Below are positions 1 to 64,000 of a stretch of DNA of 64,000 bases, one piece after another. Made by a program: the position numbers and the translations under genes. The stretch is taken from positions 22,388-86,387 of the forward strand of contig JAKSRS010000002.1 of assembly GCA_024403515.1 (NCBI GenBank), written 5' to 3'. The DNA comes from Lachnospiraceae bacterium. Lineage in GTDB: Bacteria; Bacillota; Clostridia; Lachnospirales; Lachnospiraceae. The notes beneath the pieces were generated by a model. The model did no database searches. It had not been told where the DNA came from and was given only the letters and a program-made list of their open reading frames with translations. Each line of letters begins with the position of its first letter. Positions within the stretch are counted from its first letter, which is position 1.

Positions 1-1330
<1,330 letters not shown>

Positions 1331-1397
1331 TACTAGTAAAAATCTTTTTAAGTGAAGGATTTTTGTTTATTAAAATCAGGCCTATATTGTATAATTG

Positions 1398-1437
1398 TCT
1401 CGAAATCGGGTAATACTGCCCGGTTTCGGGATTTTTA
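1398..1437 (+). other. 13-bp RNA hairpin with T-tract between the esterase and aldo/keto reductase genes
   Basis: tctcgaaatcggg-taatactg-cccggtttcggga (two G-U pairs), followed by tttttatt. Confidence 0.55.
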
Positions 1438-1455
1438 TTATGTAAGGAGAAAACG

Positions 1456-2577
1456 ATGAATAAGAAACTTGGATTTGGTTTAATGAGACTTCCTATGCTC
1501 GATAACGGCAAGGTTAACTTTGATGAATTCAATAAAATGGTTGATGAGTACCTTGAAAGAGGATTTACATACTTTGATACAGCTTTAATGTACTGCGATG
1601 GACAGAGTGAGGCTGCAGTTAAAAAGGGTATTGTTGAACGTCATCCTAGAGAGAGTTTTACAATTACCACAAAGATGCACAGCGGATACTTTAAAAATCC
1701 TGAGGAGATGGAGAAGGTTTTTGAAGGTCAGCTCGAAAGAACGGGAGCAGGATATTTTGATTACTATCTTGTTCATGATGTTAACTCTCACAGTTACCCT
1801 CACTACACTAAGTGTGGAACCTTTGAATGGCTTAAGGATAAAAAGGACAAAGGACTTGTTAAGTGCATGGGATTTTCTTTCCATGATGGTCCCGAACTTT
1901 TAGACCAGGTATTAACAGAGCATCCTGAAGCTGAATTTGTACAGCTTCAGATTAACTATCTAGACTGGAACAGTGTATCTGTTCGTTCAAGAGAGTGTTA
2001 CGAAGTTGCCGTTAAGCACGGCAAGAAGGTTATTGTAATGGAACCTGTAAAGGGTGGAACACTTGCAAATGTTCCCGCTGAAGTATCCAAGTTGTTTAAG
2101 GATAAAGATCCTAACGCATCAATTCCTTCATGGGCAATTAGATTTGCGGCTACTCCTGAAAATGTAATGCTTGTACTTAGCGGAATGAGTAATCTTGAAC
2201 AGTTAAGAGACAACACAGGTTACATGCAGGACTTCAAGCCTCTAACTGATGAAGAATTTGCTATGGCACTTGAAGCTGCCAAGATTATAAATAAAGAAAT
2301 TGCAATCCCTTGTACCGGATGTTCTTACTGTACAGGTGGCTGTCCTGTTGGAATGCCTATACCTACTTTCTTTTCACTTTACAATACTGATAAGAAGGAC
2401 ATTAATGCCAAGAACTGGACACCTCAGCAGGAATTGTACTTTAACGTAGCCAAGACAAGCTGCAAGGCGTCTGACTGTATCAAGTGCGGTATGTGTGAAG
2501 GTATCTGCCCTCAGAGCCTTAAAATCCGAGACTTACTTGATGAAGTTGCCAACTACTTTGAAGTAGAAAACGCATAA
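1456..2577 (+). CDS. Aldo/keto reductase with C-terminal 4Fe-4S dicluster domain
   Basis: LGFGLMRLP, YFDTA, TTK and GFSFH AKR motifs; C-terminal CTGCSYC...CP and CIKCGMCEGICP; AAGGAG RBS. Confidence 0.9.
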   Translation: MNKKLGFGLMRLPMLDNGKVNFDEFNKMVDEYLERGFTYFDTALMYCDGQSEAAVKKGIVERHPRESFTITTKMHSGYFKNPEEMEKVFEGQLERTGAGYFDYYLVHDVNSHSYPHYTKCGTFEWLKDKKDKGLVKCMGFSFHDGPELLDQVLTEHPEAEFVQLQINYLDWNSVSVRSRECYEVAVKHGKKVIVMEPVKGGTLANVPAEVSKLFKDKDPNASIPSWAIRFAATPENVMLVLSGMSNLEQLRDNTGYMQDFKPLTDEEFAMALEAAKIINKEIAIPCTGCSYCTGGCPVGMPIPTFFSLYNTDKKDINAKNWTPQQELYFNVAKTSCKASDCIKCGMCEGICPQSLKIRDLLDEVANYFEVENA

Positions 2578-2588
2578 TAGGAAAGATT

Positions 2589-2628
2589 AATTTACTACCT
2601 AAAAATGATAAATTTTAGGTAGTAAATT
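2589..2628. terminator. Bidirectional intrinsic terminator
   Basis: aatttactacctaaaa/ttttaggtagtaaatt inverted repeat between convergent genes. Confidence 0.8.
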
Positions 2629-2640
2629 TTTTTATTTTCA

Positions 2641-2937
2641 CTATTTTTTAATTTTAGCTGTATCTTCTTCAACGGTAAACTTAATCCTTTTCTTAATGTC
2701 GTCGCTGAATTTTCTAAGCAGAAAGCTTATGCATATAGCTATAATTGATACTGTAAGAGCTGTATAGAATTTAGGCCTGAAGATTGCGGCAAACTCATGA
2801 ACATCAAATATTTCCATAGAGTAGAGGTGGAAATTCCAATAAATCCAATATATAGTAGCGGCCAATGCAATAATCCACATGCAGATTCGGGCCATAAATA
2901 ATTTCTTTACTTTCTTTAATAAAGCTACCTTATCCAT
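2641..2937 (-). CDS. Small two-TM membrane protein (98 aa), unknown function
   Basis: Start moved to MDKVALLKK (ATG at 2937, GAAAGGA RBS); two hydrophobic stretches. Confidence 0.65.
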   Translation of the reverse strand: MDKVALLKKVKKLFMARICMWIIALAATIYWIYWNFHLYSMEIFDVHEFAAIFRPKFYTALTVSIIAICISFLLRKFSDDIKKRIKFTVEEDTAKIKK

Positions 2938-3043
2938 AAAAAATCCTTTCAGTAATATATGAAAATGAATATATATATACAACTTCGTATTAATATTATA
3001 TGCTAGAATCAAAAGAAAATAAATGAAGATGTGAGGCATCGGT

Positions 3044-4186
3044 ATGAATTTCACTAAAATTTCACAGTATCTTGATTCACTCGAGGAAATGGGTATTCCT
3101 TCAGTTGACTGTATTATTTATAAGGACCACGAACAGGTCTATAGGCATATGAATGGAACTGTAGATGAAAAAAGAACAGTTCCTGTAACTGAGAAGCAGC
3201 AGTATCTTATGTTTTCCATGACTAAAATTCAGACAATGACAGCTATCATGCAGCTTGTGGAGAAAGGCCTTATTTCTTTGGAAGACGAAGTTGGGGATTA
3301 TCTTCCTGCATACAAAAATCTGATGGTTAAAGAAACCATTGATGGTAAAGAAGTGGTAAGACCTGCGAAGACTCCGCTTAAACTTAAATACCTTCTTTCG
3401 ATGCAGTCAGGTCTTGATTATGATCTTGAGCGTCCGGGGATTAAGCGAGTTTTACAGGAAAAGGGAATGAAGGCAACTACAAGAGAACTTGTTGATGCTT
3501 TTGTTGAATCACCTTTACTTTTTGATCCCGGCACACGTTTTAATTATAGTTTAAGCCACGATGTTGCTGCTGCGATTATTGAAGTAGTAGCAGGAATGTC
3601 ATTTTCAGAATACTTAAAGAAGAATATCTGGGAACCTTTAAAGATGACCAGAACCTTCTTTGCCAAGCCTATGAATGACAATGTTGAAAATCTTGCCAAG
3701 CAGTTTATCTATAATGACCCTGATGGTTCAATTACACCTATGGAATCATCCTGCTGCTATCAGCTTTCAGACTGCTATGAAAGTGGCGGCGCAGGACTTA
3801 TAAGCTGTACAGAAGATTATTCACTTTTAGGAGAGGCCCTTGCAAACGGCGGAATCTCCAAGGATGGAGTTAGAATATTAAAGCCTGAGACGATTGAGAT
3901 AATAAAAGAAAATCTTCTTGGCGAAGAGTCTTTAAAAGATATTGCCAACAACATGGGACGTCCACAGTACGGATATGGCTGCGGTATGCAGGTATTTATG
4001 AAACCTGAACTTAGTAATTCGCCTGCACCGGTTGGTGTATTTGGCTGGGACGGAGCAGCCGGAAGCTGCCTTATAATGGACACCAAGAACAAGGTTTCAC
4101 TTACATTTACAATGCACGTAAGAGGTTGCGGCCCTGCTTACGGGGTTATCCATCCCAAGTTACGCGATATGCTTTTTGAGGACTAA
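3044..4186 (+). CDS. Serine hydrolase, beta-lactamase/class C esterase family
   Basis: FSMTK (SxxK), LLSMQSGL, FNYSLSHD (YxH-type), FGWDGAAG. Confidence 0.85.
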   Translation: MNFTKISQYLDSLEEMGIPSVDCIIYKDHEQVYRHMNGTVDEKRTVPVTEKQQYLMFSMTKIQTMTAIMQLVEKGLISLEDEVGDYLPAYKNLMVKETIDGKEVVRPAKTPLKLKYLLSMQSGLDYDLERPGIKRVLQEKGMKATTRELVDAFVESPLLFDPGTRFNYSLSHDVAAAIIEVVAGMSFSEYLKKNIWEPLKMTRTFFAKPMNDNVENLAKQFIYNDPDGSITPMESSCCYQLSDCYESGGAGLISCTEDYSLLGEALANGGISKDGVRILKPETIEIIKENLLGEESLKDIANNMGRPQYGYGCGMQVFMKPELSNSPAPVGVFGWDGAAGSCLIMDTKNKVSLTFTMHVRGCGPAYGVIHPKLRDMLFED

Positions 4187-4196
4187 TGACTATGAT

Positions 4197-4236
4197 ATAA
4201 AAACAACCAAAGCCTGATGACCTTGGTTGTTTTTAT
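4197..4236. terminator. Bidirectional intrinsic terminator
   Basis: ataaaaacaaccaa/ttggttgtttttat inverted repeat between convergent genes. Confidence 0.8.
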
Positions 4237-5558
4237 TACAGTTTTGAAATTTTAAGTGGTTTGGTCTTAAAGTAGTAAATCGTAAAGATTGTAGATGACA
4301 TAGTCCATGTGATGGGGTAAGCCCAGTAGATAGTTCTAATCGTATGGAAAATGTTAACTGCAATCGTGATATATGTGATTCTAAATAAGCACCAACAGCC
4401 GAGCATTACAAACATTGGAACACTTGTCTTGCCGGCACCTCGGATAATTGATGCCATACAGTGCGAGTAGGCAAGCATGAAATAAAATAAACTTTCAGTT
4501 GCTACCTGAAGCTTACCGAAGGCAAGAACCTCAGGATCTTTACTAAACATCATTAAAAATACCGGTGCTCCGATAAAAAGAATGACACCTATAAGTTCTG
4601 AGCAGGTTGCTCCAAACAAAACACCGAAGCGGGCACCTTTTTGGGCACGCTTGGGATTACCGGCACCGAGGTTCTGGCTGGTGAAAGTAGTAAGAGCACT
4701 ACAAAAACTGTTGATAGGAAGGAAAGCAAAGCCTTCAAGCTTGGCATAGCTTCCTGAACCCGCCATGGCAATTGAACCAAAGGCGTTAATGTTGGACTGA
4801 ACGATTACATTGGCAATAGCAATAACTGAGTTTTGGATTCCTGAAGGAATACCAATTTTAAGTTCCTGTTTGAGAACTTCCCAGTCGATTTTAATCTTTT
4901 TAAGTTCAACGCGATGATAGCCATCAATTCTTGTAAGCTTAAAGAAAGCAAGCGAGGCTGAAAGATACTGTGCAATAACAGTTGCAGCAGCAGCGCCACC
5001 GATACCAAGACCAAGAACGATAACAAACAAAATATCAAGGATGGTATTTATAATCGTACTTGCGATCAGGTAGTAAAGTGGATGCTTACTATCGCCTACA
5101 GCCTGGTATATACCGCAACAGGTATTGTACATAACATTTCCAAGTCCGCCCATAAAGAAAATTCTTAAATAAAGGACTGAATTGGGATAAACGTCCAGTG
5201 GAGTACCCATCCATCTTAAGATTACAGGGGCTCCGAAGACACCAACAAATGTCATGAAGATACCTGATAGTAATCCAAAGCCAATAGCAGTGTGAACAGC
5301 AGTATGTACCCTATTATAATCTTTGGCACCGAAACGGTTACTAATAATAACACCGGCTCCCATAAAGAGACCGTTAATAAAACCTACAACTAAGAAGATA
5401 AGACTACCGGATGAACTTACGGCAGCTAAGGCTTCTTTACCTAATGTATTACCAACAACTATAGAATCGACTACATTATATAATTGCTGCAAAAGCTGTC
5501 CTAAGAAGACCGGAAGTGCAAAAAGTAGGATTTTTTTGGAGATTGAACCCTCTGTCAT
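4236..5558 (-). CDS. MATE family efflux transporter
   Basis: LLQQLYNVVDSIVVG, GDSKHPLYYL, LNTILD and IPSGIQ MATE motifs; about 12 TM segments. Confidence 0.92.
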   Translation of the reverse strand: MTEGSISKKILLFALPVFLGQLLQQLYNVVDSIVVGNTLGKEALAAVSSSGSLIFLVVGFINGLFMGAGVIISNRFGAKDYNRVHTAVHTAIGFGLLSGIFMTFVGVFGAPVILRWMGTPLDVYPNSVLYLRIFFMGGLGNVMYNTCCGIYQAVGDSKHPLYYLIASTIINTILDILFVIVLGLGIGGAAAATVIAQYLSASLAFFKLTRIDGYHRVELKKIKIDWEVLKQELKIGIPSGIQNSVIAIANVIVQSNINAFGSIAMAGSGSYAKLEGFAFLPINSFCSALTTFTSQNLGAGNPKRAQKGARFGVLFGATCSELIGVILFIGAPVFLMMFSKDPEVLAFGKLQVATESLFYFMLAYSHCMASIIRGAGKTSVPMFVMLGCWCLFRITYITIAVNIFHTIRTIYWAYPITWTMSSTIFTIYYFKTKPLKISKL

Positions 5559-5696
5559 ACCTATTACCTCCGCCTAGTGGCACAGTTTATCATAAGAATA
5601 TTAAAAATTCAATGTTAATTATCGTTTTATCACTTGTTAATACTGCGTTACATGGTGTATTGTATTATACAGATACGAAATGAAGGAGGAGCGAAA

Positions 5697-5909
5697 ATGG
5701 CAGTATCTTATAACAAATTGTGGAAATTACTTATCGACAGGAAAATGTCTAAGGCAGATTTGAGACATGAGGCTGATATCGCACCTAATACTATGACAAA
5801 ACTGAATAAGGAGCAGTCTGTATCTTTGGATGTCCTTTGTAGAGTTTGTGAAGTATTAGATGCAGATTTTGCTGATATTATCGAATACATTCCTGACAAA
5901 AGAAGATAA
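5697..5909 (+). CDS. Small XRE/Cro-like HTH regulator (HTH_26 type, 70 aa)
   Basis: MAVSYNKLWKLLIDRKM...VSLDVLCRVCEVLDADFADIIEY; GGAGG RBS before ATG 5697. Confidence 0.88.
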   Translation: MAVSYNKLWKLLIDRKMSKADLRHEADIAPNTMTKLNKEQSVSLDVLCRVCEVLDADFADIIEYIPDKRR

Positions 5910-5966
5910 TTAAAAAGAATCATAGTTCACCACAGGTGTACTATGCCCAAAACTGAATTATCGATC

Positions 5967-5997
5967 AAAACACCGTGAGCAATCACGGTGTTTTTTT
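5967..5997 (+). terminator. Intrinsic terminator
   Basis: aaaacaccgtga-gcaa-tcacggtg followed by T7. Confidence 0.8.
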
Positions 5998-6406
5998 GTG
6001 GCATCGTATCGAGAATTATTCATAAAGGAATAAGTGCGCATAGTGTATTTGGAAAAACACATACTGTTGTCGCATTGTTACTTGGAGAAACAAGATCCGT
6101 TCGTATATCCATTCTCATCTGCAGTTGATATAAATTAGAGCCGTATTTTATCTTGAGTTGAAATATAAATATTAGATGATGATTGGCCGATAAAGATAAT
6201 AAGGGTATTTTTATTTTTTAATTTGCCTATTGAAGTTAATTAAATAGAAATAAGCAATGAATATTTTGACTTAGAAATCTGTTGCGTGGATATGTAATGT
6301 CGAGTGCTAGTGGAACTGAATAGTGCTTGAAGATTAGAGGATAAGAAATTTGTGAACCGTAATCAGTAAACTATCAAAAGGGAAGGGACAGAAACAATAA
6401 CAATAC

Positions 6407-6817
6407 ATGGAGAGTAAATATAACATAATAAAGGAAGGACGAGGCATATTTGTTGATATCAAAAATAAGTATTGCCTGAATGAAAACGATTATATCATTC
6501 TATTTCCGGATGACATGGATGAACTGAGTAATATGGTTATTGACAATATTGAAGTGTTAAAGAGAAAAAAATATGTAAAGAGGTTCTTTTTTGTATGTTG
6601 CGATCAGACTAATCTTCATGTTGAGAAAAGAAACGACACAATTTGGATATGTTGCTCTCAAAAAGAACTGGATGCGTTGATGGCATATTATACGCTTGTC
6701 GATTTTTTTTCAAATATTATAGTCGCTTCTTATGACATGCCTTTTGGATCAAAAGGTATCATAGGGAAGAATGGGATTTCATTGAGAGATTACGTTGTAG
6801 ACGTTTTGTTTGTGTAG
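6407..6817 (+). CDS. Hypothetical protein (136 aa), small partner of module copy 1
   Basis: C-terminal half resembles the ORFs at 8119 and 18404; 7 nt upstream of the large paralog. Confidence 0.7.
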   Translation: MESKYNIIKEGRGIFVDIKNKYCLNENDYIILFPDDMDELSNMVIDNIEVLKRKKYVKRFFFVCCDQTNLHVEKRNDTIWICCSQKELDALMAYYTLVDFFSNIIVASYDMPFGSKGIIGKNGISLRDYVVDVLFV

Positions 6818-6824
6818 GTAGGAT

Positions 6825-8117
6825 ATGTTAGTAAATGAAAAGGACAAAGAAACTATAAATTCATTAATCCATAATAGAAGAAAGTTTTTTTTAGATAAAA
6901 AAACTATTATTTTTGGATGTACACCATATGCGAGAGATATTTATCAGGCACTAGATGAGCATGACATAGGTCTTTCGTTGATAATAGATAACAATCCTAA
7001 AAAAGCGGGAAGTGGAAAACTCTGCATGGGGATTCCTACAAAAAATCCGAATGATTTAAACGATGATGAAATAAGGAACGGGATATATATTATTTGTTCA
7101 AAGTATCACTTAGAAATGACATCTCAACTAATAGAGTTGGGAGTCAATGAGAACAATATTTTATGTATTCATGTGGGTGAAAGTAAAAAACTGTTTGAAG
7201 ATGATATAGAAAAAATGGAGTCGGCATGGGAGGAAGTTTGCTTAGGTAGGAATCTTGTTGATAAATGGAAAAGAGAATATGGTAGAGATTTTTTTTTCTT
7301 TTTGTTGCCTTATCCTGGAACCGGAGATGCATATATGGCATGCAGATATTTGCCATACTTTCTAGAACAGAACAAAATTGAAAACATCATGCTAGTAGCG
7401 ACTAGTAACAATAGTTTGAAGGTTGTCAAACTATTTGGATATGATACCTTGCTTGTTTCACATGAAGAAATGTCGATAGTATTACGTTCGTGGGAAGTTT
7501 TTGAAGACTTGAGGGCGTTCGTTAAACCACTTCTCCACTGGGGATGGAGAACGAAACGCTTTATAAGTTCAGATAATCATCCACAAATTACATTTAACGA
7601 AATGTTTTTGTATGATACCTATGCTTTTGACAGGCCACATGAAGGGTATCTGCCCAAACAGGCTAAGACAGGTAGTTGGGTTGGTTGTTTTGCCAGTCAT
7701 GGCTTGAAGCAGGGAAAGACAGTTATTTTCGCACCATATGCGGGGTCTTTTACTTACAATATCTCTGCACAAGATATGGAAAATGTGGTTATTTTCTTAA
7801 AAAACAAGGGATACGATGTATGTACTAACTGTTTTGGAAAAGAAAAGCCTATTAGAGGAACTGTGCCTATTTGTTTTCCGTATGAGGAGGCAATAGGATA
7901 TGTGGAATATGCAGGTGTGTTCGTGGGTGTACGCAGTGGATTGTGTGACATAATAAGCTCCGCAAGGGCAAAAAAGATAATTATTTATGAGAGCGGATTT
8001 AATGCGACGAGCATCGATTACTTTGGGTTAGTAAATATGGGATTATGCGAGGATGCAATCGAGATAGTGTATGACAATTTCGACAAATTTGTAAGTGATA
8101 TTGAAAATGAGGTGTGA
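6825..8117 (+). CDS. GT-B fold (GT9-like) putative glycosyltransferase with N-terminal Rossmann-like domain, copy 1
   Basis: IIFG..IIDNNPKK N-domain; PYPGTGDAY, VIFAPYAGS, GYDVCTN, FVGVRSGLCDII. Confidence 0.65.
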   Translation: MLVNEKDKETINSLIHNRRKFFLDKKTIIFGCTPYARDIYQALDEHDIGLSLIIDNNPKKAGSGKLCMGIPTKNPNDLNDDEIRNGIYIICSKYHLEMTSQLIELGVNENNILCIHVGESKKLFEDDIEKMESAWEEVCLGRNLVDKWKREYGRDFFFFLLPYPGTGDAYMACRYLPYFLEQNKIENIMLVATSNNSLKVVKLFGYDTLLVSHEEMSIVLRSWEVFEDLRAFVKPLLHWGWRTKRFISSDNHPQITFNEMFLYDTYAFDRPHEGYLPKQAKTGSWVGCFASHGLKQGKTVIFAPYAGSFTYNISAQDMENVVIFLKNKGYDVCTNCFGKEKPIRGTVPICFPYEEAIGYVEYAGVFVGVRSGLCDIISSARAKKIIIYESGFNATSIDYFGLVNMGLCEDAIEIVYDNFDKFVSDIENEV

Positions 8118-8118
8118 G

Positions 8119-8529
8119 ATGACTTTTGATATCGAGCAAGCTAATAGAGGTCTTATGACTCTGAGTTTCATATTTGCAAAATGCAATTATGGAGCAACTG
8201 ACATGATATGGATATACAAAAAAGGTGAAAGTGACGTTTTGGAAAAATGCATTGCTTTCGCTGATGAAAAAATGAAGAAGGAAAGAGCAGAAAGAATAAT
8301 ATTGCTTACAGATGACGATGAAGTAGATGTCTTTCAAGAATTCATATGCAAGGTTATGTGCAGCGAGCAAGATATCGAAGATTTGATAGCCTGGTATATG
8401 GTTGGACATCCATATAACAACATAATGATTATTTCGTTAATCTACCCTGAGGGAAGAAATGGAAGAAAATGGATTGGCAAAGGGTATTCGTTCGAATCAA
8501 TATGTAAACATGGGCTATTGAGGATATAG
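8119..8529 (+). CDS. Hypothetical protein (136 aa), small partner of module copy 2
   Basis: ATG at 8119 after a GAGGTG RBS; CSEQDIEDLIAWY...NNIMIIS...PEG...IGKG aligns with copy 1 CSQKELDALMAYY...SNIIVAS...PFG...IGKNG. Confidence 0.7.
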   Translation: MTFDIEQANRGLMTLSFIFAKCNYGATDMIWIYKKGESDVLEKCIAFADEKMKKERAERIILLTDDDEVDVFQEFICKVMCSEQDIEDLIAWYMVGHPYNNIMIISLIYPEGRNGRKWIGKGYSFESICKHGLLRI

Positions 8530-8531
8530 AA

Positions 8532-9800
8532 ATGAATGTAGACGACGTTTTACGAGCTGTACTAAAAAAAATTAAAAAAAGCGAGTTACTTGAGGGAAAA
8601 AGTATTGTTATATTTGGCGTAAATAATTACTTGCCGATAATACTTAATGATCTTTATAAATACAGTATTATTGGAATATTTGATAACTCAGTTAGCAAGC
8701 AAGGCAAATATTGGGATTATAAAGTAATAGCGCCTACTGCAGAAAATATAGATGTTGATAATACAGTTGTTTTGATTGCAAGCAAATATTATGAACAGAT
8801 GAAAGAACAGCTTTTGTCCCTTGGGTACAAAATGAAAAACATCATCCAATTGCTGAATTTTATATATGTTAACTGGTTGGTATACGACTTCAATACGTCA
8901 ACAACTAGATATTATTTAGGGAAAAGTATTTATGACAAATACAAAGACGAGAACAAAATCCTATTGTTTCCAAGTAAGTCTTTGGGTGATGCGTATTTGC
9001 CACTAAGATACATGAATATTGATAACTATGTAGATTACAAAGTTTTAGTGTGTTCAGGTGTCATTAAAAGAATGCTATCCGCTGTTGGATTTTACAATGT
9101 AGATGTTTTGGCGGAGGATGAAATACTATGTCTGCAAAGATATTATGCTTTGCATAGAGCGGAAATTGAGAATATATGCTATGTTCACCCTGTTTTGAGA
9201 GATGGAAGACTAATTGATATTGACTTAGAAGTCATGGTTTCTAAAGAACATGCATTCTGGGAGTATTATGGAGATGTTGTCTTAAACAATCATATATTTC
9301 TTCCTTCGAAAGAAGAAATCAGTTTTAATGCAGATAAGAAGCGTGTAGAGAAACTATTTTCAGATCTTTCGTTGATACCAAATAAGACTGTAGTATTAGC
9401 TCCCTATGCAAAATCTTTAAGAGAATTTCCTATTTGTTTTTGGGTTAAACTCAGTGAGGAGCTAAAAAAGAGAGGTTATTCTGTATGCACAAATATTTCG
9501 GGGGATGAGGCGCCAATAGAGGGAACGATACCTTTGAACTGCAAAATCGAGGATTTTAAAGAAATAATGAAAATGGCTGGAAATGCGGTTTTCATTAGAT
9601 GCGGCTTGTGTGACATTATATCGGATATAAATGTAAAGAAAGTAGCAATTTATAGAGAACGGCCTTTTCCATATGGCCTTTGCAGCTTCTTCGAAATAAA
9701 CGATATGCGGAAAGGCCATGTTGATGATGATGTGGTTCAACTATTGTTTGACGAAGAATGTTATGAGAACACTATAAATGAAATATTGACAAATTTTTGA
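8532..9800 (+). CDS. GT-B fold (GT9-like) putative glycosyltransferase, copy 2
   Basis: IVIFG..IFDNS; PSKSLGDAY, VVLAPYAKS, GYSVCTN, IRCGLCDII. Confidence 0.65.
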   Translation: MNVDDVLRAVLKKIKKSELLEGKSIVIFGVNNYLPIILNDLYKYSIIGIFDNSVSKQGKYWDYKVIAPTAENIDVDNTVVLIASKYYEQMKEQLLSLGYKMKNIIQLLNFIYVNWLVYDFNTSTTRYYLGKSIYDKYKDENKILLFPSKSLGDAYLPLRYMNIDNYVDYKVLVCSGVIKRMLSAVGFYNVDVLAEDEILCLQRYYALHRAEIENICYVHPVLRDGRLIDIDLEVMVSKEHAFWEYYGDVVLNNHIFLPSKEEISFNADKKRVEKLFSDLSLIPNKTVVLAPYAKSLREFPICFWVKLSEELKKRGYSVCTNISGDEAPIEGTIPLNCKIEDFKEIMKMAGNAVFIRCGLCDIISDINVKKVAIYRERPFPYGLCSFFEINDMRKGHVDDDVVQLLFDEECYENTINEILTNF

Positions 9801-9820
9801 TTTTTGGAGGAATAAAGAAA

Positions 9821-11416
9821 ATGATTAGTGTGATTATTCCGGTTTACAACGGTGAATTAACCTTGAAAAGAGCAATCGACTCAATTCTTAGGCAAACATA
9901 TGAAGATTTTGAATTGATTATAGTTAATGATTGTTCGACTGATAATACTGAAAGTGTATGCCAGGAGGCCGCAGAAAACGACAGCCGCATTATCGTAATA
10001 AACAATACTTCAAATGTGGGTCAAGGAGAATCGCGAAATATCGGACTAAGAAAAGCAAAAGGAGAATATATCTATTTTTGTGACTCAGATGATTACGCTG
10101 AAGATAAGATATTAGAGGTGTTGTTGGATAAAATGATGAGTGCAGATGTCGATATAACATGCTGTGACTACTGGCAATATAACTGGAGAGCAGACATTAG
10201 ACAGTATGAAAAAATACTAATCTGTAGCGAGTGTATTGATGATGACGAAATACTGACAATTGATAAACGACCGGATATGCCAGACTTTTTTCCTTGCATT
10301 ATGTGGAATAAACTTTATAAGAAGGAAGTGTTCCAAGAGATAGAATTTCCTAGAGAAAAATTATTCTTTGAGGATTTTTATGTGAATTGTATGGCTATGC
10401 TAAAAAAGTATAGATTCTTATATTCGCATCATGTTTTATACCACTATTTTGCTTCTAATGAAAATAGCAGTAATAGCAATGCTAATGTTAAAAAGATGAC
10501 TGATGACTTGAAAATAATATTTAAGCAATTAGATGAACATTTCCGAACATCAGAAAACTACGAAAGTATAGCATGCGCATTTATGAATCATGCTAGAAGG
10601 TCTTTGAAATACCATCTGTCGAAGACAGATAATACTGATAGATTGTTGAATGAGCAAGCAATTAATCGAAGTATAGAAGAGTATTTTGGACAAACATACA
10701 CCATATACAACACTGATACAAATATCTATGCATTTGGAAGTTTTAATGTTCGTCGAGTTTTACAGTTATTGCCATATAAAGCTCAGCACATTTCCTATTC
10801 AAAAATCGATAGTATGATAAAAGATACTAGCATGCTTGAGGAAGTAAAAGTAATAGGACGAAATCCTTTCCGTACGAGACTTTTAGATATAGATATCAAT
10901 CATAATATTGTGGATATATGGGGCGCAGAGAAAAAAGATGAATATTTGATTTTGGATCTTTTAGACGAGAGAATGAAAACAATTGTTTTCAATAATCGTG
11001 TTATAACGGAGAATGAGTTTTTTGACGAATATTCTTATAGAAATTGTGTCCATTATGAGGAAATAGAGAGTGGACCCGAAGAATGGAAAGAATCTGTTCA
11101 TAAATTTGCAGAATGTCTACGAACTATGTTCGACGAAAAAAAGATTATTTTGATTAAAAATAGGATGTCAAGGGGATATGGTTTCTTTAAGCAGGAATGC
11201 ACATTTAACGAAATTGATATCATCGATAGTACAAATGAGATGATAGCGGAAAAAGAACAGTTTTTGCTAGAAGAGTTGAAGGATATTCAGGTAATAGAAA
11301 TCCCGGAGAAATTGAACTATACGTACTGCAGACACAGTTTTGGAACGAGACCGTTTTACCATAATTATCGATGGTACTATTATGTTGCAGAGGAAATAAG
11401 GAAGAGGATTAATTAA
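9821..11416 (+). CDS. GT2 glycosyltransferase fused to a C-terminal DUF6270-like domain
   Basis: ISVIIPVYN, VNDCSTD, RNIGL, FCDSDD (DxD), WNKLYK; C-terminal AFGSFNVR...YLILDLLDER; GGAGG RBS before ATG 9821. Confidence 0.85.
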   Translation: MISVIIPVYNGELTLKRAIDSILRQTYEDFELIIVNDCSTDNTESVCQEAAENDSRIIVINNTSNVGQGESRNIGLRKAKGEYIYFCDSDDYAEDKILEVLLDKMMSADVDITCCDYWQYNWRADIRQYEKILICSECIDDDEILTIDKRPDMPDFFPCIMWNKLYKKEVFQEIEFPREKLFFEDFYVNCMAMLKKYRFLYSHHVLYHYFASNENSSNSNANVKKMTDDLKIIFKQLDEHFRTSENYESIACAFMNHARRSLKYHLSKTDNTDRLLNEQAINRSIEEYFGQTYTIYNTDTNIYAFGSFNVRRVLQLLPYKAQHISYSKIDSMIKDTSMLEEVKVIGRNPFRTRLLDIDINHNIVDIWGAEKKDEYLILDLLDERMKTIVFNNRVITENEFFDEYSYRNCVHYEEIESGPEEWKESVHKFAECLRTMFDEKKIILIKNRMSRGYGFFKQECTFNEIDIIDSTNEMIAEKEQFLLEELKDIQVIEIPEKLNYTYCRHSFGTRPFYHNYRWYYYVAEEIRKRIN

Positions 11417-11417
11417 T

Positions 11418-13124
11418 ATGAACGTTTTGGTGTTAACTCATTTAGATGCAACTAATTATTCAATAGCTCAGATTGTTCGTGAGATGATTGCACGTGGGCA
11501 TCGGGTAGAAGCATACGGGAGATTTACTGATGAACATAATATAAAGATGTTTGAAGATCTCATTGAAGTTCATCAGTTATCTGAATTGACAGATGATCAT
11601 ATAAATGAATTTGATTTCATTTTTTCTGCTATAGATGTTATTGACAGAGTACGCAACATAAAGAAGTATATTTTTTGCTATAATTTTCTGTTTTGTGGCA
11701 ATTTAATTGCCGATTGCGGTGATTTTATGTTTACGCAATGCGACAACAGAATGCTGGAGTACTCAGAAGAATGCGCTACTATGGCGATAGGAAATCCGAA
11801 GTTTACAGAGATGGTGACAGACAAAAAGTCGAGCCATAAGCAATTTTTGTTCATCGATAGTGGTCATTACCCATTCGGAATCGAAGGAAGGGTAATCATT
11901 GCAAATATTCTGTTGAATATTGCGAGAACATATACAGATTATAGATTGGTTATAAAGCCTCGTTTTCTCGTAGGAGATAAAAATGTAACTCATAGAAACG
12001 ATGACCACATATATAATGTGATTGAGCGTGAGGCGAATGGAAATATACCAGAAAATCTTATAATGCTCCAAGAACATTTGGATATGAACCAATTAATTGA
12101 TGCCAGCGATTTAGTACTTTGTTTATATACTACAGCTTATATTGATGTCATTTTGCGAAACAAAAAGCTGATAATAATCGACGGGCTACCCAGCGAAGAA
12201 ACTTTCGATCAAAGATATGAAACTATATGGAAAAAGCAGAGAAGTGTGTTGGCTGATAGCGGGTGTATGTGTCACTATTCACAGGTGATGAATCATATGC
12301 CTAATGGCTTTTGTGCTACCGATGAAAGTATTAATCGTGTGGTGAAATATAAAGGGGATGCCGCAAGACGAGGGGTAAGCGCAATGGAATATGTGTGGGA
12401 CGAGTATTTGCGGAAAGGTCTATTCCCTTCAATTAAGAACCATATTTTCGAGAATGTAAATGTTAAACTTGAAGTCGATCCCGAACTGAATTGGGAACGA
12501 ATAATAACAAAAAGATATAAGAACAAACTCAGGTACAGAAGCAGATATATAGATTATGTGTCTGCAGATGTAGCCAAAAAGCCATTCATGAAAATGATAG
12601 ATGAATTGGAAGACAGGGGGTTGATTTCTCCGTATACAATAAACGAGACTATCCGATTAGTTGATTATTACAAAAATGAACTTTGGATAAAGAACAAAGA
12701 AGCGCTATGGGATGACGCTATTAATCAGTCTTCTGTAGTACAGGCATTATTCGAAAACCATAAATATGATGAACTGAAGCAAATAGAGGAAAAAGACATA
12801 GAATGCCAAAGTCAGTTTTACTACTTTATGGGAAGAGTCATGTGTGATGAAAAGAAATATGATAAAGCTATTTCCTTTTTTAAAGACTTTTTGAAAGCGT
12901 CTCGGGAGAAACCCTATGCTCAATTTTGGGTAGATCAAACAAGCAAGCAGGTCTCTGGTGAATATTTTATGGGATATGCTTATTATATGCTGAAAGAGTA
13001 CGAAGAGGCATATAGAAGGTTTGAAATATGTGAAGAACTTACTGATAATTGTCACAATATGGCTGCAAAACATATGAAAGAAATTGAACAAATATGGAGT
13101 AGCACGGGCCATACAGCTGGTTAG
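11418..13124 (+). CDS. Putative GT-B glycosyl/phosphotransferase with C-terminal TPR-like helices
   Basis: MNVLVL...RGHRVE N-lobe; LVIKPR and LIDASDLVLCLYTTAYIDVILRNKKLI C-lobe; YYFMGRV...YDKAISFF and YFMGYAYYMLKEYEEAY TPR-like repeats. Confidence 0.55.
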   Translation: MNVLVLTHLDATNYSIAQIVREMIARGHRVEAYGRFTDEHNIKMFEDLIEVHQLSELTDDHINEFDFIFSAIDVIDRVRNIKKYIFCYNFLFCGNLIADCGDFMFTQCDNRMLEYSEECATMAIGNPKFTEMVTDKKSSHKQFLFIDSGHYPFGIEGRVIIANILLNIARTYTDYRLVIKPRFLVGDKNVTHRNDDHIYNVIEREANGNIPENLIMLQEHLDMNQLIDASDLVLCLYTTAYIDVILRNKKLIIIDGLPSEETFDQRYETIWKKQRSVLADSGCMCHYSQVMNHMPNGFCATDESINRVVKYKGDAARRGVSAMEYVWDEYLRKGLFPSIKNHIFENVNVKLEVDPELNWERIITKRYKNKLRYRSRYIDYVSADVAKKPFMKMIDELEDRGLISPYTINETIRLVDYYKNELWIKNKEALWDDAINQSSVVQALFENHKYDELKQIEEKDIECQSQFYYFMGRVMCDEKKYDKAISFFKDFLKASREKPYAQFWVDQTSKQVSGEYFMGYAYYMLKEYEEAYRRFEICEELTDNCHNMAAKHMKEIEQIWSSTGHTAG

Positions 13125-13129
13125 AAAAT

Positions 13130-14245
13130 ATGATGAAGAAGTTACCGTTTTCGTTCTTTGATATTTTGGTTGATGGTGTAGACGTGTGGTTTGTTCACAA
13201 CACGTTGCCTGTACTTATTCATGGCAATATTACCTCGGATGTGTATCATATAGAAACTGTTCTTCCATTGGCTTGGGGGAATGGCTTTGCTGCATATGGT
13301 TGTGTAAAAAGATATTTAAATACTATTATTATCGCGCCTAAATCCACACCATGGTTATTGTTGTATGATATTGAAACTAAAAATATAGAAAAAATAGAAG
13401 TAGACTACAAATGTATGGTGGGGTTAGGAACCTATAACTTGTTTGATAAGATGTATATTGTAGATAAACATGCTTATCTGATACCGGGAAGGTATCCATC
13501 AATTGTAAAATTGGACTTAGAAACAAGACAACTTGAATACATTGAAGTTTGTAGTTCAAGTTGGCTTGAATCATTGAATCGAAATAAATTCCTTTTTTAC
13601 AATTCAATCCTATTAGATCGGCATATATATGCTCCGTGTTATCAAACGGGAGATATGATGAAGTTCTCCATTGATAGTGAAGACTATGAGTTGATGCCAT
13701 ATATAAATGGCGCATCATTAATTGCTGTAGCAGAATCAAAACGAGGACTAATTTGTGCGTGCAAAAATAAAACATTAATGGTTGGGAAAGATACTATTAA
13801 ACTTCCAAGTGATTTTGATTCGAATATTAATTTTTTGGTGGTTTATGGTGACAATGTTTATGTTATACCAATTAATGGGAAAGCTATTTTTTATTACAAT
13901 ATGGTTCAGTGCAAGTGGACTGAACTAGTAAAACTTCATAAAGAATATAACGCTCTATCAAGGAAAAACAGAGAATATGGAGCTGATTTTTGGAGTGTTC
14001 ATTGTGCGAATAATAGTATTTTTTTGTCATCAAATCATGAAGGAACATTAATGGTTATTGATATGATTTCTAATGAAGTAATATCAAAAACTTTGGAATT
14101 ACCCCTTGATGATTTAAACATGTTGTTTCAGTCAGAACCTGCAGATATAGTAAATGAGACTCGACAGAACAGTTTACAGAATTATATAAAAAAAATTGCT
14201 TATTTTGCAGAACTAAGAAGATATGTGTTTGAGGGAGAAGACTAA
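13130..14245 (+). CDS. Hypothetical protein, probable beta-propeller
   Basis: Repeated beta-rich blades (IIIAPK..LLLYDIET; YLIPG..IVKLDLET; VYVIP..IFYYN). Confidence 0.55.
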   Translation: MMKKLPFSFFDILVDGVDVWFVHNTLPVLIHGNITSDVYHIETVLPLAWGNGFAAYGCVKRYLNTIIIAPKSTPWLLLYDIETKNIEKIEVDYKCMVGLGTYNLFDKMYIVDKHAYLIPGRYPSIVKLDLETRQLEYIEVCSSSWLESLNRNKFLFYNSILLDRHIYAPCYQTGDMMKFSIDSEDYELMPYINGASLIAVAESKRGLICACKNKTLMVGKDTIKLPSDFDSNINFLVVYGDNVYVIPINGKAIFYYNMVQCKWTELVKLHKEYNALSRKNREYGADFWSVHCANNSIFLSSNHEGTLMVIDMISNEVISKTLELPLDDLNMLFQSEPADIVNETRQNSLQNYIKKIAYFAELRRYVFEGED

Positions 14246-15267
14246 TGAAATATGGATTATACTACTTTAAAGAAACACATAATATAGGGGATGACATATG
14301 GGCGTTTGCGCAGAGTTTGTTTTATCCGCACATTGATTACTTGATTGATAATCAGTCGGTTTACAAATTTCAGACAGATCAAGACGAGATAGTAGCCACA
14401 ATTATAAGCGCATTTGTAGAATCATGGAACAATGAAATACACTTCCTACTTCCAGAATCGATATTACCGTTTTTTATTGGGTCATATTTCAAGCCAACAA
14501 TGTGGGACTATCTGAAAAATGAAGCAATGGTAAGATATTTGAGACAATTTCAGCCCATTGGTGTAAGAAGTACAAGTAATGTAGAGCGATTAAGTGCAAT
14601 GGGGGTGAATTCTTACTTTTCGGGATGCATTTCGTTAACATTACCAAGTTTTAAAAATGATTGTACAAAGAATAAGTATATATGTTGTGTTGACGTTAAT
14701 GATGAAGTGGTCCAGTACGTTAAAGATAAAACCAGAGGGGAAAACATAGAAATAAAAAGGTTTTCGCACGATGTTTTACGGTGGAACGAGACAGAAAAAG
14801 AAAAATATTTTTCGATGAACCAGATAGAGAGATTTGAACTGGTGAAAGAATATATTGATTTATATGCTAACGCCCATTGCGTAGTTACGTCAAGATTACA
14901 TTGCGCATTACCTTGCCTTTCGCAAAAAACACCCGTCCTACTAGTGTTGCCCAGAGATGGGAGGGGCGTATCTGACATGGAAGATCGAATGAGCAGTTAC
15001 TATTCGATGCTTCACGTATGTTATGACGATAACTTCGCTAATCATACAGTAGAATATGACTTTAAACAGCCTCCGTTAAACAGTGATGATTATGTAAAAT
15101 ATAGAGACTTGCTAAATAACAATATACAGCAGTTTATTAATCAATGTGAGAATGGAGAAATAAATAAAACATACGATAGTCGAATTCAGGATACAAGAAA
15201 GAATGAATATATAGATTTTCTATTGCAGATGATAGATGATTTGAAGAAAGAAAAAATAACAAAATAA
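14245..15267 (+). CDS. Polysaccharide pyruvyl transferase family protein
   Basis: HNIGDDI, IGVRS, SGCISLTL, VVTSRLHCALPC. Confidence 0.85.
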   Translation: MKYGLYYFKETHNIGDDIWAFAQSLFYPHIDYLIDNQSVYKFQTDQDEIVATIISAFVESWNNEIHFLLPESILPFFIGSYFKPTMWDYLKNEAMVRYLRQFQPIGVRSTSNVERLSAMGVNSYFSGCISLTLPSFKNDCTKNKYICCVDVNDEVVQYVKDKTRGENIEIKRFSHDVLRWNETEKEKYFSMNQIERFELVKEYIDLYANAHCVVTSRLHCALPCLSQKTPVLLVLPRDGRGVSDMEDRMSSYYSMLHVCYDDNFANHTVEYDFKQPPLNSDDYVKYRDLLNNNIQQFINQCENGEINKTYDSRIQDTRKNEYIDFLLQMIDDLKKEKITK

Positions 15268-15303
15268 AAAGATATTAGACAAAAATGAAAGGATGAAGGA
15301 ACT

Positions 15304-16083
15304 ATGAAAGTATTAGGAGTGATAGCTTCGAGATATGGATCATCAAGATTGCCGGGAAAGGCGTTAAAGGATATATGTGGAAGGCCTATGATTTGGTGGG
15401 TGTATCATAGCATAGAGGGTGCTGAGGGACTGGATAAATTGATTGTAGCAACTGATGACCAAAGAATTGTTGATGCTTGTAACGAGTATGGAATTGAAAC
15501 AGTCATGACTCGGTCTGATCATAGAGAGGCCGCTAATCGTTTGCAAGAAGTTTCGCAAACTATTGAGGCGGATTATTATATCCAAATTAATGGGGATGAA
15601 CCTCTTTTATCGCAAGACTATATAAAAGCTATTATTCCAAGAACAATTGACCCAAGCATAGAATGTGGTGCAAATCTGATTACTAAAATGACTAATCCGG
15701 TTGAAGTAATGGATCCATCCAATATAAAAGTAGTTTTTGACGATAATTACAACACTTGTTATATGTCGAGAACGCCTATTCCTTATCCATATAGAAGTAT
15801 AGAATTCGATTACTATAAACACATAGGTATTATAGGGTATACCAAGAAAATGCTTGATTTCTATGCAACACATGCACCAGGTAAGTTTGAAAGAATTGAG
15901 GGAATAGCTACTTTACGATTTACAGACTACAGAAAAGAACTGAAATGTATCGAAGTTAAGGATATAGACTCTTTGTCTGTTGATACCCAGATGGATTTAG
16001 ACCGCATACGTGAAGTTATACGTGTGAAATTAGACGCAGGGGAATTGCAAAAGCATTTAGAGTTAATGAATAAAGGAAAGTAG
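15304..16083 (+). CDS. KdsB-like CMP-ulosonate synthetase (cytidylyltransferase)
   Basis: SRYGSSRLPGKAL, VATDD, NGDEP, VKVVFD, KHIGI, SVDTQMD. Confidence 0.88.
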   Translation: MKVLGVIASRYGSSRLPGKALKDICGRPMIWWVYHSIEGAEGLDKLIVATDDQRIVDACNEYGIETVMTRSDHREAANRLQEVSQTIEADYYIQINGDEPLLSQDYIKAIIPRTIDPSIECGANLITKMTNPVEVMDPSNIKVVFDDNYNTCYMSRTPIPYPYRSIEFDYYKHIGIIGYTKKMLDFYATHAPGKFERIEGIATLRFTDYRKELKCIEVKDIDSLSVDTQMDLDRIREVIRVKLDAGELQKHLELMNKGK

Positions 16084-16086
16084 TAT

Positions 16087-17712
16087 ATGATTAGTTTGCT
16101 GGATTGTACTTTGAGAGAGGCTCCAATTGAAAATATGTGTATGGGTGAACATACAAGTGGCAGATTATTATCAGGGCTGTCTAAGGCGGATGTTGATATT
16201 ATTGAATGCGGATACTTGAAAAACGCGTCGCACATAAGTGGAAGCACAATCTTTAACACTGTGGAAGAAATCAGTTCGTTTATAGGTTCCAAAAAGAGTA
16301 ATGTATCGTATGTTGCACTAGTGGATTATGGGCGTTACGACTTGAAGTATCTTTCAGATAATCCAGGCAATAGTATAGATGGGATTAGAATCTGTTTCAA
16401 AAAAGGCGAACAAAAAGATGTTATTTCATACGCAGAAGAAATAATCAAGCGAGGTTATAAAGTATTCATTCAGCATGTAGACACTGCTGATTATTCAGAC
16501 CAGGAAATATTGGAATTTATCGGTTGGATAAATACTATAAAGCCATATGCGTATTCGATTGTTGATACTTTTGGTGCAATGTATACTGATGATGTGAGGA
16601 GAATTGCACATTTAGTGGATTATAATCTTGATAGGAGCATTAAATTAGGATTTCATGGACACAATAACCTTTTGATGGCCAATGCTAATGCTCAAGCCTT
16701 GGTTAGTGAATTGTTTCATAAAAGAGATGTTATTATAGATGCCTCTCTTCTTGGATGCGGTAGGGGCGCGGGAAATGCGAATACCGAACTAATAGCATCT
16801 TTTTTGAATTCACGATATCAAACAAACTACGATTTGAATGTACTTTTGGATATTATTGATGATGATATGCCTTCGTTATCAAAACTTTGTTCGTGGGGAT
16901 ATAGCATGCCTTATGTTATTTCCGGACTGCATTCTACACATGTGTTTAACGTGAATTACTTGTTAAAAAAGCATAATATTAAATTGAACGATTTACGTAG
17001 TATTATTGAAAGTCTGGATGGCATTCAAAGGAAAAAATATGATTATGAACTGTTAGATGAGTTGTACATGAACTATTTTGGAGAGCGTGTTGACGATTCA
17101 GAAGCCAGATTTTATATGCAGGGCATATCGAATAGATCAATTTTATTGCTTGCACCGGGAAAAACATTGGTAAAAGAAAGAGACAAAATAGAATCATTTA
17201 TTGAAAAAAAGAAGCCATTTGTCATAGCTATAAATGGTAAAATGGATAATTTTAATGAAGATGCTGTCTTTTTTGGGAGTTGCAAACGATATGACTACTA
17301 CACCGAGACATACAAGAATGCTACAGCAAAATGTATTGTTAGCTCGAACATAAAGAGGGAGAGTGGAGAAGAAGAACTAATTGTTGATTTTCAAACGATA
17401 GCGAAAAAGGGATGGGTTAATTATGACTCGTCAGCTGTTCTTCTAATTAGATTTTTGCTGCAGAATAAATGTAAAGATATATATATTGCGGGAATGGATG
17501 GTTTTTCGAGAAATAAAAGTGAAAACTATTTTTCGGAAACATTTGTAAATGATGTTTTACCGGATAACCTGATTTTGTTGGATAAGGAATTAAGAGAAAT
17601 GTTAACAGAATTAAGAGAAGAATCGCATATGTGTGGTGGTAAAATTAGACTAGTCACACATAGCCATTATGAAGGCGTGTTCGACATATTTGATGGAGAC
17701 GAGGATATGTGA
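16087..17712 (+). CDS. DRE-TIM metallolyase (4-hydroxy-2-oxovalerate-aldolase-like) with extra C-terminal domain
   Basis: LLDCTLRE, IIECGY, SIVDTFG, GFHGHNN, GCGRGAGNANTE; C-terminal LLLAPGKT...IYIAGMDGF. Confidence 0.85.
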   Translation: MISLLDCTLREAPIENMCMGEHTSGRLLSGLSKADVDIIECGYLKNASHISGSTIFNTVEEISSFIGSKKSNVSYVALVDYGRYDLKYLSDNPGNSIDGIRICFKKGEQKDVISYAEEIIKRGYKVFIQHVDTADYSDQEILEFIGWINTIKPYAYSIVDTFGAMYTDDVRRIAHLVDYNLDRSIKLGFHGHNNLLMANANAQALVSELFHKRDVIIDASLLGCGRGAGNANTELIASFLNSRYQTNYDLNVLLDIIDDDMPSLSKLCSWGYSMPYVISGLHSTHVFNVNYLLKKHNIKLNDLRSIIESLDGIQRKKYDYELLDELYMNYFGERVDDSEARFYMQGISNRSILLLAPGKTLVKERDKIESFIEKKKPFVIAINGKMDNFNEDAVFFGSCKRYDYYTETYKNATAKCIVSSNIKRESGEEELIVDFQTIAKKGWVNYDSSAVLLIRFLLQNKCKDIYIAGMDGFSRNKSENYFSETFVNDVLPDNLILLDKELREMLTELREESHMCGGKIRLVTHSHYEGVFDIFDGDEDM

Positions 17713-17713
17713 A

Positions 17714-18370
17714 ATGGCAAAACTTAAATATGAAGGAATTCTATTTGATTTAGACGGAACATTACTTGATACTAGAGAAGGTGTAAAAGACGCAGTTGCT
17801 TTGACACACAAAGAATTGGGTATGGAGATTCCTAATGAAGAAACTCTGCAACGCTTTGTAGGACCTCCGATGCAAGATTCATTTGTAAGAGAGTATGGTT
17901 TTTCAACCGACGAGGCACAGCATGCTGCTGATATATTTAGAAGTACTTATATGCATAAAAGCCTATTTTTGGCAGAATTATATCCTGGTGTTATCCAACT
18001 ATTGGGCATATTAAGAGCAGAAGGATACAAAATTGGTGTTGCGACATATAAGAGAGAGGATTATGCAATCCGATTGTTGGATCATTTTGGGATTTCAGAT
18101 TATTGCGATGTTATTCATGGCGGAGATAATTTTAATCAACGTAAAAAATCGGACATAGTTAAAATGTGCATCGCCGCAATGAATATAAAAGGTTCTGGTC
18201 AAGTTATTTTAGTGGGTGATAGTGAATACGATGCTATTGGGGCGGAAACGGCCGGGATTCCTTTCTTCGGATTAACGTCAGGTTATGGTTTTAAAGATGA
18301 ATCGTATTACGATAAATATAAAGCTGTGGGTTGGGGAAAATGTATAATGGAATTGATAAACTTCTTGTGA
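17714..18370 (+). CDS. HAD-superfamily phosphatase (phosphoglycolate-phosphatase-like)
   Basis: FDLDGTL, VATYK, K, LVGDSEYD motifs; start refined to MAKLKY. Confidence 0.9.
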   Translation: MAKLKYEGILFDLDGTLLDTREGVKDAVALTHKELGMEIPNEETLQRFVGPPMQDSFVREYGFSTDEAQHAADIFRSTYMHKSLFLAELYPGVIQLLGILRAEGYKIGVATYKREDYAIRLLDHFGISDYCDVIHGGDNFNQRKKSDIVKMCIAAMNIKGSGQVILVGDSEYDAIGAETAGIPFFGLTSGYGFKDESYYDKYKAVGWGKCIMELINFL

Positions 18371-18403
18371 TGAAAGTTGTTTATCGGCGAAGTAGGTGAA
18401 AAG

Positions 18404-18808
18404 ATGATGGAGAGAAAACTTGCGATTTTCGGTGGGGGGAACGAAGCCGCAAAATATTATACTGATAATATGGTAGTTAATATTAGGCGGGAAAAGTTGG
18501 ATACATTAAGAAAGTTCATTTCTGACGGGAAAAGAATACTGCTTATAGATAGCAATGTTTTTTTCCCATCATTTAAGGAAAGGCTTTCTGAACATTTGGA
18601 AAGCCAGCACGCAAAAGATGATTTTATCATTATTGAGTCTGATAGTCCAATCTATGATACTGCTGTACGTTTGTATAACTGCTATGAGTATGATAACAAC
18701 ATTCGACTACTGACTAATTCCTCCGGATATGCGTCTTTAGTGAATTACTATTTGACTGGAATTATTACTGAAAAGCAATTGATAGAAATGATTGTTCATG
18801 GTTTATAA
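18404..18808 (+). CDS. Hypothetical protein (134 aa), small partner of module copy 3
   Basis: ATG 18404 after an AGGTG RBS; C-terminal LYNCYEYDNNIRLLTNS...G..TEKQLIE resembles copies 1 and 2; 2 nt upstream of the large paralog. Confidence 0.65.
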   Translation: MMERKLAIFGGGNEAAKYYTDNMVVNIRREKLDTLRKFISDGKRILLIDSNVFFPSFKERLSEHLESQHAKDDFIIIESDSPIYDTAVRLYNCYEYDNNIRLLTNSSGYASLVNYYLTGIITEKQLIEMIVHGL

Positions 18809-18810
18809 GT

Positions 18811-20067
18811 ATGGAAAAGAAACTGTATTCTGAAATGTCTGCTAATGTCGAGAAACTTAATGATGAAATCCAGTTGAATGCAAATAATCTTTTTGTATTT
18901 GGATATTGTAAGGCATCGATGGAACTTATAGACTTGCTTGCTGAGAAAAATATAGAAATTAAAGGGATTCTTGATAATAGTGAGGATAAGCAGTTAAGAA
19001 ACTACAAAGGTGCTAAGGTCTATTACCCAGATGATATACTAAAACTTGTTCCAAAAAGTGACGAGAAAAACTCTGTAGTACTAGTTGTATCCAGATTTTA
19101 TGAGACTATGGCGAAGCAACTCCGAGGATTAGGATACAAGGGGAGAATTGAGAAAATAGTTAATTACAATACTTATTCTGATTATTCGCTCTCTGATGAG
19201 ACATTAAATCGGATGATAGGGAGAGAACAAAGTGGTGAAAGACTAATCAAGGAATTAGAAAGCAAATATCAAAACGCTTTTAAAGTGTTCTTCCCATTTA
19301 ACGCGCTAGGTGATGTTTATATAGCAATGTCGTATTGGTACGCGTTTGCTAAATTGAAAGGCATAGTTAATCCGGTGTTTTGTGTTCCTTCAAAGGCATT
19401 GAAGGAAGTGGTTCTTTTATTTGGAAACTTTCAGGTTGAGGTGTACAATCAGGAAAATTTGGATTCAATGGTTCAAGCTGCAATCTGCATGCGGGATGAT
19501 AGATTTTTTATTGCACATCATGATAGGCCTTACGTTGTTTATCTTCATAAGGCATTATATTTTAAGATGATTCCGCTGGATATGATTTATCGCTGTGGTG
19601 TTTATGGATTATCTGTGGATGCAAAACCAATGATACCACGCATAAACAATAAGGTGTACAAAGAAATAGAGAAGATTCCTAAGGGGAAGGCAGTAATCTT
19701 TTCTCCTTATGCAAAATCAATTACAACATTGTCAGAAAATGTATGGAACGATGCAGTTAACTATTACAAATCTATAGGATATAAATGTTACACAAATGTT
19801 GTTGGAGATGAACAACCCCTAAAAAATACAGAGGCTATTTCACCATCTATATCTGAGATTAGGGCTGTGGTAGAGCAGGCGGGATTGTTTGTCGGAATAC
19901 GTAGTGGTCTTTGTGATGTCATAAGAGAAGCAAAGGCGAAGAAAATAGCATTATATCCAGATTATAATTACTGTGATACAAAATGGAAAGCTATTGATAT
20001 ATATTATATTGATCAGTTTGATTACAATATTCTAGCTAATGAGAATATAAAGTGGGAGATACTTTAA
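18811..20067 (+). CDS. GT-B fold (GT9-like) putative glycosyltransferase, copy 3
   Basis: LFVFG..ILDNS; PFNALGDVY, VIFSPYAKS, GYKCYTN, FVGIRSGLCDVI. Confidence 0.65.
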   Translation: MEKKLYSEMSANVEKLNDEIQLNANNLFVFGYCKASMELIDLLAEKNIEIKGILDNSEDKQLRNYKGAKVYYPDDILKLVPKSDEKNSVVLVVSRFYETMAKQLRGLGYKGRIEKIVNYNTYSDYSLSDETLNRMIGREQSGERLIKELESKYQNAFKVFFPFNALGDVYIAMSYWYAFAKLKGIVNPVFCVPSKALKEVVLLFGNFQVEVYNQENLDSMVQAAICMRDDRFFIAHHDRPYVVYLHKALYFKMIPLDMIYRCGVYGLSVDAKPMIPRINNKVYKEIEKIPKGKAVIFSPYAKSITTLSENVWNDAVNYYKSIGYKCYTNVVGDEQPLKNTEAISPSISEIRAVVEQAGLFVGIRSGLCDVIREAKAKKIALYPDYNYCDTKWKAIDIYYIDQFDYNILANENIKWEIL

Positions 20068-20241
20068 CATTAGCGGCATTTATGGCTTGGATATTTGATT
20101 AGAACAGGACAATATTAAAATATATCGGATAAAAAACTGAGATAACATGATTCTTCAATAGATTAAGAAGTTCGATGTGGTTTTTAAGAAGTAATTACTA
20201 ACAAGATATAATACAAACGTAAGTTAAAAGCAGGGGAAAAT

Positions 20242-20904
20242 ATGAAATTTGAACTAAACGCCTCAATGATGTGCGCAAACTATGGTCACTTGGCCAGGGA
20301 AATAGAAAATCTTGAGAAGGGTGGAATCGATTCTTTCCATATCGATATCATGGATGGTCGATATGTACCTAACTATGCTATGTCGCTAAATGACATGAAG
20401 TATATCGCTCATGCGACCAAGAAGCCCTTGGATGTGCATCTTATGATTGAGCACCCCAATACCAACATAAAACTTTTTCTTGAGAATCTTCGTAAGGGCG
20501 ATACCGTATACATTCATCCTGAAGCTGAGTATCATCCATCGACAACACTTCAGAAGATCATAGATGCGGGTATGGTTCCCGGAATTGCAATCAATCCCGG
20601 CACAAGTGTTGAAACGGTAATGGAAATGCTTCAGATTGTTGATAAGGTTCTTGTAATGTCTGTAAATCCCGGTAGCGCGGGTCAGATGTATCTTCCTTAT
20701 GTCGGAAGTAAGGTCAAGAAGCTTATCAGCTTAAAAGAGGAACTTGGATTTAAACTCTACTGGGACGGCGCATGTTCAGCCGATAAGATTTTGGAGTTTG
20801 CACCTCTTGGTGTAGATGGTTTTGTCCTTGGTACTACCATATTGTTTGGAAAGAAAGAATCTTACGCAGATATCTTAAAGAATGTTCGCGAACTGAAGAT
20901 TTAG
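20242..20904 (+). CDS. Ribulose-phosphate 3-epimerase family (Rpe/AlsE-like)
   Basis: FHIDIMDG, LDVHLM, VMSVNPG..GQ, WDGA metal/phosphate motifs. Confidence 0.9.
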   Translation: MKFELNASMMCANYGHLAREIENLEKGGIDSFHIDIMDGRYVPNYAMSLNDMKYIAHATKKPLDVHLMIEHPNTNIKLFLENLRKGDTVYIHPEAEYHPSTTLQKIIDAGMVPGIAINPGTSVETVMEMLQIVDKVLVMSVNPGSAGQMYLPYVGSKVKKLISLKEELGFKLYWDGACSADKILEFAPLGVDGFVLGTTILFGKKESYADILKNVRELKI

Positions 20905-20946
20905 TAAGGCACATAAAGGGAATTTTCTTTTGAAAGAGGAATATAA

Positions 20947-21633
20947 ATGGCAATAGGAATTTTACTTTCCGGTGGAACCGGAGAGAGAGCGGGCTTTGAC
21001 CTTCCGAAGCAGTACATGATGGCTGGCGATAAGATGGTCATTAGCTACTGCATTGAAACGCTTGAGGCAAGCGAGGATATAGAAGCTTACATTATTGTTT
21101 CGGATCCTTCCTGGCAGGACGAGCTAAAGAAAGTTATCGGTGATAGTAATAAGTTTGAAGGCTTTGCTAATCCCGGCAACAACCGTCAGTTATCGATTTA
21201 TAACGGGCTTAAAACGCTTGAGGACATTGCAGATGAAGATACAATCGTTATGATTCATGATGCTGCAAGACCTATGCTAACGGTGGCTGACATTAAAACT
21301 TATGTTGAAGCCTGCTGTGGCCATGATGGAGTACTTCCTGTGCTTCCTATGAAGGATACTCTTTATTATAGTGAAAGTGGTTTGGAGGTTTCGGGGCTTT
21401 TAGACAGAAGCAAAATCTACGCCGGTCAGGCGCCCGAATTCTTTTCTTTTGACAAGTACTTAGATGCCAATGAAAGCATTTTCATGGATCTAAATAAGAT
21501 AAATGGCTCGACCGAGCCTGCGATTATGGCGGGGATGGATATCTGCATGGTTCCCGGCAATGAAATGAATTTTAAGATTACTACAAAGGCGGATTTTGAG
21601 CGCTTTGCAGATATCGTAAGTAAAAGGGGTTAA
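20947..21633 (+). CDS. IspD/TarI-family alditol-phosphate cytidylyltransferase
   Basis: LLSGGTGER..PKQY, IHDAARP, GQAPE, KITT. Confidence 0.9.
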   Translation: MAIGILLSGGTGERAGFDLPKQYMMAGDKMVISYCIETLEASEDIEAYIIVSDPSWQDELKKVIGDSNKFEGFANPGNNRQLSIYNGLKTLEDIADEDTIVMIHDAARPMLTVADIKTYVEACCGHDGVLPVLPMKDTLYYSESGLEVSGLLDRSKIYAGQAPEFFSFDKYLDANESIFMDLNKINGSTEPAIMAGMDICMVPGNEMNFKITTKADFERFADIVSKRG

Positions 21634-21636
21634 TTT

Positions 21637-22704
21637 GTGAAAGCCTGGACTTTGAATTCTGTTAAGGATATTTCATATGGTGATGTCAGTAAGCCTGTTC
21701 CTTCTAAGGGAGAGGTTTTAGTTAAGGTTGCTGCTTGCGGGATTTGTGGTTCGGATATTCCAAGAATTTACCAAAACGGCGCCCACAAAATGCCCCTAAT
21801 TCCCGGCCATGAGTTTTCAGGAAGGGTTGAGGCTGTCTCGGATCCTTGTGATAACGATCTTTTAGGCGCAAAGGTTGGTGTTTTTCCGCTGATTCCCTGT
21901 ATGAAATGTTCATCGTGCCAAAAGAAAATGTACGAGATGTGTAAGTCCTATAGTTACCTCGGTTCAAGATGCGATGGTGGATTTGCGGACTATGTTTCGG
22001 TTCCTAAGTGGAATCTTATAAAACTTCCTGAAAATGTGTCATTTGAGGCGGCTGCTATGCTTGAACCAATGGCTGTTTCGGTTCATGCTATGAGAAAGGC
22101 TGACATTAAAGAATCCGATAGAGTCCTTGTATGGGGGGCCGGAACGATTGGGTTACTACTTACTATGTTTTTAAAGGATGCAGGGGTTGAAAGACTTATT
22201 CTTGTTGGAAATCATGATTACCAAAGGGATTATGCGACTCTTGTAGGGATTTCTCGTGAAAACTTTATTAATGTAAGTGACCGTGATCCGATAGAAATGA
22301 TTAATAAAGCAACTGATGGAGAAGGCGTGGATGTCTTCTTTGAATGTGTTGGTAAAAGCGAGATATTAAAAGATGCCATTAATGTTACTTCGATGGGCGC
22401 AAGCATTGTAACTGTTGGAAATCCCTATGGTGATGTTTCTTTAGCAAGAGATGATTACTGGAACATATTAAGGCATCAGCTTAAAATCTTTGGAACCTGG
22501 AATTCTTCCTTCTTAGGAGAAGAAGACCCGGATTCTTTGAATGATTCCTGGCACTATGTTTTAAAAAGGCTTGAAGAAGGGGCCATCCACCCTGAAAGAC
22601 TTATTAGTCACAGGCTTGATAAATCTGAGTTAGCAAAAGGTCTTGAGATAATGAGGGACAAAAGTCAGCCATACATTAAAGTAATGACGACGTGGGAGAA
22701 ATAA
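21637..22704 (+). CDS. Zn-dependent alditol-phosphate dehydrogenase (GatD/TarJ-like MDR)
   Basis: GTG start; CGICGSD, GHE, C..C..C...C structural Zn site, LEP, GAGTIG. Confidence 0.88.
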   Translation: MKAWTLNSVKDISYGDVSKPVPSKGEVLVKVAACGICGSDIPRIYQNGAHKMPLIPGHEFSGRVEAVSDPCDNDLLGAKVGVFPLIPCMKCSSCQKKMYEMCKSYSYLGSRCDGGFADYVSVPKWNLIKLPENVSFEAAAMLEPMAVSVHAMRKADIKESDRVLVWGAGTIGLLLTMFLKDAGVERLILVGNHDYQRDYATLVGISRENFINVSDRDPIEMINKATDGEGVDVFFECVGKSEILKDAINVTSMGASIVTVGNPYGDVSLARDDYWNILRHQLKIFGTWNSSFLGEEDPDSLNDSWHYVLKRLEEGAIHPERLISHRLDKSELAKGLEIMRDKSQPYIKVMTTWEK

Positions 22705-22708
22705 TAAT

Positions 22709-24961
22709 TTGGCACACGATTATTCATATTACGAAGATGAAGTGAGAGACAACTTCTACATACCGAGTATGGGAAAGCGTTCATGGGCTATGCAGATGGA
22801 CGTTTTAGATAAGGTGCGCGAAATTTGCGATAGACATGGCCTTAAGTGGTTTGCGGACTACGGAACTCTTCTTGGCTGCATTCGCCATGGTGGTTTCATT
22901 CCTTGGGATGATGATCTTGATATCTGTATGTTAAGAGATGATTATGATAAATTCATCGAGGTGGCGGCATCTGAGCTTCCGTCTACATATTTGATTTTAG
23001 ATTCTTTTACTGATTTCAGGCACACAAACTTTGTAACCAGAGTTGTTAACTGTGGAGAAATCTCCTTTTCGAGTGATTTCCTGGCTGAAAACAACGGTTA
23101 TCCTTTTGTAAGCGGAATTGATATATTCCCCCTTGATTATCTTTATCCTGATAATGACAGGGAAGAAGAAAGAAAGAAACGCGCCAAGGACTTATTCGAC
23201 TACGCTGAACGTGTTAAATCTGATAAATCCATAAGTGCACATGAAGCATATTCCACTGCACGAAAGATTGCAGGCGTTGAACTTGATAAGTCGATTCCCA
23301 TTGAAGCTGCTTTTATAAGGGCAATAACTAAGATTTATAAAGAGGCGCCCAAAGAAGGTGCAACTCATGTCGGTTCCATGTTCTTTTGGACACGTTATAA
23401 CTTTCAAAAGTATAATATTAAATTTTTTGAAAAGGAGGCCATAATGCCATTTGAGGACGGCTTTGTTAACGTTCCTCTTGGATATACAAGTAAACTTCAA
23501 ACTGATTATCGTGGTTGGGAAAAGATTTACAAACAAGGCGGTATGCATGAGTATCCCTGCTATGGATCCCAGGAAACGATTCTTGAAAAGCACTATAAAG
23601 GTAAGCTTCCCTATAGGTATTATTATGATGAAGCTATCCTTAGTGAGGATACTGACCGCGAAAAGAGTAATAAAGATAAATGTCTTGAGTATTTAAGTCT
23701 TATGCTTAAGGCTCACACATATTTTATGGGCATGTACGAGACCGGCAAGATAGAAGAGGCTGCAGAAATCTTGCAGGCTTGCCAGAACATGGCCATCTCA
23801 GCCGGAAGTCTGATTGAATTTTGTAATGGTGAAGGCAGCGATGAAGTTAAACTTTTAGAAAGCTACTGCGAGGCGATTTACGCTATTCACTCCAAACTTT
23901 TAGGAGGGGTGAATCTTTCTATTACAGACACTGATATAGATTCTTTAAACCAGCTTATTAACTATGTCTTTAACAGTATTCAAAATAACTTTTTGAAAAA
24001 GACCATAGTTTTTATACCATATAAGGCTTCAGATTTTTCATATATTCGTGGAATGTATAATCGTTACATAAATGATCCTTTGTGGAATGTAAAGGTTATG
24101 CCGGTTCCATATTTTTACAAAAATTTCGACGGAACCAACATTGAAGAACATTTCGAATTCGATGAGTTTCCTAAAGACATTACGCTTACAAATTATAACG
24201 AGGTTGATCTGGCGTCCCTGCATGCCGACGTAATAGTCACCATGAATCCTTTTGATGAGTTTCATAGTGCTGTTACGCTTTATCCTTTCTTTTATTCCAA
24301 AAACCTCAAGGCCAAGACTGAAAAGCTGATTGTAGCCTATAATCTTTCTTTTGACGCACCTTCATTAACGGATGAAAAGATGTGCTCAAACTGCTCGCAG
24401 TTTGTCATCTCATCCGGTGTAATGCGTGGCGATGAGGTGGTGGTAAAATCGCAGGCCTGGAAGGACTTTTTCATAGGTCTATTGGATGATAAGTGTGGAA
24501 CTATTACCCATGATATCTGGGATGAGAAGATTGTTGTGATGGAAGAAACTGATTGCACGTTTAATCAGTGCGATGACGGAACTTCTGATGCGCATAATGG
24601 TCTCAAGGAGCTTCTTTTCTACATAAACTTTTCGGAGTTTTTCCTTGGACCTACGAAAATGATGGATAAGATTTCGCGCGTTTTAGACGATTTTGAGAAG
24701 AATTCTCATGATATGAGTTTTATCTGGAAGGCTGAAGAAACTTTACTTGATAACGTAAAACTTGCCTGTCCTGAGCACTACGATAGATTTAAAGGTCTTG
24801 TCGACAGATTCAAGGCTATTGAAAATGCCAGATGGGATGAAGGTCGTTTTAACGAGTTGGATTTTACAAATATACGAGGTTACTATGGAAACAAGGGGCT
24901 TTACATGCACCTTTGTGAGGAACGTCACTTACCGATTATGTTACTAAATGCTGACGTTTAA
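22709..24961 (+). CDS. LicD-family phosphotransferase with long C-terminal extension
   Basis: TTG start; YGTLLGCIRHGGFIPWDDDLDI, IDIFPLD; C-terminal helical region plus IVFIPYK...MPVPY...VTMNPFD domain. Confidence 0.88.
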   Translation: MAHDYSYYEDEVRDNFYIPSMGKRSWAMQMDVLDKVREICDRHGLKWFADYGTLLGCIRHGGFIPWDDDLDICMLRDDYDKFIEVAASELPSTYLILDSFTDFRHTNFVTRVVNCGEISFSSDFLAENNGYPFVSGIDIFPLDYLYPDNDREEERKKRAKDLFDYAERVKSDKSISAHEAYSTARKIAGVELDKSIPIEAAFIRAITKIYKEAPKEGATHVGSMFFWTRYNFQKYNIKFFEKEAIMPFEDGFVNVPLGYTSKLQTDYRGWEKIYKQGGMHEYPCYGSQETILEKHYKGKLPYRYYYDEAILSEDTDREKSNKDKCLEYLSLMLKAHTYFMGMYETGKIEEAAEILQACQNMAISAGSLIEFCNGEGSDEVKLLESYCEAIYAIHSKLLGGVNLSITDTDIDSLNQLINYVFNSIQNNFLKKTIVFIPYKASDFSYIRGMYNRYINDPLWNVKVMPVPYFYKNFDGTNIEEHFEFDEFPKDITLTNYNEVDLASLHADVIVTMNPFDEFHSAVTLYPFFYSKNLKAKTEKLIVAYNLSFDAPSLTDEKMCSNCSQFVISSGVMRGDEVVVKSQAWKDFFIGLLDDKCGTITHDIWDEKIVVMEETDCTFNQCDDGTSDAHNGLKELLFYINFSEFFLGPTKMMDKISRVLDDFEKNSHDMSFIWKAEETLLDNVKLACPEHYDRFKGLVDRFKAIENARWDEGRFNELDFTNIRGYYGNKGLYMHLCEERHLPIMLLNADV

Positions 24962-24980
24962 TAGTGTTTAAGATATTACC

Positions 24981-25024
24981 GGGGAGTATGTCAATGCGCG
25001 CGCTATAACATTGACAAACTCCCC
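24981..25024. repeat. Palindromic element A (hairpin), related to the element at 58347
   Basis: ggggagtatgtcaatg...cattgacaaactcccc inverted repeat; core 24989-25020 matches the reverse complement of 58347-58378 at 24 of 32 positions by manual count. Confidence 0.55.
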
Positions 25025-25065
25025 CTTATAATGGTTTAATTACTTTAGCACTTAAAAGCGCTAAA
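25011..25065 (+). promoter_or_regulatory. SigA-type promoter with downstream palindromic operator candidate
   Basis: TTGACA (25011), 18 nt, TGg-TTTAAT (25035); TTTAGCACTT-AA-AAGCGCTAAA palindrome at 25044-25065. Confidence 0.5.
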
Positions 25066-25092
25066 ACTAAAACAATTCATAAGGAGAAGGTA

Positions 25093-26676
25093 ATGAATAC
25101 TATTGTTTTGTGCTCGATTTTACTGGTTGTGTTTTTCACAATCATGATCGGGGTAGGGGTTTACACAAGAAAGAATGCAACTGACGTAAACGGATTTGTT
25201 CTTGGGGGACGTTCTGTTGGTCCGTGGCTTACTGCTTTTGCATTCGGTACATCTTATTTTTCGGCTGTAATCTTTGTAGGTTATGCCGGACAGTTTGGCT
25301 GGTTATACGGGGTTTCATCTACATGGGCAGGGCTTGGAAATGCCTTTATCGGTTCCCTTCTTGCCTGGAACATTCTTGGCAGAAGAACGAGAATCATGAC
25401 ACAAAAGCTTGATGCCAAGACTATGCCTGATTTCTTTGGTAAAAGATTTAAGTCTACACCCTTAAAGGTTGCGGCTTCTATTATCGTCTTTATCTTTTTG
25501 ATTCCATACACAGCATCACTTTATAACGGACTTTCAAGCTTGTTTGGCCTTGTTTTTGATATGCCTTACTGGGTTGTTATCGCTATTATGGCTGTCTTAA
25601 CCGGAATCTATGTTATTTTTGGCGGATATATGGCAACGGCTATAAACGATTTCATTCAGGGTATTATCATGCTGGTCGGAATTGTTGCTGTAATCGGTGC
25701 AGTTTTAAGCGACAATGGTGGTCTTGTAGCCGCAATGCAGAAGCTTTCAGCTGTTGAAGCTGACGGCTGGGCCGGCGGTGCATTTTCATCCTTCTTAGGA
25801 CCCGATCCCTTGGCTTTATTATTCGTTGTTATTCTTACATCACTTGGTACCTGGGGCCTTCCACAGATGGTTGGTAAATTCTATGCTATTAAAAGTGAAA
25901 AGGATATCCACAAGGGTACAATTATTTCAACAGTGTTTGCTATTATCGTAGCCGGCGGTTGCTACTTCTTAGGCGGCTTCGGAAGATTATATGCCGACAA
26001 GATTAAGTATAATCCGGTAAACGGAAAGCCTTTATTTGATACTATAGTACCTGCAATGCTTTCTACACTTCCTGCAGTGATTATCGCAGTTGTTATTGTG
26101 CTCGTTCTTTCGGCTTCAATGTCAACTCTTTCATCTTTGGTTTTAACTTCAAGTTCAACCTTTACGCTTGATGTTATAAAGCCTTCAATGAAGAAAGAAA
26201 TGACTGAAAAAAAGCAGGTTTTTGTTATGAGAATATTCATCGTATTCTTCATTATCGTATCTGCTGTTATTGCAATCTTTAAGGATGCCAATCCAAGCGT
26301 AACTTTCATTGCTCAGATGATGGGTGTTTCATGGGGCGCTTTGGCCGGCGCATTTTTAGCACCGTTTTTGTATGGTCTTTACTCCAAAAAGGTTACTAAG
26401 GCTTCAACTGCTGTATGTTTCGTATGGGGCTGCTCAATCGCAGTTTTACAGCTTATCGTTTCACTTGCAGGCGTAAATGTAGCTTCCTGGGGACCTGTAC
26501 TTGGATATATTTTCAAGTCATCAATAAATTCCGGTGTAGTTGCGATGGTTGGTGGGCTTATCATTGTTCCTGTCGTAAGCTTATTTACCCAAAAGCAGGA
26601 TGCTGCACAGGTTGACGAAATGTTTGAATGCTTTGATGAAAAGGTTTCAGTACCCAAGAAAGAAGCACTTGATTAA
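25093..26676 (+). CDS. Sodium:solute symporter (PutP/PanF family)
   Basis: FVLGGRSVGPW, TSYFSAVIFVG, TMPDFF..RF, GLPQMV..FYA, ASMSTLSS; about 13 TM. Confidence 0.92.
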   Translation: MNTIVLCSILLVVFFTIMIGVGVYTRKNATDVNGFVLGGRSVGPWLTAFAFGTSYFSAVIFVGYAGQFGWLYGVSSTWAGLGNAFIGSLLAWNILGRRTRIMTQKLDAKTMPDFFGKRFKSTPLKVAASIIVFIFLIPYTASLYNGLSSLFGLVFDMPYWVVIAIMAVLTGIYVIFGGYMATAINDFIQGIIMLVGIVAVIGAVLSDNGGLVAAMQKLSAVEADGWAGGAFSSFLGPDPLALLFVVILTSLGTWGLPQMVGKFYAIKSEKDIHKGTIISTVFAIIVAGGCYFLGGFGRLYADKIKYNPVNGKPLFDTIVPAMLSTLPAVIIAVVIVLVLSASMSTLSSLVLTSSSTFTLDVIKPSMKKEMTEKKQVFVMRIFIVFFIIVSAVIAIFKDANPSVTFIAQMMGVSWGALAGAFLAPFLYGLYSKKVTKASTAVCFVWGCSIAVLQLIVSLAGVNVASWGPVLGYIFKSSINSGVVAMVGGLIIVPVVSLFTQKQDAAQVDEMFECFDEKVSVPKKEALD

Positions 26677-26700
26677 TTGACTTATAAATTGGAGATATAA

Positions 26701-27240
26701 ATGAAAGAAATATTATTGTTAGGTGACTCATTAAGAATGGGTTATGAACCGATTGTTCGTAAAAATTTAGAAGGTATAGCCGGAGTAAGTGGACCCGAGG
26801 AAAATGGAAGATGGGCAGGATATACATTAAACTCGCTTCGTTTCTGGATTCCTTCCCTTCCTAAGCCTGATATTATTCACTGGAATAGCGGTTTGTGGGA
26901 TTTGGGTGACGACTATAATCTTGGCCGACCTTTTTCACTACCCGAGGAATATGAATCAGCATTAGAAAGAATGGTTACCGTGTGCGGTAAACTCTTTCCT
27001 GAAGCCAAACTTATTATGGCAACTACGATGCCTACTGATAATCCGGATTCATCGGATATTGAGGCTTATAACGAGATTTTTAAGGCTGTAGCTAAGCGCC
27101 ACAATATTGAAGTGAACGATCTGTTTCCTATCGTGAAAAATGATCCTTCCTTAATCGGACCTGATCATATTCATCTTACGGAAGAAGGCTTTAAGATTGT
27201 TGGAGATAGAGTCACAGAAGTGATTAAAAAATATCTGTAA
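26701..27240 (+). CDS. SGNH/GDSL hydrolase
   Basis: LLGDSL, WNSGLWD, DHIH. Confidence 0.88.
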   Translation: MKEILLLGDSLRMGYEPIVRKNLEGIAGVSGPEENGRWAGYTLNSLRFWIPSLPKPDIIHWNSGLWDLGDDYNLGRPFSLPEEYESALERMVTVCGKLFPEAKLIMATTMPTDNPDSSDIEAYNEIFKAVAKRHNIEVNDLFPIVKNDPSLIGPDHIHLTEEGFKIVGDRVTEVIKKYL

Positions 27241-27244
27241 ATAA

Positions 27245-27292
27245 AAGTACCGGTACAAACTGATGCAGCGCATCACATTTGAATCGGTACTT
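27245..27292. terminator. Bidirectional terminator hairpin
   Basis: aagtaccg...caaa.tgatgc/gcatca.tttg...cggtactt nested stem between convergent genes. Confidence 0.7.
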
Positions 27293-27315
27293 ATTTGTTA
27301 ATATGTTTAATTTAC

Positions 27316-27504
27316 TTATTTGGTTGAAGAGAGCTTCTTGACTTCTTCTTCGTCACATTCAACTATCTCGGAGATCTCTGCAGTGGAGAAACCTTTTAAA
27401 AGAAGCTTTGTGATAATATCGCGACGTGCTTGTTCCTGGCCTTGCTTTGCACCATCATCAAAGCCCATTCGATATTTCATTCGATATTTCATTTCTAGTG
27501 TCAC
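27316..27504 (-). CDS. Predicted intragenic small protein (RpnS-like antitoxin, 62 aa), in frame with Rpn
   Basis: On the minus strand, tGGAGGgacaaccaaGTG puts a strong SD 9 nt before an in-frame GTG at 27504. Confidence 0.55.
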   Translation of the reverse strand: MTLEMKYRMKYRMGFDDGAKQGQEQARRDIITKLLLKGFSTAEISEIVECDEEEVKKLSSTK

Positions 27505-28158
27505 TTGGTTGTCCCTCCAATCTCTGTCGTTATTGTATTTCATTACTTCCTGGTGCAAGCCTCTGGTAAAATCATCAGTGGTCTTGCCTGTACGTAAGTA
27601 TTCTAGCACATTAGTAAGATTATTATCAATACACTCATTATCGCCATTAATGTTAAGAAATACTGACGAAACTCCGTCGCCGAGCCTAAGTTCAGCGTGA
27701 TTTACACAACAAGATTCAAAAGTATAAATACTCTCACCCAGACCAAAAGGGTCGAACGTGCAGATAAAGATAACTATATTTTTTCCGAGTTTTTCGAAGT
27801 CCACCCCCTTCCTAAGTAAATACCCATCCATCTCCGAATGATAATACCGCGTTCTTTTTGCTAGAAATGGTTCATAAGCTGTCTGCATCTCGATATCGTA
27901 GGAATTTCCGTCCGTATCCTTGACGTAGATGTCAAGGCGTACTCCTCGCGATTTGATTCTTCTTCGGATACTTTTTTGTGAGGTGACAACCTCGATCTCG
28001 GAGATCTCAATCTTTAGGACACGTTGCAGAAATTCTTTGCACCTGTCCCTGTCTTCCATTACCGTGCAGAACATAAAATCGTCAGTAATGGGGATGAAAC
28101 CGTCATTAAATTTTGTTTTTCTCAAATTACCTCCTTGGAGACAGATATTCCCTGTCAT
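27316..28158 (-). CDS. Rpn-family (PD-(D/E)XK, recombination-promoting nuclease/putative transposase) protein
   Basis: DDFMF..VM, GVRLDIYV, YDIEMQ, KRTRYY, IFICTFDPF; C-terminal G..G...helix-turn-helix tail. Confidence 0.9.
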   Translation of the reverse strand: MTGNICLQGGNLRKTKFNDGFIPITDDFMFCTVMEDRDRCKEFLQRVLKIEISEIEVVTSQKSIRRRIKSRGVRLDIYVKDTDGNSYDIEMQTAYEPFLAKRTRYYHSEMDGYLLRKGVDFEKLGKNIVIFICTFDPFGLGESIYTFESCCVNHAELRLGDGVSSVFLNINGDNECIDNNLTNVLEYLRTGKTTDDFTRGLHQEVMKYNNDRDWRDNQVTLEMKYRMKYRMGFDDGAKQGQEQARRDIITKLLLKGFSTAEISEIVECDEEEVKKLSSTK

Positions 28159-28297
28159 ATTTAAAATTTAGGAATTGAAAGCAAAGAATAAAAGAATAAA
28201 GATAAATAGATTATTTGTTGAATATATATAGAAATATTGCTTTCAAAAGAAATATTATCACAACATCTTCACCCATACAACTTAGTTTTCTAATCTA

Positions 28298-28326
28298 TTG
28301 ACCGCAAATGCTCAAACGGGTATGCT
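28298..28326 (+). promoter_or_regulatory. SigA-type promoter
   Basis: TTGACC, 17 nt, TATGCT upstream of the OYE gene. Confidence 0.55.
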
Positions 28327-28378
28327 CAATCTATGGGTTGAAAAACTATATGAAATTCACAAGCATAATGGAGGATAT

Positions 28379-29464
28379 ATGGTTACATTAGATACACCAA
28401 TCAAGATAGGAAATTTTACAGTTAAAAACAGAATAACATTTGCACCGACAGTAAAGTTTGATTTTACAGATGATTCGGGTTTGGTTACAGATAAACTAGT
28501 TGAGCATTACAAAGAAAGAGCACTAGGCGGAGCTGGATTGATATGCGTTGAAGCTACAGCTGTTTTACCGGGTGGACGCTTTGGAAAGAACCATATGGGC
28601 CTTTGGTCGGATGAACAGATAGAAGGTCATAAAAGAATTACAAAGGCTTGTCATGATGCCAATGCGGTAGTGATAATTCAGCTCAATCACGCAGGCTATG
28701 TATGTAACGGTGACTGCGGACCGCATGTAGGACCTTCAGAGATTGAAATTGATAGCTATGCCGGGAAATATACAACGCATGCTCTTACACTTGATGAAGT
28801 GCATGAATACCAGAAAGCTTATGTTGACGCGGCAGTAAGAGCTCAAAAGGCCGGTTACGACGGAATACAGCTTCATGGTTGCCATGGCTATCTTATTAAT
28901 CAGTTCGTATCACCTACCAACAATTTTAGAACGGACGAATATGGTGGAAATGCCAAAAACCGCGCAAGATTTGCCAGTGAAATTATTAGTAGTATCCGAG
29001 ACCTTTGTGGACCTGATTTTCTTATTTCAGTTAGAACCACAGGCTTTGATAAAACAGTAGAAGATGCAATAGAGGTTGCCGAAGAATATGTAAACGCGGG
29101 CTGTGATTATCTTCAGGTATCTGCCGGAATGACTTCTTTTGACGAGATAGATGATTTTAAGGACCCTCAGATCGATAAATTCCCAAGCCTCGGATGCAGA
29201 TTTAAGGACCATTTCAAGGGAAGAGTGCCGGTATCCAATGTCGGAGGTATCTTAACACCCGAGCGTGCCAAGTACTTCATTGAAAATGAATATGTAGATA
29301 CAGTTGACCTTGCAAGGGCTATACTTGCAGACCCTGATTTTCCTAACGCAGCGATAACTGGCGGAAACTATACAAAATGTTTCCAGTGCAAGGCCTGCCA
29401 GTATGGACCATTTACTAACCATGTTTGCCCTGCAGAAATGGTTAGAAAGAAAGCGGAGGTTTAA
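28379..29464 (+). CDS. NADH:flavin oxidoreductase (Old Yellow Enzyme family)
   Basis: KNRITFAP, GGAGLICVEA, IQLNHAG, GYDGIQLHGCHGYLINQF, RTDEYGG..NRARF; GGAGG RBS before ATG 28379. Confidence 0.92.
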   Translation: MVTLDTPIKIGNFTVKNRITFAPTVKFDFTDDSGLVTDKLVEHYKERALGGAGLICVEATAVLPGGRFGKNHMGLWSDEQIEGHKRITKACHDANAVVIIQLNHAGYVCNGDCGPHVGPSEIEIDSYAGKYTTHALTLDEVHEYQKAYVDAAVRAQKAGYDGIQLHGCHGYLINQFVSPTNNFRTDEYGGNAKNRARFASEIISSIRDLCGPDFLISVRTTGFDKTVEDAIEVAEEYVNAGCDYLQVSAGMTSFDEIDDFKDPQIDKFPSLGCRFKDHFKGRVPVSNVGGILTPERAKYFIENEYVDTVDLARAILADPDFPNAAITGGNYTKCFQCKACQYGPFTNHVCPAEMVRKKAEV

Positions 29465-29465
29465 G

Positions 29466-30464
29466 ATGATTAACTTACAGGAAAACATCTGGAAAGATGG
29501 CGAATATAATTATGAAGCAGCTTATGGCTTTACTCCCAATGTTTATTCATATTTACATGACGATGACAAAGTCAGAGCATGCATGATGATAGTTCCCGGC
29601 GGCGGATACTGCATGGTATGTAATGTCGAAGGTGAACCAATGGCCAAGGTTGCTTATGATGCAGGTATGAACGTCTTTGTTCTCACCTACACAACGGATA
29701 TTACAATGTCAGTGCCGCTTAAGATGCAGCCGTTGAATGATATTTCACGTGCTATAAGATATATAAGAGCCAATGCTGAAAGATTCCATATTGATCCTAC
29801 GAAGCTTTCAATCTGCGGTTCTTCAGCAGGTGGTCATCTTTGTGCCAGCATCACTACCCACTTCGATGACGTTAAGGACATTGATCCTTTATATAATCAG
29901 TATTCCAATAGACCCGATGGAACAATTCTTTGCTATCCTGTTATCACATCAGGTCCCAAAACTCATATCTATTCCATGCAGGCACTTTTAGGATATGAGC
30001 CTGCGAAGGAAGAACTTGAATACTTTTCATGTGAAAAGCAGGTATCAGAAAACACACCACCCTGCTTTATCTGGCAGACGGTTGAAGATGACGCAGTTCC
30101 TGTAGAAAACTCAATGATGTTTGCTTCAGCCTTAAAAGAGAAAAATATTCCATACGCGTACTATGCATTTCCTCATGGAGGACATGGTCTTTCACTTAAT
30201 AATGCGGAAACACGTTCGGGAATATTTGGAGGCCCCTACACCTTTGAACAGGTTGATAAGGCAGTTGAGGCAGTACGTCTTGGTAAAGGAATCAATGTTT
30301 CAGCCCAAAGAAAGGATGAACTCATGATTCAGTTCTTTGGAAATGTTGAAGGCATTAAAGATGAGAACGCAGAGCCTGTCATCTACACTCATCCCTACTT
30401 TGAAGACGTGGCTATGTGGCCTAAACTTTGTGAAATCTGGCTTAAGAGAATGAATCTTTTATAG
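29466..30464 (+). CDS. Alpha/beta hydrolase (acetyl or feruloyl esterase-like)
   Basis: IVPGGGY, GSSAGGH nucleophile, DDAV, HGGHGL. Confidence 0.88.
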   Translation: MINLQENIWKDGEYNYEAAYGFTPNVYSYLHDDDKVRACMMIVPGGGYCMVCNVEGEPMAKVAYDAGMNVFVLTYTTDITMSVPLKMQPLNDISRAIRYIRANAERFHIDPTKLSICGSSAGGHLCASITTHFDDVKDIDPLYNQYSNRPDGTILCYPVITSGPKTHIYSMQALLGYEPAKEELEYFSCEKQVSENTPPCFIWQTVEDDAVPVENSMMFASALKEKNIPYAYYAFPHGGHGLSLNNAETRSGIFGGPYTFEQVDKAVEAVRLGKGINVSAQRKDELMIQFFGNVEGIKDENAEPVIYTHPYFEDVAMWPKLCEIWLKRMNLL

Positions 30465-30482
30465 CTTTTGACTGGCATAATA

Positions 30483-30533
30483 AAAAGGGTGAATCCCACA
30501 TCAACGTTGTGTTGACAGGGGATTCACCCTTTT
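30483..30533. terminator. Bidirectional intrinsic terminator
   Basis: aaaagggtgaatccc/gggattcaccctttt 15-bp stem between convergent genes. Confidence 0.85.
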
Positions 30534-30550
30534 AATTTACTTTTTAAAGA

Positions 30551-32503
30551 CTAGTGAACTCTGGGATCGATATTGTAGGTAAAATCAAACTTAAGCTCTG
30601 AGAAGGGGCCGGGGATACGGTCTTTGTGTCCATGCTCACTTCCGTAAAAGTCCTGAGTTACATGCTCTTTATAGGGAACAGGAGTAATCTTAGAAACATC
30701 GTATTTCATAAGTTTCTGCTCGGGATTTGGAGCAAAATAGAAGGGCTTATTTAAAGCAGGTTTCATGGTAAGGGTAAGATTTTTAGTATCAATATCTATA
30801 TCAAACCATGCAAGCTGTGAAAACTTGTCAAAACCGTAAAACTCCTGCCATGAATGAAGGTCTAAGCATTCTTCGGGCTGAGGGAAGAGGATTCTTAAAA
30901 ATCCACCACTTTCCTTAACGAAGAGGTTTCCTTCTGATTCATTATCTTTAGTAACCATCTTTATAGCTGCTTCGCCACAGCCATAGAAGATATTGTCGAT
31001 AAACTTGTTGTCTCTTGCAGTGCCACCTCGCTCAGTAGGTGTCATTCTAAAGGATACGGGCTTAGCGAAGTATCCGGCTGAACGGCACTTTCCAATAAGG
31101 TTATTGGCGATATGCATTCTGTCAGTACCTTCACCATATATAGCATAGCCGTTTACAATATCGTGTTCGCCCATCTTGTACCAGCCTGTTGAACCGGGTT
31201 CAACGGGAATCTTTTGGGGATCAAATCGACCCTCAACATTCCAGAAAATGTTGTTATCAATAAGGTTTATTCCGTCTCTTGTGCACTCAATAAAGAGGGC
31301 TTCTCTTTGTTCAATTCCATCCAAAAAGAGGTTCTGTGTAAGGCGGTTATTGATGTTACCGCAATCAAGCCATACATGGTCGGCTCTGTAGGTTCTTCTA
31401 AAGACGTTACGTCTGAAAAGACCATTTATTGAATTGTGAAGCTTCATTCCGGCAGCTTCCCAGGATAATTCCATTTTCTGCCAGCCTGTGCCTTCAATGA
31501 GGTTATCTTCAACTAATAATTCCTGCGCAAAAAGTCCTGCGATACCGCATACACCGGCATCGAGAATCTTACATCTTCTGATTACACTAAAACCGGTGGG
31601 TCCTTCGTTATCCTTGGTATGATGCCAGCATTCATCTCCTACATCAATACCTACGGCGTTTGCCCAGTCAACAGTACAGTCTTCAATAACCCAGTGGTGG
31701 CCTCTGAAGGCTGAAATGGCACCCCTTTGAGGAACAGGTGCACCCATTGTGGCGTGTGCACATACAAGGCCTTTAACCTTTATGTAAGAAAGGAAAGGAA
31801 CTTCGGGCGCGAAGCACTGTTCACGAACTGAGATCTCAATCTTATGATTTTTAGGATCATCATCGTTATCAAGTCTGAAGTGAACCTTCATGCCATTGGC
31901 TTCAACCCAGTAAGTTCCTTCTTCATCGGAAAGATTGTTTGAAAGAGGAACCTGCTTGAGGGGCTTGCCGTCGCAGAAGACCATTCCTCGTCTGTTTAAA
32001 AATGTGGTCATGTCAGTCTTATCATACTCAATGAAAAGACGGTCATGAAGTAAGTTTATGGCACAGAAAGGATTGTAGCCTTTAAACATTTCAGGTGATA
32101 ATTCGTGGCACCATACAGATAAGCCTTTGGGAGCTTCGGTGCTCATAAAGCCTGTAAGCTGCCAGCCTACAGAAGGCGTAAAGTCTGTTACTTCTTCGGA
32201 AGCTTTGATTATTACGTGCCCTTTAGATACTGCCTCATAGCAAATCATGGCATCAGGGCCACTTCCACCCATTCTCGGGCGAACGCATTCGTGGTATTCG
32301 CCGGGATAAATCCAGACTCTTGTACCGGGTGTGGCAACATCTGCCGCAGCCTGAATGGTTTTAAATGGGGCGTCCTTGCTTCCATCGTTAGAATCGCTTG
32401 CATTAGAAGCATTGCAGTCTACAAAAAGCTCCTTTTTGTAGAAAGTATCCTGCTCCCAGAAGTTAAAGCAAGTGCCATCAGCTAGTGTGTCTATTGGTTT
32501 CAT
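30551..32503 (-). CDS. Right-handed beta-helix protein with DUF1565-type N-terminus (GH120-like glycoside hydrolase candidate)
   Basis: SDSNDGSKDAPFKTIQAAAD..PG..V.I..G.YHE; HWVIEDC and repeated beta-helix coils; no signal peptide. Confidence 0.7.
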   Translation of the reverse strand: MKPIDTLADGTCFNFWEQDTFYKKELFVDCNASNASDSNDGSKDAPFKTIQAAADVATPGTRVWIYPGEYHECVRPRMGGSGPDAMICYEAVSKGHVIIKASEEVTDFTPSVGWQLTGFMSTEAPKGLSVWCHELSPEMFKGYNPFCAINLLHDRLFIEYDKTDMTTFLNRRGMVFCDGKPLKQVPLSNNLSDEEGTYWVEANGMKVHFRLDNDDDPKNHKIEISVREQCFAPEVPFLSYIKVKGLVCAHATMGAPVPQRGAISAFRGHHWVIEDCTVDWANAVGIDVGDECWHHTKDNEGPTGFSVIRRCKILDAGVCGIAGLFAQELLVEDNLIEGTGWQKMELSWEAAGMKLHNSINGLFRRNVFRRTYRADHVWLDCGNINNRLTQNLFLDGIEQREALFIECTRDGINLIDNNIFWNVEGRFDPQKIPVEPGSTGWYKMGEHDIVNGYAIYGEGTDRMHIANNLIGKCRSAGYFAKPVSFRMTPTERGGTARDNKFIDNIFYGCGEAAIKMVTKDNESEGNLFVKESGGFLRILFPQPEECLDLHSWQEFYGFDKFSQLAWFDIDIDTKNLTLTMKPALNKPFYFAPNPEQKLMKYDVSKITPVPYKEHVTQDFYGSEHGHKDRIPGPFSELKFDFTYNIDPRVH

Positions 32504-32575
32504 AGTGTTTCCTCCATAAGATTTACCTTCTCATTATTTTAAGCATAATTGTCATTCTGTCCCCCAACAGAAAAA

Positions 32576-34612
32576 TCATGCCAAGGTTACAAATACATCA
32601 TCAACAAAGAAATCAGAAGCACCGTCTGTTTCGATATAGAGTTCTGCAGACTTAAGATCTGATGATAAAGAAACCTCTGCAGTAATCTCAGTCCAGTCGC
32701 CGGTAGATTTTACTTCGTTTAATTTTAATGGTTCAGTACCATCAAGTCCGATTCTTATTAAAGAATCAGTTGTTTTAACATAAGCCTTAGCCTTAATACT
32801 GTGTCCAATGTAAGAGGATACGTTAAACTTAACGGTAGCATCCTTTTCATGTCTTGTTACATGTAAAGAATGTCCGCCAACGCTGCGGGCTTCCTTATCA
32901 GTAACACTTATGAAAGGAAGGTGTCCCATTCCTCGTATTGCGAAGATGTAGTTTTCTTCTTCAAAACCTTCTTCAAGACCTACAAGTTCAATGCTGATAT
33001 CGTCTATGTATACAGGACTGAACTTATTGGCAACAGGTTCATCGGTTGAGAAGAAAAGATACATTGAATGCTCATTTCCGGGAATCTTAAAGCAGCCTTC
33101 GAGTAAAGCCCAGTCATCAGAGCCGGTCTTAGTGGATGCAACAACCGTTCCAAACTCACTGTTGAAACGAAGATTAACCGCATCAGCAGGGCTTGAAACA
33201 AAGGCTTTGAAGCGAATACTCTGTCCAAGGAAGTCCGAAACATCAACTCTGACCCCGGTCCATGCTCCAAAACGCATTCCGCTTGAAAGCGCATATTTAC
33301 CGCTATGAACCTTCTTATCAGTAATTTCAGCGCCGTGGTCAACCTTAAACTTAAGGCTTAATGCGTCAAGCGAAGGTGCGCTTCCGTCTGAAAGAGGCTC
33401 GAATGATACGTATCTGTCTGAAAGGTCGTAGGTGATAGTAAGAGGCTCACCTAAATCGCCACCGACAGCTGCAAATACTACTGCGTCAAAAGAAGGCTTT
33501 GGCATCAAATCCTTATCAAACAAAAGGGGATTGGCTCCCTGAATCCAGGAGTTGTCATCTGTAAGTCCCCAGAAGGTTACACTAGTGATGTTTGCACCTT
33601 CTTTTTTACATTCAAGGAGCATCTCAAAGAACTTCTTGTAAAAAACAGCCTGATAATAAAATGCATTGGCATTAGAACAGGTGCATTTAACGTCAAGTTC
33701 AGTTACGTGAAGTTCTTTAACGAGCTTACCGTACTTTAAAACAGCGGTTTTATATTCTTCAATATCATTATTGTCGCTTAAATGTCCCTGAAGACCGATA
33801 CCGTCTATAAGACCTTCTGAAATAACACTTCCGTGACCGTGGCCTTCTCTTTCAAGAGCGGCGATGATTGCTGCCTGTTTTTTGGGTTGGAATTCATTGT
33901 AGTCATTATAGAAAAGAAGCGGCCTGGGAAGACTATACTTAGCTGACATCTCATTAACTGCATCGTATGCATATCTGAATGCCCAGTAAATAAGGTCATC
34001 ACCGATAATCTGATACCAGTAGGTGTTTCTAAGACCCGTTTCAGTACGATCATCAAGTTCAATAGCTTCATTTACAACATCCCAGGCGTAGATAGTATTT
34101 GCAAAACCTTCTTTATACATAAATTCCATTAATGAAAAAATGTAGCTTCTAAGTCTTTTAAGCAAAGTATCGCGATCTACATAGCATACGGGATTGAGCT
34201 TTTCAAAGTACTTTAAAAAGGGCTTTTCTTCAAGTTCTTTGGGGTCTGTAGGAAATGTTACTGCCTCGTAGTTTTTACAAAAGATCTCTTTAGGACACTG
34301 TGAATGCCACAAAAGAACGTGACCTCTTACAGGCATCTTGTTGTCTCTTGCCCAGTTAAGCATCTTTAGGGCGTTTTCATTAATGACAAAAGGAAGGTTT
34401 TCTTCAGTAGCCTCAGGGGATTTAAAACCCATATTGTACATAGGCTTTAATTCGTTAGCAAAGGTCATACTGGAAAACTGTCTTGCCATAAGACTTTCCT
34501 TGTCAGGATTTCCTATTTCGTGACAGGTGAATTTCTCGGTGATTCGCTCGCAGGCGACACCTACTTTAAAAATGTCCTTGTAGACATCCTTTAAAATATA
34601 CTTTTCAGCCAT
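32576..34612 (-). CDS. GH10 endo-1,4-beta-xylanase with two C-terminal CBM4/CBM22-like modules; no signal peptide
   Basis: NELK, RGHVLLWHSQ, WDVVNEA, YNDYN, GIGLQGH, VTELD, TFWG. Confidence 0.92.
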   Translation of the reverse strand: MAEKYILKDVYKDIFKVGVACERITEKFTCHEIGNPDKESLMARQFSSMTFANELKPMYNMGFKSPEATEENLPFVINENALKMLNWARDNKMPVRGHVLLWHSQCPKEIFCKNYEAVTFPTDPKELEEKPFLKYFEKLNPVCYVDRDTLLKRLRSYIFSLMEFMYKEGFANTIYAWDVVNEAIELDDRTETGLRNTYWYQIIGDDLIYWAFRYAYDAVNEMSAKYSLPRPLLFYNDYNEFQPKKQAAIIAALEREGHGHGSVISEGLIDGIGLQGHLSDNNDIEEYKTAVLKYGKLVKELHVTELDVKCTCSNANAFYYQAVFYKKFFEMLLECKKEGANITSVTFWGLTDDNSWIQGANPLLFDKDLMPKPSFDAVVFAAVGGDLGEPLTITYDLSDRYVSFEPLSDGSAPSLDALSLKFKVDHGAEITDKKVHSGKYALSSGMRFGAWTGVRVDVSDFLGQSIRFKAFVSSPADAVNLRFNSEFGTVVASTKTGSDDWALLEGCFKIPGNEHSMYLFFSTDEPVANKFSPVYIDDISIELVGLEEGFEEENYIFAIRGMGHLPFISVTDKEARSVGGHSLHVTRHEKDATVKFNVSSYIGHSIKAKAYVKTTDSLIRIGLDGTEPLKLNEVKSTGDWTEITAEVSLSSDLKSAELYIETDGASDFFVDDVFVTLA

Positions 34613-34784
34613 TTATTATTCTTTCCCTTCAAAAGTTTTTCTGTTATATTAGTCAGTGAAATATGCGTTAATTATACCAAATAACAACTTTTGATTCATT
34701 CGCTTTCGAACATTTTGCACAAAAAGTTGTTGGGTTTTGTAAAAAAATAGTACGCCATACTTATTAAGAAGTTGAGGATAGTAA

Positions 34785-35840
34785 GTGAAAGAAAAAATGA
34801 AAAAAAGGAATTTACTTGGGATATGGGTCACTCTTGCGGCACTAATCTGTGTCTCTGGCGTTCTTATGTTCATTTTCGTCTCCTACAGTAAATCTCTCGG
34901 CCAACAGGAAATATCCAAAGAATATGATAAATACTATGTAATGATAGCAGATGATCCTAAAGCCTCACTCTGGCAGTCAGTTTATGAGTCTGCCTTCAAC
35001 GCAGGATTGGATCAGAATATCTATGTGGAAATGCTTTCCGACCGCTTTTCTGAAAACTATACCAAGTACCAGCTTATGGAGATTGCCATAGCATCCAAAG
35101 TCGACGGAATCATTCTTTCGGCTGATGAATCTGATGAGATGACCCAGCTGATAAATTCAGCAATGAAAAAGAAAATCCCCGTCGTAACGGTATTTTCGGA
35201 CAACGCAAATTCAGCAAGAATAAGCTTTGTAGGAATTGGAAATTATAATCTTGGTAAGGAATACGGAAATTTAATATCTGAACTTAGCGAAGCGGGAAAT
35301 TCCCAGTACAGGACCATAAAGGTTTCGGTTTTAGTCGATTCCAACTCAAGAGATTCAAGCCAGAACGTTTTATATGCCGCAATCCAGGAAGCCGTGGAAG
35401 AAGATAGCAGAAAGCACCCCTATTCACATTCTCCCATAAGCCTTTCTTTATATTCAGTAGATGCAACCAACAGGTTTTCGGTAGAAGAGTCAGTACGTGG
35501 TCTTCTTCAAAAGAAAGACGACCTTCCTGATGTAGTTGTCTGCTTAAATGAAATTGATACTACAAGCGTTTACCAGGCAGTTGTCGACTACAACGAAGTA
35601 GGTAAGATTTCAATCCTGGGTTACTATGATTCAGAGGCAATTCTAAAGGGGATTGAAAGAAACGTTATTTACTCAACAATTTCAGTTGATACTGCACAGC
35701 TTGGGCAGTTTTCGATTGATGCTTTAAATGAATATCATGAAATGGGCAATACCAGTCAGTATTTCACTGCTGATGTTTCTATTATTAAAAAGAGTAATGT
35801 ATCAGCCCATTTGAAAGAAGGTGCGACCGATGAAGAATAA
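34785..35840 (+). CDS. Membrane-anchored sugar-binding (periplasmic-binding-protein fold) sensor subunit
   Basis: GTG start; N-terminal TM; KVDGIIL, IPVVTV, FVGIGNY..G; overlaps the kinase start. Confidence 0.8.
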   Translation: MKEKMKKRNLLGIWVTLAALICVSGVLMFIFVSYSKSLGQQEISKEYDKYYVMIADDPKASLWQSVYESAFNAGLDQNIYVEMLSDRFSENYTKYQLMEIAIASKVDGIILSADESDEMTQLINSAMKKKIPVVTVFSDNANSARISFVGIGNYNLGKEYGNLISELSEAGNSQYRTIKVSVLVDSNSRDSSQNVLYAAIQEAVEEDSRKHPYSHSPISLSLYSVDATNRFSVEESVRGLLQKKDDLPDVVVCLNEIDTTSVYQAVVDYNEVGKISILGYYDSEAILKGIERNVIYSTISVDTAQLGQFSIDALNEYHEMGNTSQYFTADVSIIKKSNVSAHLKEGATDEE

Positions 35841-37317
35841 GTTTCGCAACCTTCCCATACAGCTTAAAATGACAGCCATTACCCTCATGGCCAATCTTCT
35901 GGTTCTTGCGGTAAACCTTGTTTTGCTCATAGGTATAAATGGTATGTCATCTCGAATCGATGGAGTTTACCAGGTAAACATGCAGTTAAACGAACTTTCG
36001 GCAATGCTTGATGAAGTTCAGATAAATATGGAAGAATACCTAAATACCAAGACAAGCGACTCACTTGAAACCTTCTATATATATGAGCAGGACTTTTCGC
36101 AGCTTGCAGACGAACTTTCGGATGATATTTCAAGTAATACTATCAAAAGAACGCAGCGTCTTATAAAGAACATGTCACAGCTTTACCTTGATAAGGCTGA
36201 CCAGACGATTGAAGCCAAGCGTGGTCGAAATGTTGAAAAGTATCGTGCAAGATACGAAGAAACAACAAAACTTTACGGCTACATTAAAAATATGATTGAT
36301 ACTTTAAATAATGAGCAGTTTAAGGAAAACTCCCAAAACTACAGAAGAGTTATTAACGCCTTTAGAACCTTTGAAACTGCAGCCAACTTTGTAATGGTAA
36401 TCGTTATTTTGATAAATGCCCTCCTTATCTTAAGGCTTACCGCATCAATCATAAGGCCTTTAAAGGAGCTTAAAGGACTGGCTGATGAGGTATCAAAGGG
36501 TAATTTTGAAATTGAACCCATCAAAGTAAGGGCGATGGATGAAATAGGTGTCGTATCCACGGCCTTTAACCAGATGGTTATAAGCATCCAGGAGTACATT
36601 GAAAAAATGCGTGAAAGCGCTGAAATTGAAAAAGAACACGAAGCCAAGGAACTTATGATGGAGGCCCATCTTAAGGATGCACAGCTTAAGTACCTTCAGG
36701 CTCAGATTAACCCTCACTTTCTTTTTAATACCCTTAATGCAGGGGCGCAGCTTGCAATGTTAGAGGGGGCTGACAGAACCTATGAATATGTTCAGGTTAT
36801 GGCAGAATTTTTCAGATATAACGTTAAGAAGGGTGACCAGATAGTTACAATAGGAGAAGAGATTGCCCTTATCGATAAGTACATCTATATTTTAAATGTA
36901 CGTTTTTCGGGCGATATCAACTATGTTAAGGAAGTTGATGAATCACTTCTTAAGGTTGAAATGCCCAGTATGATTTTGCAGCCTATCGTTGAAAACTGCG
37001 TAAATCATGGGATTCGTGAGATGATGGGCGAAGGCGTTATTACGGTTAAGGTCTTTACTCAGGGTGGAGATATCGCCTGCATCAGTATCGAGGATAACGG
37101 CGCCGGAATGAACGAGGAAACTGTTGAACGATTGAGAAAAGGAAAAGGTACTGAAAGAACCTCCAAAGAGTTCAACGGAATCGGAATGGACAATGTTATG
37201 GCCCGACTTAAGCTTTTTGAAAACAGCGACGATGTGATGAGCATTGAAAGCGAAGAAGGCAAGGGCTCAAGATTTACAATATATCTCGATATTAATGAGG
37301 ATATCAGGGAGGAATAA
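35830..37317 (+). CDS. Sensor histidine kinase (LytS/YesM type)
   Basis: Two TMs, HAMP (DEIG...FNQM), LQAQINPHFLFNTLN, LQPIVEN, DNGAG, GIG. Confidence 0.93.
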   Translation: MKNKFRNLPIQLKMTAITLMANLLVLAVNLVLLIGINGMSSRIDGVYQVNMQLNELSAMLDEVQINMEEYLNTKTSDSLETFYIYEQDFSQLADELSDDISSNTIKRTQRLIKNMSQLYLDKADQTIEAKRGRNVEKYRARYEETTKLYGYIKNMIDTLNNEQFKENSQNYRRVINAFRTFETAANFVMVIVILINALLILRLTASIIRPLKELKGLADEVSKGNFEIEPIKVRAMDEIGVVSTAFNQMVISIQEYIEKMRESAEIEKEHEAKELMMEAHLKDAQLKYLQAQINPHFLFNTLNAGAQLAMLEGADRTYEYVQVMAEFFRYNVKKGDQIVTIGEEIALIDKYIYILNVRFSGDINYVKEVDESLLKVEMPSMILQPIVENCVNHGIREMMGEGVITVKVFTQGGDIACISIEDNGAGMNEETVERLRKGKGTERTSKEFNGIGMDNVMARLKLFENSDDVMSIESEEGKGSRFTIYLDINEDIREE

Positions 37318-38904
37318 ATGTTTAAGATAATGTTAGCCGATGACGAGGGTATCGTTATTGACTCTTTGAAATTCATAATAGACAAGGAATTCGGCGACGA
37401 TTGCATAGTTGAATATGCCAAAACCGGCCGAAACGTAATCGAGCTTGCTGAAAGCTTCAGACCTGATATAGCAGTTATGGATATTCAGATGCCCGGAATC
37501 AACGGTATCGATGCCATGCGTGAAATCAGAAAGACCAACGACAATGTCATTTTTATCGTTATGTCTGCTTATGACAAATTCGATTATGCCCAGGAAGCCA
37601 TAAAGCTTGGAGCAATCGAGTACCTTACCAAGCCCATGGAAAAGAACAAGATGATTGCTGCTCTTAAAAGCGCAATGGAGAAGGTAGTTGTGGAAAAAGA
37701 ACGCCGCTCCAAGGATCTTATTGTTCGCGAGAAAATGGAAATCGTTGTACCCATTCTTGAAAACGGGCTTATCTATAACATTCTTTTTCATGAGTATTTT
37801 GAAGAGGATATTGATAACTATCTTACGATGCTTGAAATCAGCGAAAAGTACGCCTATATGCTTGTCTTGGTAAGCGGTGATTCCAAGGACGGAAATCATA
37901 TGACCAATGCCCTTGGTTCAAGCGTTAAACTACAGAAGGACTACACGCGCATAAGAGAGTATGTTAAAAGTTCTTTTGAGGGAGCTATTGTCGGAAACGT
38001 TATGGGTAACAAGATTGCGGTCTTAGTGCCCACTAAATCTACGGAAATAGAACTTTCTACCCGTGAAGACTTAATAAGATCTGCCAGAGAACTTGCTGAA
38101 AAGCTTTCTCTTCAGACAGGAAATTCCTACAGAATCGGTCTTGGCAAGGTAAATGAGCTTTCCAAGATGGATAATTCCTATAGAGAAGCGATAAATGCGC
38201 TTTTACTTACAACCAATACGGTAGCTCATGCAGATGACCTTCCTATCGGCTGTGAATACGAGGTTGACTATCCTGTAGCCTTAGAAAAGAGACTTTTTGA
38301 CGAAGTTGAAAAGGGTCGTACCGAAGCTGCGGTATCAGCGGCCAAGGACTATTTTGACTGGATAAGAACTCAGGATATGATGAACGCGAGGTTAAAGATC
38401 CTTGAGTTTGCCCTTTGGGCCGAAAGAATCGCCTATTCAAGCGGTGGTATGGTCTACAGCTTTGGCGTAAGACATGATTATCTTCCTACTATTATGGCGA
38501 TTGATAACATGGACGACTTATGGAACTGGTTTTCCAACAAAATTTCTTTTTCCTGCAATGCTATTTCCAATAAAAATGCTGACAGCTCCAACGATGTGAT
38601 TGAAACTGCCAAGAAATATATTGCAGAAAACTACACTAAAAACATCACACTTGACGATGTTTCCTATAATGTAAATATCAGTTCATACTATTTCAGCCGT
38701 ATCTTTAAAGAAGCTACGGGACAAAACTTTATTGACTACCTGACTGAGCTTAGAATTGAAAAGGCCAAAGAACTTCTCAGTTCAACCCAGTATTCAATGA
38801 AGGAAATCTGTACTATGTGTGGATATTCAGACCCTAACTACTTAAGTAAGTCATTTAAAAAGAAGGTCGGTGTCACACCTACAGAATATCGTGAGGGGAA
38901 ATAA
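37318..38904 (+). CDS. Response regulator with AraC-type output (YesN type)
   Basis: ADDE, MDIQMP, YLTKP receiver; C-terminal SSYYFSRIFK...YSDPNYLSKSFKK. Confidence 0.93.
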   Translation: MFKIMLADDEGIVIDSLKFIIDKEFGDDCIVEYAKTGRNVIELAESFRPDIAVMDIQMPGINGIDAMREIRKTNDNVIFIVMSAYDKFDYAQEAIKLGAIEYLTKPMEKNKMIAALKSAMEKVVVEKERRSKDLIVREKMEIVVPILENGLIYNILFHEYFEEDIDNYLTMLEISEKYAYMLVLVSGDSKDGNHMTNALGSSVKLQKDYTRIREYVKSSFEGAIVGNVMGNKIAVLVPTKSTEIELSTREDLIRSARELAEKLSLQTGNSYRIGLGKVNELSKMDNSYREAINALLLTTNTVAHADDLPIGCEYEVDYPVALEKRLFDEVEKGRTEAAVSAAKDYFDWIRTQDMMNARLKILEFALWAERIAYSSGGMVYSFGVRHDYLPTIMAIDNMDDLWNWFSNKISFSCNAISNKNADSSNDVIETAKKYIAENYTKNITLDDVSYNVNISSYYFSRIFKEATGQNFIDYLTELRIEKAKELLSSTQYSMKEICTMCGYSDPNYLSKSFKKKVGVTPTEYREGK

Positions 38905-38928
38905 AACTTCAAAGAGAGGGAATGGACT

Positions 38929-39972
38929 TTGAAAAAGGTTTGGAGTATTTTACTTATTTTTTCTTTCGTTCTTCTGACTGCTTGTTCAAGTGTTGAAAAG
39001 GACATTAAGCCCGGAAAGACCGCAGTTGAAGACAAAATTCAGATTGGAATGAGCTTTGACTCCTTCGTTATTGAAAGATGGCAAAGAGACAGGGATGTTT
39101 TTGTGTCTACGGCCAAAGAACTTGGGGCGCAGGTAAACGTTCAGAATGCTAACGGTGATATTGATAAGCAGATTGAGCAGATTGATTACTTTATTAAAAA
39201 GGATATGGATGTAATCGTTATTATCTGTATTGATGCAAAGCCTTTAGAGGATGTTGTTTCCAAGGCCAAGGCTGCGGGAATTAAGGTTATCGCATACGAC
39301 AGACTCATAACAAATTCAGATGTTGATTTGTATATAACCTTCGACAACGAAAAGGTTGGAACCTTGATGGGTCAGGCTATTGTTGACGCGGGAGCGGCCG
39401 GAGGAAATGCGCTTATACTTGGCGGTTCTCCTACAGACAACAACGTTCCTTTAGTTGAAAAAGGCTTTACCGATGTCTGCGAGGCCAACGGCATTACTAT
39501 AGTAGATACTATGCACTGCGATGGCTGGAGAGCTGAGCTTGCAAGCGAATATATATACGAGCACGAGGACATCTTAAAGAATATTGATGCCATTATGTGC
39601 GGTAACGATAATCTTGCTGTTCAGGTAATAAATGCGCTTTCTGAGAAAAGACTTGCAGGAAATGTTCTTGTAGTGGGCCAGGATGCCGATCTTGAATCCT
39701 GCCAGAAGATTGTTGAAGGAACACAGACCATGACGGTATATAAACCGGTGGAAAGACTGGCCAAGAAGGCTGCAGAGTGTGCTATAGCCCTTGCAATAAA
39801 CGGAAAACTTGATGGTAATGATGCCACAACGATAAATGACGGTAAATATGATATTCCATACATAGGACTTAACCCAAGAGCCGTAACCGCTGATAACATG
39901 ATTGATGAAATCATAGGAACCGGTTTTCACCTTAGAGAAGATATATATCTAAATACTGTACCTACAAATTAA
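38929..39972 (+). CDS. XylF-like sugar-binding lipoprotein
   Basis: TTG start; LTAC lipobox; ERWQRDR, IAYDRLI, FDNEKVG, GQDADL, MTVYKP. Confidence 0.85.
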   Translation: MKKVWSILLIFSFVLLTACSSVEKDIKPGKTAVEDKIQIGMSFDSFVIERWQRDRDVFVSTAKELGAQVNVQNANGDIDKQIEQIDYFIKKDMDVIVIICIDAKPLEDVVSKAKAAGIKVIAYDRLITNSDVDLYITFDNEKVGTLMGQAIVDAGAAGGNALILGGSPTDNNVPLVEKGFTDVCEANGITIVDTMHCDGWRAELASEYIYEHEDILKNIDAIMCGNDNLAVQVINALSEKRLAGNVLVVGQDADLESCQKIVEGTQTMTVYKPVERLAKKAAECAIALAINGKLDGNDATTINDGKYDIPYIGLNPRAVTADNMIDEIIGTGFHLREDIYLNTVPTN

Positions 39973-40009
39973 ATAACAACTATATCTTGGATATGGGTAA
40001 ATTATTGCG

Positions 40010-40055
40010 ATTAGCTGTTTTGGAAAACAAGAATTTCCAAGGCAGCTAATTTTTT
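40010..40055 (+). terminator. Intrinsic terminator
   Basis: attagctgttttggaaa/tttccaaggcagctaat stem plus T-tract. Confidence 0.7.
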
Positions 40056-40165
40056 GAGTAAATTTACGGCAAAATCTTTAAGATGCATAAAAATTAATTC
40101 CACTTAACTTGTGTTAGTATCTTCTTGTAACAAAAAACTACATATTTTTGTACGGAGGAAAAATT

Positions 40166-41227
40166 ATGAAAAAGAAATTTTTAGCTCTCGCACTCGCAGC
40201 TACTATGGTAGCATCTTTATTCGCAGGATGCGGCAAGGCAGCTGGCAGCGACAACAAAGTAGGTGTAGCAATGCCTACAAAGGATTTGCAGAGATGGAAT
40301 CAGGATGGTTCTAACATGCAGAAAGAACTTGAAGCTAAGGGATACAAAGTAGACCTTCAGTACGCTTCAAATGATATCGCTACACAGGTATCACAGATTG
40401 AAAACATGATTAACTCAGGATGCAAGGTTCTTGTAATCGCTTCTATCGATGGTGATTCACTTGGAACAGTTCTTGAACAGGCTAAAGAAAAAGGTATCAA
40501 GGTTATCGCATATGACCGTTTGATCATGAACTCAGACGCAGTTTCATACTACGCTACATTTGATAACTACATGGTAGGTACAAAGCAGGGCGAATACATC
40601 AAAAATTCACTTGCACTTGATACAGCAGAAGGTCCTTTCAACATTGAAATCATCACAGGTGACCCTGGTGACAACAATGCAAGATTCTTCTACGGCGGCG
40701 CAATGGACGTTCTTCAGCCCTACATCGACAACGGCAAACTCGTTGTTAAGTCAGGTCAGATCGACTTCGCTACAGTAGCAACAGCTAACTGGTCAACAGA
40801 AAACGCTCAGAACAGATTCGATGCTATTATCTCAGCTAACTACGCTGATGGTACACAGCTTGATGCAGTTCTTGCTTCTAACGACTCAACAGCTATGGGT
40901 GTTACAAACTCACTTGAAGCTAACTACACAGGTGCATGGCCTCTTATCACAGGTCAGGACTGTGACGTTGCAAACGTTAAGAACATGATCGCTGGTAAGC
41001 AGTCAATGTCAATCTTCAAGGATACACGTACACTTGCTGTTAAGACAGTTGAAATGGTAGACGCTATCCTTAAGGGAACAGACGCTCCTGTAAACGATAC
41101 AAAAACATATGATAACGGAACAGGTATCATTCCTTCATACCTTTGCGAGCCCGTATTCGCAGATGTAAACAACTACAAGGAATTACTTATCGATTCTGGT
41201 TACTACAAAGAAGCAGACCTTCAGTAA
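40166..41227 (+). CDS. chvE: Multiple-monosaccharide ABC transporter substrate-binding lipoprotein
   Basis: FAGC lipobox; VGVAMPTKDLQRW..DG, YYATFDNYMVG, GDPGDNNA, MSIFKDTR. Confidence 0.9.
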   Translation: MKKKFLALALAATMVASLFAGCGKAAGSDNKVGVAMPTKDLQRWNQDGSNMQKELEAKGYKVDLQYASNDIATQVSQIENMINSGCKVLVIASIDGDSLGTVLEQAKEKGIKVIAYDRLIMNSDAVSYYATFDNYMVGTKQGEYIKNSLALDTAEGPFNIEIITGDPGDNNARFFYGGAMDVLQPYIDNGKLVVKSGQIDFATVATANWSTENAQNRFDAIISANYADGTQLDAVLASNDSTAMGVTNSLEANYTGAWPLITGQDCDVANVKNMIAGKQSMSIFKDTRTLAVKTVEMVDAILKGTDAPVNDTKTYDNGTGIIPSYLCEPVFADVNNYKELLIDSGYYKEADLQ

Positions 41228-41248
41228 TTAAATAACTTTAAAAAATGT

Positions 41249-41275
41249 GTAGGCGGGAGCTTCGGCCCCGCCTAC
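41249..41275 (+). other. Intercistronic stem-loop with cUUCGg tetraloop
   Basis: gtaggcggg-a-gc-ttcg-gc-cccgcctac between the SBP and ATPase genes. Confidence 0.7.
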
Positions 41276-41312
41276 TTTTAAGGAATATGTGAACAAGACA
41301 GGAGGAATACAA

Positions 41313-42839
41313 TTGGCTAAGATATTATTGGAAATGAAAAGCATAACCAAAACATTCCCCGGCGTTAAGGCACTTGACAATGTCAATTTGAAGGTAGAAG
41401 AAGGCGAAATTCACGCTCTTGTTGGAGAAAATGGTGCTGGGAAATCTACTTTAATGAACGTTTTAAGTGGTATTTATCCTTATGGATCATATGAAGGAGA
41501 TATCATTTACGACGGAGAAGTTTGTAAGTTTAATACAATTAAGGACAGCGAAGCCAAGGGAATTGTAATCATACATCAGGAGTTAGCTCTTATTCCTTAC
41601 ATGACCATTGGTGAAAATATGTTTCTGGGCAATGAACGCGGAAGCAAATTTAAAATAAATTGGAATGAAACGAATGAACTTGCAGCCAAGTATCTTGATA
41701 TCGTTGGATTGAAAGAAACACCGCAGGTTCTGATTAAAGATATAGGTGTTGGTAAGCAGCAGCTGGTTGAAATTGCCAAAGCACTTGCCAAGAACGCCAA
41801 ACTTCTTATTCTTGATGAGCCTACAGCCTCTTTGAATGAAGATGACTCCAAGGCACTCTTAGAGTTACTTCTTAAGTTCAAGAAAGAAGGAATGACATCA
41901 ATCATCATCTCGCATAAGCTCAACGAAATTTCTTATGTTGCAGATAAGATTACAGTTATTCGAGATGGTAGTACCATCGAGACTCTTGATAAGAAAGTTG
42001 ATGATTTTTCAGAAGCAAGAATTATCAAGGGCATGGTTGGTAGAGAAATTGCCGATCGTTTCCCTAAAAGAGAAAAGAACATCGGCGATGTTAAAATGGA
42101 AATTAAGGATTGGACAGTTTATCATCCGCTTTACAGCGAAAGAAAAGTTGTTGATAACGTTTCAATCAATGTTAAGAAGGGTGAAATCGTTGGTATTGCC
42201 GGACTCATGGGTGCTGGTAGAACAGAACTTGCAATGAGCGTATTCGGTAAAAGCTACGGTGACAACATTTCCGGACAGATATTTATCGACGGAGAAGAAG
42301 TTAACCTGGAAACAGTTGCATCAGCAATCGATCATAAGCTTGCTTACGTAACTGAAGACCGTAAAGGAAACGGACTTATCCTTTCTAATTCAATTAAAGT
42401 CAACACCTCACTTGCTAACCTTGATGAGATTAGTAAAAAAGGTGTTATTAATAAGGACGAAGAGTACAGGGTTGGAACTGAATACCGTGAAAAACTTAAG
42501 ATTAAATGTCCTACCATCGAGCAGAATGTTGGTAACTTAAGTGGTGGTAACATGCAGAAAGTTCTTCTTGCTAAGTGGATGTTTGCAAAGCCTGACGTCC
42601 TGATTCTTGACGAGCCTACCAGAGGTATTGACGTTGGTGCTAAGTATGAAATTTACTGCATCATGAATCAGCTTGTGGCTGAAGGAAAATCTGTCATCAT
42701 GATTTCTTCGGAAATGCCCGAAATACTCGGAATGTGTGACAGAATCTATGTAATGAATGAAGGTAAGATGGTCGGTGAGCTTGATGCTTCAGAGGCTACT
42801 CAGGAAGTAATCATGTCACAGATTATCAAGACCAGCTAG
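41313..42839 (+). CDS. mmsA: Multiple-monosaccharide ABC transporter ATP-binding protein
   Basis: TTG start after GGAGG; [14 protein letters not shown] twice, LSGGN. Confidence 0.92.
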
Positions 42840-42849
42840 GAGGAAAAAC

Positions 42850-44049
42850 ATGAAAAAGGGCAAAAATCTTGATTTCATTAAGAAATACACAATGATTATC
42901 GTTCTGGTTTTAGTATATATCTTCTTTGCTATTGAGACAGGAGGATCAATCCTTCTTCCCATGAACGTATCAAGTTTGATTTCACAGAACGCATATGTAT
43001 TTATTCTTGCAACCGGTATGTTACTTTGTATCTTAACCGGTGGTAACATCGACCTTTCAGTAGGTTCGGTAGTTTGTTTCGTTGGTGCAGTTGGTGCGGT
43101 ACTTATGGCTAATCTCAAGGTTAACATGTTTGTCGCAATCCTCGTTATGATTATTGTAGGTACAGCAATCGGTGCTTTCCAGGCATTCTGGATCGCATAC
43201 GTTCGTATCCCTCCTTTCATCGTAACACTTGCCGGAATGCTTGCATTCAGAGGTTTAAGTAACGTAATGTTAAACGGTCTTACTGTTTCAATTAAAGACT
43301 GCACATCATTCGTTAAATTGTTCGGTGGTGGTGCTGACTGCTTCATCCCTGACCCTCAGATATTTGTAAAAGTTGAAGGCTTCAACGTAGTTTGCTTAAT
43401 CGTTGGTGCGGTATCAATTATCGTATTCATTGCAATGCAGCTTACATCAAGACGTACAAAGATCAAGAAGAATTACGCTGTTGAAGGCGCAGCTGCTTTC
43501 TGGATTAAGACAGTACTTATAAGTGCAGTTATCTGTGCATTCACAGTTCAGCTTTCACGTCATAAAGGTATCCCTACAGTTCTTATCTGGGTTCTTTTAG
43601 TAGTACTTGTATATGGTTACATTACATCAAATACAACAACAGGTCGTTACTTCTACGCAGTAGGTGGTAATGAAAAGGCTACAAAGCTTTCAGGTATCAA
43701 CACAAACAAGGTTTACTTCCTTGCTTACACAAACATGGGATTTTTAGCAGCTTTAGCAGCTATGGTTACAATTGCTCGTCTTACATCAGCTCAGCCTACA
43801 TACGGCCAGAACTATGAAATGGATGCAATTGGTTCATGTTTCATCGGTGGTGCTTCTGCTTACGGTGGAACCGGTACAGTTCCCGGCGTTATCGTTGGTG
43901 CGGTTCTCATGGGTGTTATCAACTTAGGTATGTCACTTATGGGTGTTGACCAGAACATGCAGAAGGTTGTAAAGGGTCTCGTACTCCTTGCAGCAGTTAT
44001 CTTCGACGTTGTTTCAAAACGTGGTGGAAAGATGATTTCTAAAGACTGA
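42850..44049 (+). CDS. mmsB: Multiple-monosaccharide ABC transporter permease
   Basis: IDLSVGS, IPPFIVTLAGM, GRYFYAVGGN, EMDAI..CFIGG. Confidence 0.92.
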   Translation: MKKGKNLDFIKKYTMIIVLVLVYIFFAIETGGSILLPMNVSSLISQNAYVFILATGMLLCILTGGNIDLSVGSVVCFVGAVGAVLMANLKVNMFVAILVMIIVGTAIGAFQAFWIAYVRIPPFIVTLAGMLAFRGLSNVMLNGLTVSIKDCTSFVKLFGGGADCFIPDPQIFVKVEGFNVVCLIVGAVSIIVFIAMQLTSRRTKIKKNYAVEGAAAFWIKTVLISAVICAFTVQLSRHKGIPTVLIWVLLVVLVYGYITSNTTTGRYFYAVGGNEKATKLSGINTNKVYFLAYTNMGFLAALAAMVTIARLTSAQPTYGQNYEMDAIGSCFIGGASAYGGTGTVPGVIVGAVLMGVINLGMSLMGVDQNMQKVVKGLVLLAAVIFDVVSKRGGKMISKD

Positions 44050-44076
44050 TCTCTTAACTAATTCTTCAGATATACT

Positions 44077-44114
44077 ATTGGAAAGGGGCATCCGAAAGGG
44101 TGTCCTTTTCTAAT
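44077..44114 (+). terminator. Intrinsic terminator with GAAA tetraloop
   Basis: attggaaaggggcatcc-gaaa-gggtgtccttttctaat. Confidence 0.75.
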
Positions 44115-44186
44115 GCCCGTTTAGGGGCTAAATTACGTATGTAAAATAGATATAAAGAAAAATCCCCGCCATATTGGCGAGGAGAG

Positions 44187-45035
44187 TTAACTATTCTTTC
44201 GGTACTCACGTGGTGACTGACCGTAAAATTTTTTAAAGGCGTTAGTAAAGTGCTCTGAGGAAGAGTAACCAAGCTTTTCAGAAATCTCTGCAATACTGTC
44301 AGGCGTTTCTAAAAGAAGTAATCCCGCGGCAGACATTCTGGCGTGGGTTTTCATTTCAAGGAAGGTCTTGCCGTAGTGATTCTTTAGTATTCGCTCAGTC
44401 TGTCTAAGGCCAGTATTTATGGTCTGTGAAAGCATCTGTAGACTGATATCTTTATAGTTATATAAAAAGGCTTCTTCAATGGTAAGGTACATTAAATCCT
44501 CGGGACTTATGGTCTGGGTAACTGCTTTTACCTTTAGAGGAGCTTTCTTTTTGTATTTTCTTATGATTAAAAGTGTTAACTGCTTTAAAAGTGCAGGAAG
44601 CATCTGCTCATAACCAAATGGTTTTTCCTCAATTTCAAGAAGAATGGTATCCATTAGTCTTGAACAGTCCTCGCCTATAGGACCAATCCAGAAGGGCTTA
44701 CTTAAGAAAAGCTTCACGGGACTATCAGAGGGGAGTTTTCTTTCAACATCAATCTGAAGGTATATTCCATATTCTTCCATGGGGTCATCAGGATTTGAAA
44801 TCTGTTCATGATCAATCCCTGGGCCTGTCATATAAAAAAGTCCGGGAGTCAGTTCATACTTTTCCCCATCAGCAATCAAAGTTCCCTGGCCCTGTGAAAT
44901 ATAGTGCATTTCATAGGAATTTTTACTGTGGCTGTGTCTTGGGATGGGACCATATAACCAGTCTTTTCCTATACTAATCGTAGAAAAACTTGCACCATCA
45001 ATCTCAAAAGATATTTTCAAATCTCTGTATTTCAT
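44187..45035 (-). CDS. AraC-family regulator (cupin plus double HTH)
   Basis: HSHS..SYEMHY cupin; EKLGYSSSEHFTNAFKKFYG.SP; GGAG RBS before MKYRDLK. Confidence 0.9.
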   Translation of the reverse strand: MKYRDLKISFEIDGASFSTISIGKDWLYGPIPRHSHSKNSYEMHYISQGQGTLIADGEKYELTPGLFYMTGPGIDHEQISNPDDPMEEYGIYLQIDVERKLPSDSPVKLFLSKPFWIGPIGEDCSRLMDTILLEIEEKPFGYEQMLPALLKQLTLLIIRKYKKKAPLKVKAVTQTISPEDLMYLTIEEAFLYNYKDISLQMLSQTINTGLRQTERILKNHYGKTFLEMKTHARMSAAGLLLLETPDSIAEISEKLGYSSSEHFTNAFKKFYGQSPREYRKNS

Positions 45036-45294
45036 ATTATCTCCGTTTCGCTTGTAAAAACGATGTCTCAAACCACATTTAGGGGGCAGTAAAGTACCCA
45101 TTCAAGCCTTCTTGATATGGCCTGGTGGTGGACTATCTTAAAATATAAACGGGCAAAAGAAAAATATCAAGAAAAATGCGAAAATGCGACATAAAAATAT
45201 GCCATACGTCATTGCTAAGTCTTGTTTGTGCAGAAAAAACGACTTAATGTAGACTTATAAAGTTTGTGTTTTATTCCACTTAGGAGGGTTAGAA

Positions 45295-46494
45295 ATGATA
45301 GTAAAAGCTACGTATTTTCAAAATGACAGTGAAAAGCCTTTGGTATACGGAGATGTCGAAATCGACAACATAAAAAGGCAGCGCCTTAAGGGCGAAGAAG
45401 TTAAGGAAGGCATCCTTTGTGAGCCGGTCATGGTCGGCTTTTGCGGCACTGACAATGAGCTTATGAACATGGGAAGCCAGGGTAAGCTTACAGCTAAGTT
45501 TCCGCCCGGAAAAAACAGATTAATAAATGGTCATGAAGGTATTGTCTGGGTTCCTTCACAGAACAGATTTGCAATTGTACTGATAAGAGGTGGCAACAGC
45601 TACGATCCAACAAGATATACAGAAGACGAATCATACTTTGAATATGGCTGCGATCAGGCAGACGGGTTATTTTCTGATAAGCAGTACTTTAATCCGGATA
45701 TGCTTTTGCCTATCCCGGATGGATATGTAAAGGATGGAAAGCTGGATCTTTCTTTTGCCAAAAAGATGGTATTTCCTGATCCCTTTGCCTGCATGCTTTT
45801 CCAGTTAGAGAGAATGGAAGACATGGGAAGTGCTCATAACTTCAGACGCACAATGAAAAAGTATAAATGCTCTGAAGAGCAGGCAAGACTGATTGCCAAG
45901 GACGAAATCTTTAATAATACAGTCATTTTCGGACTTGGAACCACAGGAATGTTTATTGGCGATCTTATTATGAGAAATCATAAAGACGCTAATGTTTTAT
46001 TTGTTGCAAGAAGCCCCAAAGAGTCCAATAAGGTTTCTTTTGCCTTAAAAAATACTAAGGCTAAGTATCTTCAGAACACCTTCGATAGCGAGGAAGAACT
46101 TGCCAAAGCTATCGTAGAAAAGCTTGGCGGCAGGGCAACAACATTTATCGGAGTAAGTGGAAGCAACGTTGAGCACAGAATAGCCTTTGAACATAAGGTT
46201 CTTGGCTGTAACGGGCTTTATAACAGTTTTTCTTTAGGACCGAAGATTACATTCGATACAATGCCTTTTGGTTTTGAAAATCATCTTATTATCGCATCTA
46301 TCAACTTCAGACAGGACCACATGGAGGAAGCGATTAAGCTTTTGGCTGAAAGCAACTACGATGAAATTGTTGAACTAATTGATAAGGATGAGTTTATTAA
46401 AGATCCGATTGATGCATATAAGAATAAAATTTACAGCAAAAACGCCCCTATGAAGACTGCGGTTATCTGGAATAAGCAGTATATAGACATGTAG
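45295..46494 (+). CDS. Zn-dependent MDR dehydrogenase, glucose-1-dehydrogenase-like (candidate L-galactose dehydrogenase)
   Basis: GFCGTD, NGHEG, GLGTTG; lacks the four-Cys structural Zn loop. The substrate is inferred from context. Confidence 0.65.
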   Translation: MIVKATYFQNDSEKPLVYGDVEIDNIKRQRLKGEEVKEGILCEPVMVGFCGTDNELMNMGSQGKLTAKFPPGKNRLINGHEGIVWVPSQNRFAIVLIRGGNSYDPTRYTEDESYFEYGCDQADGLFSDKQYFNPDMLLPIPDGYVKDGKLDLSFAKKMVFPDPFACMLFQLERMEDMGSAHNFRRTMKKYKCSEEQARLIAKDEIFNNTVIFGLGTTGMFIGDLIMRNHKDANVLFVARSPKESNKVSFALKNTKAKYLQNTFDSEEELAKAIVEKLGGRATTFIGVSGSNVEHRIAFEHKVLGCNGLYNSFSLGPKITFDTMPFGFENHLIIASINFRQDHMEEAIKLLAESNYDEIVELIDKDEFIKDPIDAYKNKIYSKNAPMKTAVIWNKQYIDM

Positions 46495-46552
46495 TGGCCA
46501 GGAAAGTAAGGAGGAAAAGTTCATGCTTTAGGGCATGAATTATGAGTGAAAG

Positions 46553-47575
46553 ATGAAAACAGTTCATATTAGTAAACCATTTGAAATTGAAGTTATTGAT
46601 ACCAAAGAACCTGTAGCCAAAGAAGGCGAGGCTCTTTTAAAGATTTTGTATGGGGGTATCTGTGGCGCTGATGTTGCAAGCTACACGGGAAATCAGCCCT
46701 TTACAACATACCCTCGAATTCCCGGACACGAGTTTAGCGCCCAGATTGTAACAATCCCTGAAAATGATAAGGGACTTAAACCCGGAGATATCGTAACCTG
46801 CAACCCTTATTTTAACTGCAAGACCTGCTATTCCTGCAGACGCGGTTTTGTAAACTGCTGTACTGACAATCAGACAATGGGTGTACAGCGTGACGGTGCT
46901 TTCAGAGAGTACATCTCAATGCCTGTTGAAAGAATCTATGATGGAAAGGGCCTTTCGGCCAAAGAACTTGCCTTGGTTGAACCTTTTACCATTAGCTACC
47001 ATGCACTTCACCGCGCATGCATATCAGCAGGGGACCGAGTTCTTGTTGTTGGCGCCGGTCCTATCGGTTTATTTGCCTTAATAGCTGCTAAGGCCCAGGG
47101 GGCTGAGGTTTATGTTGCTGATATTTTGGATGGAAGACTTGAAAAGGCTCTTCACTTTGGCGCAGATGGCGTCATTAATTCCAAGAAGGAAGACATTAAA
47201 GAAGCTGCTATGAGAATAACAAACGGCGATGGCTTTGACGTGTGTGTTGAAGCATGTGGCCAGTCAGTGACCTTTATGGCCTGCATCGACTGTGCAGCAT
47301 TTGCAGGAAACATCATTTTAATTGGAAATGGAAAGAAGGAGACGACTTTCCTTCACTCAATACTTCTTAAGAAGGAACTCAATGTCTTTGGAAGCAGAAA
47401 TTCCTTCCCTGTAGATTTTGAGGCAGTAATTGATCTTATTTCCAAGGGTGAAGTAAACGTCCTTGATATGGTAAGCGATATCTATCCGGTATCCCGTGCC
47501 GATGAAGCATTTAAGGCGCTTGTTGATAACGACGGAAGTCTTTGCAAGGTTTTGATATCCTTCGAGGAGGAATAA
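46553..47575 (+). CDS. Zn-dependent sugar-acid dehydrogenase, L-galactonate 5-dehydrogenase (YjjN/LgoD)-like
   Basis: GICGAD...GNQPF.TYPRIPGHE, C..C..C..C, GAGPIG, KKELNVFGSRN. Confidence 0.8.
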   Translation: MKTVHISKPFEIEVIDTKEPVAKEGEALLKILYGGICGADVASYTGNQPFTTYPRIPGHEFSAQIVTIPENDKGLKPGDIVTCNPYFNCKTCYSCRRGFVNCCTDNQTMGVQRDGAFREYISMPVERIYDGKGLSAKELALVEPFTISYHALHRACISAGDRVLVVGAGPIGLFALIAAKAQGAEVYVADILDGRLEKALHFGADGVINSKKEDIKEAAMRITNGDGFDVCVEACGQSVTFMACIDCAAFAGNIILIGNGKKETTFLHSILLKKELNVFGSRNSFPVDFEAVIDLISKGEVNVLDMVSDIYPVSRADEAFKALVDNDGSLCKVLISFEEE

Positions 47576-47576
47576 A

Positions 47577-48458
47577 ATGGGAAAATACATGGCAATAGAT
47601 TCGCATGTTCACCTGTGGGAAGTAGAGCATGGAATAGTAAATGATAGGCCTGTATATTCGATTGGAAACGGTAAGGTCGACTTTGGAGGTGAGATTCGCC
47701 AGATGATGCCTCCTTACATGGAAGACAATAAAAACACCGTTGAAAGACTCATTGCAAACATGGATTATGCAGGTGTCAATGCAGCTGTCATTACACAGGA
47801 ATATATAGATGGAAATCAGGATAAATACCTTCTTGAGTGCCAAAGAAAGTATCCCGACAGGATAAAGATTTTTTCTTTGTATGAAGAAAATGATGACTAT
47901 CTTCTTGATGGCTTTGACGGTCTTAAGATATGCGCCGCCAAGTTTAAAGACAAGGATTTAAAAAGGCTTTTGCCGGTATTTAAAAAGGTGGAAGCTGAAG
48001 GGAAGATCCTCGCAATAGAGCTATTTGATGGTGACAGTCAGGTTGAAGATATGAAGTATCTTATCGATAAATGTCCTGATCTAAAAATATCAATAGGCCA
48101 CTTTGGCATGGTAACAACCAAAGGCTGGCAAGAGCAGATAAAGCTTGCCTGCAATAAAAATGTCTACATTGAAAGCGGCGGACTTACCTGGCTTTTTCAT
48201 AAGGAGTTTTACCCTTATGATTCGGCAATCGATGCCATTAAAGAAGCAATCGATATCTGCTCTGTAGATAAGCTTATGTGGGGAAGCGACTATCCAAGGA
48301 CAATGACAGACATCACCTATATCATGTCCCTTCGATTTGTCGAGGAAACTAATAAACTTACCGAAGAAGAAAAGAAAGCATTTTTAGGGCTTAACGCCCA
48401 AAGGTTCTATGGATTTGGACCAATGAAGAAAATGGAAGATATTAAAAATATGCTTTAG
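47577..48458 (+). CDS. Amidohydrolase-family sugar lactonase (cog3618; L-galactono/L-fucono-1,5-lactonase-like)
   Basis: IDSHVHLW, GEIRQMMPPYM, NMDYAGV..AVITQEYIDG, IGHFG, WGSDYP. Confidence 0.8.
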   Translation: MGKYMAIDSHVHLWEVEHGIVNDRPVYSIGNGKVDFGGEIRQMMPPYMEDNKNTVERLIANMDYAGVNAAVITQEYIDGNQDKYLLECQRKYPDRIKIFSLYEENDDYLLDGFDGLKICAAKFKDKDLKRLLPVFKKVEAEGKILAIELFDGDSQVEDMKYLIDKCPDLKISIGHFGMVTTKGWQEQIKLACNKNVYIESGGLTWLFHKEFYPYDSAIDAIKEAIDICSVDKLMWGSDYPRTMTDITYIMSLRFVEETNKLTEEEKKAFLGLNAQRFYGFGPMKKMEDIKNML

Positions 48459-48501
48459 GGTTAACAACAAAAAATACGAATGATATTTGGGAGGAAAAAG
48501 A

Positions 48502-49947
48502 ATGTTTACACCGGATTTTAAATCACTTACAACCTATGAGTGCCCTGAGTGGTACAAGGATGCCAAGTTTGGTATCTGGAGTCACTGGGGACCTCAGTGC
48601 GTACCGATGGTTGGGGACTGGTACGCAAGAAATATGTATATTCAGGGGTCTGAACAGTACAATCACCATGTTCGTACATACGGACATCCTTCGAAGTTTG
48701 GCTACAAAGATATTGTAAAACTATGGAAGGCCGAAAACTTTGATCCTGATGCACTTATGGAGAAATATTATAAGGCCGGCGCAAGATTTTTCGTGGCTCA
48801 GGCTTCTCATCATGATCATTTCTTTAACTACGCAACAAAGTTAAACCGCTTCAATTCAGTAGAAATGGGTCCTCATAAGGATATCGTAGGACTCTGGCAG
48901 CAGGCGGCCAAAAAGTACGACCTTCCTTTTGGTATTACAGAGCATTTGGGAGCTTCTTTTGGCTGGTGGAGATCCAATAAAGGCCACGATACCTATGGCC
49001 CTTATAAGGGAGTACCCTACGACGGAAATGACCCTGAATACAGAGATTTTTATCATGATAATTATGAGCATGTAGCCAAGGAAGGCGAGGAAGATAAGTG
49101 GACCTGGCTTACACCAAACCCCAAGTTTAGAGAATACTGGCTTAAGGTTATGAAGGAAATTATAGATAATTATCACCCTGATATGCTCTATTCCGACAGT
49201 TTCCTTCCTTTCAGTGAAAAAGGCGACATTTCTGATGAACCGGAATATAAGCTGGGACTTGAAGCTGTTGCATATCTTTACAATGACAATATCCGTAGAA
49301 ACGGAAGCAATCAGGCCGTCTACACACAAAAGAGCCGTGATGAAGATATTTACAAGGTCGGAGTTTTGGACATTGAAAGAAGTCAGCTTCCTACACCGCT
49401 TCCCGTGCCGTGGCAGTCAGAAACCTGCATTGGAGAGTGGTTCTACAAAAAGCAGATTAAGTACAAGACACCAAGACATATCCTTGACATTCTTGTTGAT
49501 ACTATATCCAAAAACGGAACCATGCTTTTAAACATTCCTCAAAGACCTGACGGAACTATCGATGAGGAAGAAGAATGGATTCTTTCAGAACTTGCGGACT
49601 GGTTTGCAATAAACTCTGAGGCTGTATATAAGACCCGCCCTTACAAGATTGCGGCTGAAGGTCATGCAAGTGTAGCAATCTCAGGCTTTACCGAAGAAGA
49701 AGTAAAGTGGGATGACGACGACTTTAGATTTGTTACTAAAGATGGCAATTTGTATGTATATATCATGAAAACCAAGGATAGAAAGACTACTGTTGTAAAG
49801 AGTCTTTCTGAGGATGAAGCGGTTAAAAGCGCAACTTTACTTGGCGGTGGAGAACTTTCTTTTGCTCAGCATAATGGCGTTTTGACACTGGATTTACCTA
49901 ATGAGCTTCCTTCGGAATATCCTTGTGTGGTTAAACTTACTTTTTAA
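48502..49947 (+). CDS. GH29 alpha-L-fucosidase-family hydrolase (possible alpha-L-galactosidase)
   Basis: PEWYKDAKFGIWSHWG, HHDHF, LYSD nucleophile, WQSETCIG.WFY, GTMLLNIP; no signal peptide. Confidence 0.9.
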   Translation: MFTPDFKSLTTYECPEWYKDAKFGIWSHWGPQCVPMVGDWYARNMYIQGSEQYNHHVRTYGHPSKFGYKDIVKLWKAENFDPDALMEKYYKAGARFFVAQASHHDHFFNYATKLNRFNSVEMGPHKDIVGLWQQAAKKYDLPFGITEHLGASFGWWRSNKGHDTYGPYKGVPYDGNDPEYRDFYHDNYEHVAKEGEEDKWTWLTPNPKFREYWLKVMKEIIDNYHPDMLYSDSFLPFSEKGDISDEPEYKLGLEAVAYLYNDNIRRNGSNQAVYTQKSRDEDIYKVGVLDIERSQLPTPLPVPWQSETCIGEWFYKKQIKYKTPRHILDILVDTISKNGTMLLNIPQRPDGTIDEEEEWILSELADWFAINSEAVYKTRPYKIAAEGHASVAISGFTEEEVKWDDDDFRFVTKDGNLYVYIMKTKDRKTTVVKSLSEDEAVKSATLLGGGELSFAQHNGVLTLDLPNELPSEYPCVVKLTF

Positions 49948-49992
49948 GATGAGTCTAAAGAAAATGTTTAAAAAAGTACTAAGGAGAAATAT

Positions 49993-50430
49993 ATGTTAAA
50001 AGGAATATCACCCCTTCTTTCGCCCGAACTTTTAAAGGTTTTATGCGAGATGGGACACAGCGATACAATAGTAATAGCGGACGGAAATTTCCCAGCTGAG
50101 ACCATGGGAAAAGATGGGATTGTAATCAGAATGGACGGACACGGAGTGCCTGAAATTTTAGAAGCAATACTTGAAGTTTTCCCTTTAGATCAGTATGTTG
50201 AAAAGCCTGTAAGCCTGATGGAAAGATGCGAAGGCGATAATGCTGACGTATCAATCTGGAAAAAATACGATGCTCTTGTAGAAAAGTACGAAGAAAGAGG
50301 CACAAAGGTTATACAGAAACTTGAAAGATTTGCCTTTTACGATGAAGCAAAGAAGGCTTATGCAATTATTGCAACAAGTGAAACAAGTCAGTACGCAAAT
50401 GTTATTTTGCAGAAAGGTTGTGTGCTTTGA
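49993..50430 (+). CDS. fucU: L-fucose mutarotase (RbsD/FucU family)
   Basis: MLKGISPLLSPELL..L.EMGH.D.IV.ADGNFP, RFAFY..AK, Y.NVILQKG. Confidence 0.93.
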   Translation: MLKGISPLLSPELLKVLCEMGHSDTIVIADGNFPAETMGKDGIVIRMDGHGVPEILEAILEVFPLDQYVEKPVSLMERCEGDNADVSIWKKYDALVEKYEERGTKVIQKLERFAFYDEAKKAYAIIATSETSQYANVILQKGCVL

Positions 50431-52322
50431 AAAGTAGAGGAGAAGTAAAATTTGCTGGAGACGGATACGCAGGCTTTTATTCCTGCGGTCTTACAATGCA
50501 GGACAGCAATACCTTTAAAGCTTTCAAGGAGATTTCGTCAACAGATACAGAGACTGTCTATGAAAATCCGGATAAGGTAAGACTTGTGGTTTCACATGTA
50601 TACGACGAAGCGACTGATACGACAAGAATTGAAACCAGCATTACAAATAATTCAAATAAGGATGTAAAGCTTGAGATGCTTACTTCCTTTATGCTTGGTG
50701 GTATTAAGGCGGATAAGATTATCCGCTTTACCTCTTTTTGGAGTGCTGAAGGCAGGATGAAGACCGATACGATTGCGGACTTAAATCTCGAGCAGGCCTG
50801 GAATCATATGGCTTTTAGAGTCGAAAAGTTTGGTTCGGTCGGCTCGATGCCCGTTAGAAGATATTTTCCTTTTGTGGCAGCAGTAGACAGCGAAACAAAC
50901 ACTTATACTGCAGTGCAGCTTTACTGTCCCTCATCCTGGCAGATGGAAGTGACTGTTAGGCACGATGATAATTTAACACTTAGCGGAGGAATTGCAGACG
51001 CTGATTTTGGAGCATGGACTAAGGTTTTAAAGAAAAATGAAACATTCGTAGCTCCCCGTGCAGTTGCAGCGGTTGGTCACTCCATCGATGATGTCTGCCA
51101 CAAAATCGTAAGTGCACAAAAGCCCGATGTAAGCCCTGTCGATACTGATATGGCAATTGCATTTAATGAATACTGCACTACCTGGGGAGACCCTTCTACT
51201 GAGAATATGAAAAAGATTGCCGACAAGCTTGAAGGCAAGGGTATTAAGTACCTTGTCATGGATTCGGGCTGGTATGGTGAGGACGGTTTTTCGGGCTACT
51301 GGTTTGAAAATACAGGTGACTGGAGAGTAAATAAGGCCAAGTTTCCCGGTGGTATTAAGGAGATGACTTCTTATATAAGGTCCAAGGGAATGATTCCCGG
51401 TATCTGGTTTGAATTTGAAGTTGTAACACCTAAGTGTGATATTTTCTATATGGACGACCACCTGGTTAAAAAGGACGGCGTTCCATTAACTGTTGGCGAC
51501 AGACGTTACCTTGATATGGAAGATCCGTGGGTAATAAACCATCTTAAAGAAAAGGTAATTGACTTTTTAAAGGAAAATGACTTTGGATATATTAAGGTTG
51601 ATTACAACGATTCACTTGGTCTTGGCGTGGAAGGCCCCGACGGACTGGGTGAAAACTTAAGAAGAAAGATCGCAGCAACCCAGGATTTCTTTAAACTTAT
51701 GAAAAAAGAAATTCCTGACCTTGTTATTGAAAACTGCTCAAGCGGAGGACACAGATTAGAAGCATCCTTTATGGAAATCGCCTCACAGGCAAGCTTTTCG
51801 GATGCACATGAAATAGTGCAGCTTCCAATCATAGCAGCCAATACCCAGCGCCTTGTGAAACCTTCACAGACACAGATTTGGTCAGTAATGAGAAAAGAGG
51901 ATTCTGACAATAGAATTTACTATTCAATGTGTGCTACAATGTTAGGGCGAATGGGACTTAGCGGAGATATATACAATCTTTCCGATGACCAGTGGAAACT
52001 CGTCGACGATGCCATGGACTTTTACAGGAAGTCTTCGGATATCATTAAAAACGGAAAGACAATAGTAAATCTTTGTGACACAATAAGCTATAACAACCCT
52101 ACGGGTGGCCAGTTAGTTGTCCGCATCAAGGGAGATACCGGCTTACTTGTTTACCATCGCTTTGAAAAATCTACTGATCTTGAAGAATTTGTTGATAAAA
52201 ATGACATTCTTTCCATAGTAGCCAAAGAAAACGCTTCGTGGAAGGAAATGGACATTATCGAGGAGTATGGTAAGGCCCAAGATGACTTTAGTGCCATGGC
52301 CTGCATCTTTAAGATTCAGTAA
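50418..52322 (+). CDS. GH36 alpha-galactosidase-like hydrolase (start may be TTG 50427)
   Basis: YLVMDSGW, GDW, PGIWFEFE, YIKVDYN, IENCSSGGHR. Confidence 0.88.
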   Translation: MCALKSRGEVKFAGDGYAGFYSCGLTMQDSNTFKAFKEISSTDTETVYENPDKVRLVVSHVYDEATDTTRIETSITNNSNKDVKLEMLTSFMLGGIKADKIIRFTSFWSAEGRMKTDTIADLNLEQAWNHMAFRVEKFGSVGSMPVRRYFPFVAAVDSETNTYTAVQLYCPSSWQMEVTVRHDDNLTLSGGIADADFGAWTKVLKKNETFVAPRAVAAVGHSIDDVCHKIVSAQKPDVSPVDTDMAIAFNEYCTTWGDPSTENMKKIADKLEGKGIKYLVMDSGWYGEDGFSGYWFENTGDWRVNKAKFPGGIKEMTSYIRSKGMIPGIWFEFEVVTPKCDIFYMDDHLVKKDGVPLTVGDRRYLDMEDPWVINHLKEKVIDFLKENDFGYIKVDYNDSLGLGVEGPDGLGENLRRKIAATQDFFKLMKKEIPDLVIENCSSGGHRLEASFMEIASQASFSDAHEIVQLPIIAANTQRLVKPSQTQIWSVMRKEDSDNRIYYSMCATMLGRMGLSGDIYNLSDDQWKLVDDAMDFYRKSSDIIKNGKTIVNLCDTISYNNPTGGQLVVRIKGDTGLLVYHRFEKSTDLEEFVDKNDILSIVAKENASWKEMDIIEEYGKAQDDFSAMACIFKIQ

Positions 52323-52337
52323 TATTGGGAGGCTTAT

Positions 52338-53132
52338 ATGGCACATTTGAGTGGAACATTTTATTCCAAAACACTTGCAAGACCTGTACACTATACAGCA
52401 GTTCTTTGCAATGATAATGCATGGGGAACTGAGACAAATCCTCATTATAAAAGAGAAACCAAGAATGTATATCTTCTTCACGGATATTCAGGAACAGATA
52501 CAGACTGGTTTACAAATGCTCCTTTGGGAGATTTAGCCAACAGATTTAACGTAAACTTCTTTATGCCTGCGGGTGAAAACAGTTTTTATTTAGACAGACC
52601 CGAAACAGGATTTAAGTACTGCCAGTACACAGGAGAAGAGTTTATTGAATACACAAGAAAGACATTTGGCCTTTCAGATAAAAGAGAAAATACAGTAATA
52701 GGTGGCCTTTCAATGGGTGGTTTTGGAGCACTTCACACAGCGCTTGCTTACCCTGAAACATTCTGTGCTACCCTGGCACTTTCTTCTGCACTTATTACTT
52801 ATGGGGTTAAGGATATGACTCCTGATATGGACAACCCCGTAGCCAATTATGCATATTACAAGGCTATGTTTGGCGAGCCTTCTGAAATCGAAACATCGGT
52901 AAACAATCCCGAAGTTTTAGTTAAAAATCTTGTAGCACAAAAGCGTGAAATCCCTGCTATCTACATGGCGGTTGGAACCGAAGATTTTCTTCTTGAGCCC
53001 AACAAACGCTTTAAGGCCTTTTTAGATGAACAGAATGTACCTGTTACCTTCTTTACAGGCCCCGGAGTTCATGACTTCGTATTCTGGAGAGCCCAGCTTG
53101 AGGCAGGCCTTAAGTGGCTTTTAGGTGAATAG
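52338..53132 (+). CDS. CE1-type esterase
   Basis: YLLHGYSG, GLSMGG, GVHDFVFW. Confidence 0.88.
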   Translation: MAHLSGTFYSKTLARPVHYTAVLCNDNAWGTETNPHYKRETKNVYLLHGYSGTDTDWFTNAPLGDLANRFNVNFFMPAGENSFYLDRPETGFKYCQYTGEEFIEYTRKTFGLSDKRENTVIGGLSMGGFGALHTALAYPETFCATLALSSALITYGVKDMTPDMDNPVANYAYYKAMFGEPSEIETSVNNPEVLVKNLVAQKREIPAIYMAVGTEDFLLEPNKRFKAFLDEQNVPVTFFTGPGVHDFVFWRAQLEAGLKWLLGE

Positions 53133-54052
53133 TGGAGGAAGAAGTAGTGAGTGAAAATACAGAAAATAAGGAACTGAATGTTGAAGAAACTGTTGAAGAT
53201 AACTCAACTATTGAATCTACAGGAGAAATTGTTGAAAAGTGTCCTATAAGTGCTTCTGAGAAGAAATCGGGTGTGGCTTATGGTGAATATGGTCACGATA
53301 CATACTTTTCTAAGACCTGCAACATGGAAAGAGCCTACAGCTTTCTTTTGCCTGCGAATTACGATGAAAACAAAAAGTATCCCGTAATGTATCTTCTTCA
53401 CGGAATATTTGGAGATGAAAACAGTTTTCCTTCAGATTCCAACAATAAGATTAAAGAGATTTTTGGTAATCTATCAAGTGAAGGACGCACTAGAGAATGG
53501 ATTGTTATAATGCCCAACATGTTTGCCAAGGATAAACCTGAGCAGGCTCCAGGCTTTTCGGCTGAGGGAGTATGGCCTTATGACAATTTCATTAATGATC
53601 TTGTAAACGATTTAATGCCAACTGTTGAAGAAAGATATTCAGTTTTAACAGGTCGCGATAATACTGCTATTGCAGGCTTTTCGATGGGTGGCCGTGAGAC
53701 CTTATATATTAGTGTTTCAAGACCCGATCTTTTTTCTTTTGCCTGTGCTATTGCTCCTGCTCCAGGTGTTGTACCCGGCAAGGACAATTTCATGGTTCAT
53801 GAAGGAACCATTAGCGAGGAAGCGTTTGTCTACCCTAAAGAGGGTGATGAAAATGAACTTAAGCTTCTTATTGTCTGCGCAGGTGACCACGACAGTGTTG
53901 TTGGAAAGTTTCCTTTAAGCTACCATACTATTTTGGAAGGCAACGGTTCAAAGCATATATGGTTTGAAGTCCCCGGCGCCGACCATGATAATACAGCTAT
54001 TAAAAGCGGAATATATAACTTTTTGATTCAGATTGAAGAGTGCAGTAAATAG
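53132..54052 (+). CDS. CE1-type esterase (feruloyl/acetyl-xylan esterase-like)
   Basis: YPVMYLLHGI, AGFSMGG, GADHD; acidic N-terminal tail. Confidence 0.85.
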   Translation: MEEEVVSENTENKELNVEETVEDNSTIESTGEIVEKCPISASEKKSGVAYGEYGHDTYFSKTCNMERAYSFLLPANYDENKKYPVMYLLHGIFGDENSFPSDSNNKIKEIFGNLSSEGRTREWIVIMPNMFAKDKPEQAPGFSAEGVWPYDNFINDLVNDLMPTVEERYSVLTGRDNTAIAGFSMGGRETLYISVSRPDLFSFACAIAPAPGVVPGKDNFMVHEGTISEEAFVYPKEGDENELKLLIVCAGDHDSVVGKFPLSYHTILEGNGSKHIWFEVPGADHDNTAIKSGIYNFLIQIEECSK

Positions 54053-54064
54053 TGGATAAAAACT

Positions 54065-54451
54065 ATGGCTAATATCATTTTATGTACGGGAAAACTTAAG
54101 GTCTATGAGGACTTAAAATATCTGTGTGAGTTTACGGGAAAAGGCGATGACTTTAGAGACTCATTGTGGGAAGCTCTTTCTAACTGGGAAGAGCTTTATG
54201 ATGAGTTTGCCTATTACATAGATAATCATGCCCTTAAAGACCAGCTAAGCATTTTAGGATATTCGCTTACTGACTTATATATCCACATGATAGAAAATTA
54301 TAATCTTTTAAATGATACCGGAAAGAATACCTTCCTTTGCAATAAAGAGGCCATGGTCCTTGAAAGTTTCATGGGTATGTGGAAACTTAAAGAAAATCCT
54401 CAGGAATATGTTAAAAAGCTTGAGGCCGGCAGAGGAATGGATTTATTATAG
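54065..54451 (+). CDS. Hypothetical protein (128 aa)
   Basis: Operonic spacing and native-looking codon use; no motif recognised. Confidence 0.65.
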   Translation: MANIILCTGKLKVYEDLKYLCEFTGKGDDFRDSLWEALSNWEELYDEFAYYIDNHALKDQLSILGYSLTDLYIHMIENYNLLNDTGKNTFLCNKEAMVLESFMGMWKLKENPQEYVKKLEAGRGMDLL

Positions 54452-54493
54452 CCAAAGTGCCCAAAAGAGAAATACAGATATACAGGAGTAAAT

Positions 54494-56263
54494 ATGCAGG
54501 ATAGTAACAGATTAAAACCCATTATTATTGACGACAACAACTACAGATACGATTCTTTTAAGAACGGAAAAGTAGTTCTTGGTAAAAAGAAAAATCACCT
54601 CCCGGCAATGGGCTGGAACAGCTGGAATGCTTTTGGTAGTGGAAACACTGAAGCATTAACCAAAACTATGGCTGACTTAATTGTAGAACTTGGACTTGAT
54701 AAGCTTGGATATAAGTACGTAGTACTTGATGACGGCTGCTACAAGCAGGAGCGTGTGAATGACCTTCTTTCGAATGAAGAAGTAAAGTTCCCGTCTGACT
54801 TTAGATCACTTGCCGATTATATTCATGCCAAGGGTCTTAAATTTGGTATGTACAATGATATAGGAACCAATCTTTGTGCAGGTGCAGCAGTAGGAACCTG
54901 CGGTTTTGAAAAGGACGATGCCAATTCTTATACCAAGTGGGATGTCGATTTTTTGAAGGTTGATAACTGTTATTACCTTTGGGATAACGCTACATTTTCG
55001 GATGCTAATAATGCAAAGTATGTCTTTGCTCCCAATTTAAAGAGCCTTAAAGTAGATGGAAAAGTATACTCTGCCAAGGATGCTGTAATTACAGGAAGCA
55101 GAGCCGAGATTAAGGATGATTATGTGACATTTATTGGAACCTATGACGGAACAGGCCCCGGACCTTCACCTGTTGGAGAAAGAAGCTCCGAAGTGGTCTT
55201 CGATGTAGAAGTTTTAAAAGATGGTCAGTATGAAGTGTCACTTGAATATGCAACCGGTTCAGTTGAAGGCGTAGGACAGTGGCTTCAGCTTGCCGTTGAT
55301 AGTGAGATTTTCTATGATGATTTTGTAGAGGCAACTCAGTCTGAAGAAAGCTTCATCTGGGGTAAGCCCATACAAGTTACCTTAAAAGCAGGTGTTAACA
55401 AAATCAGAGTAATGAACCATAGAAGACAGGAAAATACTCTGTGCTCTTATGCTGCTTTGCTTGAAGGACTTAATATAGCAAATCCCGACCACGATGTAAT
55501 TCTTTCTATCTGTGAGTGGGGTAAGACAAATCCTCAGAACTGGGGATACAAGGTAGGAGACTCATGGAGAATCTTAAATGATATTACTTTCAGAGTTGGT
55601 GCCGATGGAGATCCCGGCTACGGAGCATGGCAGGCAGATTATACAACAAGCGTAATGGCTCAGTATAATAAGGCAGTAATCATGGACGAGTTTGCTGGCC
55701 TTGATAAGGGTTGGAATGACCCTGATATGTTAATGATTGGTATGACCGGTCTTGATATGACAATGAATAAATCTCACATGACAATGTGGGCTATGATGAA
55801 TTCACCCTTAATGCTTGGAATCGATTTAAGAAGAGTTAAAAAGGGCGATGAAATCTATAACATCATTTCCAATGAAAAGGTTATTGCACTTAATCAGGAT
55901 GCCCTTGGTGTTCAGGCCAAGAGAGTTTATTCTTCACTTTGCCAAGGTAAAGCTGACGAAGAGTACATTACAAACAATGACCGTGTAGATATTCTTGCAA
56001 AGCCGCTTTCAGACGGAAGCCTTGCGCTGTCATTTATTAACTGTAGTGAAGAGCTTAAAGATGCCGGTTACAGTATTACTCTTGATGAAATTGTTGAAAA
56101 GATTGGAAATAAAATGACAGATGTTGATAAGTTTAAAAATGCAGCAGCATATAAACTTACTGATGTCTGGACAGGTGAAGTTATGGAACTTTCAGGTAAG
56201 ACAATAGAAGTATCCAAACTTTCGGCCTGCGATAACGTAACTTATATTGTTTCAGCTATGTAG
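54494..56263 (+). CDS. GH27 alpha-galactosidase-family hydrolase with internal CBM-like insertion
   Basis: PAMGWNSW, VLDDG, FLKVDNC nucleophile, SICEWG, WRI..DI, GWNDPDML. Confidence 0.9.
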   Translation: MQDSNRLKPIIIDDNNYRYDSFKNGKVVLGKKKNHLPAMGWNSWNAFGSGNTEALTKTMADLIVELGLDKLGYKYVVLDDGCYKQERVNDLLSNEEVKFPSDFRSLADYIHAKGLKFGMYNDIGTNLCAGAAVGTCGFEKDDANSYTKWDVDFLKVDNCYYLWDNATFSDANNAKYVFAPNLKSLKVDGKVYSAKDAVITGSRAEIKDDYVTFIGTYDGTGPGPSPVGERSSEVVFDVEVLKDGQYEVSLEYATGSVEGVGQWLQLAVDSEIFYDDFVEATQSEESFIWGKPIQVTLKAGVNKIRVMNHRRQENTLCSYAALLEGLNIANPDHDVILSICEWGKTNPQNWGYKVGDSWRILNDITFRVGADGDPGYGAWQADYTTSVMAQYNKAVIMDEFAGLDKGWNDPDMLMIGMTGLDMTMNKSHMTMWAMMNSPLMLGIDLRRVKKGDEIYNIISNEKVIALNQDALGVQAKRVYSSLCQGKADEEYITNNDRVDILAKPLSDGSLALSFINCSEELKDAGYSITLDEIVEKIGNKMTDVDKFKNAAAYKLTDVWTGEVMELSGKTIEVSKLSACDNVTYIVSAM

Positions 56264-56275
56264 GTGTAGTATTCA

Positions 56276-57232
56276 ATGGAACACAATAAAGAAATTAATT
56301 CAAATAATTTCATAAGTGAAGAAGCCTTTGTAAAAAGGCTTCTTTCTGTGTTTATAAAGCTTCGACAGGCGGATGTGGAGGCTGGCAATTTAGACGGAAA
56401 TCTTTTGTATGATGAGAAGAGTATCGAAAAGTTTACCATTCTTGATTCTCTTGCAAAAGAAAGACTGCTTACAAAAACTTCCTGCGCCAAAATTGTCCAC
56501 GACTTTTTGAGAAAGGTTTTAAAAGAGGCGGAAAGTGATAATTGGGACCCGGCCAAGGAGCTTTTGGACCTTTATGACTGCAATACCTGTGTGGCTCATA
56601 TTGCCGAATGCTACGTCAAAGGAATAATGGATGAAAAGTTGGCGGATTTGGATGAATCCCAAGAAGGCGGGGTAACTGCCACACCCGTATCAGGGGTAAC
56701 GTCCCAAACTGTATCCTGGGCGACGTCTCAAACCGTATCCGGGGTAACTAAGCATGCTAACAGCCCGGCTGGAAAGATCTTTTTCGGTAAGGATTTATTA
56801 ACTATAGATGAGGTTGATGTAATAATTGAAAGAACTCTGAATGCTGATAAGAGGGTAAAACGGGTTAATGGGGAAGCGACCATAGACCAAAGTATTTCTT
56901 TGGTCCCCAGGGAAGACTTGAAAAAGTGGATTACAGACAAAGATTTCGTTAATATTATTGATGTAAGATATAAAAAGGAGAATTGCGAGAATAATAAAGA
57001 CAGTATTTTAAATCTCTTGGGTTTAAATGGTTTAAACTGCCGTATTAAAAGCTTTGACCTTGATTCGATTCTTAATAATCCCTATATTCTCGGGGATAGT
57101 CCTAAGAATACGGGCGAGATTTATCTTTTCATCTGTGAGGAAGGATATAAAAGCATGATGGCTGCAAAGGCAGCATACATGGCAGGATACAAAAAGGTCT
57201 ATTATTCTTGTCTGGTTTCTTCGGATAATTAA
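56276..57232 (+). CDS. Hypothetical protein with helical N-domain and C-terminal rhodanese-like domain
   Basis: IIDVR and FICEEGYKSMMAAKAAYMAGYKKV rhodanese-like motifs. Confidence 0.6.
   Translation: MEHNKEINSNNFISEEAFVKRLLSVFIKLRQADVEAGNLDGNLLYDEKSIEKFTILDSLAKERLLTKTSCAKIVHDFLRKVLKEAESDNWDPAKELLDLYDCNTCVAHIAECYVKGIMDEKLADLDESQEGGVTATPVSGVTSQTVSWATSQTVSGVTKHANSPAGKIFFGKDLLTIDEVDVIIERTLNADKRVKRVNGEATIDQSISLVPREDLKKWITDKDFVNIIDVRYKKENCENNKDSILNLLGLNGLNCRIKSFDLDSILNNPYILGDSPKNTGEIYLFICEEGYKSMMAAKAAYMAGYKKVYYSCLVSSDN
56669..56749 (+). repeat. In-frame 24-nt tandem repeat (about 3.5 units)
   Basis: ggggtaac at 56669, 56693 and 56741 and tgggcgac at 56717; encodes (T/P)VS(G/W)(V/A)TSQ. Confidence 0.8.
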
Positions 57233-57269
57233 AAGGCGTATGCCTTAAAAACGACTGTGGGGATTTGCG

Positions 57270-58331
57270 ATGGAACAATTTATCAATTTAGTACTTATTT
57301 TCTTTAGTTTTTCGCTTGTGGGCTGGTGTATTGAGGTCGTGCTTAAATACCGCCAGTATCACAGGTTCATTAACCGAGGCTTTCTTACGGGGCCCTGCCT
57401 TCCAATCTATGGCTCGGGAGCAGCACTGATCACCATTTCTATGTACATAGTTTCAAGGTGGGATGATTCGATAGGAACGACATTTGTGGTTTCTTTCATT
57501 ATCTGCGGTACCATAGAATATCTGGCAAGCTTTTTCATGGAAAAGAAGTTTCACGCCAGATGGTGGGACTACAGCCAAAGGCCCATGAACCTTAATGGAC
57601 GTATCTGGATTGGAAATCTTATTTTGTTTGGTCTTGGAGGACTAATAATTCATAAGGTTGCAAATCCCCTTCTTCTTCAACTTTTTTCAAATTTTTCTTT
57701 AGTGTTAAGAGAGATTGTGGCAGCAGTTTTATCTGTGATATTTGTAGCTGATTACATTCTTTCGCACTTTGTAATGAAGCTTGTAAAGCAGGGGATTGAA
57801 AAGTCTGAGGCTGATAATACCGAGGAAATTGGCCGTGAAATTAAGCTTCTTTTAAGTGATAAAGCAATCTTTTACAGACGTTTTGCCGACGCATATCCTG
57901 ATGTCATTTACCGAACAGAAAAGGTTATGGCCAGAATGGAAGCAATCAAGGCAGAGACCGAAAAACTCCGTGCCCAGGCCGAAGAAAAAATCGATGAACT
58001 CACCAGTAAACTCGATAACAGTATTGATGGAATCACAAGCAAGCTCGATAGCGGTTTTGACGAGATTGCAAGTAAACTCGATAGCGAAAAAGAGCAGCTT
58101 ATCGCAAGCCTTGAGTCTTCAAGCTCAATTAAGTCTACCATTATATCCAAGCAGGATGAGCTTATCGCCATGCTTTATAAGCAGGATGAAGCAAGCGACG
58201 AGATGAAGGAATTAGTAGCTTTTATCGATGAAAAAAAGCAGATCATTCAAAATCGCCAGAAACACTCACCGGCCCAGCTTGTTAATGCGTTTAAACAGGA
58301 AAAAGAAAAAAGCACATCGCAAGCACAATAA
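57270..58331 (+). CDS. Putative ABC-permease-like membrane protein (CmpB/TMEM229, DUF1113) with C-terminal coiled coil
   Basis: NRGFLTGPCLPIYG, RWWDYS..P.NLNGRI. Confidence 0.85.
   Translation: MEQFINLVLIFFSFSLVGWCIEVVLKYRQYHRFINRGFLTGPCLPIYGSGAALITISMYIVSRWDDSIGTTFVVSFIICGTIEYLASFFMEKKFHARWWDYSQRPMNLNGRIWIGNLILFGLGGLIIHKVANPLLLQLFSNFSLVLREIVAAVLSVIFVADYILSHFVMKLVKQGIEKSEADNTEEIGREIKLLLSDKAIFYRRFADAYPDVIYRTEKVMARMEAIKAETEKLRAQAEEKIDELTSKLDNSIDGITSKLDSGFDEIASKLDSEKEQLIASLESSSSIKSTIISKQDELIAMLYKQDEASDEMKELVAFIDEKKQIIQNRQKHSPAQLVNAFKQEKEKSTSQAQ
58005..58085 (+). repeat. In-frame 33-nt (11-aa) repeat, three units
   Basis: agtaaactcgata at 58005, agcaagctcgata at 58038, agtaaactcgata at 58071 (SKLD..). 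Confidence 0.75.
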
Positions 58332-58333
58332 AT

Positions 58334-58391
58334 GCGCGGGCAATATAGTATGACAAGGTTATAAAGCCTGCATTGTCAGGTATATAGCGCG
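58334..58391. repeat. Palindromic element B, related to the element at 24981
   Basis: Nested cgcg..tata..tgacaa/ttgtca..tata..cgcg; core 58347-58378. Confidence 0.5.
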
Positions 58392-58487
58392 ACGTTAATG
58401 CCTTGGTGCTAAGTTAGTAATGCTCTTGATTATTTGAAAAGAGTGTGTAAAATGTAGCCTATATGGTTTGAAGGGACATAAGTTTTA

Positions 58488-58940
58488 ATGGAGAACAAAA
58501 AGGTTGATTATACCTTACGTAAAAAGAACATTCTTAAATGGTATGAATATGTAATGACCTATCCGGATCAGGAAATTCCTGAAGAGATTAAGGAACAGAT
58601 TGCCGAAGACATACCTGAAATAAATGATTATACAGAAGATTCGCCTAAGGCAGCCAAGAAACCAAGCCACTTCTGGGAAACAAGTGATGGCAATGATATA
58701 GATGCTGAAATTGCTGCTAAGTATTCAACCGAGGAGGTTGACCTTGCTACAACCGGTTTGAGTGAAGCCGATCAGGCACTTGTAGCCGACATTATGGCGA
58801 GATTTGAGCAGGTAAAAAGTGCACAGGCCAATGTAGACAGTCTCTTTTCTACTACTGATGAAGATATCGTATCCTCCGTGTGTGCACCCAAACAGAACAA
58901 TGTAGATGACTTAATTAAAAAAGCTTATGACACTATGTAG
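58488..58940 (+). CDS. Acidic hypothetical protein (150 aa)
   Basis: GAAGGGA RBS; strongly D/E-rich. Confidence 0.65.
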   Translation: MENKKVDYTLRKKNILKWYEYVMTYPDQEIPEEIKEQIAEDIPEINDYTEDSPKAAKKPSHFWETSDGNDIDAEIAAKYSTEEVDLATTGLSEADQALVADIMARFEQVKSAQANVDSLFSTTDEDIVSSVCAPKQNNVDDLIKKAYDTM

Positions 58941-58956
58941 TGTCATAAGCTTTTTT

Positions 58957-59622
58957 TTATATATGGAACCTTCTATATAACTCTTCTTTAGTTCTTGAGC
59001 CACCAAGGATAAAGGTTGATGCAAAAAGAAACAAAGAGATTCCGATAGCCAGTATTGATACCAAAGGCTGTGTGACCTGCTTGGCCCAGAATAAGGGAAT
59101 CGCAGCGAGGCTTATGATTACCAGTAAAAGTTGAGAGGTAACGTAACTTTGCCAGCCGTGAGGATGACAAAGAATGAGAATAAAAATGATAAGGTTTGCT
59201 GATATAATAAGTGCGGGCTGGACATAATTTAGGGACCAACCGTAATCTCCAAGCATTTTATCCATAATATCTAACATTGTGATTAGCGCTATCATCGCAA
59301 GAACAATATCAGCTCCGTAGCTTGAACGGGTTCCGTTAACGAAATAGTAAAGTGTAAGATATACACAAGCCATAAGGCATCCGGGAATAACTGACCATAA
59401 AAACTGCGGATACAAGGATAGATTTAAATATATCAGTAAGGCTTCTACGACAAGTGCCAGCATGAGGTAGATTCGGCTGGCAAACTGAAGTTTTCTTCTT
59501 CTTTTAACTATATTGGGGTATTTCATTACCCCTTCGCCTTCTTTTTCAAGAACGCATCTGCAAAGTGGACAGATAGAAGTTTCATCTGTCACGGTAATCT
59601 TGCAATTATTACATTTACCCAT
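58957..59622 (-). CDS. Multi-TM protein with N-terminal Zn ribbon (DUF6320-like)
   Basis: MGKCNNC...CPLC, then about 6 TMs; ATG overlaps the upstream stop (ATGGGTAA) with a GGAG RBS. Confidence 0.75.
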   Translation of the reverse strand: MGKCNNCKITVTDETSICPLCRCVLEKEGEGVMKYPNIVKRRRKLQFASRIYLMLALVVEALLIYLNLSLYPQFLWSVIPGCLMACVYLTLYYFVNGTRSSYGADIVLAMIALITMLDIMDKMLGDYGWSLNYVQPALIISANLIIFILILCHPHGWQSYVTSQLLLVIISLAAIPLFWAKQVTQPLVSILAIGISLFLFASTFILGGSRTKEELYRRFHI

Positions 59623-60952
59623 AATATACTCCATTTGTTTCAAGAGAAATATCGATTCCGTCGGAAGTTAACTGCTTTACAAAACACTGCTGAATGTCGA
59701 CATTTCTAAGAATAGAACTGAATGTAACATTCATAGTATCATCGTAAGAGCATATAGTTGCTTTTATGTACTGGCCCTTTGACATGGAAAGGATGGCAAA
59801 GAAGTCACTTACATATTTTTTGTATGCTTCATCAACCTTGATATTACCGATGTTTGTCATTGTGGTTGAATTTGCAAGGGCTGATCTTGAATAAACAATT
59901 CTCATCGCGATATTTTTAAGGAACATTGGCATGCTCTTTAAAAAGACGTTCTTTTGATTAGAAACATTATATGAAAAAATTGATTCAAGATGGTCTTTAC
60001 TCATCTGAGCTCTTAAACCTTCGTTGGTCTTAGCAATTATTTCTTCAAAAGTATGATCTTCCTTCCATGTTGAAAATTCGGCTGAAATCATTACGAAGAA
60101 ATTTTTAACCGTAACAGATTCAAAGTAAGAGCGTAAATTCACCGGCACAGCAATACGGATGTCTTTTTTGGATAAAGCTCCGTGAAGGCAGGCACGGTAA
60201 ATACTGTACATGTATACGCCTACAAGGTATTCGTTGATACTTGAACCGTATTTGTGAGCAGCAGCTTTTAACTGCGCAAGATTCATCTTGCAGGTAATAA
60301 CGCCTAACTGGTTATCTCTTAGCTTTTCACCCTTAATTGTATAAGCCTTGCTGGTAACGTATTTGGGTTTGGAGCTTTTCTTGTAGTTTCTAAGGAAACT
60401 GTCTTCCTGATTCATACTGGTTCCGCTCGTAAGGCCTGAACCGGTCACCGCTTCAATTTCAGGATGAGCAAGCCTCAAATAGTGGTACACAAGTTCCTTT
60501 AAGAAGCTGATACCACCCATTCCATCGGCAAGAACGTGGAAAACTTCGATATTGATTCGATTCTTATAATATGAAACTGTAAAAAGATAGTCTCTGTTGA
60601 ATTTAGAATGAATAAAACGACAGGGATAACCGTTTTCGGCACGAACTGCAGGTGCTTTACGGCCATTCTCCTCAAAGTAGTTCCAAAAGAAGCCTTTTCT
60701 AAGACGAACATTAAAAGGCTCATATAGGGGAAGCAGTGTATCGAGTGCTGACTGGAGTAAAACAGGATTTACATCCTCGGTCAAGCTGGCACTGATTCTA
60801 TAGGTGTTACTCATTCTTTCACCTGCGATAACAGGGAAAAGATGAGCGGAGTTGTCGAGTCGCTGCCATCTTAGATATTTAAGTCTGACACTTTCTCCGT
60901 TGCGATTCTTCTGCTTTTTGTTTTTTGACTTAAGTTCTTTATCTTTTTTCAT
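59615..60952 (-). CDS. CoA-dependent acyltransferase (alcohol acetyltransferase/CAT-like fold)
   Basis: LDNSAHLF, FHVLADG (HxxxD), PVNLR..F. Confidence 0.8.
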   Translation of the reverse strand: MKKDKELKSKNKKQKNRNGESVRLKYLRWQRLDNSAHLFPVIAGERMSNTYRISASLTEDVNPVLLQSALDTLLPLYEPFNVRLRKGFFWNYFEENGRKAPAVRAENGYPCRFIHSKFNRDYLFTVSYYKNRINIEVFHVLADGMGGISFLKELVYHYLRLAHPEIEAVTGSGLTSGTSMNQEDSFLRNYKKSSKPKYVTSKAYTIKGEKLRDNQLGVITCKMNLAQLKAAAHKYGSSINEYLVGVYMYSIYRACLHGALSKKDIRIAVPVNLRSYFESVTVKNFFVMISAEFSTWKEDHTFEEIIAKTNEGLRAQMSKDHLESIFSYNVSNQKNVFLKSMPMFLKNIAMRIVYSRSALANSTTMTNIGNIKVDEAYKKYVSDFFAILSMSKGQYIKATICSYDDTMNVTFSSILRNVDIQQCFVKQLTSDGIDISLETNGVYYG

Positions 60953-61062
60953 GGTAAATATTTTAACATTTTACCCATATCAAATCAATTAACATAGACG
61001 GATGAGAATTCTTATTATAAAATTAACTTTGGCTTAACATGCCAAGTAAAGAGACGGAGCGA

Positions 61063-62649
61063 ATGATGAAAATAAAACTATTTAAGAATTTCAGGGAAAC
61101 GGCCTGTGTTCTTATATTTTCTTTCTTATTTTTATTTATTAATATAACGACTACTTGTCTTCAAAAATCCGCCCACCTTTCGGGGAAGACGGTCTTAATC
61201 TCTTTGCTTATAAGCATAGTGGCAGGTCTTTTACTTTCAGAATGCCTGCTAAGACTTAAGGGGCTTATAAAAGTAAAGAAATTTGAAGGCTTCAAGGATT
61301 CAGAAAGTGATGCACTTTATTTTCTTTTTGTAGGGCTGATAATATTTGTCCTTTGGATTCCTGTTTTTTTGGCTTTTTATCCCGGCTTCTTTGCATACGA
61401 TGTTATGGCGCAGATTGCCCAGGTTAAAACAGGAGAATATTCAACTCACCACCCGCTTTTACACACCTTAGGCCTTGGTTTTTTCTATGAAACCATTGGC
61501 GGAAAACTTTTAAAAGATTACACGAAGGGTATAGCGCTGGCATCAATATTTCAGATGCTTACCTTTTCTTTTCAGTTATCTTACATACATCTTTTCCTGA
61601 AAAGAGCCAAAACTTCAAAACTTATGCGGGGTATCCTGATTGCCTTTTGCGGCATTTGCCCTTTCTTTTCAATGCTTGCAATCTCCATGACCAAAGATAC
61701 GGTCTTTGCAGGCTTTTTGGGAATGCTTTTAGCTTCGGTAGCGTATTTTGAAATGGATTATGATTATTCGGTTAAAAGTAAGTCAGTCAAAATCCCATTT
61801 ATGCTATCATTTGTTGGAACTGCACTTTTTAGGTCCAATGGAAGAATTGCCGTCTGGGTTTTGACAGTCCTTCTTTTGATAAAATATATAAGTCAAAAGA
61901 AAAAGCATATAGTAATCCTTGGCATAATCTCGGTTTTGATTAGTGAAGCCTTGTTTTGTGGGATTAAGCTTACACTTAAAGCGTCTGCACCATCGCAGAC
62001 TGAGATGCTTTCCATCCCGCTTCAGCAGATGGCTTTTGTATATGAATTAAACTATGATACGCTTTCTTTAGAAGATAAAAATACTATAGAAATGCTGATT
62101 CCGGAGGTTATAAATTACAATAGAATCATAAGTGATCCCATAAAGTTTACTGCGGATTACCTTGATAATAAGGATATCTTCTGGAAGACATATTTAAAAC
62201 TGTTTGCAGGGCATCCGAGACAGTATGTGGAAGCCTTCCTTGAAAACAATTTAGGTTTTCTGTGTATTCTTGATAAAACAAATGCAACGGTTTACGGTAC
62301 AGGCTATGAAAGACGAAGAGGCTTTTTGATGGCCTACACCAGAGATGGCTACGGTGTTGAAGCTAAAAGCCGCCTGAAACCTTTAGAAGATTTGTATTTA
62401 AAGCTTTATTGTGAAAATGATTATCAGAAGAACCTACTGACATTTCTTCCCTGTTCCATGGGACTGTATTTTTGGTTAATTGTTCTTTCTGTATTTTTAA
62501 TGATAGATAAAAAAGCCAAGCGTGCGGCTTCGGTGCTTTTTATTCTTGCACTTGGGGCAACGACCCTTTTGGGCCCCTGTGCTATTATAAGATATATGCT
62601 TCCGTATGTTGTCTGCCTTCCGGTTCTTTGGACAGAGGCATTAAAATGA
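61063..62649 (+). CDS. Polytopic membrane protein (DUF6020-like, probable GT-C fold)
   Basis: YPG...YD..AQ......STHHP.LHT, TKDTVF, RSNG, RY..P; GGAG RBS before ATG 61063. Confidence 0.7.
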   Translation: MMKIKLFKNFRETACVLIFSFLFLFINITTTCLQKSAHLSGKTVLISLLISIVAGLLLSECLLRLKGLIKVKKFEGFKDSESDALYFLFVGLIIFVLWIPVFLAFYPGFFAYDVMAQIAQVKTGEYSTHHPLLHTLGLGFFYETIGGKLLKDYTKGIALASIFQMLTFSFQLSYIHLFLKRAKTSKLMRGILIAFCGICPFFSMLAISMTKDTVFAGFLGMLLASVAYFEMDYDYSVKSKSVKIPFMLSFVGTALFRSNGRIAVWVLTVLLLIKYISQKKKHIVILGIISVLISEALFCGIKLTLKASAPSQTEMLSIPLQQMAFVYELNYDTLSLEDKNTIEMLIPEVINYNRIISDPIKFTADYLDNKDIFWKTYLKLFAGHPRQYVEAFLENNLGFLCILDKTNATVYGTGYERRRGFLMAYTRDGYGVEAKSRLKPLEDLYLKLYCENDYQKNLLTFLPCSMGLYFWLIVLSVFLMIDKKAKRAASVLFILALGATTLLGPCAIIRYMLPYVVCLPVLWTEALK

Positions 62650-62671
62650 TACGGATATTTAGTGGAGTTTT

Positions 62672-64000
62672 ATGAAAGACGTTTTTATTTCTTTTTCATC
62701 CCAAAACATGGATGAGGCAGTACGAATATGTGACTTTCTTGAAAGTAGTTTATATTCTTGCTTTCTTGCATCAAGAGACATTACTCCCGGGGCGGAGTAT
62801 GCATCGCAACTAGTCGAGCAGTTAAGTGGCGCAAAGTGTCTTGTACTGCTTTTATCAGTTGCGGCCAACGAGTCGCCTCATGTGTTGCGCGAAATTGAAT
62901 ACTGTGTAAGCCACCGTATTCCCATAATTGTTTATCCTCTCGAGGAAGTTAAACTGAGTAAGTCTTTGGAGTACTTTCTTATGACTCACCAGTGGCTTTC
63001 AATGGATTCAAATAAGGATGAAAGACTTATAGAAAGTCTTGAGAGACTTTTTTGTGCGGAAAATAAGGCTTCAGGCGAAAACTCGAATGATACAAATGCT
63101 AAAAGCCCTGTGGAAAGCGTTTCGGTTTCATTAACTGATGACGAAGGTGCTAAAGATAAAAGCTTCTACGACGAGATGATTCGAAATACCAAGAAAGCTT
63201 ACGGCAAGGCCTTTCTTCTTATGATACTGGTGGTCATCCTTCTTTTTGGGGCAATGTTTTATAGGTACATTCTTCCTGATATTAAAAATTCAGGCGTAGC
63301 TTCCACAAACGATTCCGCCGTTACGTCAGGGACTGATAATTTAGCGGTAAAAGAAGTTAAACTTTCCGATACAATCACTTTCGGTCGATATAATGACGAG
63401 GATATCGATTGGAGAGTAATTCACATAAACGACGACGGCTCGGCAGTGCTGCTTTCATCGCAGATTCTTACAATTAAGGCCTTTGACACTGCTGAAGGCG
63501 GTAAGTACAACGACTACGATGGTGTCGACTACTGGTCATACGAAAATCACATAATAGACGATCCCGCCATTCGTATAATGGCAAGGGGCAACAATGACTG
63601 GAGCCTTTCCAATATAAGAACCTGGCTAAACAGCGACAAAGAGGTGGTTGAATACAATGACCAGGCTCCAACCAAATCCGCAAGCTGTGTCGGTGAAAAC
63701 TTCTACAGTAACGAACCGGGCTTTTTATTTGCTTTTACAGATGGGGAAAAAGAAGCAATTCTGGTTACTCATAATGAAACTATAGGAAACTGCTTTTCAA
63801 ATGATGGAAAGGGCGGTAGTGTCCTTAGCGATGATTTGGTGTATCTTTTAAGTGAAAAAGAACTTTCCTACTTAAAGGATGCAGGTATTTCAATATATGC
63901 TTCAGTAACGGATAAGGCGGCTTTGGCCGATACATCGGGCTCTGTTAAGTCATTTAATGATATACACGGAATCAGTAATTACTACTGGTGGCTAAGAGAT
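62672..64000 (+). CDS. TIR-domain, single-TM, extracellular DUF6273-like domain protein, 3'-partial (absent from the ORF track)
   Basis: Hand translation: MKDVFISFSS...RDITPGAEYA...SPHVLREIEY (TIR); TM FLLMILVVILLFGAMF at about 63212-63260; then ITFGRY....IDWRV..., W..SNIRTWLN, VYLLS..E, YWWLR. Open to the window end. Confidence 0.85.
   Translation, partial: MKDVFISFSSQNMDEAVRICDFLESSLYSCFLASRDITPGAEYASQLVEQLSGAKCLVLLLSVAANESPHVLREIEYCVSHRIPIIVYPLEEVKLSKSLEYFLMTHQWLSMDSNKDERLIESLERLFCAENKASGENSNDTNAKSPVESVSVSLTDDEGAKDKSFYDEMIRNTKKAYGKAFLLMILVVILLFGAMFYRYILPDIKNSGVASTNDSAVTSGTDNLAVKEVKLSDTITFGRYNDEDIDWRVIHINDDGSAVLLSSQILTIKAFDTAEGGKYNDYDGVDYWSYENHIIDDPAIRIMARGNNDWSLSNIRTWLNSDKEVVEYNDQAPTKSASCVGENFYSNEPGFLFAFTDGEKEAILVTHNETIGNCFSNDGKGGSVLSDDLVYLLSEKELSYLKDAGISIYASVTDKAALADTSGSVKSFNDIHGISNYYWWLRD

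Follow-up and report, generated by a model that had tools for sequence, protein, structure and literature searches.

Three small-large gene pairs in a run of glycan genes

The window analysed here, a stretch of 64,000 nucleotides from a Lachnospiraceae bacterium, harbors three pairs of adjacent genes, each consisting of a small gene (S1 to S3) followed by a large one (L1 to L3), within a string of genes related to glycan synthesis (Table 1). The initial annotation had placed the pairs at these positions, with gaps of 7, 2 and 2 nt between small and large genes, and our ORF calls agree. Shine-Dalgarno-like sequences are clear for S2, L2 and S3. A GAGGTG lies 5 nt upstream of the ATG of S2 at 8119, in a reading frame already open from a GTG at 8095, and the frame of S3 is likewise open from a TTG at 18377. 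No transmembrane segment was found in the products of the glycan genes located between L2 and S3. One related locus (L032) carries an L3 ortholog followed by the same genes as the downstream end of the string.

Table 1 Features of the locus, all positions referring to the window
Feature	Position	Strand	Evidence
S1, putative small partner, 136 aa, S1/S2-type	6407..6817	+	ORF; family HMM E 2e-44
L1, predicted GT9-like GT-B glycosyltransferase, 430 aa, N-terminal Rossmann (C2185-like_N-type) domain	6825..8117	+	
S2, putative small partner, 136 aa from ATG 8119	8119..8529	+	Family HMM E 5e-31; RBS
L2, predicted GT9-like GT-B glycosyltransferase, 422 aa	8532..9800	+	Large HMM E 2e-102; alignment
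Glycan genes between pairs: GT2+DUF6270, DUF6716-like/TPR protein, 371-aa protein without assignment	9797..18370	+	Pfam, NCBIfam
Glycan genes between pairs, continued: pyruvyl transferase, KdsB-like cytidylyltransferase, HMGL-like aldolase, HAD phosphatase	9797..18370	+	Pfam, NCBIfam
S3, putative small partner, 134 aa from ATG, diverged S3-type	18404..18808	+	Profile comparison
L3, predicted GT9-like GT-B glycosyltransferase, 418 aa	18811..20067	+	AF2, Foldseek
Downstream end of the gene string: ribulose-P 3-epimerase, IspD/TarI-like, Zn-ADH (TarJ-like), LicD (750 aa)	20242..24961	+	Pfam

Two unnamed protein families

L1, L2 and L3 are clear paralogs (27-28% identity; BLASTP E 3e-28 between L1 and L3), and all the motifs initially listed for them correspond to invariant alignment columns (P162/G167/D168/Y170, P-Y-A-x-S, G-Y...T-N, E-x-P...T and R-x-G-L-C-D). 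The AF2 model of L3 (pLDDT 88.3) displays a Rossmann domain (residues 1-115), a long helix (129-152), an N-lobe (157-264) and a C-lobe (294-408). Its best Foldseek matches are 3tov, 4rap (TibC) and 2h1h (WaaC), with E-values of 1e-5 to 1e-3, a probability of 1.00 and TM scores of 0.40-0.50, and the matches to GT9 structures at E 1e-5 bear out the proposed GT-B assignment. Beyond the first N-lobe strand lies a Gly-Asp motif (G167 in 33 and D168 in all of 34 large proteins). By position and motif, it would be the counterpart of the GT9 catalytic base, Asp13 in the N-lobe Gly-Asp motif of WaaC.

Known family models barely reach these proteins. PF01075 (Glyco_transf_9) has no match to L1-L3 in a Pfam hmmscan even at E<=10 and scores 17.1 bits (cut-off 22) with a distant paralog on another contig of this genome (C77), while the TIGR04414 equivalog of TibC/Aah autotransporter heptosyltransferases gives 14.4 bits for a cut-off of 200. 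Neither Pfam nor NCBIfam has a model for the large-protein core, a PDB sequence search returned no match to it, and every one of the 892 large homologs is unnamed or "hypothetical". Precomputed matches, some of them weak, place PF22674 (C2185-like_N, cut-off 27 bits) on the first ~100 residues of many homologs of L3, as well as of the products of neighbouring large genes, and our own hmmscan of L1-L3 gave no match to this model even at E<=10. The large proteins are best read as soluble GT-B enzymes of an unclassified GT9-like family with an extra N-terminal Rossmann-like domain.

The small proteins have no match in Pfam, NCBIfam or PDB, consistent with the initial annotation, which recognised no described family for them, and profile comparisons indicate that they form a real, unnamed family of their own. 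S1 and S2 display a weak but significant similarity (BLASTP E 9e-6); S3 has no significant BLASTP similarity to either and joins them at profile level only, via its orthologs (hhalign 97% and E 1.1e-10 over 111 columns between S3-type and S1-type alignments). Larger alignments were needed for this link, an early comparison of small-protein profiles having given just 49%. The three small ORFs are thus homologous to one another at profile level, and the third copy is the most diverged, as had been proposed. Conservation among S3 orthologs is limited to the C-terminal ~45 aa, and S3-type copies of only 62-82 aa occur. Searching for homologs by words, with S1 and S3 as queries, returned essentially nothing, as the family is too divergent for this approach. 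It was recovered from ORFs upstream of large homologs and a full HMM scan of 1.84 billion proteins, which gave 702 cluster representatives at E<=1e-3 and 450 at E<=1e-10. Among the matches listed, 147 of 149 small representatives measure 113-218 aa, and almost all are standalone. In a phylum-wide sample of 400 genomes, the family was found solely in the window's own genome.

A homology that did not figure in the initial annotation links the small protein to the large protein's own N-lobe. The small profile aligns with the large one with an hhalign probability of 98% and an E-value of 2.3e-13 (small 5-152 on large 136-278), and a separate HMM built from 147 small representatives matches residues 130-274 of L1 and L3 at E about 1e-9. 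The order of secondary-structure elements in the AF2 model of S1 (pLDDT 88) is the same as in large residues 129-264. The S3-type has no direct hhalign match to the large protein, so its homology to the latter runs through the S1-type. The position aligned to D168 is hydrophobic in 64 of 67 small proteins and Asp in none, and the small proteins harbor motifs of their own that are absent from the large protein (GR..W, YY.L..F, an invariant Pro112 and G.kGiT). Foldseek with the small model alone returned nothing significant, the best hits (E 0.1) being scattered among GT-B N-lobes and other Rossmann folds. Judged from these alignments, the small protein is a standalone, presumably catalytically dead paralog of the connecting helix and N-lobe of the large protein. 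The initially suggested "split domain" does not hold, since the small protein is an extra degenerate N-lobe rather than a split-off piece, and the large protein keeps both lobes.

Linkage, co-inheritance and natural fusions

Among 23 clusters with a large gene, 22 have a small gene within the same operon, and the small gene lies directly upstream of, or is fused to, 24 of the 37 large genes in this sample, which is biased towards L3 orthologs. The spacing varies across loci from 4-nt overlaps to about 20 nt. All six L3 orthologs examined are preceded by an S3 ortholog, and the six small-positive genomes in a set of 301 all fall among the ten that are large-positive. Large homologs thus usually occur with a small gene, and literature searches gave no description of the pair. 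The remaining 13 are without their own small gene; they include large genes in tandem arrays, which share one or none, and those located straight after a HAD-like gene. The pairing is not strictly one-to-one, and of the "obligate partner" proposed at first, the partnership is supported by linkage across loci and by natural fusions, but "obligate" is too strong, as about a third of the large genes have no small gene to themselves.

Distances among small and large proteins co-vary (Mantel r 0.79, 0 of 5000 permutations), a correlation expected for any linked genes and silent on contact. For both the W1 and W3 pairs, the nearest neighbour of the small protein is also that of the large one, and the G248 pair is nearest to both S1 and L1. 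On these sequence comparisons, the best reading is that the pair was duplicated and inherited as a unit. S3 orthologs are 16-28% identical where L3 orthologs are 58-65%; so rapid a change in the small partner relative to the enzyme is in keeping with a role in specificity or as an adaptor, and weak constraint is equally possible.

Natural fusions were also identified. A 621-aa protein (P0251), known in four variants on four contigs, combines the small protein, the Rossmann domain and the GT-B core in one chain, and a 312-aa protein (P0152) combines the small protein with the Rossmann domain only. Matching the parts of the latter, G110 carries small and Rossmann as adjacent separate genes. The recurrent pairing in other genomes and the occasional fusion point to an undescribed, putative two-part enzyme. 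The Rossmann-only fusions suggest that the partner of the small protein may be the Rossmann domain and not the catalytic core.

Taken further, this would make the small protein a scaffold or adaptor of general use to proteins bearing the Rossmann (C2185-like_N-type) domain, rather than a dedicated subunit of the adjoining transferase, docking wherever the domain occurs (GT9-like, LicD, TagF-like, pyruvyl transferase or standalone proteins) and joining several glycan-modifying enzymes into one complex. Besides P0152 and the adjacent genes of G110, such a role would account for the uneven ratio of the two genes, for the four loci in which the small gene heads the operon away from the transferase (L004, L005, L041 and L046), and for the fact that LicD, Glyphos_transf and pyruvyl-transferase proteins of related loci match the large HMM over its first ~100 positions. 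We nevertheless consider it unlikely: the small gene also pairs with large proteins that match the model only from ~131 on (387 aa in L028, 354 aa in L029), that is from the connecting helix, and that are therefore apparently devoid of the Rossmann domain; the subtypes of small and large proteins co-vary; and no such domain is present in the LicD, GT2 and pyruvyl transferase of the window.

The same four loci share the order small - NTP_transferase/APH - SIS - HAD-like - large, and the small family is found in many loci alongside such a nucleotide-sugar supply route (isomerase, kinase, phosphatase and nucleotidyltransferase), which suggests that the small protein could serve this route, perhaps by regulating it or channelling substrates, and be linked to the transferase only genetically. 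This is improbable given that all three small genes of the window abut transferases whereas the enzymes of the route are encoded on a different contig (C77), devoid of small genes, and that the small protein is both a homolog of the transferase N-lobe and, in the fusions, part of one chain with the transferase. Finally, the homology to a segment inside the large protein, the fast divergence and the short S3-type copies could designate functionless, decaying remnants of tandemly duplicated transferase genes, a reading that we rejected as highly improbable in view of 702 representatives with intact ORFs of similar length and their own motifs, the confident AF2 model, the conserved in-frame fusions and the position ahead of the large gene kept across genera.

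A candidate two-component glycosyltransferase and comparable described systems

We favor, with a probability of roughly 0.55, the reading that each pair forms a glycosyltransferase of two components, the non-catalytic one having arisen from the N-lobe. The large protein would be the catalytic subunit, with its Rossmann-like domain, long connecting helix, N-lobe bearing the invariant Gly-Asp and nucleotide-sugar-binding C-lobe. The small protein would be made from the same transcript, immediately ahead of the enzyme, and would bind it as a non-catalytic partner, a physical complex for which the fusions are indirect support. In GT-B enzymes the acceptor is normally held by the N-lobe, and the partner may set or extend acceptor recognition, or stabilise the enzyme. 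If whole pairs were indeed copied and passed on together, each of the three would attach a different residue to a single glycan, built in the cytoplasm by a 17-gene cluster whose products are all soluble. A more specific version, in which the small proteins are exchangeable specificity subunits that dock via the shared long helix or Rossmann domain and create a composite acceptor site, is tentative, and we lean against it.

The supply route also accompanies the large family in many loci, and its SIS protein on C77 scores as KpsF/KdsD-like and not GmhA, which softens the idea of an NDP-heptose donor. In the version with exchangeable subunits, the acceptor may be a protein such as flagellin, because the cluster encodes no membrane protein and one related cluster has a Maf-type (Maf/MptE-like) gene. 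A flagellin-glycosylation island was considered and not adopted, as the flagellin genes of the contig lie about 110 kb away and only one related locus has a flagellin gene adjoining the module.

The 892 large relatives and 702 small representatives make up two sizeable families that are evolutionarily and genetically tied and nameless in the sources covered (Pfam, NCBIfam, PDB and the database names met with). Should the small protein prove to be a partner subunit, GT-B enzymes would be able to take on a second copy of their acceptor lobe, which would give the hypervariable surface-glycan loci of Lachnospiraceae from rumen and gut an easy way to form new linkages. Cluster annotation and heterologous expression of the transferases would then have to take the partner into account, co-expression being needed, and the existing fusion proteins offer a direct structural route to testing the partner idea. 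Were the subunits also exchangeable, acceptor specificity could change through an inexpensive 135-aa gene without loss of conservation in the catalytic subunit, and the pairs would represent a new organisational class of GT-B glycosyltransferase in hundreds of clusters of gut and rumen Firmicutes.

Among described proteins, PF22674 concerns the N-terminal Rossmann domain only, and neither the GT-B core nor the small protein. The donor of GT9 enzymes is ADP- or GDP-heptose, and we know of no N-lobe-like partner described for the GT9 or TibC families. The large proteins resemble GT9 (WaaC, 2h1h/2gt1; Veillonella GT9, 3tov) and TibC (4rap) in the two-Rossmann GT-B fold of their best structural matches, in the Gly-Asp motif after the first N-lobe strand and in faint profile matches to TIGR04414 and PF01075. 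They differ by an identity of only 10-14%, by profile scores under the Pfam and NCBIfam cut-offs, and by their long helix and the additional Rossmann domain at the N-terminus. TibC itself is cytoplasmic and soluble and has a protein acceptor (PMC4358343), a nature that fits the window cluster without membrane proteins.

Two kinds of paired GT-B systems also invite comparison. Alg13/Alg14 and bacterial pairs of the Cps14F/Cps14G type are encoded by small adjacent genes, with one GT-B lobe each, whose products must associate, whereas the large protein of the window holds both lobes and the small one is an extra degenerate N-lobe. GtfA-GtfB is the O-GlcNAc transferase of serine-rich-repeat (SRR) adhesins, in which GtfB, a non-catalytic GtfA paralog without active-site residues that is encoded alongside, aids acceptor binding and stability. 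GtfB is a full-length, two-lobe GT-B protein similar in size to GtfA, whereas the putative partner in the window is a helix plus one lobe of ~135 aa; the two systems have no sequence relationship, and neither an accessory Sec system nor an SRR adhesin occurs near the window pairs. GtfA-GtfB is nevertheless the nearest mechanistic analogy, a non-catalytic paralog encoded beside a catalytic GT-B, as the small protein is beside the large one, with homology (hhalign 98%), replacement of the Asp by a hydrophobic residue and adjacency all found here.

The gene string and its large proteins

The three small/large gene pairs reported in the initial annotation (small S1 to S3, large L1 to L3) were recovered by our ORF calls, with a spacing of 7, 2 and 2 nt. 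They belong to a string of 17 closely packed genes on one strand, with a G+C content of 34% compared with around 40% in the flanks. Shine-Dalgarno-like sequences are good for S2, L2 and S3 and weak for L3, which fits translational coupling of the latter. The other genes of the string were named with Pfam and NCBIfam (see table). The 541-aa aldolase carries an N-terminal HMGL domain that is 4-hydroxy-2-oxovalerate-aldolase-like and neither KdsA nor NeuB; its C-terminal ~200 aa gave no match. The 371-aa protein is a further conserved unknown of such glycan loci, with a relative in an Oribacterium cluster (BLASTP 8e-14, 22% identity) and a candidate look-alike in another locus.

Coordinates of the features discussed (L0xx, loci fetched from related genomes; C77, another contig of the window's own genome; other positions are those of the window or, for domains, residues of L3)
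Feature	Location	Remark
Gene string	6407-24961	17 genes
S1	6407-6817	pair 1 small gene
L1	6825-8117	pair 1 large gene
S2	8119-8529	pair 2 small gene
L2	8532-9800	pair 2 large gene
S3	18404-18808	pair 3 small gene
L3	18811-20067	pair 3 large gene
GT2+DUF6270 protein	gene string	Pfam/NCBIfam
DUF6716-like/TPR protein	gene string	Pfam/NCBIfam
Unannotated 371-aa protein	13130-14245	without Pfam match
Its relative, Oribacterium	L031 3532-4644	
Its candidate look-alike	L030 995-2134	
Pyruvyl transferase	gene string	Pfam/NCBIfam
KdsB-like cytidylyltransferase	first gene of 15304-18370	NCBIfam 211 bits, cut-off 193
HMGL-like aldolase, 541 aa	within 15304-18370, after KdsB-like gene	Pfam/NCBIfam
HAD phosphatase, phosphoglycolate-phosphatase-like	within 15304-18370, after 541-aa gene	Pfam/NCBIfam
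Ribulose-phosphate 3-epimerase	3' of L3	Pfam/NCBIfam
TarI-like and TarJ-like enzymes	3' of L3	Pfam/NCBIfam
LicD protein, 750 aa	3' of L3	Pfam/NCBIfam
Rossmann-like domain	L3 residues 1-115	AF2 model
Long helix	L3 residues 129-152	AF2 model
Alpha/beta N-lobe	L3 residues 157-264	AF2 model
Alpha/beta C-lobe	L3 residues 294-408	AF2 model
S3-type partners of 62-82 aa	L007 5059-5244; L009 1446-1649; L032 7772-8017; L003 7520-7756	
HAD-like gene after L3 ortholog	L030 9242-9613; L031 9230-9601; L032 9245-9616; L043 1823-2194; L044 7242-7613; L045 7242-7613	
HAD-like gene, window's genome	C77 47240-47620	sole copy
Second glycan cluster	C77 44166-56968	minus strand
Rossmann module on other proteins or alone	L008 362-4393; L030 2125-3402; L031 4690-7338; L044 2222-3778; L045 4428-5561	

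The large proteins are paralogous to one another (27-28% identity, BLASTP 3e-28), and every motif previously listed for them falls on invariant columns of their alignment. Pfam and NCBIfam gave them no significant match; the faint ones hit the heptosyltransferase model for TibC/Aah and Rossmann domains of the NeuD/Rex type. At E<=1e-3 L3 has 892 relatives; the best 120 are 410-427 aa long with 55-65% identity, and those that are named are annotated as 'hypothetical' and come from Butyrivibrio, Pseudobutyrivibrio, Oribacterium and other Lachnospiraceae. For L3, AF2 run on an alignment of 34 sequences gave a confident model (pLDDT 88.3), which predicts the N-terminal Rossmann-like domain that had been claimed, followed by a long helix and two lobes. 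Foldseek against the PDB ranks GT9 structures first (3tov, TibC 4rap/4rb4 and WaaC 2h1h/2gt1; E 1e-5 to 1e-3, probability 1.00, TM 0.4-0.5, identity 10-14%), which confirms the earlier GT-B assignment. As modelled, the large family is GT9-like by fold, yet it fails the GT9 sequence-profile test. G167-D168 (D168 in 34/34 and G167 in 33/34 aligned large proteins) is placed after the first N-lobe strand, where the catalytic Asp of GT9 enzymes such as WaaC lies; by motif position, D168 would be its counterpart.

The small partner family

S1 bears a marginal resemblance to S2 (BLASTP 9e-6), S3 has no pairwise similarity to either, and word-based homolog searches with the small proteins gave almost no matches. 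Small ORFs with the shared C-terminal pattern were found 5' of large-protein homologs in other genomes. A profile of eight ORFs from this position, searched against 1.84 billion representatives, retrieved 702 proteins at E<=1e-3, of which 450 reached E<=1e-10, and 147 of the 149 matches listed are standalone proteins of 113-218 aa. The small proteins are a real family. No member matches Pfam, NCBIfam or, by sequence, the PDB, in keeping with the earlier remark that no described family was recognised for the small protein, and the sole member with a database name is a 'hypothetical protein'.

S3 is a member of a second subtype. An ORF of 79-123 aa lies directly 5' of the L3 ortholog in all six loci fetched, and only the C-terminal ~45 residues are conserved among these partners, whose identity to S3 is 16-28%, against 58-65% to L3 for the adjoining enzymes. 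The initial annotation had made its module depend on profile-level homology among the small ORFs. This was found by hhalign between the S3-type and S1/S2-type profiles (97.0%, E 1.1e-10, 111 columns), so the proposal was not refuted on this point, and copy 3, rightly called the most diverged, is linked to the others at profile level. Some S3-type partners, of 62-82 aa, retain the conserved C-terminal motif LYY.YEF.D...NYV..GILT.EE alone, so that this short segment may be what matters for function in the subtype.

The small protein reproduces, in degenerate form, the helix and N-lobe region of the large one. When 67 small sequences were compared with 34 large ones by hhalign (98.0%, E 2.3e-13), small positions 5-152 aligned with large positions 136-278, and a separate HMM built from 147 database representatives of the small family matches L1 and L3 at residues 130-274 (per-sequence E ~1e-9). 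The AF2 model of S1 (pLDDT 88, pTM 0.83) has the element order of L3 129-264, namely long helix, strand, two helices, strand, strand, helix and strand, and both families share a Gly in the long helix and a Pro ending the first strand. The residue aligned with the large protein's invariant Asp is Leu, Ile, Tyr, Cys, Val or Met in 64/67 small proteins and Asp in no case. Conserved positions peculiar to the small family and absent from the large protein are G11, W15, Y95, F100, S108 and P112, the last of them invariant. The S1 model alone had no significant Foldseek match in the PDB (best E 0.1), GT-B N-lobes being scattered amid other Rossmann folds.

Linkage, fusions and distribution

Among 301 Lachnospiraceae genomes, about one per genus, 10 harbor the large protein (E<=1e-20) and 6 the S1-type small protein, all 6 within those 10. 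The system is patchy, in ~2-3% of genera, and the small-family search did not find it in a phylum-wide sample of 400 other genomes. All fetched loci were mapped with HMMs of the large protein, of each small subtype and of a 125-aa HAD-like protein that recurs in them, and adjacency was counted from our own ORF calls, HMMs and table tally. In this sample, biased to L3 orthologs, at least one small gene is in the same gene string in 22/23 independent clusters having a large gene, a contig end cutting the operon in the remaining one. A small gene lies directly 5' of, or is fused to, 24/37 large genes, the other 13 being mostly preceded by a HAD-like gene or another large gene. Large-protein homologs are thus usually accompanied by the small gene, in line with the pairing first proposed. 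Four loci have the order small, nucleotidyltransferase/kinase, SIS isomerase, HAD-like and large.

Two natural fusions are present. P0251 (621 aa; four distinct variants on four contigs) joins small, Rossmann and GT-B core, and P0152 (312 aa) joins small and Rossmann only, its parts occurring as adjoining separate genes in another genome (G110). Pairwise distances of small proteins and of their large neighbours are correlated (Mantel r 0.79, 0/5000 permutations; within the S1-type, r 0.41, 175/5000), and the nearest neighbours of pairs 1 and 3 are identical for the small and large gene, indicating that the pairs were duplicated and inherited as units.

Other features recur in these loci. A 123-aa minimal HAD-like phosphatase gene follows each L3 ortholog examined, overlapping it by 16 nt, and elsewhere lies directly 5' of large genes; it is absent after the window's L3 (20067-20242). 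The second glycan cluster of the same genome, on C77, encodes a 708-aa protein in which NTP-transferase, APH-type kinase and KpsF/KdsD-like SIS domains are fused, a 126-aa HAD-like protein, a GT2, an ABC transporter (577 aa, with membrane segments), and distant GT9-like paralogs of 352 and 318 aa without Rossmann domain or small partner. The Rossmann module at the N-terminus of the large proteins (C2185-like_N type) looks like a shared mobile module, being also found on LicD, TagF-like (Glyphos_transf) and pyruvyl-transferase/Fe-S proteins of related clusters, or standalone (~130 aa). In G110 (L037, contig C23, minus strand; also L027), small, standalone Rossmann, a big ORF and a 285-aa ORF precede the large transferase genes; an RVWG-type motif at the C-terminus of the big ORF recalls glycyl-radical enzymes.

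Possible mechanism and known systems

Most likely, the large protein is a catalytic GT-B, and the small protein would work with it as a non-catalytic relative of its acceptor-side lobe. The two would bind each other, the partner adding to acceptor recognition or stability; the rapid divergence of the small protein beside a conserved enzyme fits a specificity role or weak constraint alike. A rival reading is kept open by the small-plus-Rossmann fusions, together with the same module on LicD, TagF-like and pyruvyl-transferase proteins of related loci: the small protein would be a more general adaptor, docking on the Rossmann domain.

For the large protein there are two candidate donor sugars. 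One is a CMP-activated keto-acid made by the in-cluster KdsB-like, aldolase and HAD genes. The other would be formed by a pathway with isomerase, kinase, phosphatase and nucleotidyltransferase steps, which is found with the family in many loci and here lies on C77 beside the GT9-like paralogs and the ABC transporter; its SIS protein scores with KpsF/KdsD and not with GmhA, which leaves 'heptose' no more than tentative. Hydrophobic stretches long enough to cross a membrane are absent from all 17 cluster proteins (highest Kyte-Doolittle 19-residue mean 1.52), and the cluster contains no initiating transferase, flippase or polymerase. Such an all-soluble set fits either glycosylation of proteins in the cytoplasm, on the pattern of TibC or flagellin systems, or peripheral enzymes that work on a lipid-linked polymer whose initiation and export are encoded elsewhere. 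The flagellin genes of this genome lie ~110 kb from the cluster; a flagellin gene adjoins the module in one related locus, and a Maf-type gene is present in one.

No description of this pair was found in the family libraries or literature searched, and we regard it as a GT9-like family still to be classified, together with a partner family, derived from the N-lobe, that had gone unrecognised. The nearest mechanistic analogy is GtfA-GtfB, where a dead GT-B paralog aids the active one; GtfB is full length, unlike the small partner here. In gene layout the nearest are split GT-B enzymes such as Alg13/Alg14, in which it is the catalytic enzyme that is divided. The large protein here is a complete enzyme and the small N-lobe a supernumerary copy, which argues against the 'split domain' option of the initial annotation.

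Follow-up and report, generated by a model that had tools for sequence, protein, structure and literature searches.

A candidate gene cassette for a CMP-activated ulosonic acid other than Kdo in a Lachnospiraceae bacterium

Introduction

The textbook routes to Kdo, the sialic acids and other nonulosonic acids all begin with a PEP-dependent synthase of the KdsA/NeuB type, and genome mining for ulosonic acids uses this synthase as a marker. The CMP-Kdo pathway (KdsD, KdsA, KdsC and KdsB; KpsF and KpsU in capsule loci) combines the formation of a C–C bond to a 3-deoxy-2-ulosonate phosphate with a HAD phosphatase and a CTP_transf_3 enzyme. The KDN route of Bacteroides thetaiotaomicron (KDN-9-P synthase, the KDN-9-P phosphatase BT1713 and CMP-KDN synthetase) and the vertebrate Neu5Ac 9-phosphate route (NANS, NANP and CMAS) likewise run from a synthase through a HAD phosphatase to a cytidylyltransferase and supply surface glycans with an ulosonic acid activated by CMP; their synthases are PEP-dependent members of the NeuB family and their cytidylyltransferases are of the NeuA type.

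Here we analyse a window (the whole stretch of DNA under study, 64,000 nt) from a gut or rumen Lachnospiraceae bacterium in which three genes appear to follow the same plan with a different first enzyme. In place of the PEP-dependent KdsA the locus has a fusion protein with a DRE-TIM aldolase of pyruvate type, unrelated in fold to the NeuB-family synthases and probably pyruvate-using; the phosphatase is of the HAD-IA type and not KdsC, KdsD is missing, and the Kdo C5-OH contacts of the cytidylyltransferase are replaced. The host, unlike the Gram-negative bacteria with the CMP-Kdo pathway, is a monoderm without LPS or Kdo transferases. The cassette is classed as a widespread variant of the Kdo/sialic-acid type of pathway, and we favour, if cautiously, the reading that the trio works as a single biosynthetic cassette, whose product is a CMP-activated 3-deoxy-2-ulosonic acid similar to Kdo but distinct from it.

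Results

Gene layout

The three open reading frames are tightly packed and co-directional on the + strand, and were recovered at exactly 15304–18370, where the original prediction had placed them. ORF 1 (15304..16083, 259 aa) encodes a KdsB/KpsU-like CTP:sugar-acid cytidylyltransferase of signature class II, ORF 2 (16087–17712, 541 aa) an aldolase fusion protein and ORF 3 (17669–18370, 233 aa) a HAD-IA phosphatase. All three families had been named correctly, but a second domain of ~200 aa in the aldolase protein had been overlooked.

ORF 3 matches HAD_2 (E 1.7e-33); its translation contains DLDGT (the DxDxT nucleophile motif) and GDSEYD (motif IV, GDxxxD), and the phosphoglycolate-phosphatase equivalogs match it below cut-off (107 vs 180). 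The candidate start is the ATG at 17714, 1 nt past the aldolase stop codon (17710–17712) and with GAGGA 8 nt upstream. Judging by this ribosome-binding site and its spacing, the gene probably begins there, and the likely extent of the phosphoglycolate-phosphatase-like enzyme would be 17714..18370 on the + strand (~218 aa), with no 44-nt overlap with the aldolase gene. A promoter and terminator scan performed no better than on shuffled sequence.

The KdsB-like cytidylyltransferase

ORF 1 matches Pfam CTP_transf_3 (E 8.5e-42), and in the PDB it comes closest to E. coli KpsU (1GQ9, E 2.6e-42), with ~45% identity over the full length. Among the NCBIfam models it passes the KdsB subfamily model NF003952 (211 bits vs a cut-off of 193) and stays under the cut-off of the kdsB equivalog TIGR00466 (147.3 vs 155.2 bits). 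In KpsU numbering R10, K19, D98, R155, H172, R204 and D225 are retained, with the CTP-binding P-loop R10/K19 and the Mg-binding Asp98 and Asp225 invariant across 43 cassette homologues. The substitutions are Q96N, Y176I, E201A and Q202T: at the Kdo-contact positions the Gln of QGDEP has become N and the Tyr of KHxGIY has become I, and the EQ of LEQLR is replaced by A and T. The motif departures quoted in the original prediction (IASRY..GKAL, NGDEP and EGIATLR) are all found in the translation and in the alignment with E. coli KpsU.

The residues Q98 and Y185 of E. coli KdsB are reported to hydrogen-bond the C5-OH of Kdo (PMC12199768). The replacements at Gln, Tyr and EQ are conserved inside the window's cytidylyltransferase class, and the sister class I enzymes keep the canonical Kdo-contacting residues. 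Because both C5-OH ligands and the EQ of LEQLR are replaced, the comparison points to a sugar other than Kdo as the substrate handled in the window's clade, in agreement with the earlier proposal that the product is not canonical Kdo. A literature search found no paper on this cytidylyltransferase class or on the aldolase family.

The host genome (98% complete) gave no matches over cut-off to KdsA and KdsD, whose presence elsewhere in the genome had been suggested as a check, and none to WaaA or KpsS/C, which transfer Kdo, so the genome lacks the canonical means of making and transferring Kdo. This outcome, like those of the other tests run, agrees with the main reading of the original prediction. 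KdsD was also not found in 14 class I genomes. No PEP-dependent synthase domains (DAHP_synth_1, NeuB) occur in the island around the cassette; the host genome has one NeuB, on another contig (C1).

The aldolase fusion protein

The N-terminal part of ORF 2 (16087..17091, + strand) is a DRE-TIM (HMGL-like) metal-dependent aldolase domain, and Pfam HMGL-like covers residues 111–256 of the protein. The closest solved structure to ORF 2 is 3DXI (E 1.3e-20, 25% identity), a structural genomics entry for the N-terminal domain found in ‘putative aldolase’ BVU_2661 from Bacteroides (Phocaeicola) vulgatus; according to its title, the Bacteroides protein likewise continues beyond this domain in a C-terminal part, and it has Arg-Asp where the window's clade has Arg-Glu. 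The AF2 model (pLDDT 89.5) has fold matches to DmpG, HsaF, IPMS and HMG-CoA lyase, and the domain resembles 4-hydroxy-2-oxovalerate aldolases in sequence and in fold. The DRE-TIM layout is present, with the Arg-Asp/Glu pair following strand 1, a strand-2 Glu and the HxH metal ligands on strand 7; R10, E11 (Asp in other clades), E40, H190 and H192 are invariant in the family. Arg83, Arg101, Arg213 and Arg226, invariant as well, would suit anionic substrates. The active sites of the aldolase, the KdsB-like enzyme and the HAD phosphatase all look intact.

With the class II pyruvate aldolases DmpG, BphI and HsaF the domain shares the TIM barrel, the HxH metal site, the catalytic Arg and the GxGxxAGN motif. 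The similarity is remote (E ~1e-7), and the 4-hydroxy-2-oxovalerate aldolase equivalog TIGR03217 scores 57 bits against a cut-off of 286. Those enzymes serve aromatic catabolism, whereas the window aldolase has a biosynthetic glycan context, extra invariant Arg/Lys residues and a fused C-terminal domain; the locus has no partner acylating (acetaldehyde) dehydrogenase. The catalytic His21 of DmpG/BphI is not conserved (the aligned position is Ile/Pro, the motif being read by eye), and the mechanism may therefore differ. One more HMGL-like gene lies 6 kb upstream of the window, where it comes after the trp operon; it has no connection with the cassette.

The C-terminal domain (17095..17712, + strand, ~205 aa) has a predicted Rossmann-like, MptE/TPK/CstII-type phosphonucleotide-binding fold. 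It was modelled alone because Foldseek with the whole protein was dominated by the TIM barrel. The separate AF2 model (pLDDT 91.9) has as its top Foldseek match SteA (9hmz; E 4.8e-4, prob 1.0, with a weak TM-score of ~0.47), which is also the only, and weak, PDB profile match (E 0.044). A Pfam search with the domain alone gave no match at E up to 5, MptE-like PF01973 included; hhalign against the neighbouring MptE-like proteins gave 83% probability (E 9e-6). The predicted fold class is that of MptE-like/DUF115 and CstII-type proteins (Maf flagellin glycosyltransferases, GT42 sialyltransferases) and of SteA, but the GxGPS motif of MptE-like proteins is APGKS/T here. The assignment of nucleotide binding rests on weak similarity; in the preferred reading this module would most likely bind cytidine nucleotides and have a regulatory or substrate-holding role. 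An SIS-type isomerase in the KdsD slot was set aside as speculation, its sole support being a GmhA match at rank 36 (E 0.03, TM-score 0.28).

Conservation of the cassette

The KdsB-like gene lies at most six genes from the aldolase gene in 43 of 83 related loci, mostly directly upstream. In three of three independently sampled cases a KdsB-like homologue precedes an aldolase gene with a HAD-type gene behind it, the latter split into two small ORFs in one case, and P0015 is a natural aldolase–HAD fusion. Given these counts and the fusion, the linkage of the trio is not due to chance. Among the three independently sampled loci, one is a classic teichoic-acid locus with TagD/TagF/TagGH. Campylobacter coli capsule loci have the order cytidylyltransferase–aldolase–HAD too, next to kpsC/kpsS, and so do loci in Gastranaerophilales (Melainabacteria), Akkermansia, Lacrimispora and Butyrivibrio, and in many Clostridia.

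The aldolase family has >4,900 matches and at least 335 species representatives. Its tree shows three clades, each with 100/100 support, which track phosphatase type and cytidylyltransferase class. The sister-clade phosphatase belongs to the true KdsC family (TIGR01670, 164 bits vs a cut-off of 107), and the parallel to KdsA/KdsC/KdsB drawn in the original prediction is strengthened by a conserved cassette in which such a phosphatase takes the HAD slot. Near-identical aldolases in sister genomes pair with cytidylyltransferases of class II or III, so what the aldolase makes cannot simply be read off from the cytidylyltransferase signature. In the third clade, set within CDP-hexose (RfbF, RfbH/E1, SDR) branched-sugar loci, the CTP_transf_3 enzyme is missing in most loci; the family is thus not tied to CMP activation as such. 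Elsewhere the aldolase accompanies ThDP acetolactate-synthase/YerE-like enzymes or AroB-related sugar-phosphate cyclases (TIGR04425), and these two contexts and the KdsC/KdsB-like one, independent of each other, all call for a 2-oxo-acid or 3-deoxy-ulosonate-phosphate product.

L-ribulose-5-phosphate 4-epimerase (AraD) is encoded in 13 of 19 loci of the window's clade, which suggests a pentulose-phosphate-derived product. The cassette AraD passes NF006047 (342 bits vs a cut-off of 257) and is the sole AraD homologue of the genome in six Gastranaerophilales-type genomes; in the host genome AraD lies away from the cassette, on C55. The 6- or 7-carbon acid given earlier as an example found no support; the AraD often borne by the cassette points to a product derived from a pentulose 5-phosphate (8-carbon or branched). 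MptE-like proteins and TagF–MptE fusions are further frequent neighbours.

The surrounding island

The cassette is carried by a low-GC (~0.34) glycan island (6407..20067, + strand) recognised from the GC profile, ORFs, Pfam and synteny, of which 8095–20067 is syntenic with a Lacrimispora locus (L006). The island holds three paralogous gene pairs (~140 aa + ~420 aa, the three ~420-aa genes being paralogous to one another), a GT2-DUF6270 gene, genes for a 568-aa DUF6716/TPR protein and a 371-aa protein, and a pyruvyl-transferase-like gene. PDB sequence searches gave no match for the neighbouring 430-, 568- and 371-aa proteins. The island genes are candidate transferases, which we infer to be tied to the cassette. 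Downstream (20242..24961, + strand) Pfam identifies Rpe, TarI-like, TarJ-like and LicD genes, a CDP-alditol-phosphate module; TarI/TarJ or LicD also adjoin the cassette in locus L007 and in most class I loci. As a parallel, the ceramide phosphoglycerate pathway of Caulobacter was rejected, its CpgD being an IMPCT-type nucleotidyltransferase that makes CDP-glycerate and not a KdsB homologue.

Discussion

The genes present, the folds of their domains, the retained catalytic residues, the conserved synteny and the lack of canonical Kdo genes are observations; every reaction, the substrate and the product of the cassette are inferred, as follows. The DRE-TIM domain would bind pyruvate on a divalent metal (E11, H190 and H192, with R10) and let its enolate attack the carbonyl of a phosphorylated sugar compound to form a 2-oxo-3-deoxy sugar-acid phosphate, an aldol step that would stand in for the PEP-dependent KdsA/NeuB step. 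The HAD-IA phosphatase would then strip the phosphate, making the reversible aldol step effectively irreversible, and the KdsB-like enzyme would use CTP to attach CMP at the anomeric C2-OH. The island transferases would use the CMP-sugar for a cell-wall glycopolymer, probably one with alditol phosphate too (TarI/TarJ/LicD). In the window's clade L-ribulose-5-P or D-xylulose-5-P is the probable source of the acceptor substrate. A point against is that L-ribulose-5-P is a ketose while the minimal cassette has no recognisable aldose–ketose isomerase.

Four other readings were weighed. The aldolase might act on a nucleotide-linked keto-sugar, with the CstII/MptE-like domain holding a CMP- or CDP-sugar to which the DRE-TIM domain would add a branch derived from pyruvate, after the KdsB-like enzyme and the HAD had made this nucleotide-sugar substrate. 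Such a role would agree with the invariable fusion of the predicted phosphonucleotide-binding-type domain to the aldolase in all three clades, and with the CDP-hexose branched-sugar loci of the third clade; we nevertheless regard it as unlikely, since the KdsC-family and HAD-IA phosphatases and the aldolase–HAD fusion better fit a free phosphorylated aldol product, we know of no DRE-TIM enzyme that acts on nucleotide sugars, and the nucleotide-binding call is itself one of weak similarity.

It is quite unlikely that genuine CMP-Kdo is made here by a non-canonical route, in which the aldolase would join pyruvate to arabinose-5-P from an unrecognised isomerase (possibly the C-terminal domain) and the changes in the KdsB-like enzyme would be neutral drift. 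The whole-length identity to KpsU would fit this route, as would the score for NF003952, on which PGAP-type models would call ORF 1 a CMP-Kdo synthetase, and the sister clade, whose KdsB-like enzyme keeps the Kdo contacts beside a KdsC-family phosphatase. Against it stand the class-wide loss of the C5-OH ligands and of the EQ of LEQLR, the missed kdsB equivalog cut-off, the lack of KdsD in the host and in the class I genomes, and the link of the clade to AraD, that is to L-ribulose-5-P and not to isomerisation of D-ribulose-5-P.

The KdsB-like enzyme might also CMP-activate a neutral 2-ketose (e.g. L-ribulose or D-xylulose freed from the 5-phosphate by the HAD after AraD), with the aldolase fusion in some other role, e.g. 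in transfer or modification. AraD and a sugar-phosphate phosphatase would be enough for free L-ribulose, and we know of no donor for the ketose branches of Campylobacter capsules. These branches are xylulose, fructose and sorbose (PMC10919079), and a published donor for them was not found. This scheme is nonetheless highly improbable: the sugar-acid pocket residues R155, H172 and R204 are kept, a conserved and apparently active pyruvate-type DRE-TIM site would be left without a role, and the sister clade with its KdsC-family phosphatase argues for ulosonate phosphates. A Claisen-type synthase (acetyl-CoA + 2-oxo acid, like citramalate or homocitrate synthase), whose small hydroxy-acid would be phosphorylated, dephosphorylated or cytidylylated as a non-sugar substituent, finds weak sequence and fold matches in homocitrate and isopropylmalate synthases, but can hardly be credited when 4-hydroxy-2-oxovalerate aldolases and 3DXI match best, the hydroxyl that KdsB-type enzymes activate is an anomeric one adjoining a carboxylate, and the cassette has no CoA-related genes.

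Building on the preferred reading, a cassette for a Kdo-like acid, we put forward a more speculative extension that we think possible though doubtful. The fusion of DRE-TIM and nucleotide-binding domains would represent a third class of ulosonic-acid synthases, independent of PEP, which in the window's clade would combine L-ribulose-5-phosphate-derived carbon with pyruvate into an ulosonic acid not yet described (either an octulosonate, L-series or 5-modified, or a 4-C-branched acid via attack on the ketose carbonyl), displayed on teichoic acids and capsules of gut Clostridia, Melainabacteria, Akkermansia and some Campylobacter.

A pyruvate-aldolase route, if true, would escape screens based on the KdsA/NeuB marker, and current pipelines mislabel enzymes of the ORF 1 type as CMP-Kdo synthetase in bacteria without LPS. 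The carriers of the aldolase family include abundant gut commensals and the capsule locus of a food-borne pathogen. The identity of the product would give a cheap chemo-enzymatic route to CMP-activated ulosonic acids, with pyruvate instead of PEP; it would add one or more new acidic sugars to bacterial surface chemistry and would explain part of the cell-wall polymers of Lachnospiraceae.

Gene layout and surrounding island

The three genes of the original prediction are real. Open reading frames for a KdsB-like cytidylyltransferase (15304-16083, 259 aa), a two-domain 'aldolase' (16087-17712, 541 aa) and a HAD phosphatase (17669-18370, 233 aa) follow one another on the + strand. The most likely start of the phosphatase gene is ATG 17714, one base past the stop of the aldolase gene and with GAGGA 8 nt upstream; with this start, the intergenic gaps within the trio would be 3 and 1 bases. 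Genes of the + strand continue without a break across 6407-24961, and the G+C content is ∼0.34 at 6-20 kb vs ∼0.40 in the flanks. The aldolase is present in only three of 25 species of the window's genus, the other two copies being 39-40% identical to that of the window. This patchy distribution, together with the low G+C, marks the locus as an accessory island.

Three paralogous gene pairs, each encoding a ∼140-aa and then a ∼420-aa protein, are located at 6407-8117, 8095-9800 and 18377-20067. The ∼420-aa proteins are 26-28% identical to each other, and none of the proteins of the pairs has a sequence match in Pfam, NCBIfam or the PDB. In a Lacrimispora locus (L006) that is syntenic with 8095-20067, the cassette is likewise flanked by homologous pairs; the pairs are candidate transferases for the CMP-sugar. 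Further island genes encode a GT2-DUF6270 protein, a 568-aa DUF6716/TPR protein, a 371-aa protein without assignment and a pyruvyl-transferase-like protein. Directly after the island (20242-24961, + strand), genes for ribulose-phosphate 3-epimerase (Rpe), an IspD/TarI-like cytidylyltransferase, a TarJ-like Zn-dehydrogenase and a 750-aa LicD-domain protein look like a CDP-alditol-phosphate module. TarI/TarJ/LicD accompany the cassette in further genera too. No separate MptE-like transferase is encoded within the island; the sole protein of the genome passing the Pfam MptE-like model (L093, C44:160425-160922, 107 bits, open frame of 529 aa) is encoded ∼120 kb away from the cassette and may be a Maf-type glycosyltransferase.

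No KdsA, KdsD/KpsF, WaaA or KpsS/C was found in the genome carrying the window (G000; 2.8 Mb, 98% complete). The window is C44:22388-86387 of this genome, and its best hits put it in Lachnospiraceae. A NeuB gene is present at C1:82953-83669. A contig end (L086, C47:1-7700) carries genes for NeuA-like cytidylyltransferase, GT52/polysialyltransferase-like, DUF6056, AlgX-like SGNH, MBOAT and GtrII proteins; this set is a second CMP-sugar system of the genome, and the NeuB gene with the NeuA-like/GT52-like pair is a system apart from the cassette. The L086 NeuA-like enzyme is 60% identical to products of NeuA-like genes adjoining some aldolases. Upstream of the window, a gene for a 323-aa single-domain HMGL-like protein (C44:16132-17103; L085:12133-13104) sits between a complete trp operon, which it directly follows, and a CorA gene; its product shares only 24% identity with the aldolase of the cassette, and its context is unrelated.

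The cytidylyltransferase and its sugar pocket

The first enzyme is a CTP_transf_3 protein (Pfam) whose closest solved structure is KpsU, the E. coli capsule CMP-Kdo synthetase (1GQ9, E 2.6e-42), with an end-to-end alignment. It passes one KdsB subfamily model of NCBIfam (211 bits vs a cut-off of 193) and fails the kdsB equivalog (147 bits vs 155). All three departures from the usual Kdo-synthetase motifs listed in the original prediction were found in it.

In an alignment of KpsU, Yersinia KdsB and 43 homologues linked to the cassette, the residues for the nucleotide and Mg (R10, K19, D98 and D225) do not vary among the 43 sequences, nor do R155 and R204. H172 is retained by most of them, including that of the window, and is absent from classes III-V. 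The sugar-side residues sort the sequences into five or more signature classes. Class I retains Q96, H172, Y176 and E201, as true KdsB does; class II, to which the window's enzyme belongs, has N96, I176, A201 and T202. Gln98 and Tyr185 of E. coli KdsB, equivalent to positions 96 and 176, hold the Kdo C5 hydroxyl; that enzyme does not accept 5-deoxy-Kdo and uses 5-epi-Kdo poorly (PMC12199768). With both equivalents replaced, the predicted sugar pocket of class II differs at the exact site where the Kdo ring is read.

Domains of the aldolase and the phosphatase

The 541-aa protein has two domains, a DRE-TIM barrel (residues 1 to ∼335) and a Rossmann-like domain (∼337 to 541). The barrel has a Pfam HMGL-like match; the top PDB sequence match is 3DXI, followed by 4-hydroxy-2-oxovalerate aldolases, and Foldseek (AF2 pLDDT 89.5) agrees with the sequence-based matches. 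All of 77 sequences share the strand-2 Glu, the catalytic Arg and the HxH metal ligands, and the metal Asp is replaced by Glu solely in the window's clade. Several Arg residues peculiar to this family are also invariant, which would suit anionic substrates.

The C-terminal domain had no Pfam match. Profile-profile comparison relates it to the MptE-like (DUF115) proteins that are encoded beside many cassettes (83%, E 9e-6). SteA was the only PDB protein found with the structural model (pLDDT 91.9; E 4.8e-4), and the only PDB hit of a profile search as well (E 0.044). According to the authors of its structure, the C-terminal domain of SteA resembles the sites where thiamine pyrophosphokinase binds ATP and the sialyltransferase CstII binds CMP (PMC12977500). 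Given these matches and the description by the SteA authors, we call the domain a putative phosphonucleotide-binding-type domain.

The phosphatase belongs to HAD-IA, and both its DxDxT and its GDxxxD motif are intact; its nearest relatives are phosphoglycolate phosphatases, and it scores under their cut-offs.

Three aldolase clades with different partners

The protein collection contains >4900 aldolase homologues, and the aldolase was confirmed in 335 stretches of a one-genome-per-species collection. Blind sampling from the protein search gave three extra KdsB-like homologues, all of them with aldolase and HAD genes directly downstream, and one homologous protein (P0015) is a natural fusion of aldolase and HAD. 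In a maximum-likelihood tree, 82 aldolases fall into three clades, all of them supported at 100/100.

Clade alpha contains the window's aldolase, sister to a Lacrimispora locus. Its gene order is KdsB-like (classes II, III and V), aldolase and HAD-IA, followed by AraD in 13 of 19 loci and often preceded by an MptE-like gene; the sources are C. coli capsule loci adjoining kpsC/kpsS, Gastranaerophilales, Akkermansia, Butyrivibrio, Dysosmobacter and Blautia. In the Campylobacter coli capsule locus (L001-L003), beside kpsC/kpsS, genes for MptE-like, KdsB-like, aldolase, HAD-IA and AraD proteins are followed by those for APS kinase, ATP sulfurylase and a pyruvate-kinase-like protein; this capsule may carry the cassette's sugar and possibly sulfate. 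Three Gastranaerophilales-type pairs of loci (L005/L008, L010/L012 and L011/L009) have near-identical aldolases (branch lengths 0.01-0.08) and otherwise identical cassettes, yet their KdsB-like enzymes clearly differ (class II vs class III).

Clade beta has the order KdsB-like (classes I and IV), aldolase and a KdsC-family HAD-IIIA phosphatase (TIGR01670, 164 bits, cut-off 107), within teichoic-acid loci that also encode TagF-MptE fusions and TarI/TarJ. In clade gamma the aldolase gene lies beside those for a ThDP acetolactate-synthase/YerE-like enzyme, RfbF, RfbH (E1) and SDRs, in some loci also for an AroB-related sugar-phosphate cyclase and an FGGY kinase. Five gamma loci (L024, L029, L035, L047 and L077), where the aldolase adjoins the cyclase (TIGR04425, 344 bits), FGGY kinase and an SDR, resemble a DAHP-synthase/dehydroquinate-synthase pair with the aldolase in the place of the synthase.

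A predicted pathway to a non-Kdo sugar acid

KdsC-type phosphatases, the ThDP enzyme and dehydroquinate-synthase-like cyclases all have 2-oxo acids or 3-deoxy-ulosonate phosphates as substrates, and KdsB-type enzymes require a 2-keto acid sugar. What these contexts would most simply have in common is a DRE-TIM domain that makes a phosphorylated 2-oxo-3-deoxy sugar acid from pyruvate, which in clades alpha and beta would be dephosphorylated and then CMP-activated, in line with the original prediction. The product of the beta cassette may be Kdo or a close analogue, although no KdsD was found in 14 genomes with a class I enzyme in the cassette. The alpha product, that of the window included, should differ in the vicinity of C5 and in the side chain.

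The AraD encoded in the cassettes scores above the threshold of the AraD subfamily model (342 bits vs a cut-off of 257), and six Gastranaerophilales-type genomes have no other AraD homologue; where the cassette of an alpha-clade genome lacks the gene, as in that of the window (C55), AraD is encoded elsewhere. This points to L-ribulose-5-P or D-xylulose-5-P as the alpha precursor. The ketose might be converted to the aldol acceptor by an unrecognised isomerase activity, perhaps of the aldolase C-domain, or its ketone might be attacked directly, giving a branched acid.

No publications on any member of the cassette family were found. In public annotations the first gene appears as CMP-Kdo synthetase, while the second is labelled 'hypothetical', 'aldolase catalytic domain-containing' or '4-hydroxy 2-oxovalerate aldolase'. 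New here are the sorting of the cytidylyltransferase into signature classes, the loss of the C5-OH ligands in class II, the division of the aldolases into three co-evolving clades, the link to AraD and the cyclase and ThDP contexts. The observation behind the original prediction is confirmed, and its interpretation as a non-Kdo sugar-acid pathway is supported at the level of sequence and gene context.

Follow-up and report, generated by a model that had tools for sequence, protein, structure and literature searches.

A Lachnospiraceae Rpn-family nuclease gene with a probable antitoxin nested in its own reading frame

In the 64,000-nucleotide stretch of Lachnospiraceae DNA analysed here (the window), we identified an Rpn-family nuclease gene that probably represents a gene-within-a-gene toxin-antitoxin module of the RpnL/RpnS type. 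Based on comparison with its homologues, this gene very probably yields its 62-residue C-terminal tail as a separate self-inhibitor, in addition to the full-length nuclease. Modules of this kind are known from E. coli, where RpnA-E and the plasmid-borne RpnP2 are RpnL/RpnS gene-within-gene toxin-antitoxin systems with antiphage activity (Kingston et al., 2017, PMC5350276; Zhong et al., 2023, PMC10400941). An earlier sequence-only reading of the locus had interpreted it as an Rpn toxin with an intragenic antitoxin, and this interpretation is supported by the sequence comparisons described below. The features of the locus are listed in Table 1.

Table 1. Positions of the rpn gene, its predicted nested gene and associated elements within the window
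Feature	Coordinates	Strand	Remark
rpnL, full-length Rpn-family nuclease ORF	27316..28125 (TTG start) or 27316..28158 (ATG)	minus	
Shine-Dalgarno sequence AAGGAGGT of the full-length protein	28129..28136	minus	GGAGG core ends 4 nt before TTG 28125..28123
PD-(D/E)XK nuclease core	27619..28056	minus	Pfam match, residues 35-180
Promoter-like site, TTGATA-18 nt-TGcTAGAAT	27600..27629	minus	consensus match, weak candidate
Internal Shine-Dalgarno GGAGG (Trp-Arg codons)	27514..27518	minus	
Internal start GTG (iTIS), Val219 of the 280-aa frame	27502..27504	minus	
rpnS, predicted antitoxin	27316..27504	minus	62 codons + stop
Exact 12-nt tandem, MKYR MKYR M	27466..27493	minus	RpnS residues 5-13; TRF
G-x-x-x unit region, GFDD GAKQ GQEQ	27430..27465	minus	RpnS residues 14-25
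Single-gene insertion, ~1.1 kb, with the GDSL hydrolase gene on one side and the OYE reductase gene on the other	27241..28360		

The internal site is made by the consecutive codons TGG AGG, which form a perfect Shine-Dalgarno (SD) core, GGAGG (27518..27514 on the minus strand). A 9-nt spacer (GACAACCAA, 27513..27505) separates it from GTG 27504..27502, which is in frame with the 280-codon ORF (27316..28158) and begins a frame of 62 codons that runs to 27316. At the site, the minus-strand codons are GAT TGG AGG GAC AAC CAA GTG ACA CTA GAA ATG AAA TAT CGA, and 3' of the first MKYR unit the frame continues with ATG AAA TAT CGA ATG GGC. The nested product would be the 62-aa protein (V/M)TLEMKYRMKYRMGFDDG...SSTK. 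The GGAGG 9 nt before an in-frame GTG and the 62-aa product had already been pointed out from the letters alone, and all coordinates as well as the peptide proved correct on re-reading. Across the window's ORFs of 200 aa or longer, a perfect GGAGG ended 5-12 nt upstream of only 3 of the 805 internal in-frame ATG, GTG or TTG codons, this GTG among them. In the long ORFs of the window, GTG accounts for 11% of Val codons and AGG for 13% of Arg codons; thus, neither GTG nor AGG at the site is a default codon choice. The internal GGAGG-GTG site is unusual in the window, and one site by itself would not prove function. No Rfam match for a structured RNA was found in 27000..28600.

The identity of the full-length protein was examined by profile searches. 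It matched TIGR01784 (NCBIfam; Rpn family recombination-promoting nuclease/putative transposase) over model positions 1-273 of 273 with 123.7 bits against a cut-off of 52.1 (E = 1.1e-35). The same model also scored above its own cut-off in the E. coli control genome, and so recognises both the window gene and the E. coli Rpn proteins. The sole Pfam match at E<=0.01 was PF12784 (PDDEXK_2; E = 2.6e-14). In this respect the gene differs from the E. coli proteins, which are assigned to PF04754 (Transposase_31; PMC5350276); PF04754 (Transposase_31/YhgA-like) was not matched by the window gene in the Pfam search. By these profiles, the gene belongs to a sister Pfam family (PF12784) of PF04754, inside one NCBIfam model.

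Residues D27, D76, E90, Q92 and R102 (280-aa numbering) correspond to D11, D63, E82, Q84 and R94 of RpnA, mutations of which changed or abolished the recombination, toxicity and SOS phenotypes (PMC5350276). The catalytic spacing is also that of RpnA, with an E-x-Q element (E90-M-Q92) and an Arg 10 residues past the Gln, and the D...E-x-Q...R pattern of a PD-(D/E)XK nuclease is thus shared with E. coli Rpn. In an alignment of 51 homologues, R74, D76, R102, R104, Y105, Y106 and D111 were invariant and D27, E90 and Q92 nearly so. Since this residue pattern matches the RpnA catalytic residues, the nuclease looks intact. Judged from its sequence, the window gene is an Rpn-family PD-(D/E)XK nuclease with intact catalytic residues, and the Rpn assignment made in the sequence-only reading is borne out by the TIGR01784 and PF12784 matches together with the preserved D/E-x-Q residues. 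An AF2 model of the full-length protein, built with the alignment, had a mean pLDDT of 82.8. A fold search with it returned weak restriction-endonuclease-type matches (EcoT38I, EndoMS/NucS and the Avs3 nuclease domain; E 0.02-0.4), which are compatible with the Rpn assignment and not diagnostic of it.

With respect to the 5' end of the gene, the longest ORF (280 aa) begins at ATG 28158, which has no SD, and the gene-caller product (P0001, 269 aa) begins at TTG 28125, located behind AAGGAGGT. The sequence AAGGAGGTAATTTG is likewise kept in two alleles of the gene, L067 and L068 (see below). It is probable that TTG 28125 is the start of the full-length protein, which would be a further difference from E. 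coli Rpn.

To the extent that the internal GTG serves as a start, the corresponding codon of other family members is of particular relevance. The sequence-only reading had held that homologues typically have Met in place of this Val, and indeed 115 of the 120 best homologues have Met in the Val219 column (113 by pattern search, plus P0023 and P0026 by eye), the rest being 3 Val and 2 Leu. DNA was retrieved for every non-Met homologue. Val was always encoded by GTG (the window gene and allele L067, L031/L032, L054 and L056; four lineages) and Leu always by TTG (L053/L068 and L057; two lineages). Given that GTG makes up 26.5% of Val codons and TTG 19% of Leu codons in the homologous genes, the chance of finding a start-competent codon in all 6 exceptional lineages is ~2e-4 if the lineages are independent, as the codon statistics assume in ignoring shared ancestry. 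GTG is a weaker initiator than ATG, the codon in most relatives. The comparative evidence says that the internal site is under selection as a translation start. An in-frame internal ribosome-binding site and start ahead of a C-terminal tail are features shared with E. coli Rpn; on the other hand, RpnA uses a Met start (M244; PMC10400941), whereas the internal start is GTG in the window gene and TTG in a sister allele.

The motif around this codon, W-R-D/E-x-x-M, is conserved as protein too, and therefore the conservation of the DNA is partly confounded. It could be argued that the gene has one product only, and that the GGAGG and the Met/Val codon arise as a side effect of the protein motif D-W-R-D/E-x-x-M-T-L-E-M-K, which the full-length nuclease would need. 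This motif is strongly conserved, W214, R215, M219 and T220 being invariant or nearly so; in addition, Trp has a single codon, and AGA and AGG are together the commonest Arg codons (54% in the same genes) in these AT-rich sequences. However, the Arg codon after Trp was AGG in 11 of 16 loci (69%, against 18% of Arg codons in the same-gene background), AGA in 5 and CGN in none, which exceeds what the protein needs. The constant use of GTG for Val and TTG for Leu also speaks against a purely protein-level explanation, as do distant relatives that have different residues and still spell an SD: V-W-K-E-D is encoded with AAGGAGG, E-K-R-R-E with GGAGG and I-F-R-S-D with AGGAG.

Pairing with the anti-SD pointed in the same direction. 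The mean duplex energy was -8.4 kcal/mol at the site (22 loci) and -3.4 kcal/mol at 333 control codons, which were start-type codons located elsewhere in frame in these genes, and values of -8 or below were found at 59% of loci versus 5% of controls. When local mRNA structure was predicted in 60-nt windows, the internal start of the window gene had the weakest structure of 33 windows in the gene (-2.2 kcal/mol), and the family mean was -5.5 kcal/mol at the start versus about -8.3 kcal/mol elsewhere (24 non-identical loci). Both in the window gene and in this mean, the minimum was centred on the start codon. Moreover, RpnS, the small product of a Clostridioides difficile Rpn, was observed in E. 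coli and disappeared once the predicted ribosome-binding site and iTIS were mutated (PMC10400941). Selection of the ribosome site at the nucleotide level, beyond protein conservation, is supported by these sequence data, and we consider a single product improbable.

Alternatively, a small protein might be initiated elsewhere, at ATG 27492 (Met223, 58 aa) or at ATG 27543 (Met206, 75 aa). ATG is the stronger initiator, and Met223, the M of LEMK, is likewise widely conserved, its product beginning MKYRMKYR; from Met206, the MKYR tandem would begin 17 residues past the initiator. But ATG 27492 lies 21 nt past GGAGG, beyond the usual SD spacing, and the conserved column with an SD at 9 nt is that of the GTG. 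As for Met206, the closest homologues have Ile, Glu or Gln at this position, and the sole SD-like string, AGGAAG, ends 2 nt before the ATG. ATG 27543 was rejected as a start on two grounds, the lack of conservation of Met206 and an SD-like string at too short a distance. Initiation at one of these ATG codons instead of the GTG appears to us unlikely.

We also searched for a possible internal promoter. The best match in a 1.3-kb scan was a promoter-like site with 10/12 consensus matches plus an extended -10, in which the -10 stops 95 nt short of the internal GTG, and a divergent allele has a similar element (TTGATT-18-TGcTAAAAT). The total number of promoter-like matches in the 1.3-kb scanned region was equal to that in shuffled sequence. 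A match at that distance was present in 3/25 homologous loci only, and the position is not conserved in the family. It is possible that this weak candidate serves as an internal promoter for a short rpnS transcript.

We also analysed the tail that would be produced from the internal GTG. In the AF2 model of the full-length protein, the tail forms helices at 221-254, 259-266 and 270-278; folded alone, the 62-aa tail forms them at 3-36, 41-47 and 52-59. Modelling thus predicts one long helix and, after it, two short ones. RpnA-S is a three-helix bundle with a long first helix, related to helix-turn-helix (HTH) folds (PMC10400941), and the predicted arrangement of the window tail would be a further likeness to E. 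coli Rpn. At the sequence level the two differ, the window tail having no detectable similarity to RpnA-S (PDB 7TH0) or DUF4351. Neither phmmer nor a 51-sequence profile matched the tail to PDB chains, including 7TH0, and no DUF4351 (PF14261) match at E<=10 was found for the window tail or three homologous tails; the DUF4351 annotation of Rpn tails applies in some species only (PMC10400941). Pfam HTH matches of the tail (Sigma70_r4_2, PhyR sigma-like and GerE) were sub-threshold, and Foldseek with the 62-aa model gave generic HTH matches at E>0.7, 7TH0 being absent from the top 50. With no sequence match in the PDB and generic Foldseek matches, structural membership of the tail would follow from its topology only.

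Four-residue repeats are another characteristic of the family: they begin 8-20 residues after the initiator, and length changes in whole-unit steps are a reported signature (PMC10400941). In the window gene, G-x-x-x units begin at RpnS residue 14, 13 residues past the start. To compare strains, we used the 90%-identity clusters of the window protein and its nearest relative, which contained one further member each, and retrieved their contigs. The alleles share the locus order LicD - symporter - GDSL hydrolase - rpn - OYE reductase - esterase, and their flanking sequences, compared in 100-nt blocks, show 93-100% identity (mostly >=97%). Because of the same locus and the near-identical flanks, the window gene, L067 and L068 are conspecific alleles.

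The window allele (269 aa, GGAGG-9-GTG) has the units GFDD GAKQ GQEQ; L067 (285 aa, GGAGG-9-GTG) has an additional 48 nt encoding four extra G-x-x-x units, its region reading GTKQ GYED GSKY GREL GLKQ GQEQ; and L068 (273 aa, GGAGG-9-TTG) has an additional 12 nt (QGLM), which is also carried by L053. The three intact alleles thus differ by 0, 1 or 4 four-residue units. Such whole-unit length variation among conspecific alleles fits the hallmark of RpnS antitoxins, as supported by these sequences, and four-residue units in the first helix whose number differs between strains are likewise found in E. coli Rpn. The 12-nt tandem (TRF period 12, 2.3 copies, 100% matches) adjoins the G-x-x-x region upstream. 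The MKYR tandem has diverged in the other allele (MKYE MKYY), and it does not alter the net length when the family consensus is taken as reference. Many homologues have obvious E/K-G-x-x arrays at the same place, as do two other Rpn-like genes of the genome. In each of the three Rpn-like genes of this genome, a start codon located ~14-18 residues ahead of the gene's own repeats is preceded at 9-11 nt by an SD-like string, GAGG or GGAGG.

Divergence between the window allele and L068 was unevenly distributed along the gene. Over codons 98-225, dS was ~1.9 and dN 0.27, with 61% amino-acid identity; outside this cassette, dS was 0.016 (codons 1-98) and 0.076 (last 42 codons). The diverged cassette of ~380 nt takes in the C-terminal nuclease half, the internal SD with its start codon, and RpnS residues 1-17, and its 3' breakpoint is at the dodecamer-repeat region. 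We read this as a cassette swap by recombination. The pattern suggests that repeat-associated recombination may exchange the nuclease half together with the antitoxin N-terminus, moving both as a single co-adapted unit. In addition, with weak starts on both products (TTG for RpnL, GTG or TTG for RpnS), start-codon strength might tune the toxin:antitoxin ratio. A tentative and rather doubtful idea is that the locus shows Rpn diversification through both conspecific cassette exchange and such start-codon tuning.

A 5'-truncated remnant was also observed. L053 is an L068-type allele minus 311 nt, comprising the promoter and about the first 58 codons. In this sequence DIEMQ is changed to DIEMH, and the GGAGG-9-TTG site and the tail are retained.

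The distribution of the gene among related organisms is patchy. Homologues of any kind were present in 14 of 61 related genomes, none with more than 36% identity; no orthologue was found in the same-genus genomes (best identity 36%), and across the genome collection the nearest relative reaches 59% identity. In two same-genus genomes (G006 and G020), the OYE gene follows the GDSL gene after 15-25 nt with no rpn between them. This adjacency implies that the ~1.1-kb segment of the window is an insertion of one gene, which lies on the opposite strand. GC content is 0.29-0.31 in the upstream region (28000..28450).

The database name 'putative transposase' and the single-gene insertion raise the question of whether the gene is a transposase or recombination nuclease of a mobile element, with the HTH-like tail as its DNA-binding domain and the strain differences as neutral slippage. 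The sub-threshold HTH matches of the tail, and its resemblance to resolvase helix E plus HTH at non-significant scores, would agree with this. However, we found no IS-like terminal repeats or defined ends at the insertion: the only inverted repeats were 12-14 nt long, at chance level, and each pair had at least one arm within rpn or a neighbouring gene. To our knowledge, no autonomous transposase of this fold exists. Such an element would also leave the selected SD and start codon and the open mRNA structure unexplained. Rpn genes have been described as non-transposon single-gene insertions, and no evidence of Rpn transposition was found (Zhong et al., 2023, PMC10400941); insertion as a single gene without terminal repeats is thus common to the window gene and E. 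coli Rpn. The IS/transposon explanation was rejected for lack of terminal repeats, and we consider a mobile-element nuclease very unlikely. The earlier statement that no inverted repeats flank the gene and the view that transposition is the poorer fit agree with these results, namely short pairs with arms reaching into genes and an empty site in related species.

Returning to the toxin-antitoxin module, we examined its genomic context for signs of defence. The neighbouring genes encode LicD, a sodium:solute symporter, a GDSL hydrolase, an OYE reductase, an esterase and a beta-helix protein; they are metabolic, and no defence-island context was found, unlike for E. coli Rpn. PADLOC gave no defence-system match, its sole match being REase_II (12.8 bits, E = 0.012), and no Rpn-named match came from the PADLOC-DB used, which is dated 2023. 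A phage-defence role of the window gene may be proposed by family analogy only.

By its description, the C. difficile Rpn is similar in being a Gram-positive Clostridia gene with an SD-driven internal start and strain-variable four-residue repeats. Homologues from Lachnospiraceae, Acetatifactor and Treponema (for example L021-L032 and P0003-P0031; 41-59% identity) share with the window gene the D-W-R-D/E-x-x-M-T-L-E-M-K junction, in which TGG AGR supplies an SD at a distance of 9 nt from the start; E/K-G-x-x repeats come next. Most of them use ATG and carry more repeat units, and the tail of the window gene is among the shortest in this comparison.

Based on these observations, the following model can be proposed. 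Ribosomes entering from the 5' end, probably at TTG 28125, would produce the full-length PD-(D/E)XK DNA endonuclease RpnL, and other ribosomes would bind the internal GGAGG and start at GTG 27504 to produce RpnS, the last 62 residues. By analogy with E. coli RpnA, RpnB and RpnP2 and C. difficile Rpn, the first helix of RpnS may pair with the identical RpnL segment and keep RpnL inactive as a nuclease until it is released by a trigger, for which phage infection is one possibility. The number of four-residue units in the first helix would set which RpnS fits which RpnL. In this model, we infer RpnS translation, toxicity, neutralisation and phage defence.

The locus is a well-supported but ordinary case of the antitoxin-inside-toxin design described in E. 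coli in 2023, and it involves no new mechanism. To the Rpn genes of this intragenic toxin-antitoxin type it adds a Gram-positive one from gut or rumen, which belongs to the PF12784 branch. Two details are of use, the GTG/TTG internal start and the series of natural alleles. The former provides a useful annotation rule for the PF12784 branch, in which TGG AGR is read as an SD with a start-competent codon 9 nt further on, GTG or TTG being accepted in place of ATG. According to a published proposal, repeat number sets RpnL-RpnS specificity, and the natural alleles (0, +1 and +4 units, a swapped cassette and a 5'-truncated remnant) would offer a ready test of this idea.

Comparison of the rpn gene with a conspecific allele at the same locus (L068) revealed a swapped cassette of ~380 nt, which extends across the nuclease's C-terminal half and the internal Shine-Dalgarno (SD) sequence and start, and also includes residues 1-17 of the predicted C-terminal product RpnS. 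Between the two alleles, dS was ~1.9 and amino-acid identity 61% in this segment, with 98-100% identity in the remaining gene and flanks; the 3' breakpoint falls within the dodecamer-repeat region. Another allele, L053 (L068-type), was found to be 5'-truncated, lacking the promoter and the first ~58 codons, and its catalytic Q is replaced by H (DIEMH). GGAGG, 9 nt and TTG are retained, together with an intact tail. Such an allele could represent a remnant that encodes only the antitoxin; alternatively, it could be artefactual, being drawn from one short contig.

Two more Rpn-like genes, both with their own repeats, were identified in the source genome (L002 and L060; 294 and 313 aa, with EGKA twice and KEGIQLGR three times, respectively). 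In both, an SD-like GAGG lies 9-11 nt upstream of a Met that precedes the repeats by 14-18 residues.

Coordinates of features in the window, alleles and source genome
Feature	Location	Strand	Remark
14-nt direct repeat in rpn	window 27365-27378 and 27995-28008		two copies
Swapped cassette	window 27446-27830; L068:2501-3322		
5'-truncated allele	L053:603-1265		Logan SRR10505694; equivalent of window 27952-28262 absent
OYE reductase starts	window 28298 and 28379		TTG (listed); ATG (probable)
Internal ATG	window 23444	+	in LicD-family ORF 22709-24961 (750 aa)
Internal GTG	window 7902	+	in 431-aa ORF
Rpn-like gene	L002:605-1489, contig C76		294 aa
Rpn-like gene	L060:1441-2382, contig C1	minus	313 aa

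With regard to the neighboring OYE reductase, the alignment of its relatives begins only at the ATG, which lies behind GGAGG and is probably the true start; gene callers gave 361 aa on both the L067 and L068 alleles. Since this gene directly follows the GDSL gene in related species, the rpn insertion split a probable operon.

Two other SD-preceded internal starts were observed in the window's long ORFs. The internal ATG of the LicD-family ORF has a perfect AAGGAGG ahead (GAAAAGGAGGCCATAATG) and 505 codons remaining, an arrangement that could reflect a second product or two mis-joined genes. The internal GTG follows a GAGGAGG and has 71 codons between it and the end of its ORF; it was the third and last site of this kind.

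The rpn gene itself contains a perfect direct repeat, ATCTCGGAGATCTC, with a low chance expectation for 1.7 kb. The copies are spaced 630 nt (210 codons) apart, in frame, and each encodes E-I-S-E-I. Recombination between them would remove most of the nuclease, in frame.

Follow-up and report, generated by a model that had tools for sequence, protein, structure and literature searches.

Gene content of the locus

The window, a 64,000-nucleotide stretch of contig JAKSRS010000002.1 from a rumen/gut Lachnospiraceae bacterium, contains a tightly packed operon of same-strand genes separated by gaps of 58, 1, 28, and 45 nt. The operon, a divergent regulator gene, and a sugar transporter lie together as follows.

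40148-44049, forward strand: ChvE/GguA/GguB-type multiple-monosaccharide ABC transporter (NCBIfam ChvE, 477.6 bits, and GguB, 474.8 bits, both over cut-off)
44187-45101, reverse strand: AraC-family regulator with a cupin sensor and HTH_18, divergent from the operon (Pfam HTH_18, 72.6 bits; Cupin_2; AraC_binding)
45282-45288, forward strand: Shine-Dalgarno-like AGGAGGG, 7 nt 5' of the ATG, read directly from the sequence
45295-46494, forward strand: divergent MDR of 399 amino acids (399-aa MDR), archaeal-glucose-dehydrogenase-like by motifs, family profile, and AF2 model; proposed L-galactose 1-dehydrogenase
46553-47575, forward strand: MDR340, a classical 340-aa Zn-MDR with a structural-zinc lobe, LgoD-like
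47577-48458, forward strand: Amidohydro_2 (COG3618-type) hydrolase (Pfam Amidohydro_2, 96.8 bits)
48487-49947, forward strand: GH29 alpha-L-fucosidase-family glycosidase (Pfam Alpha_L_fucos, 272 bits)
49993-50430, forward strand: FucU-type mutarotase (Pfam RbsD_FucU, 151 bits)

The 45295-46494 frame is translated without internal stops and is a real gene under strong constraint. Its homologues fall into 2153 clusters, the best 120 of which show 81-87% identity. Promoter-like sites were no commoner than in shuffled sequence, and a scan for terminator-like sites gave a modest excess (18, vs 11.2 ± 3.5 in shuffles).

Predicted fold and active site of the 399-aa MDR

A Pfam scan of the 399-aa MDR returned nothing over threshold: Glu_dehyd_C, with a cut-off of 34.9 bits, reached 14.4, and neither ADH_N nor ADH_zinc_N was detected. 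Aldo_ket_red was likewise not matched, and neither the TIM barrel nor the catalytic tetrad of aldo/keto reductases (AKRs) was found. An NCBIfam scan gave no match. An exhaustive search yielded 136 matches among 1.84 billion representatives, mostly fragments of the protein's own family; no classical MDR was among these 136, and the expected bridge to that group was not found. When the single sequence was searched against the PDB, only the motif region 43-92 was matched, and a family profile was therefore needed. The profile matched only archaeal glucose 1-dehydrogenases: 2cd9 from Saccharolobus solfataricus (SsGDH; 4e-8), 2b5w from Haloferax mediterranei (HmGDH; 4e-5), and 3wic (0.04).

An AlphaFold2 model (pLDDT 83.2, pTM 0.85) predicts a two-domain architecture, with a GroES-like catalytic domain and a Rossmann nucleotide-binding domain. 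Foldseek searches with this model gave 189 PDB matches at E ≤ 0.001, of which the best 50 are all MDR-type dehydrogenases; the top hits were again archaeal glucose dehydrogenases, HmGDH 2b5w (E 5.4e-16, TM 0.64/0.70) and SsGDH 2cdb. From profile and model we conclude that the protein is a divergent MDR. Among proteins of known structure, only the archaeal glucose 1-dehydrogenases are detectably related to it, a resemblance that the earlier note had read from the sequence. Two segments of the model, 99-120 and 314-327, are of low confidence; their sequences are highly conserved, and they might make up the pocket.

The characteristic motifs are directly seen in the translation: GFCGTD at residues 48-53, GHEG at 79-82, FPDP with D162-P163 where EP is usual, and the Rossmann motif GLGTTG at 213-218. 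The glycines of the last (G213-L-G215-T-T-G218) are invariant in 21 sequences and lie at the predicted junction of strand 209-212 and helix 216-228, and R239/S240 mark the end of beta-2. C50, D53, H80, E81, E116, and D162 are, like G213/G215/G218, invariant in 21 homologues down to 39% identity. C50, H80, and E81 align with C39, H66, and E67 of SsGDH, which we take to be its zinc ligands, and are thus putative catalytic-zinc ligands. T52, E116, and N337 align with T41, E114, and N307, presumably the sugar-contacting residues of SsGDH. Since Pfam and NCBIfam leave the protein unclassified, these correspondences in the active site depend on weak alignments and on a model that is unrefined. D162 is a possible further zinc ligand, its equivalence to the Glu of EP being one of motif position only, as the HMMER alignment ends before it. 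MDRs carry four structural-zinc cysteines in the region matching residues 93-125. No such four-Cys lobe was found here: this segment, modeled at pLDDT below 50, holds a single cysteine, C119. The features first noted for this gene, namely the GFCGTD and GHEG motifs, DP in place of EP, and the lack of structural-zinc cysteines, are all present on translation, and it stands first in the operon, as noted.

Neighboring genes and the downstream pathway

MDR340 and E. coli K-12 LgoD share 37% identity over 338 aa (E 9e-69). It scores 196 bits against NCBIfam PRK10083, which is under that model's cut-off, and its best PDB match is RspB 4ilk, a hexonate dehydrogenase-type protein. We consider it a probable L-galactonate 5-dehydrogenase, converting L-galactonate to D-tagaturonate. 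A family profile of the Amidohydro_2 hydrolase matched in the PDB only 4i6k, the LigI-like 2ffi, and the L-fucono-1,5-lactonase 4dlf, i.e., the lactonase branch of Amidohydro_2 structures; by this similarity it is probably an L-galactono-lactone lactonase. The FucU-type protein gave 135.8 bits with the NCBIfam L-fucose mutarotase model (cut-off 141) and merely 46.9 with RbsD, and probably converts alpha- to beta-L-galactopyranose. The GH29 enzyme is a possible alpha-L-galactosidase/fucosidase supplying the sugar, the ABC transporter is a possible uptake system, and the AraC-family protein is a likely sugar-responsive activator of the operon.

The remaining steps are encoded elsewhere in the same genome, which contains UxaC, UxaB, and UxaA genes together, away from the operon, as well as a KDPG aldolase (KdgA) and a KdgK-like PfkB kinase. 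As the earlier note had stated, the operon contains no AKR. Four AKR-domain ORFs are present in the genome, all with a C-terminal Fe-S extension and all located outside the operon and the sugar clusters.

A conserved gene cassette surrounds the 399-aa MDR

Neighborhoods were counted in 80 species genomes carrying a 399-aa MDR homologue; locus L039 (gene at 8001-9206) is that of the cultured Lachnospiraceae bacterium YSD2013. The cassette comprises a divergent AraC regulator, the 399-aa MDR, the LgoD-like MDR, often a tagaturonate reductase and a UxaA-family dehydratase, a COG3618-type lactonase, and FucU. The LgoD-like gene adjoins that of the 399-aa MDR in 70-77 of the 80 loci, a FucU mutarotase is found in 51-58, UxaB in 38, and UxaA in 36; against a tagaturonate reductase model with a cut-off of 359, the cassette UxaB reaches 549 bits. 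An AraC homologue (44-53% identity) lies divergently upstream in 43-44 loci, and also in the reordered cassettes. No further conserved gene families were found beside the 399-aa MDR gene in the 80 loci, and none of these cassettes has an AKR gene in it or nearby. With the thresholds applied, no GH29 gene was found in the 80 loci, although locus L090 does have one; this gene is accessory and is not conserved across the cassette. Homologues of the transporter were not found beside the gene in any of the 80 loci, and this system is specific to the window and outside the conserved cassette.

Linkage to the lactonase, the point on which the earlier proposal could have failed, is directly observed. 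The lactonase is present in 61-62 of all 80 loci and, among the 50 sufficiently long ones, in 48 by ORF clustering and 49 when a tblastn match in L009 is included; one long locus, L052, has no detectable lactonase. In reordered cassettes (67-71% identity), the lactonase, 399-aa MDR, and LgoD-like genes stay together, and P0122, a relative of 62% identity, lies in a cassette of the same make-up that includes a GH29 gene. Across cassettes, the 399-aa MDR is conserved at 77-87% with strict linkage. At 40-43% identity, relatives are found in unrelated gene clusters; one of them (43%) lies beside DHQ-synthase-like, PfkB, nucleotidyltransferase, and CDP-alcohol transferase genes, which suggests cyclitol chemistry. 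Hence the substrate cannot be read from the fold, and we limit the L-galactose assignment to the clade at ≥62% identity. In a class-level genome sample based on the lactonase, intended to reveal lactonase clusters headed by another dehydrogenase, only the bacterium's own genome was returned and the cassette was found in 0 of 398 genomes; it is therefore too rare for displacement to be demonstrable inside Clostridia.

Proposed function and alternatives

We propose, with a probability of about 0.65, that the 399-aa MDR is a Zn-dependent, probably NADP+-preferring L-galactose 1-dehydrogenase (EC 1.1.1.316) that displaces the AKR-type enzyme. We infer oxidation of L-galactose from the logic of the cassette; the cofactor, zinc binding, and identity of the lactone are likewise predicted. 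Every downstream step is present in the operon or elsewhere in the genome. Because MDR340, with its 37% identity to LgoD, takes the L-galactonate step, the aldose step falls to the 399-aa MDR; moreover, the conserved lactonase and mutarotase imply a step from aldose to lactone. The earlier assignment of the gene to this missing step thus holds up in sequence terms, as it is the sole one left unassigned.

In the proposed route, a glycosidase, for instance the GH29 enzyme, would release alpha-L-galactose, which FucU would mutarotate. The 399-aa MDR, the entry enzyme of a proposed six-gene L-galactose cassette that is horizontally mobile, would then oxidize beta-L-galactopyranose to L-galactono-lactone. 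It would pass the C1 hydride to NAD(P)+ while a zinc held by C50/H80/E81 and possibly D162 polarizes the C1 hydroxyl. The Amidohydro_2 lactonase would open the lactone, the LgoD-like MDR would convert L-galactonate to D-tagaturonate, and UxaB and UxaA, cassette-borne or housekeeping, would lead to KDG, to be followed by KdgK and KdgA. The 399-aa MDR would thus be a non-orthologous replacement of the AKR-type L-galactose dehydrogenase (L-GalDH) of Bacteroides, Luteolibacter, and plants.

The likeliest of the alternatives, itself improbable, is an aldose 1-dehydrogenase acting mainly on L-fucose or D-arabinose, which share the C2-C4 configuration, or a broadly promiscuous one for which L-galactose is one of several substrates. 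Archaeal MDR aldose dehydrogenases are promiscuous, with Saccharolobus solfataricus SsAraDH preferring L-fucose and D-arabinose, and the cassette encodes a FucU-type mutarotase, accompanied in the window and in L090 by a fucosidase-family GH29 gene. However, the LgoD-like MDR, tagaturonate reductase, and UxaA-family partners fit only the conversion of L-galactonate to D-tagaturonate, since 6-deoxy or pentonic acids cannot yield a uronate; nor do the cassettes of the 80 loci conserve a dehydratase for fuconate or arabinonate. We regard it as quite unlikely that the protein acts on another intermediate, either as a reductase taking D-galacturonate to L-galactonate in a redox bypass of UxaC or as a polyol/cyclitol dehydrogenase. 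The surroundings of the 43% relative and the occurrence of cassettes with UxaB and UxaA but without UxaC would suit such a role; against it, the conserved partners are a lactonase and a mutarotase, the fold and aligned residues match aldose 1-dehydrogenases, and the bypass, which we rejected, is unneeded in this genome, where UxaC adjoins UxaB and UxaA.

The two dehydrogenases could also have exchanged roles, MDR340 oxidizing L-galactose and the 399-aa MDR serving as the L-galactonate 5-dehydrogenase: both are of the MDR fold and context alone cannot order them. The full-length similarity of MDR340 to LgoD and its match to RspB, set against a 399-aa MDR that has no detectable similarity to LgoD and matches only aldose 1-dehydrogenases, make this highly improbable. 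There is an equally slight chance that an unlinked enzyme oxidizes L-galactose and that the 399-aa MDR is accessory or has another role. Among the AKR+Fe-S proteins, the one labeled C120 does match plant and Luteolibacter L-GalDH structures (E 1e-16 to 3e-11), but only over its N-terminal 200 residues, and its scores of 46-64 bits are no better than those for unrelated AKRs in the same list. We rejected it as a likely L-GalDH, the similarity being of a generic AKR level, and keep it as a minor rival; an AKR is co-localized with 0 of 80 cassettes, and an accessory role would not account for the conservation and strict linkage of the 399-aa MDR.

Beyond the single protein, we somewhat favor the view that this sequence-isolated family, whose ~2,000 clusters (90% identity) all carry "hypothetical" or generic annotations, is a second, evolutionarily independent type of L-GalDH, a zinc MDR and not an AKR. 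It would define a mobile cassette that has spread horizontally among herbivore-gut Lachnospiraceae, Ruminococcus-like Clostridia, and Treponema, with the members at 40-43% identity recruited to other chemistry, possibly cyclitol or C1-linked sugar metabolism.

Implications

L-Galactose occurs in plant cell-wall polymers, including rhamnogalacturonan-II, some xyloglucans, and cereal heteroxylans. As far as we are aware, its breakdown by bacteria is understood only for Phocaeicola vulgatus and Luteolibacter, in both of which the first enzyme is an AKR. If the proposed function is correct, some two thousand "hypothetical" proteins of rumen and gut metagenomes would gain a function, a complete L-galactose route would be documented for Firmicutes and spirochaetes, and pathway-reconstruction tools would no longer find the first step missing in carriers of the cassette. 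The case would also be a clean one of non-orthologous displacement inside a conserved pathway. The aldose-dehydrogenase MDRs would gain a branch that is bacterial, mesophilic, and free of structural zinc, one that may serve L-sugar biocatalysis or L-galactose sensing. Even so, neither the chemistry nor the system would be of a new kind.

Comparison with known systems

E. coli LgoD (YjjN), the L-galactonate 5-dehydrogenase, shares with the 399-aa MDR the MDR superfamily and a place in L-galactonate catabolism. The two have no significant sequence similarity, and the homologue of LgoD here is MDR340.

All known L-galactose dehydrogenases are AKRs that form one cluster (PMC12632266; PMC13661200). 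They are TIM-barrel enzymes with an Asp/Tyr/Lys/His catalytic tetrad and no metal (PMC13661200), and act in a pathway from L-galactose through the lactone, L-galactonate, D-tagaturonate, and altronate to KDG (PMC12632266). The reaction and pathway position proposed for the 399-aa MDR are those of Phocaeicola vulgatus BVU_0219, Luteolibacter LguA/Lu-LGDH (PDB 9W6Y/9W7A), and plant GalDH. AKR-type operons also share partner types with the cassette: a lactonase, an L-galactonate dehydrogenase, UxaB- and UxaA-type enzymes, and an AraC-type regulator. In contrast, the modeled fold, a Rossmann/GroES-like zinc MDR, is unrelated to that of the AKR enzymes, and there is no sequence similarity.

The gene had been put forward as a candidate new class of L-GalDH. 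The MDR fold in place of an AKR stands; the novelty was somewhat overstated, since MDR-fold aldose 1-dehydrogenases, SsGDH and SsAraDH, are established (PMC9795676). SsAraDH is, as we propose for the 399-aa MDR, a zinc-dependent aldose 1-dehydrogenase of the MDR fold (PMC9795676). It differs in being archaeal, in serving a pentose pathway, in having a structural-zinc lobe, and in having no link to the LgoD/UxaB/UxaA route. The family profile, searched to E = 1, did not pick up its structure (PDB 2H6E), which was also absent from the best 50 of the 189 Foldseek matches. Brouns and colleagues reportedly found in 2007 that SsAraDH accepts sugars with the configuration of D-arabinose, L-fucose, and L-galactose; given this substrate range, an L-galactose-oxidizing MDR would not be unprecedented.

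The closest structural counterparts are the archaeal glucose dehydrogenases of S. solfataricus (2CD9/2CDB) and H. mediterranei (2B5W/2VWG), which have GxCGTD, GHE, and GxGxxG in common with the 399-aa MDR at only ~18% identity. The end of beta-2 carries no acidic residue in either case, reading A-R-S here and N-R-R in the archaeal NADP-using enzymes. The Asp-Pro of the 399-aa MDR is presumably Glu-Pro in HmGDH and Gln-Pro in SsGDH, and we take HmGDH to lack the four-Cys structural-zinc lobe, like the 399-aa MDR, and SsGDH and most tetrameric MDRs to have one. The 399-aa MDR is ~40 residues longer, some 25 of which (helix 194-204) are inserted after the DP motif and before the Rossmann fold. 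Finally, it comes from anaerobic bacteria, whereas these relatives are archaeal, and its genomic context points to an L-configured hexose in place of their D-glucose and D-xylose.

An intact gene of a sequence-isolated family

The protein under study is encoded by an ORF (45295-46494, + strand) whose 399 codons are open throughout, with the sequence AGGAGGG lying 7 nt 5' of its ATG. Its homologues form 2153 clusters at 90% identity, the best 120 of which are full length and 81-87% identical; it is therefore no chance ORF. Source annotations call the homologues "hypothetical protein" or, generically, "threonine dehydrogenase-like Zn-dependent dehydrogenase". The protein matched no NCBIfam model and nothing above threshold in Pfam (Glu_dehyd_C, 14.4 bits against a cut-off of 34.9; no ADH_N or ADH_zinc_N). 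When 1.84 billion representatives were scanned exhaustively with HMMER, only 136 matches emerged, mostly fragments of the family itself, apart from four distant relatives: three full-length proteins at 62%, 43%, and 40% identity, and P0158 (306 aa, 31%). Since no classical MDR is among these 136 matches, the family is, as judged by sequence, isolated.

The earlier note had described an MDR resembling archaeal glucose 1-dehydrogenases, and structural comparison bears this out. A profile of 21 family members matched only such enzymes in the PDB (2cd9 from S. solfataricus, SsGDH, E 4.2e-8; 2b5w from H. mediterranei, HmGDH, E 4.1e-5; 3wic, E 0.043). An AlphaFold2 model was built on the same 21-member alignment (mean pLDDT 83.2, pTM 0.85); its low-confidence segments, 99-120 and 314-327, are both conserved in sequence. 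Foldseek comparison of the model with the PDB ranked HmGDH first (E 5.4e-16, TM 0.64/0.70) and SsGDH second, followed by generic MDRs (TM0436, RspB, sorbitol and threonine dehydrogenases). The archaeal enzymes are about 40 residues shorter, and in the model an extra helix (194-204) separates the DP motif from the Rossmann fold.

Putative active site and cofactor

All motifs claimed in the earlier note were found on translation: G48-F-C50-G-T-D53, G79-H80-E81-G82, and F160-P-D162-P163, in which DP replaces the MDR "EP". G213-L-G-T-T-G218 is present as well. The structural-zinc cysteines are indeed absent: C119 is the sole Cys of residues 93-125, whereas the matching region of SsGDH in the profile alignment contains a cysteine-rich CGICRNC...C segment. 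In HMMER alignments C50, H80, and E81 align with SsGDH C39, H66, and E67, reportedly the catalytic-zinc ligands of that enzyme (Milburn et al. 2006), and T52, E116, and N337 with T41, E114, and N307, reportedly its sugar-contacting residues (Milburn et al. 2006). These six residues and D162 are invariant in homologues down to 39% identity. Rossmann strand 2 ends in F-V-A-R239-S240, aligned to M-A-N-R-R of SsGDH; because no acidic residue is present there, the enzyme may use NADP+ or both cofactors. In the copy at L052:7367-8635, a homologous locus in another genome, the beta-2/helix region is followed by about 24 inserted residues, RSFSDCTPESEDKLCGSKIDYSGS.

The operon and its conservation

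The gene is the first of a tight same-strand operon, upstream of which lie a divergent AraC regulator and a ChvE/GguAB sugar ABC transporter. The operon reads, in order:

45295-46494, +, the 399-aa protein
46553-47575, +, 340-aa classical Zn-MDR (LgoD-like)
47577-48458, +, Amidohydro_2 hydrolase (candidate lactonase)
next, +, GH29 protein
49993-50430, +, FucU mutarotase
50418-52322, +, GH36-like protein with a Melibiase domain, its start overlapping the FucU stop
next, +, two PF00756 esterases
54494-56263, +, GH27 protein, after the L-galactose genes

The GH36-like protein matched the Bacteroides beta-L-arabinopyranosidase model weakly (135 bits; cut-off 1100). Together with the GH27 protein and the esterases, it suggests that the side chains processed by the operon are those of plant heteroxylan or pectin, decorated and possibly feruloylated. 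No Pfam match was obtained for a 128-aa ORF (54065-54451) that follows the esterases and precedes the GH27 gene. Another classical Zn-MDR paralogue is encoded 24 kb upstream (21667-22701; contig C44:44054-45088 of the same genome, G000) and shares 27% identity with the LgoD-like protein.

Relatives of the protein were detected in 155 species when one genome per species was scanned; the best 80 loci, in which the protein is 77-87% identical, were analyzed. Almost all are of rumen or hindgut origin (ruminants, rabbit, chicken, mouse, human). The hosts are Lachnospiraceae, Acetatifactor, Butyrivibrio, Ruminococcus-labelled MAGs, Candidatus Faeciplasma, and two Treponema MAGs; the cassette is present in both Treponema MAGs (L048, L080), in Candidatus Faeciplasma (L069, L072), and in the Ruminococcus-labelled MAGs L074-L078.

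Table. Neighbours of the gene in the best 80 loci (tblastn and ORF clustering)
LgoD-like MDR: 70-77 of 80
Lactonase-type Amidohydro_2: 61-62 of 80
FucU: 51-58 of 80
AraC: 43-44 of 80
Mannitol-dehydrogenase-family gene, inserted between LgoD-like gene and lactonase: 38 of 80
GD_AH dehydratase, inserted at the same place: 36 of 80

No further conserved neighbours were detected in these 80 loci, and those missing expected cassette genes are for the most part at contig ends. The linkage to a lactonase gene anticipated earlier holds: among the 50 loci that extend at least 6.5 kb downstream, clustering places one in 48, or in 49 if a tblastn hit in L009 is included. The single exception among these long loci is L052, where no lactonase could be detected after UxaB and UxaA.

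When one genome was drawn evenly from each Lachnospiraceae genus, 8 of 401 carried the gene, and it was absent from a same-genus relative. Four of these copies, at 67-71% identity, differ in gene order: three read lactonase, the 399-aa protein, LgoD-like gene (directly followed by UxaA and UxaB in L096 only), and L099 reads the 399-aa protein, LgoD-like gene, lactonase. FucU was not detected in these four reordered cassettes. At the locus of the 62% relative, P0122, the relative is followed by the LgoD-like gene, UxaB, and the lactonase, in that order, with a GH29 gene farther along. Retention of the trio through rearrangement and divergence is the signature of functional coupling. Across Lachnospiraceae, other Clostridia, and spirochaete MAGs the cassette as a whole shows 77-81% protein identity; taken with its sparse occurrence among genera and its absence from a same-genus relative, this argues for recent horizontal transfer between bacteria of the herbivore gut, provided that the MAG binning is right.

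More distant relatives occur in other settings. P0124 (43% identity, 407 aa; L085:1-13033, GCA_040961665.1, JBFOMY010005954.1) retains the C/H/E/D motif residues, but its surroundings are quite unlike the cassette: three B12-binding or SPASM radical-SAM proteins, a methyltransferase, a PfkB kinase, a DHQ-synthase-like sugar-phosphate cyclase, a nucleotidyltransferase, and a CDP-alcohol phosphatidyltransferase. This gene set resembles a pathway for making a phospholipid head group from a modified cyclitol or sugar alcohol. P0127 (40%, 409 aa; L086:5067-14877, ERZ24794672; three near-identical contigs, L087-L089) is flanked by four URO-D-family proteins and two classical MDRs, and its immediate upstream neighbour is a PF04199 "cyclase" hydrolase. 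This putative sugar or C1-type cluster also contains an OMPdecase/RraA-like fusion and a hexulose-phosphate synthase/isomerase-like SIS-domain protein.

Assignment of the missing step

The lactonase family, whose HxH...H...D metal or catalytic residues are invariant, matched by profile only 4i6k, 2ffi (a LigI-like hydrolase), and 4dlf in the PDB, the last of which is the Burkholderia L-fucono-1,5-lactonase. Scored with the model for L-fucose mutarotase, FucU reached 135.8 bits (cut-off 141), compared with 46.9 bits for RbsD; L-fucose is 6-deoxy-L-galactose. The mannitol-dehydrogenase-family gene is a tagaturonate reductase, UxaB (NF002969, 549 bits, cut-off 359; fructuronate reductase, 87.6 bits), and the GD_AH gene encodes a UxaA/galactarate-dehydratase-family enzyme. 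The genome itself has UxaC-UxaB-UxaA on contig C63 and a KDPG aldolase adjoining a PfkB kinase on contig C61. In Luteolibacter LG18 the established route runs from L-galactose through L-galactono-lactone, L-galactonate, D-tagaturonate, and D-altronate to KDG (PMC12632266); for P. vulgatus this L-galactose-to-KDG route is credited to Hobbs 2014, as cited there. Every step but the first oxidation has a dedicated gene, and the only conserved gene left unassigned is the aldose-1-dehydrogenase-like one. We conclude that its product quite probably oxidizes a sugar at C1 with NAD(P) and so supplies the lactonase encoded next to it, and predict L-galactose 1-dehydrogenase as its physiological function with a probability of about 0.65.

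A swap of roles between the two dehydrogenases is contradicted by comparison with E. coli K-12 LgoD, annotated as L-galactonate oxidoreductase: the 340-aa neighbour is 37% identical to it over 338 residues (E 9e-69; best PDB match RspB), and the 399-aa protein has no significant similarity to LgoD or to the neighbour. Action on another or a broader range of aldoses, such as L-fucose or D-arabinose, is plausible as promiscuity in vitro, but the partners from the uronate pathway are inconsistent with it as the physiological role. The different contexts of the 40-43% relatives are the sole support for a galacturonate-reductase bypass or a polyol or cyclitol dehydrogenase, a reading contradicted by the conserved lactonase and mutarotase and by UxaC in the same genome.

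If the protein is an L-galactose 1-dehydrogenase, knowledge of the partner families suggests that a retaining GH29-type glycosidase would free alpha-L-galactose and FucU would equilibrate the anomers. The enzyme would bind beta-L-galactopyranose with its C1-OH on a zinc held by C50, H80, and E81, D162 occupying the position of a fourth, exchangeable ligand. Hydride transfer from C1 to NAD(P)+ would yield the lactone, a zinc/hydride step based on SsGDH and HmGDH chemistry (PMC9795676). The lactonase, LgoD-like enzyme, UxaB, and UxaA, whose genes are present, would by their predicted activities carry the lactone to KDG.

Comparison with known L-galactose dehydrogenases

All L-galactose dehydrogenases characterized so far (BVU_0219, LguA, plant GalDH) fall into a single cluster (PMC12632266); LguA, which has an Asp/Tyr/Lys/His tetrad, is a member of the AKR superfamily (PMC13661200). 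The reported absence of an AKR from the operon extends to all 80 loci, none of which has one in or next to the cassette. The genome has four AKR-domain ORFs, all with an Fe-S C-terminal extension and all outside the operon; three are further paralogues, one at about 1414-2577 in the window, beside

G000 C120:3516-4562, - strand, outside the window, 348-aa AKR+Fe-S protein with a C-terminal two-cluster extension

Of the four, this protein comes closest to L-GalDH, yet its N-terminal 200 residues match plant and Luteolibacter L-GalDH structures weakly (E 1e-16 to 3e-11, 46-64 bits), no better than other AKRs, so that oxidation of L-galactose by an unlinked AKR finds no support beyond generic AKR similarity. 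A full-text literature search found no published description of an MDR-type L-galactose dehydrogenase or of the cassette.

Relative to the AKR enzymes, the 399-aa protein would be a functional analogue, not a homologue. The "new class" proposed earlier stands as an isolated MDR branch but not as a new category, since MDR aldose dehydrogenases are well known and the S. solfataricus D-arabinose 1-dehydrogenase accepts sugars of L-fucose and L-galactose configuration. The protein probably works like an archaeal MDR glucose/aldose 1-dehydrogenase, but falls outside the curated models and has no structural-zinc lobe; for these two reasons, a new, isolated bacterial branch within this enzyme type is the description that suits it best.
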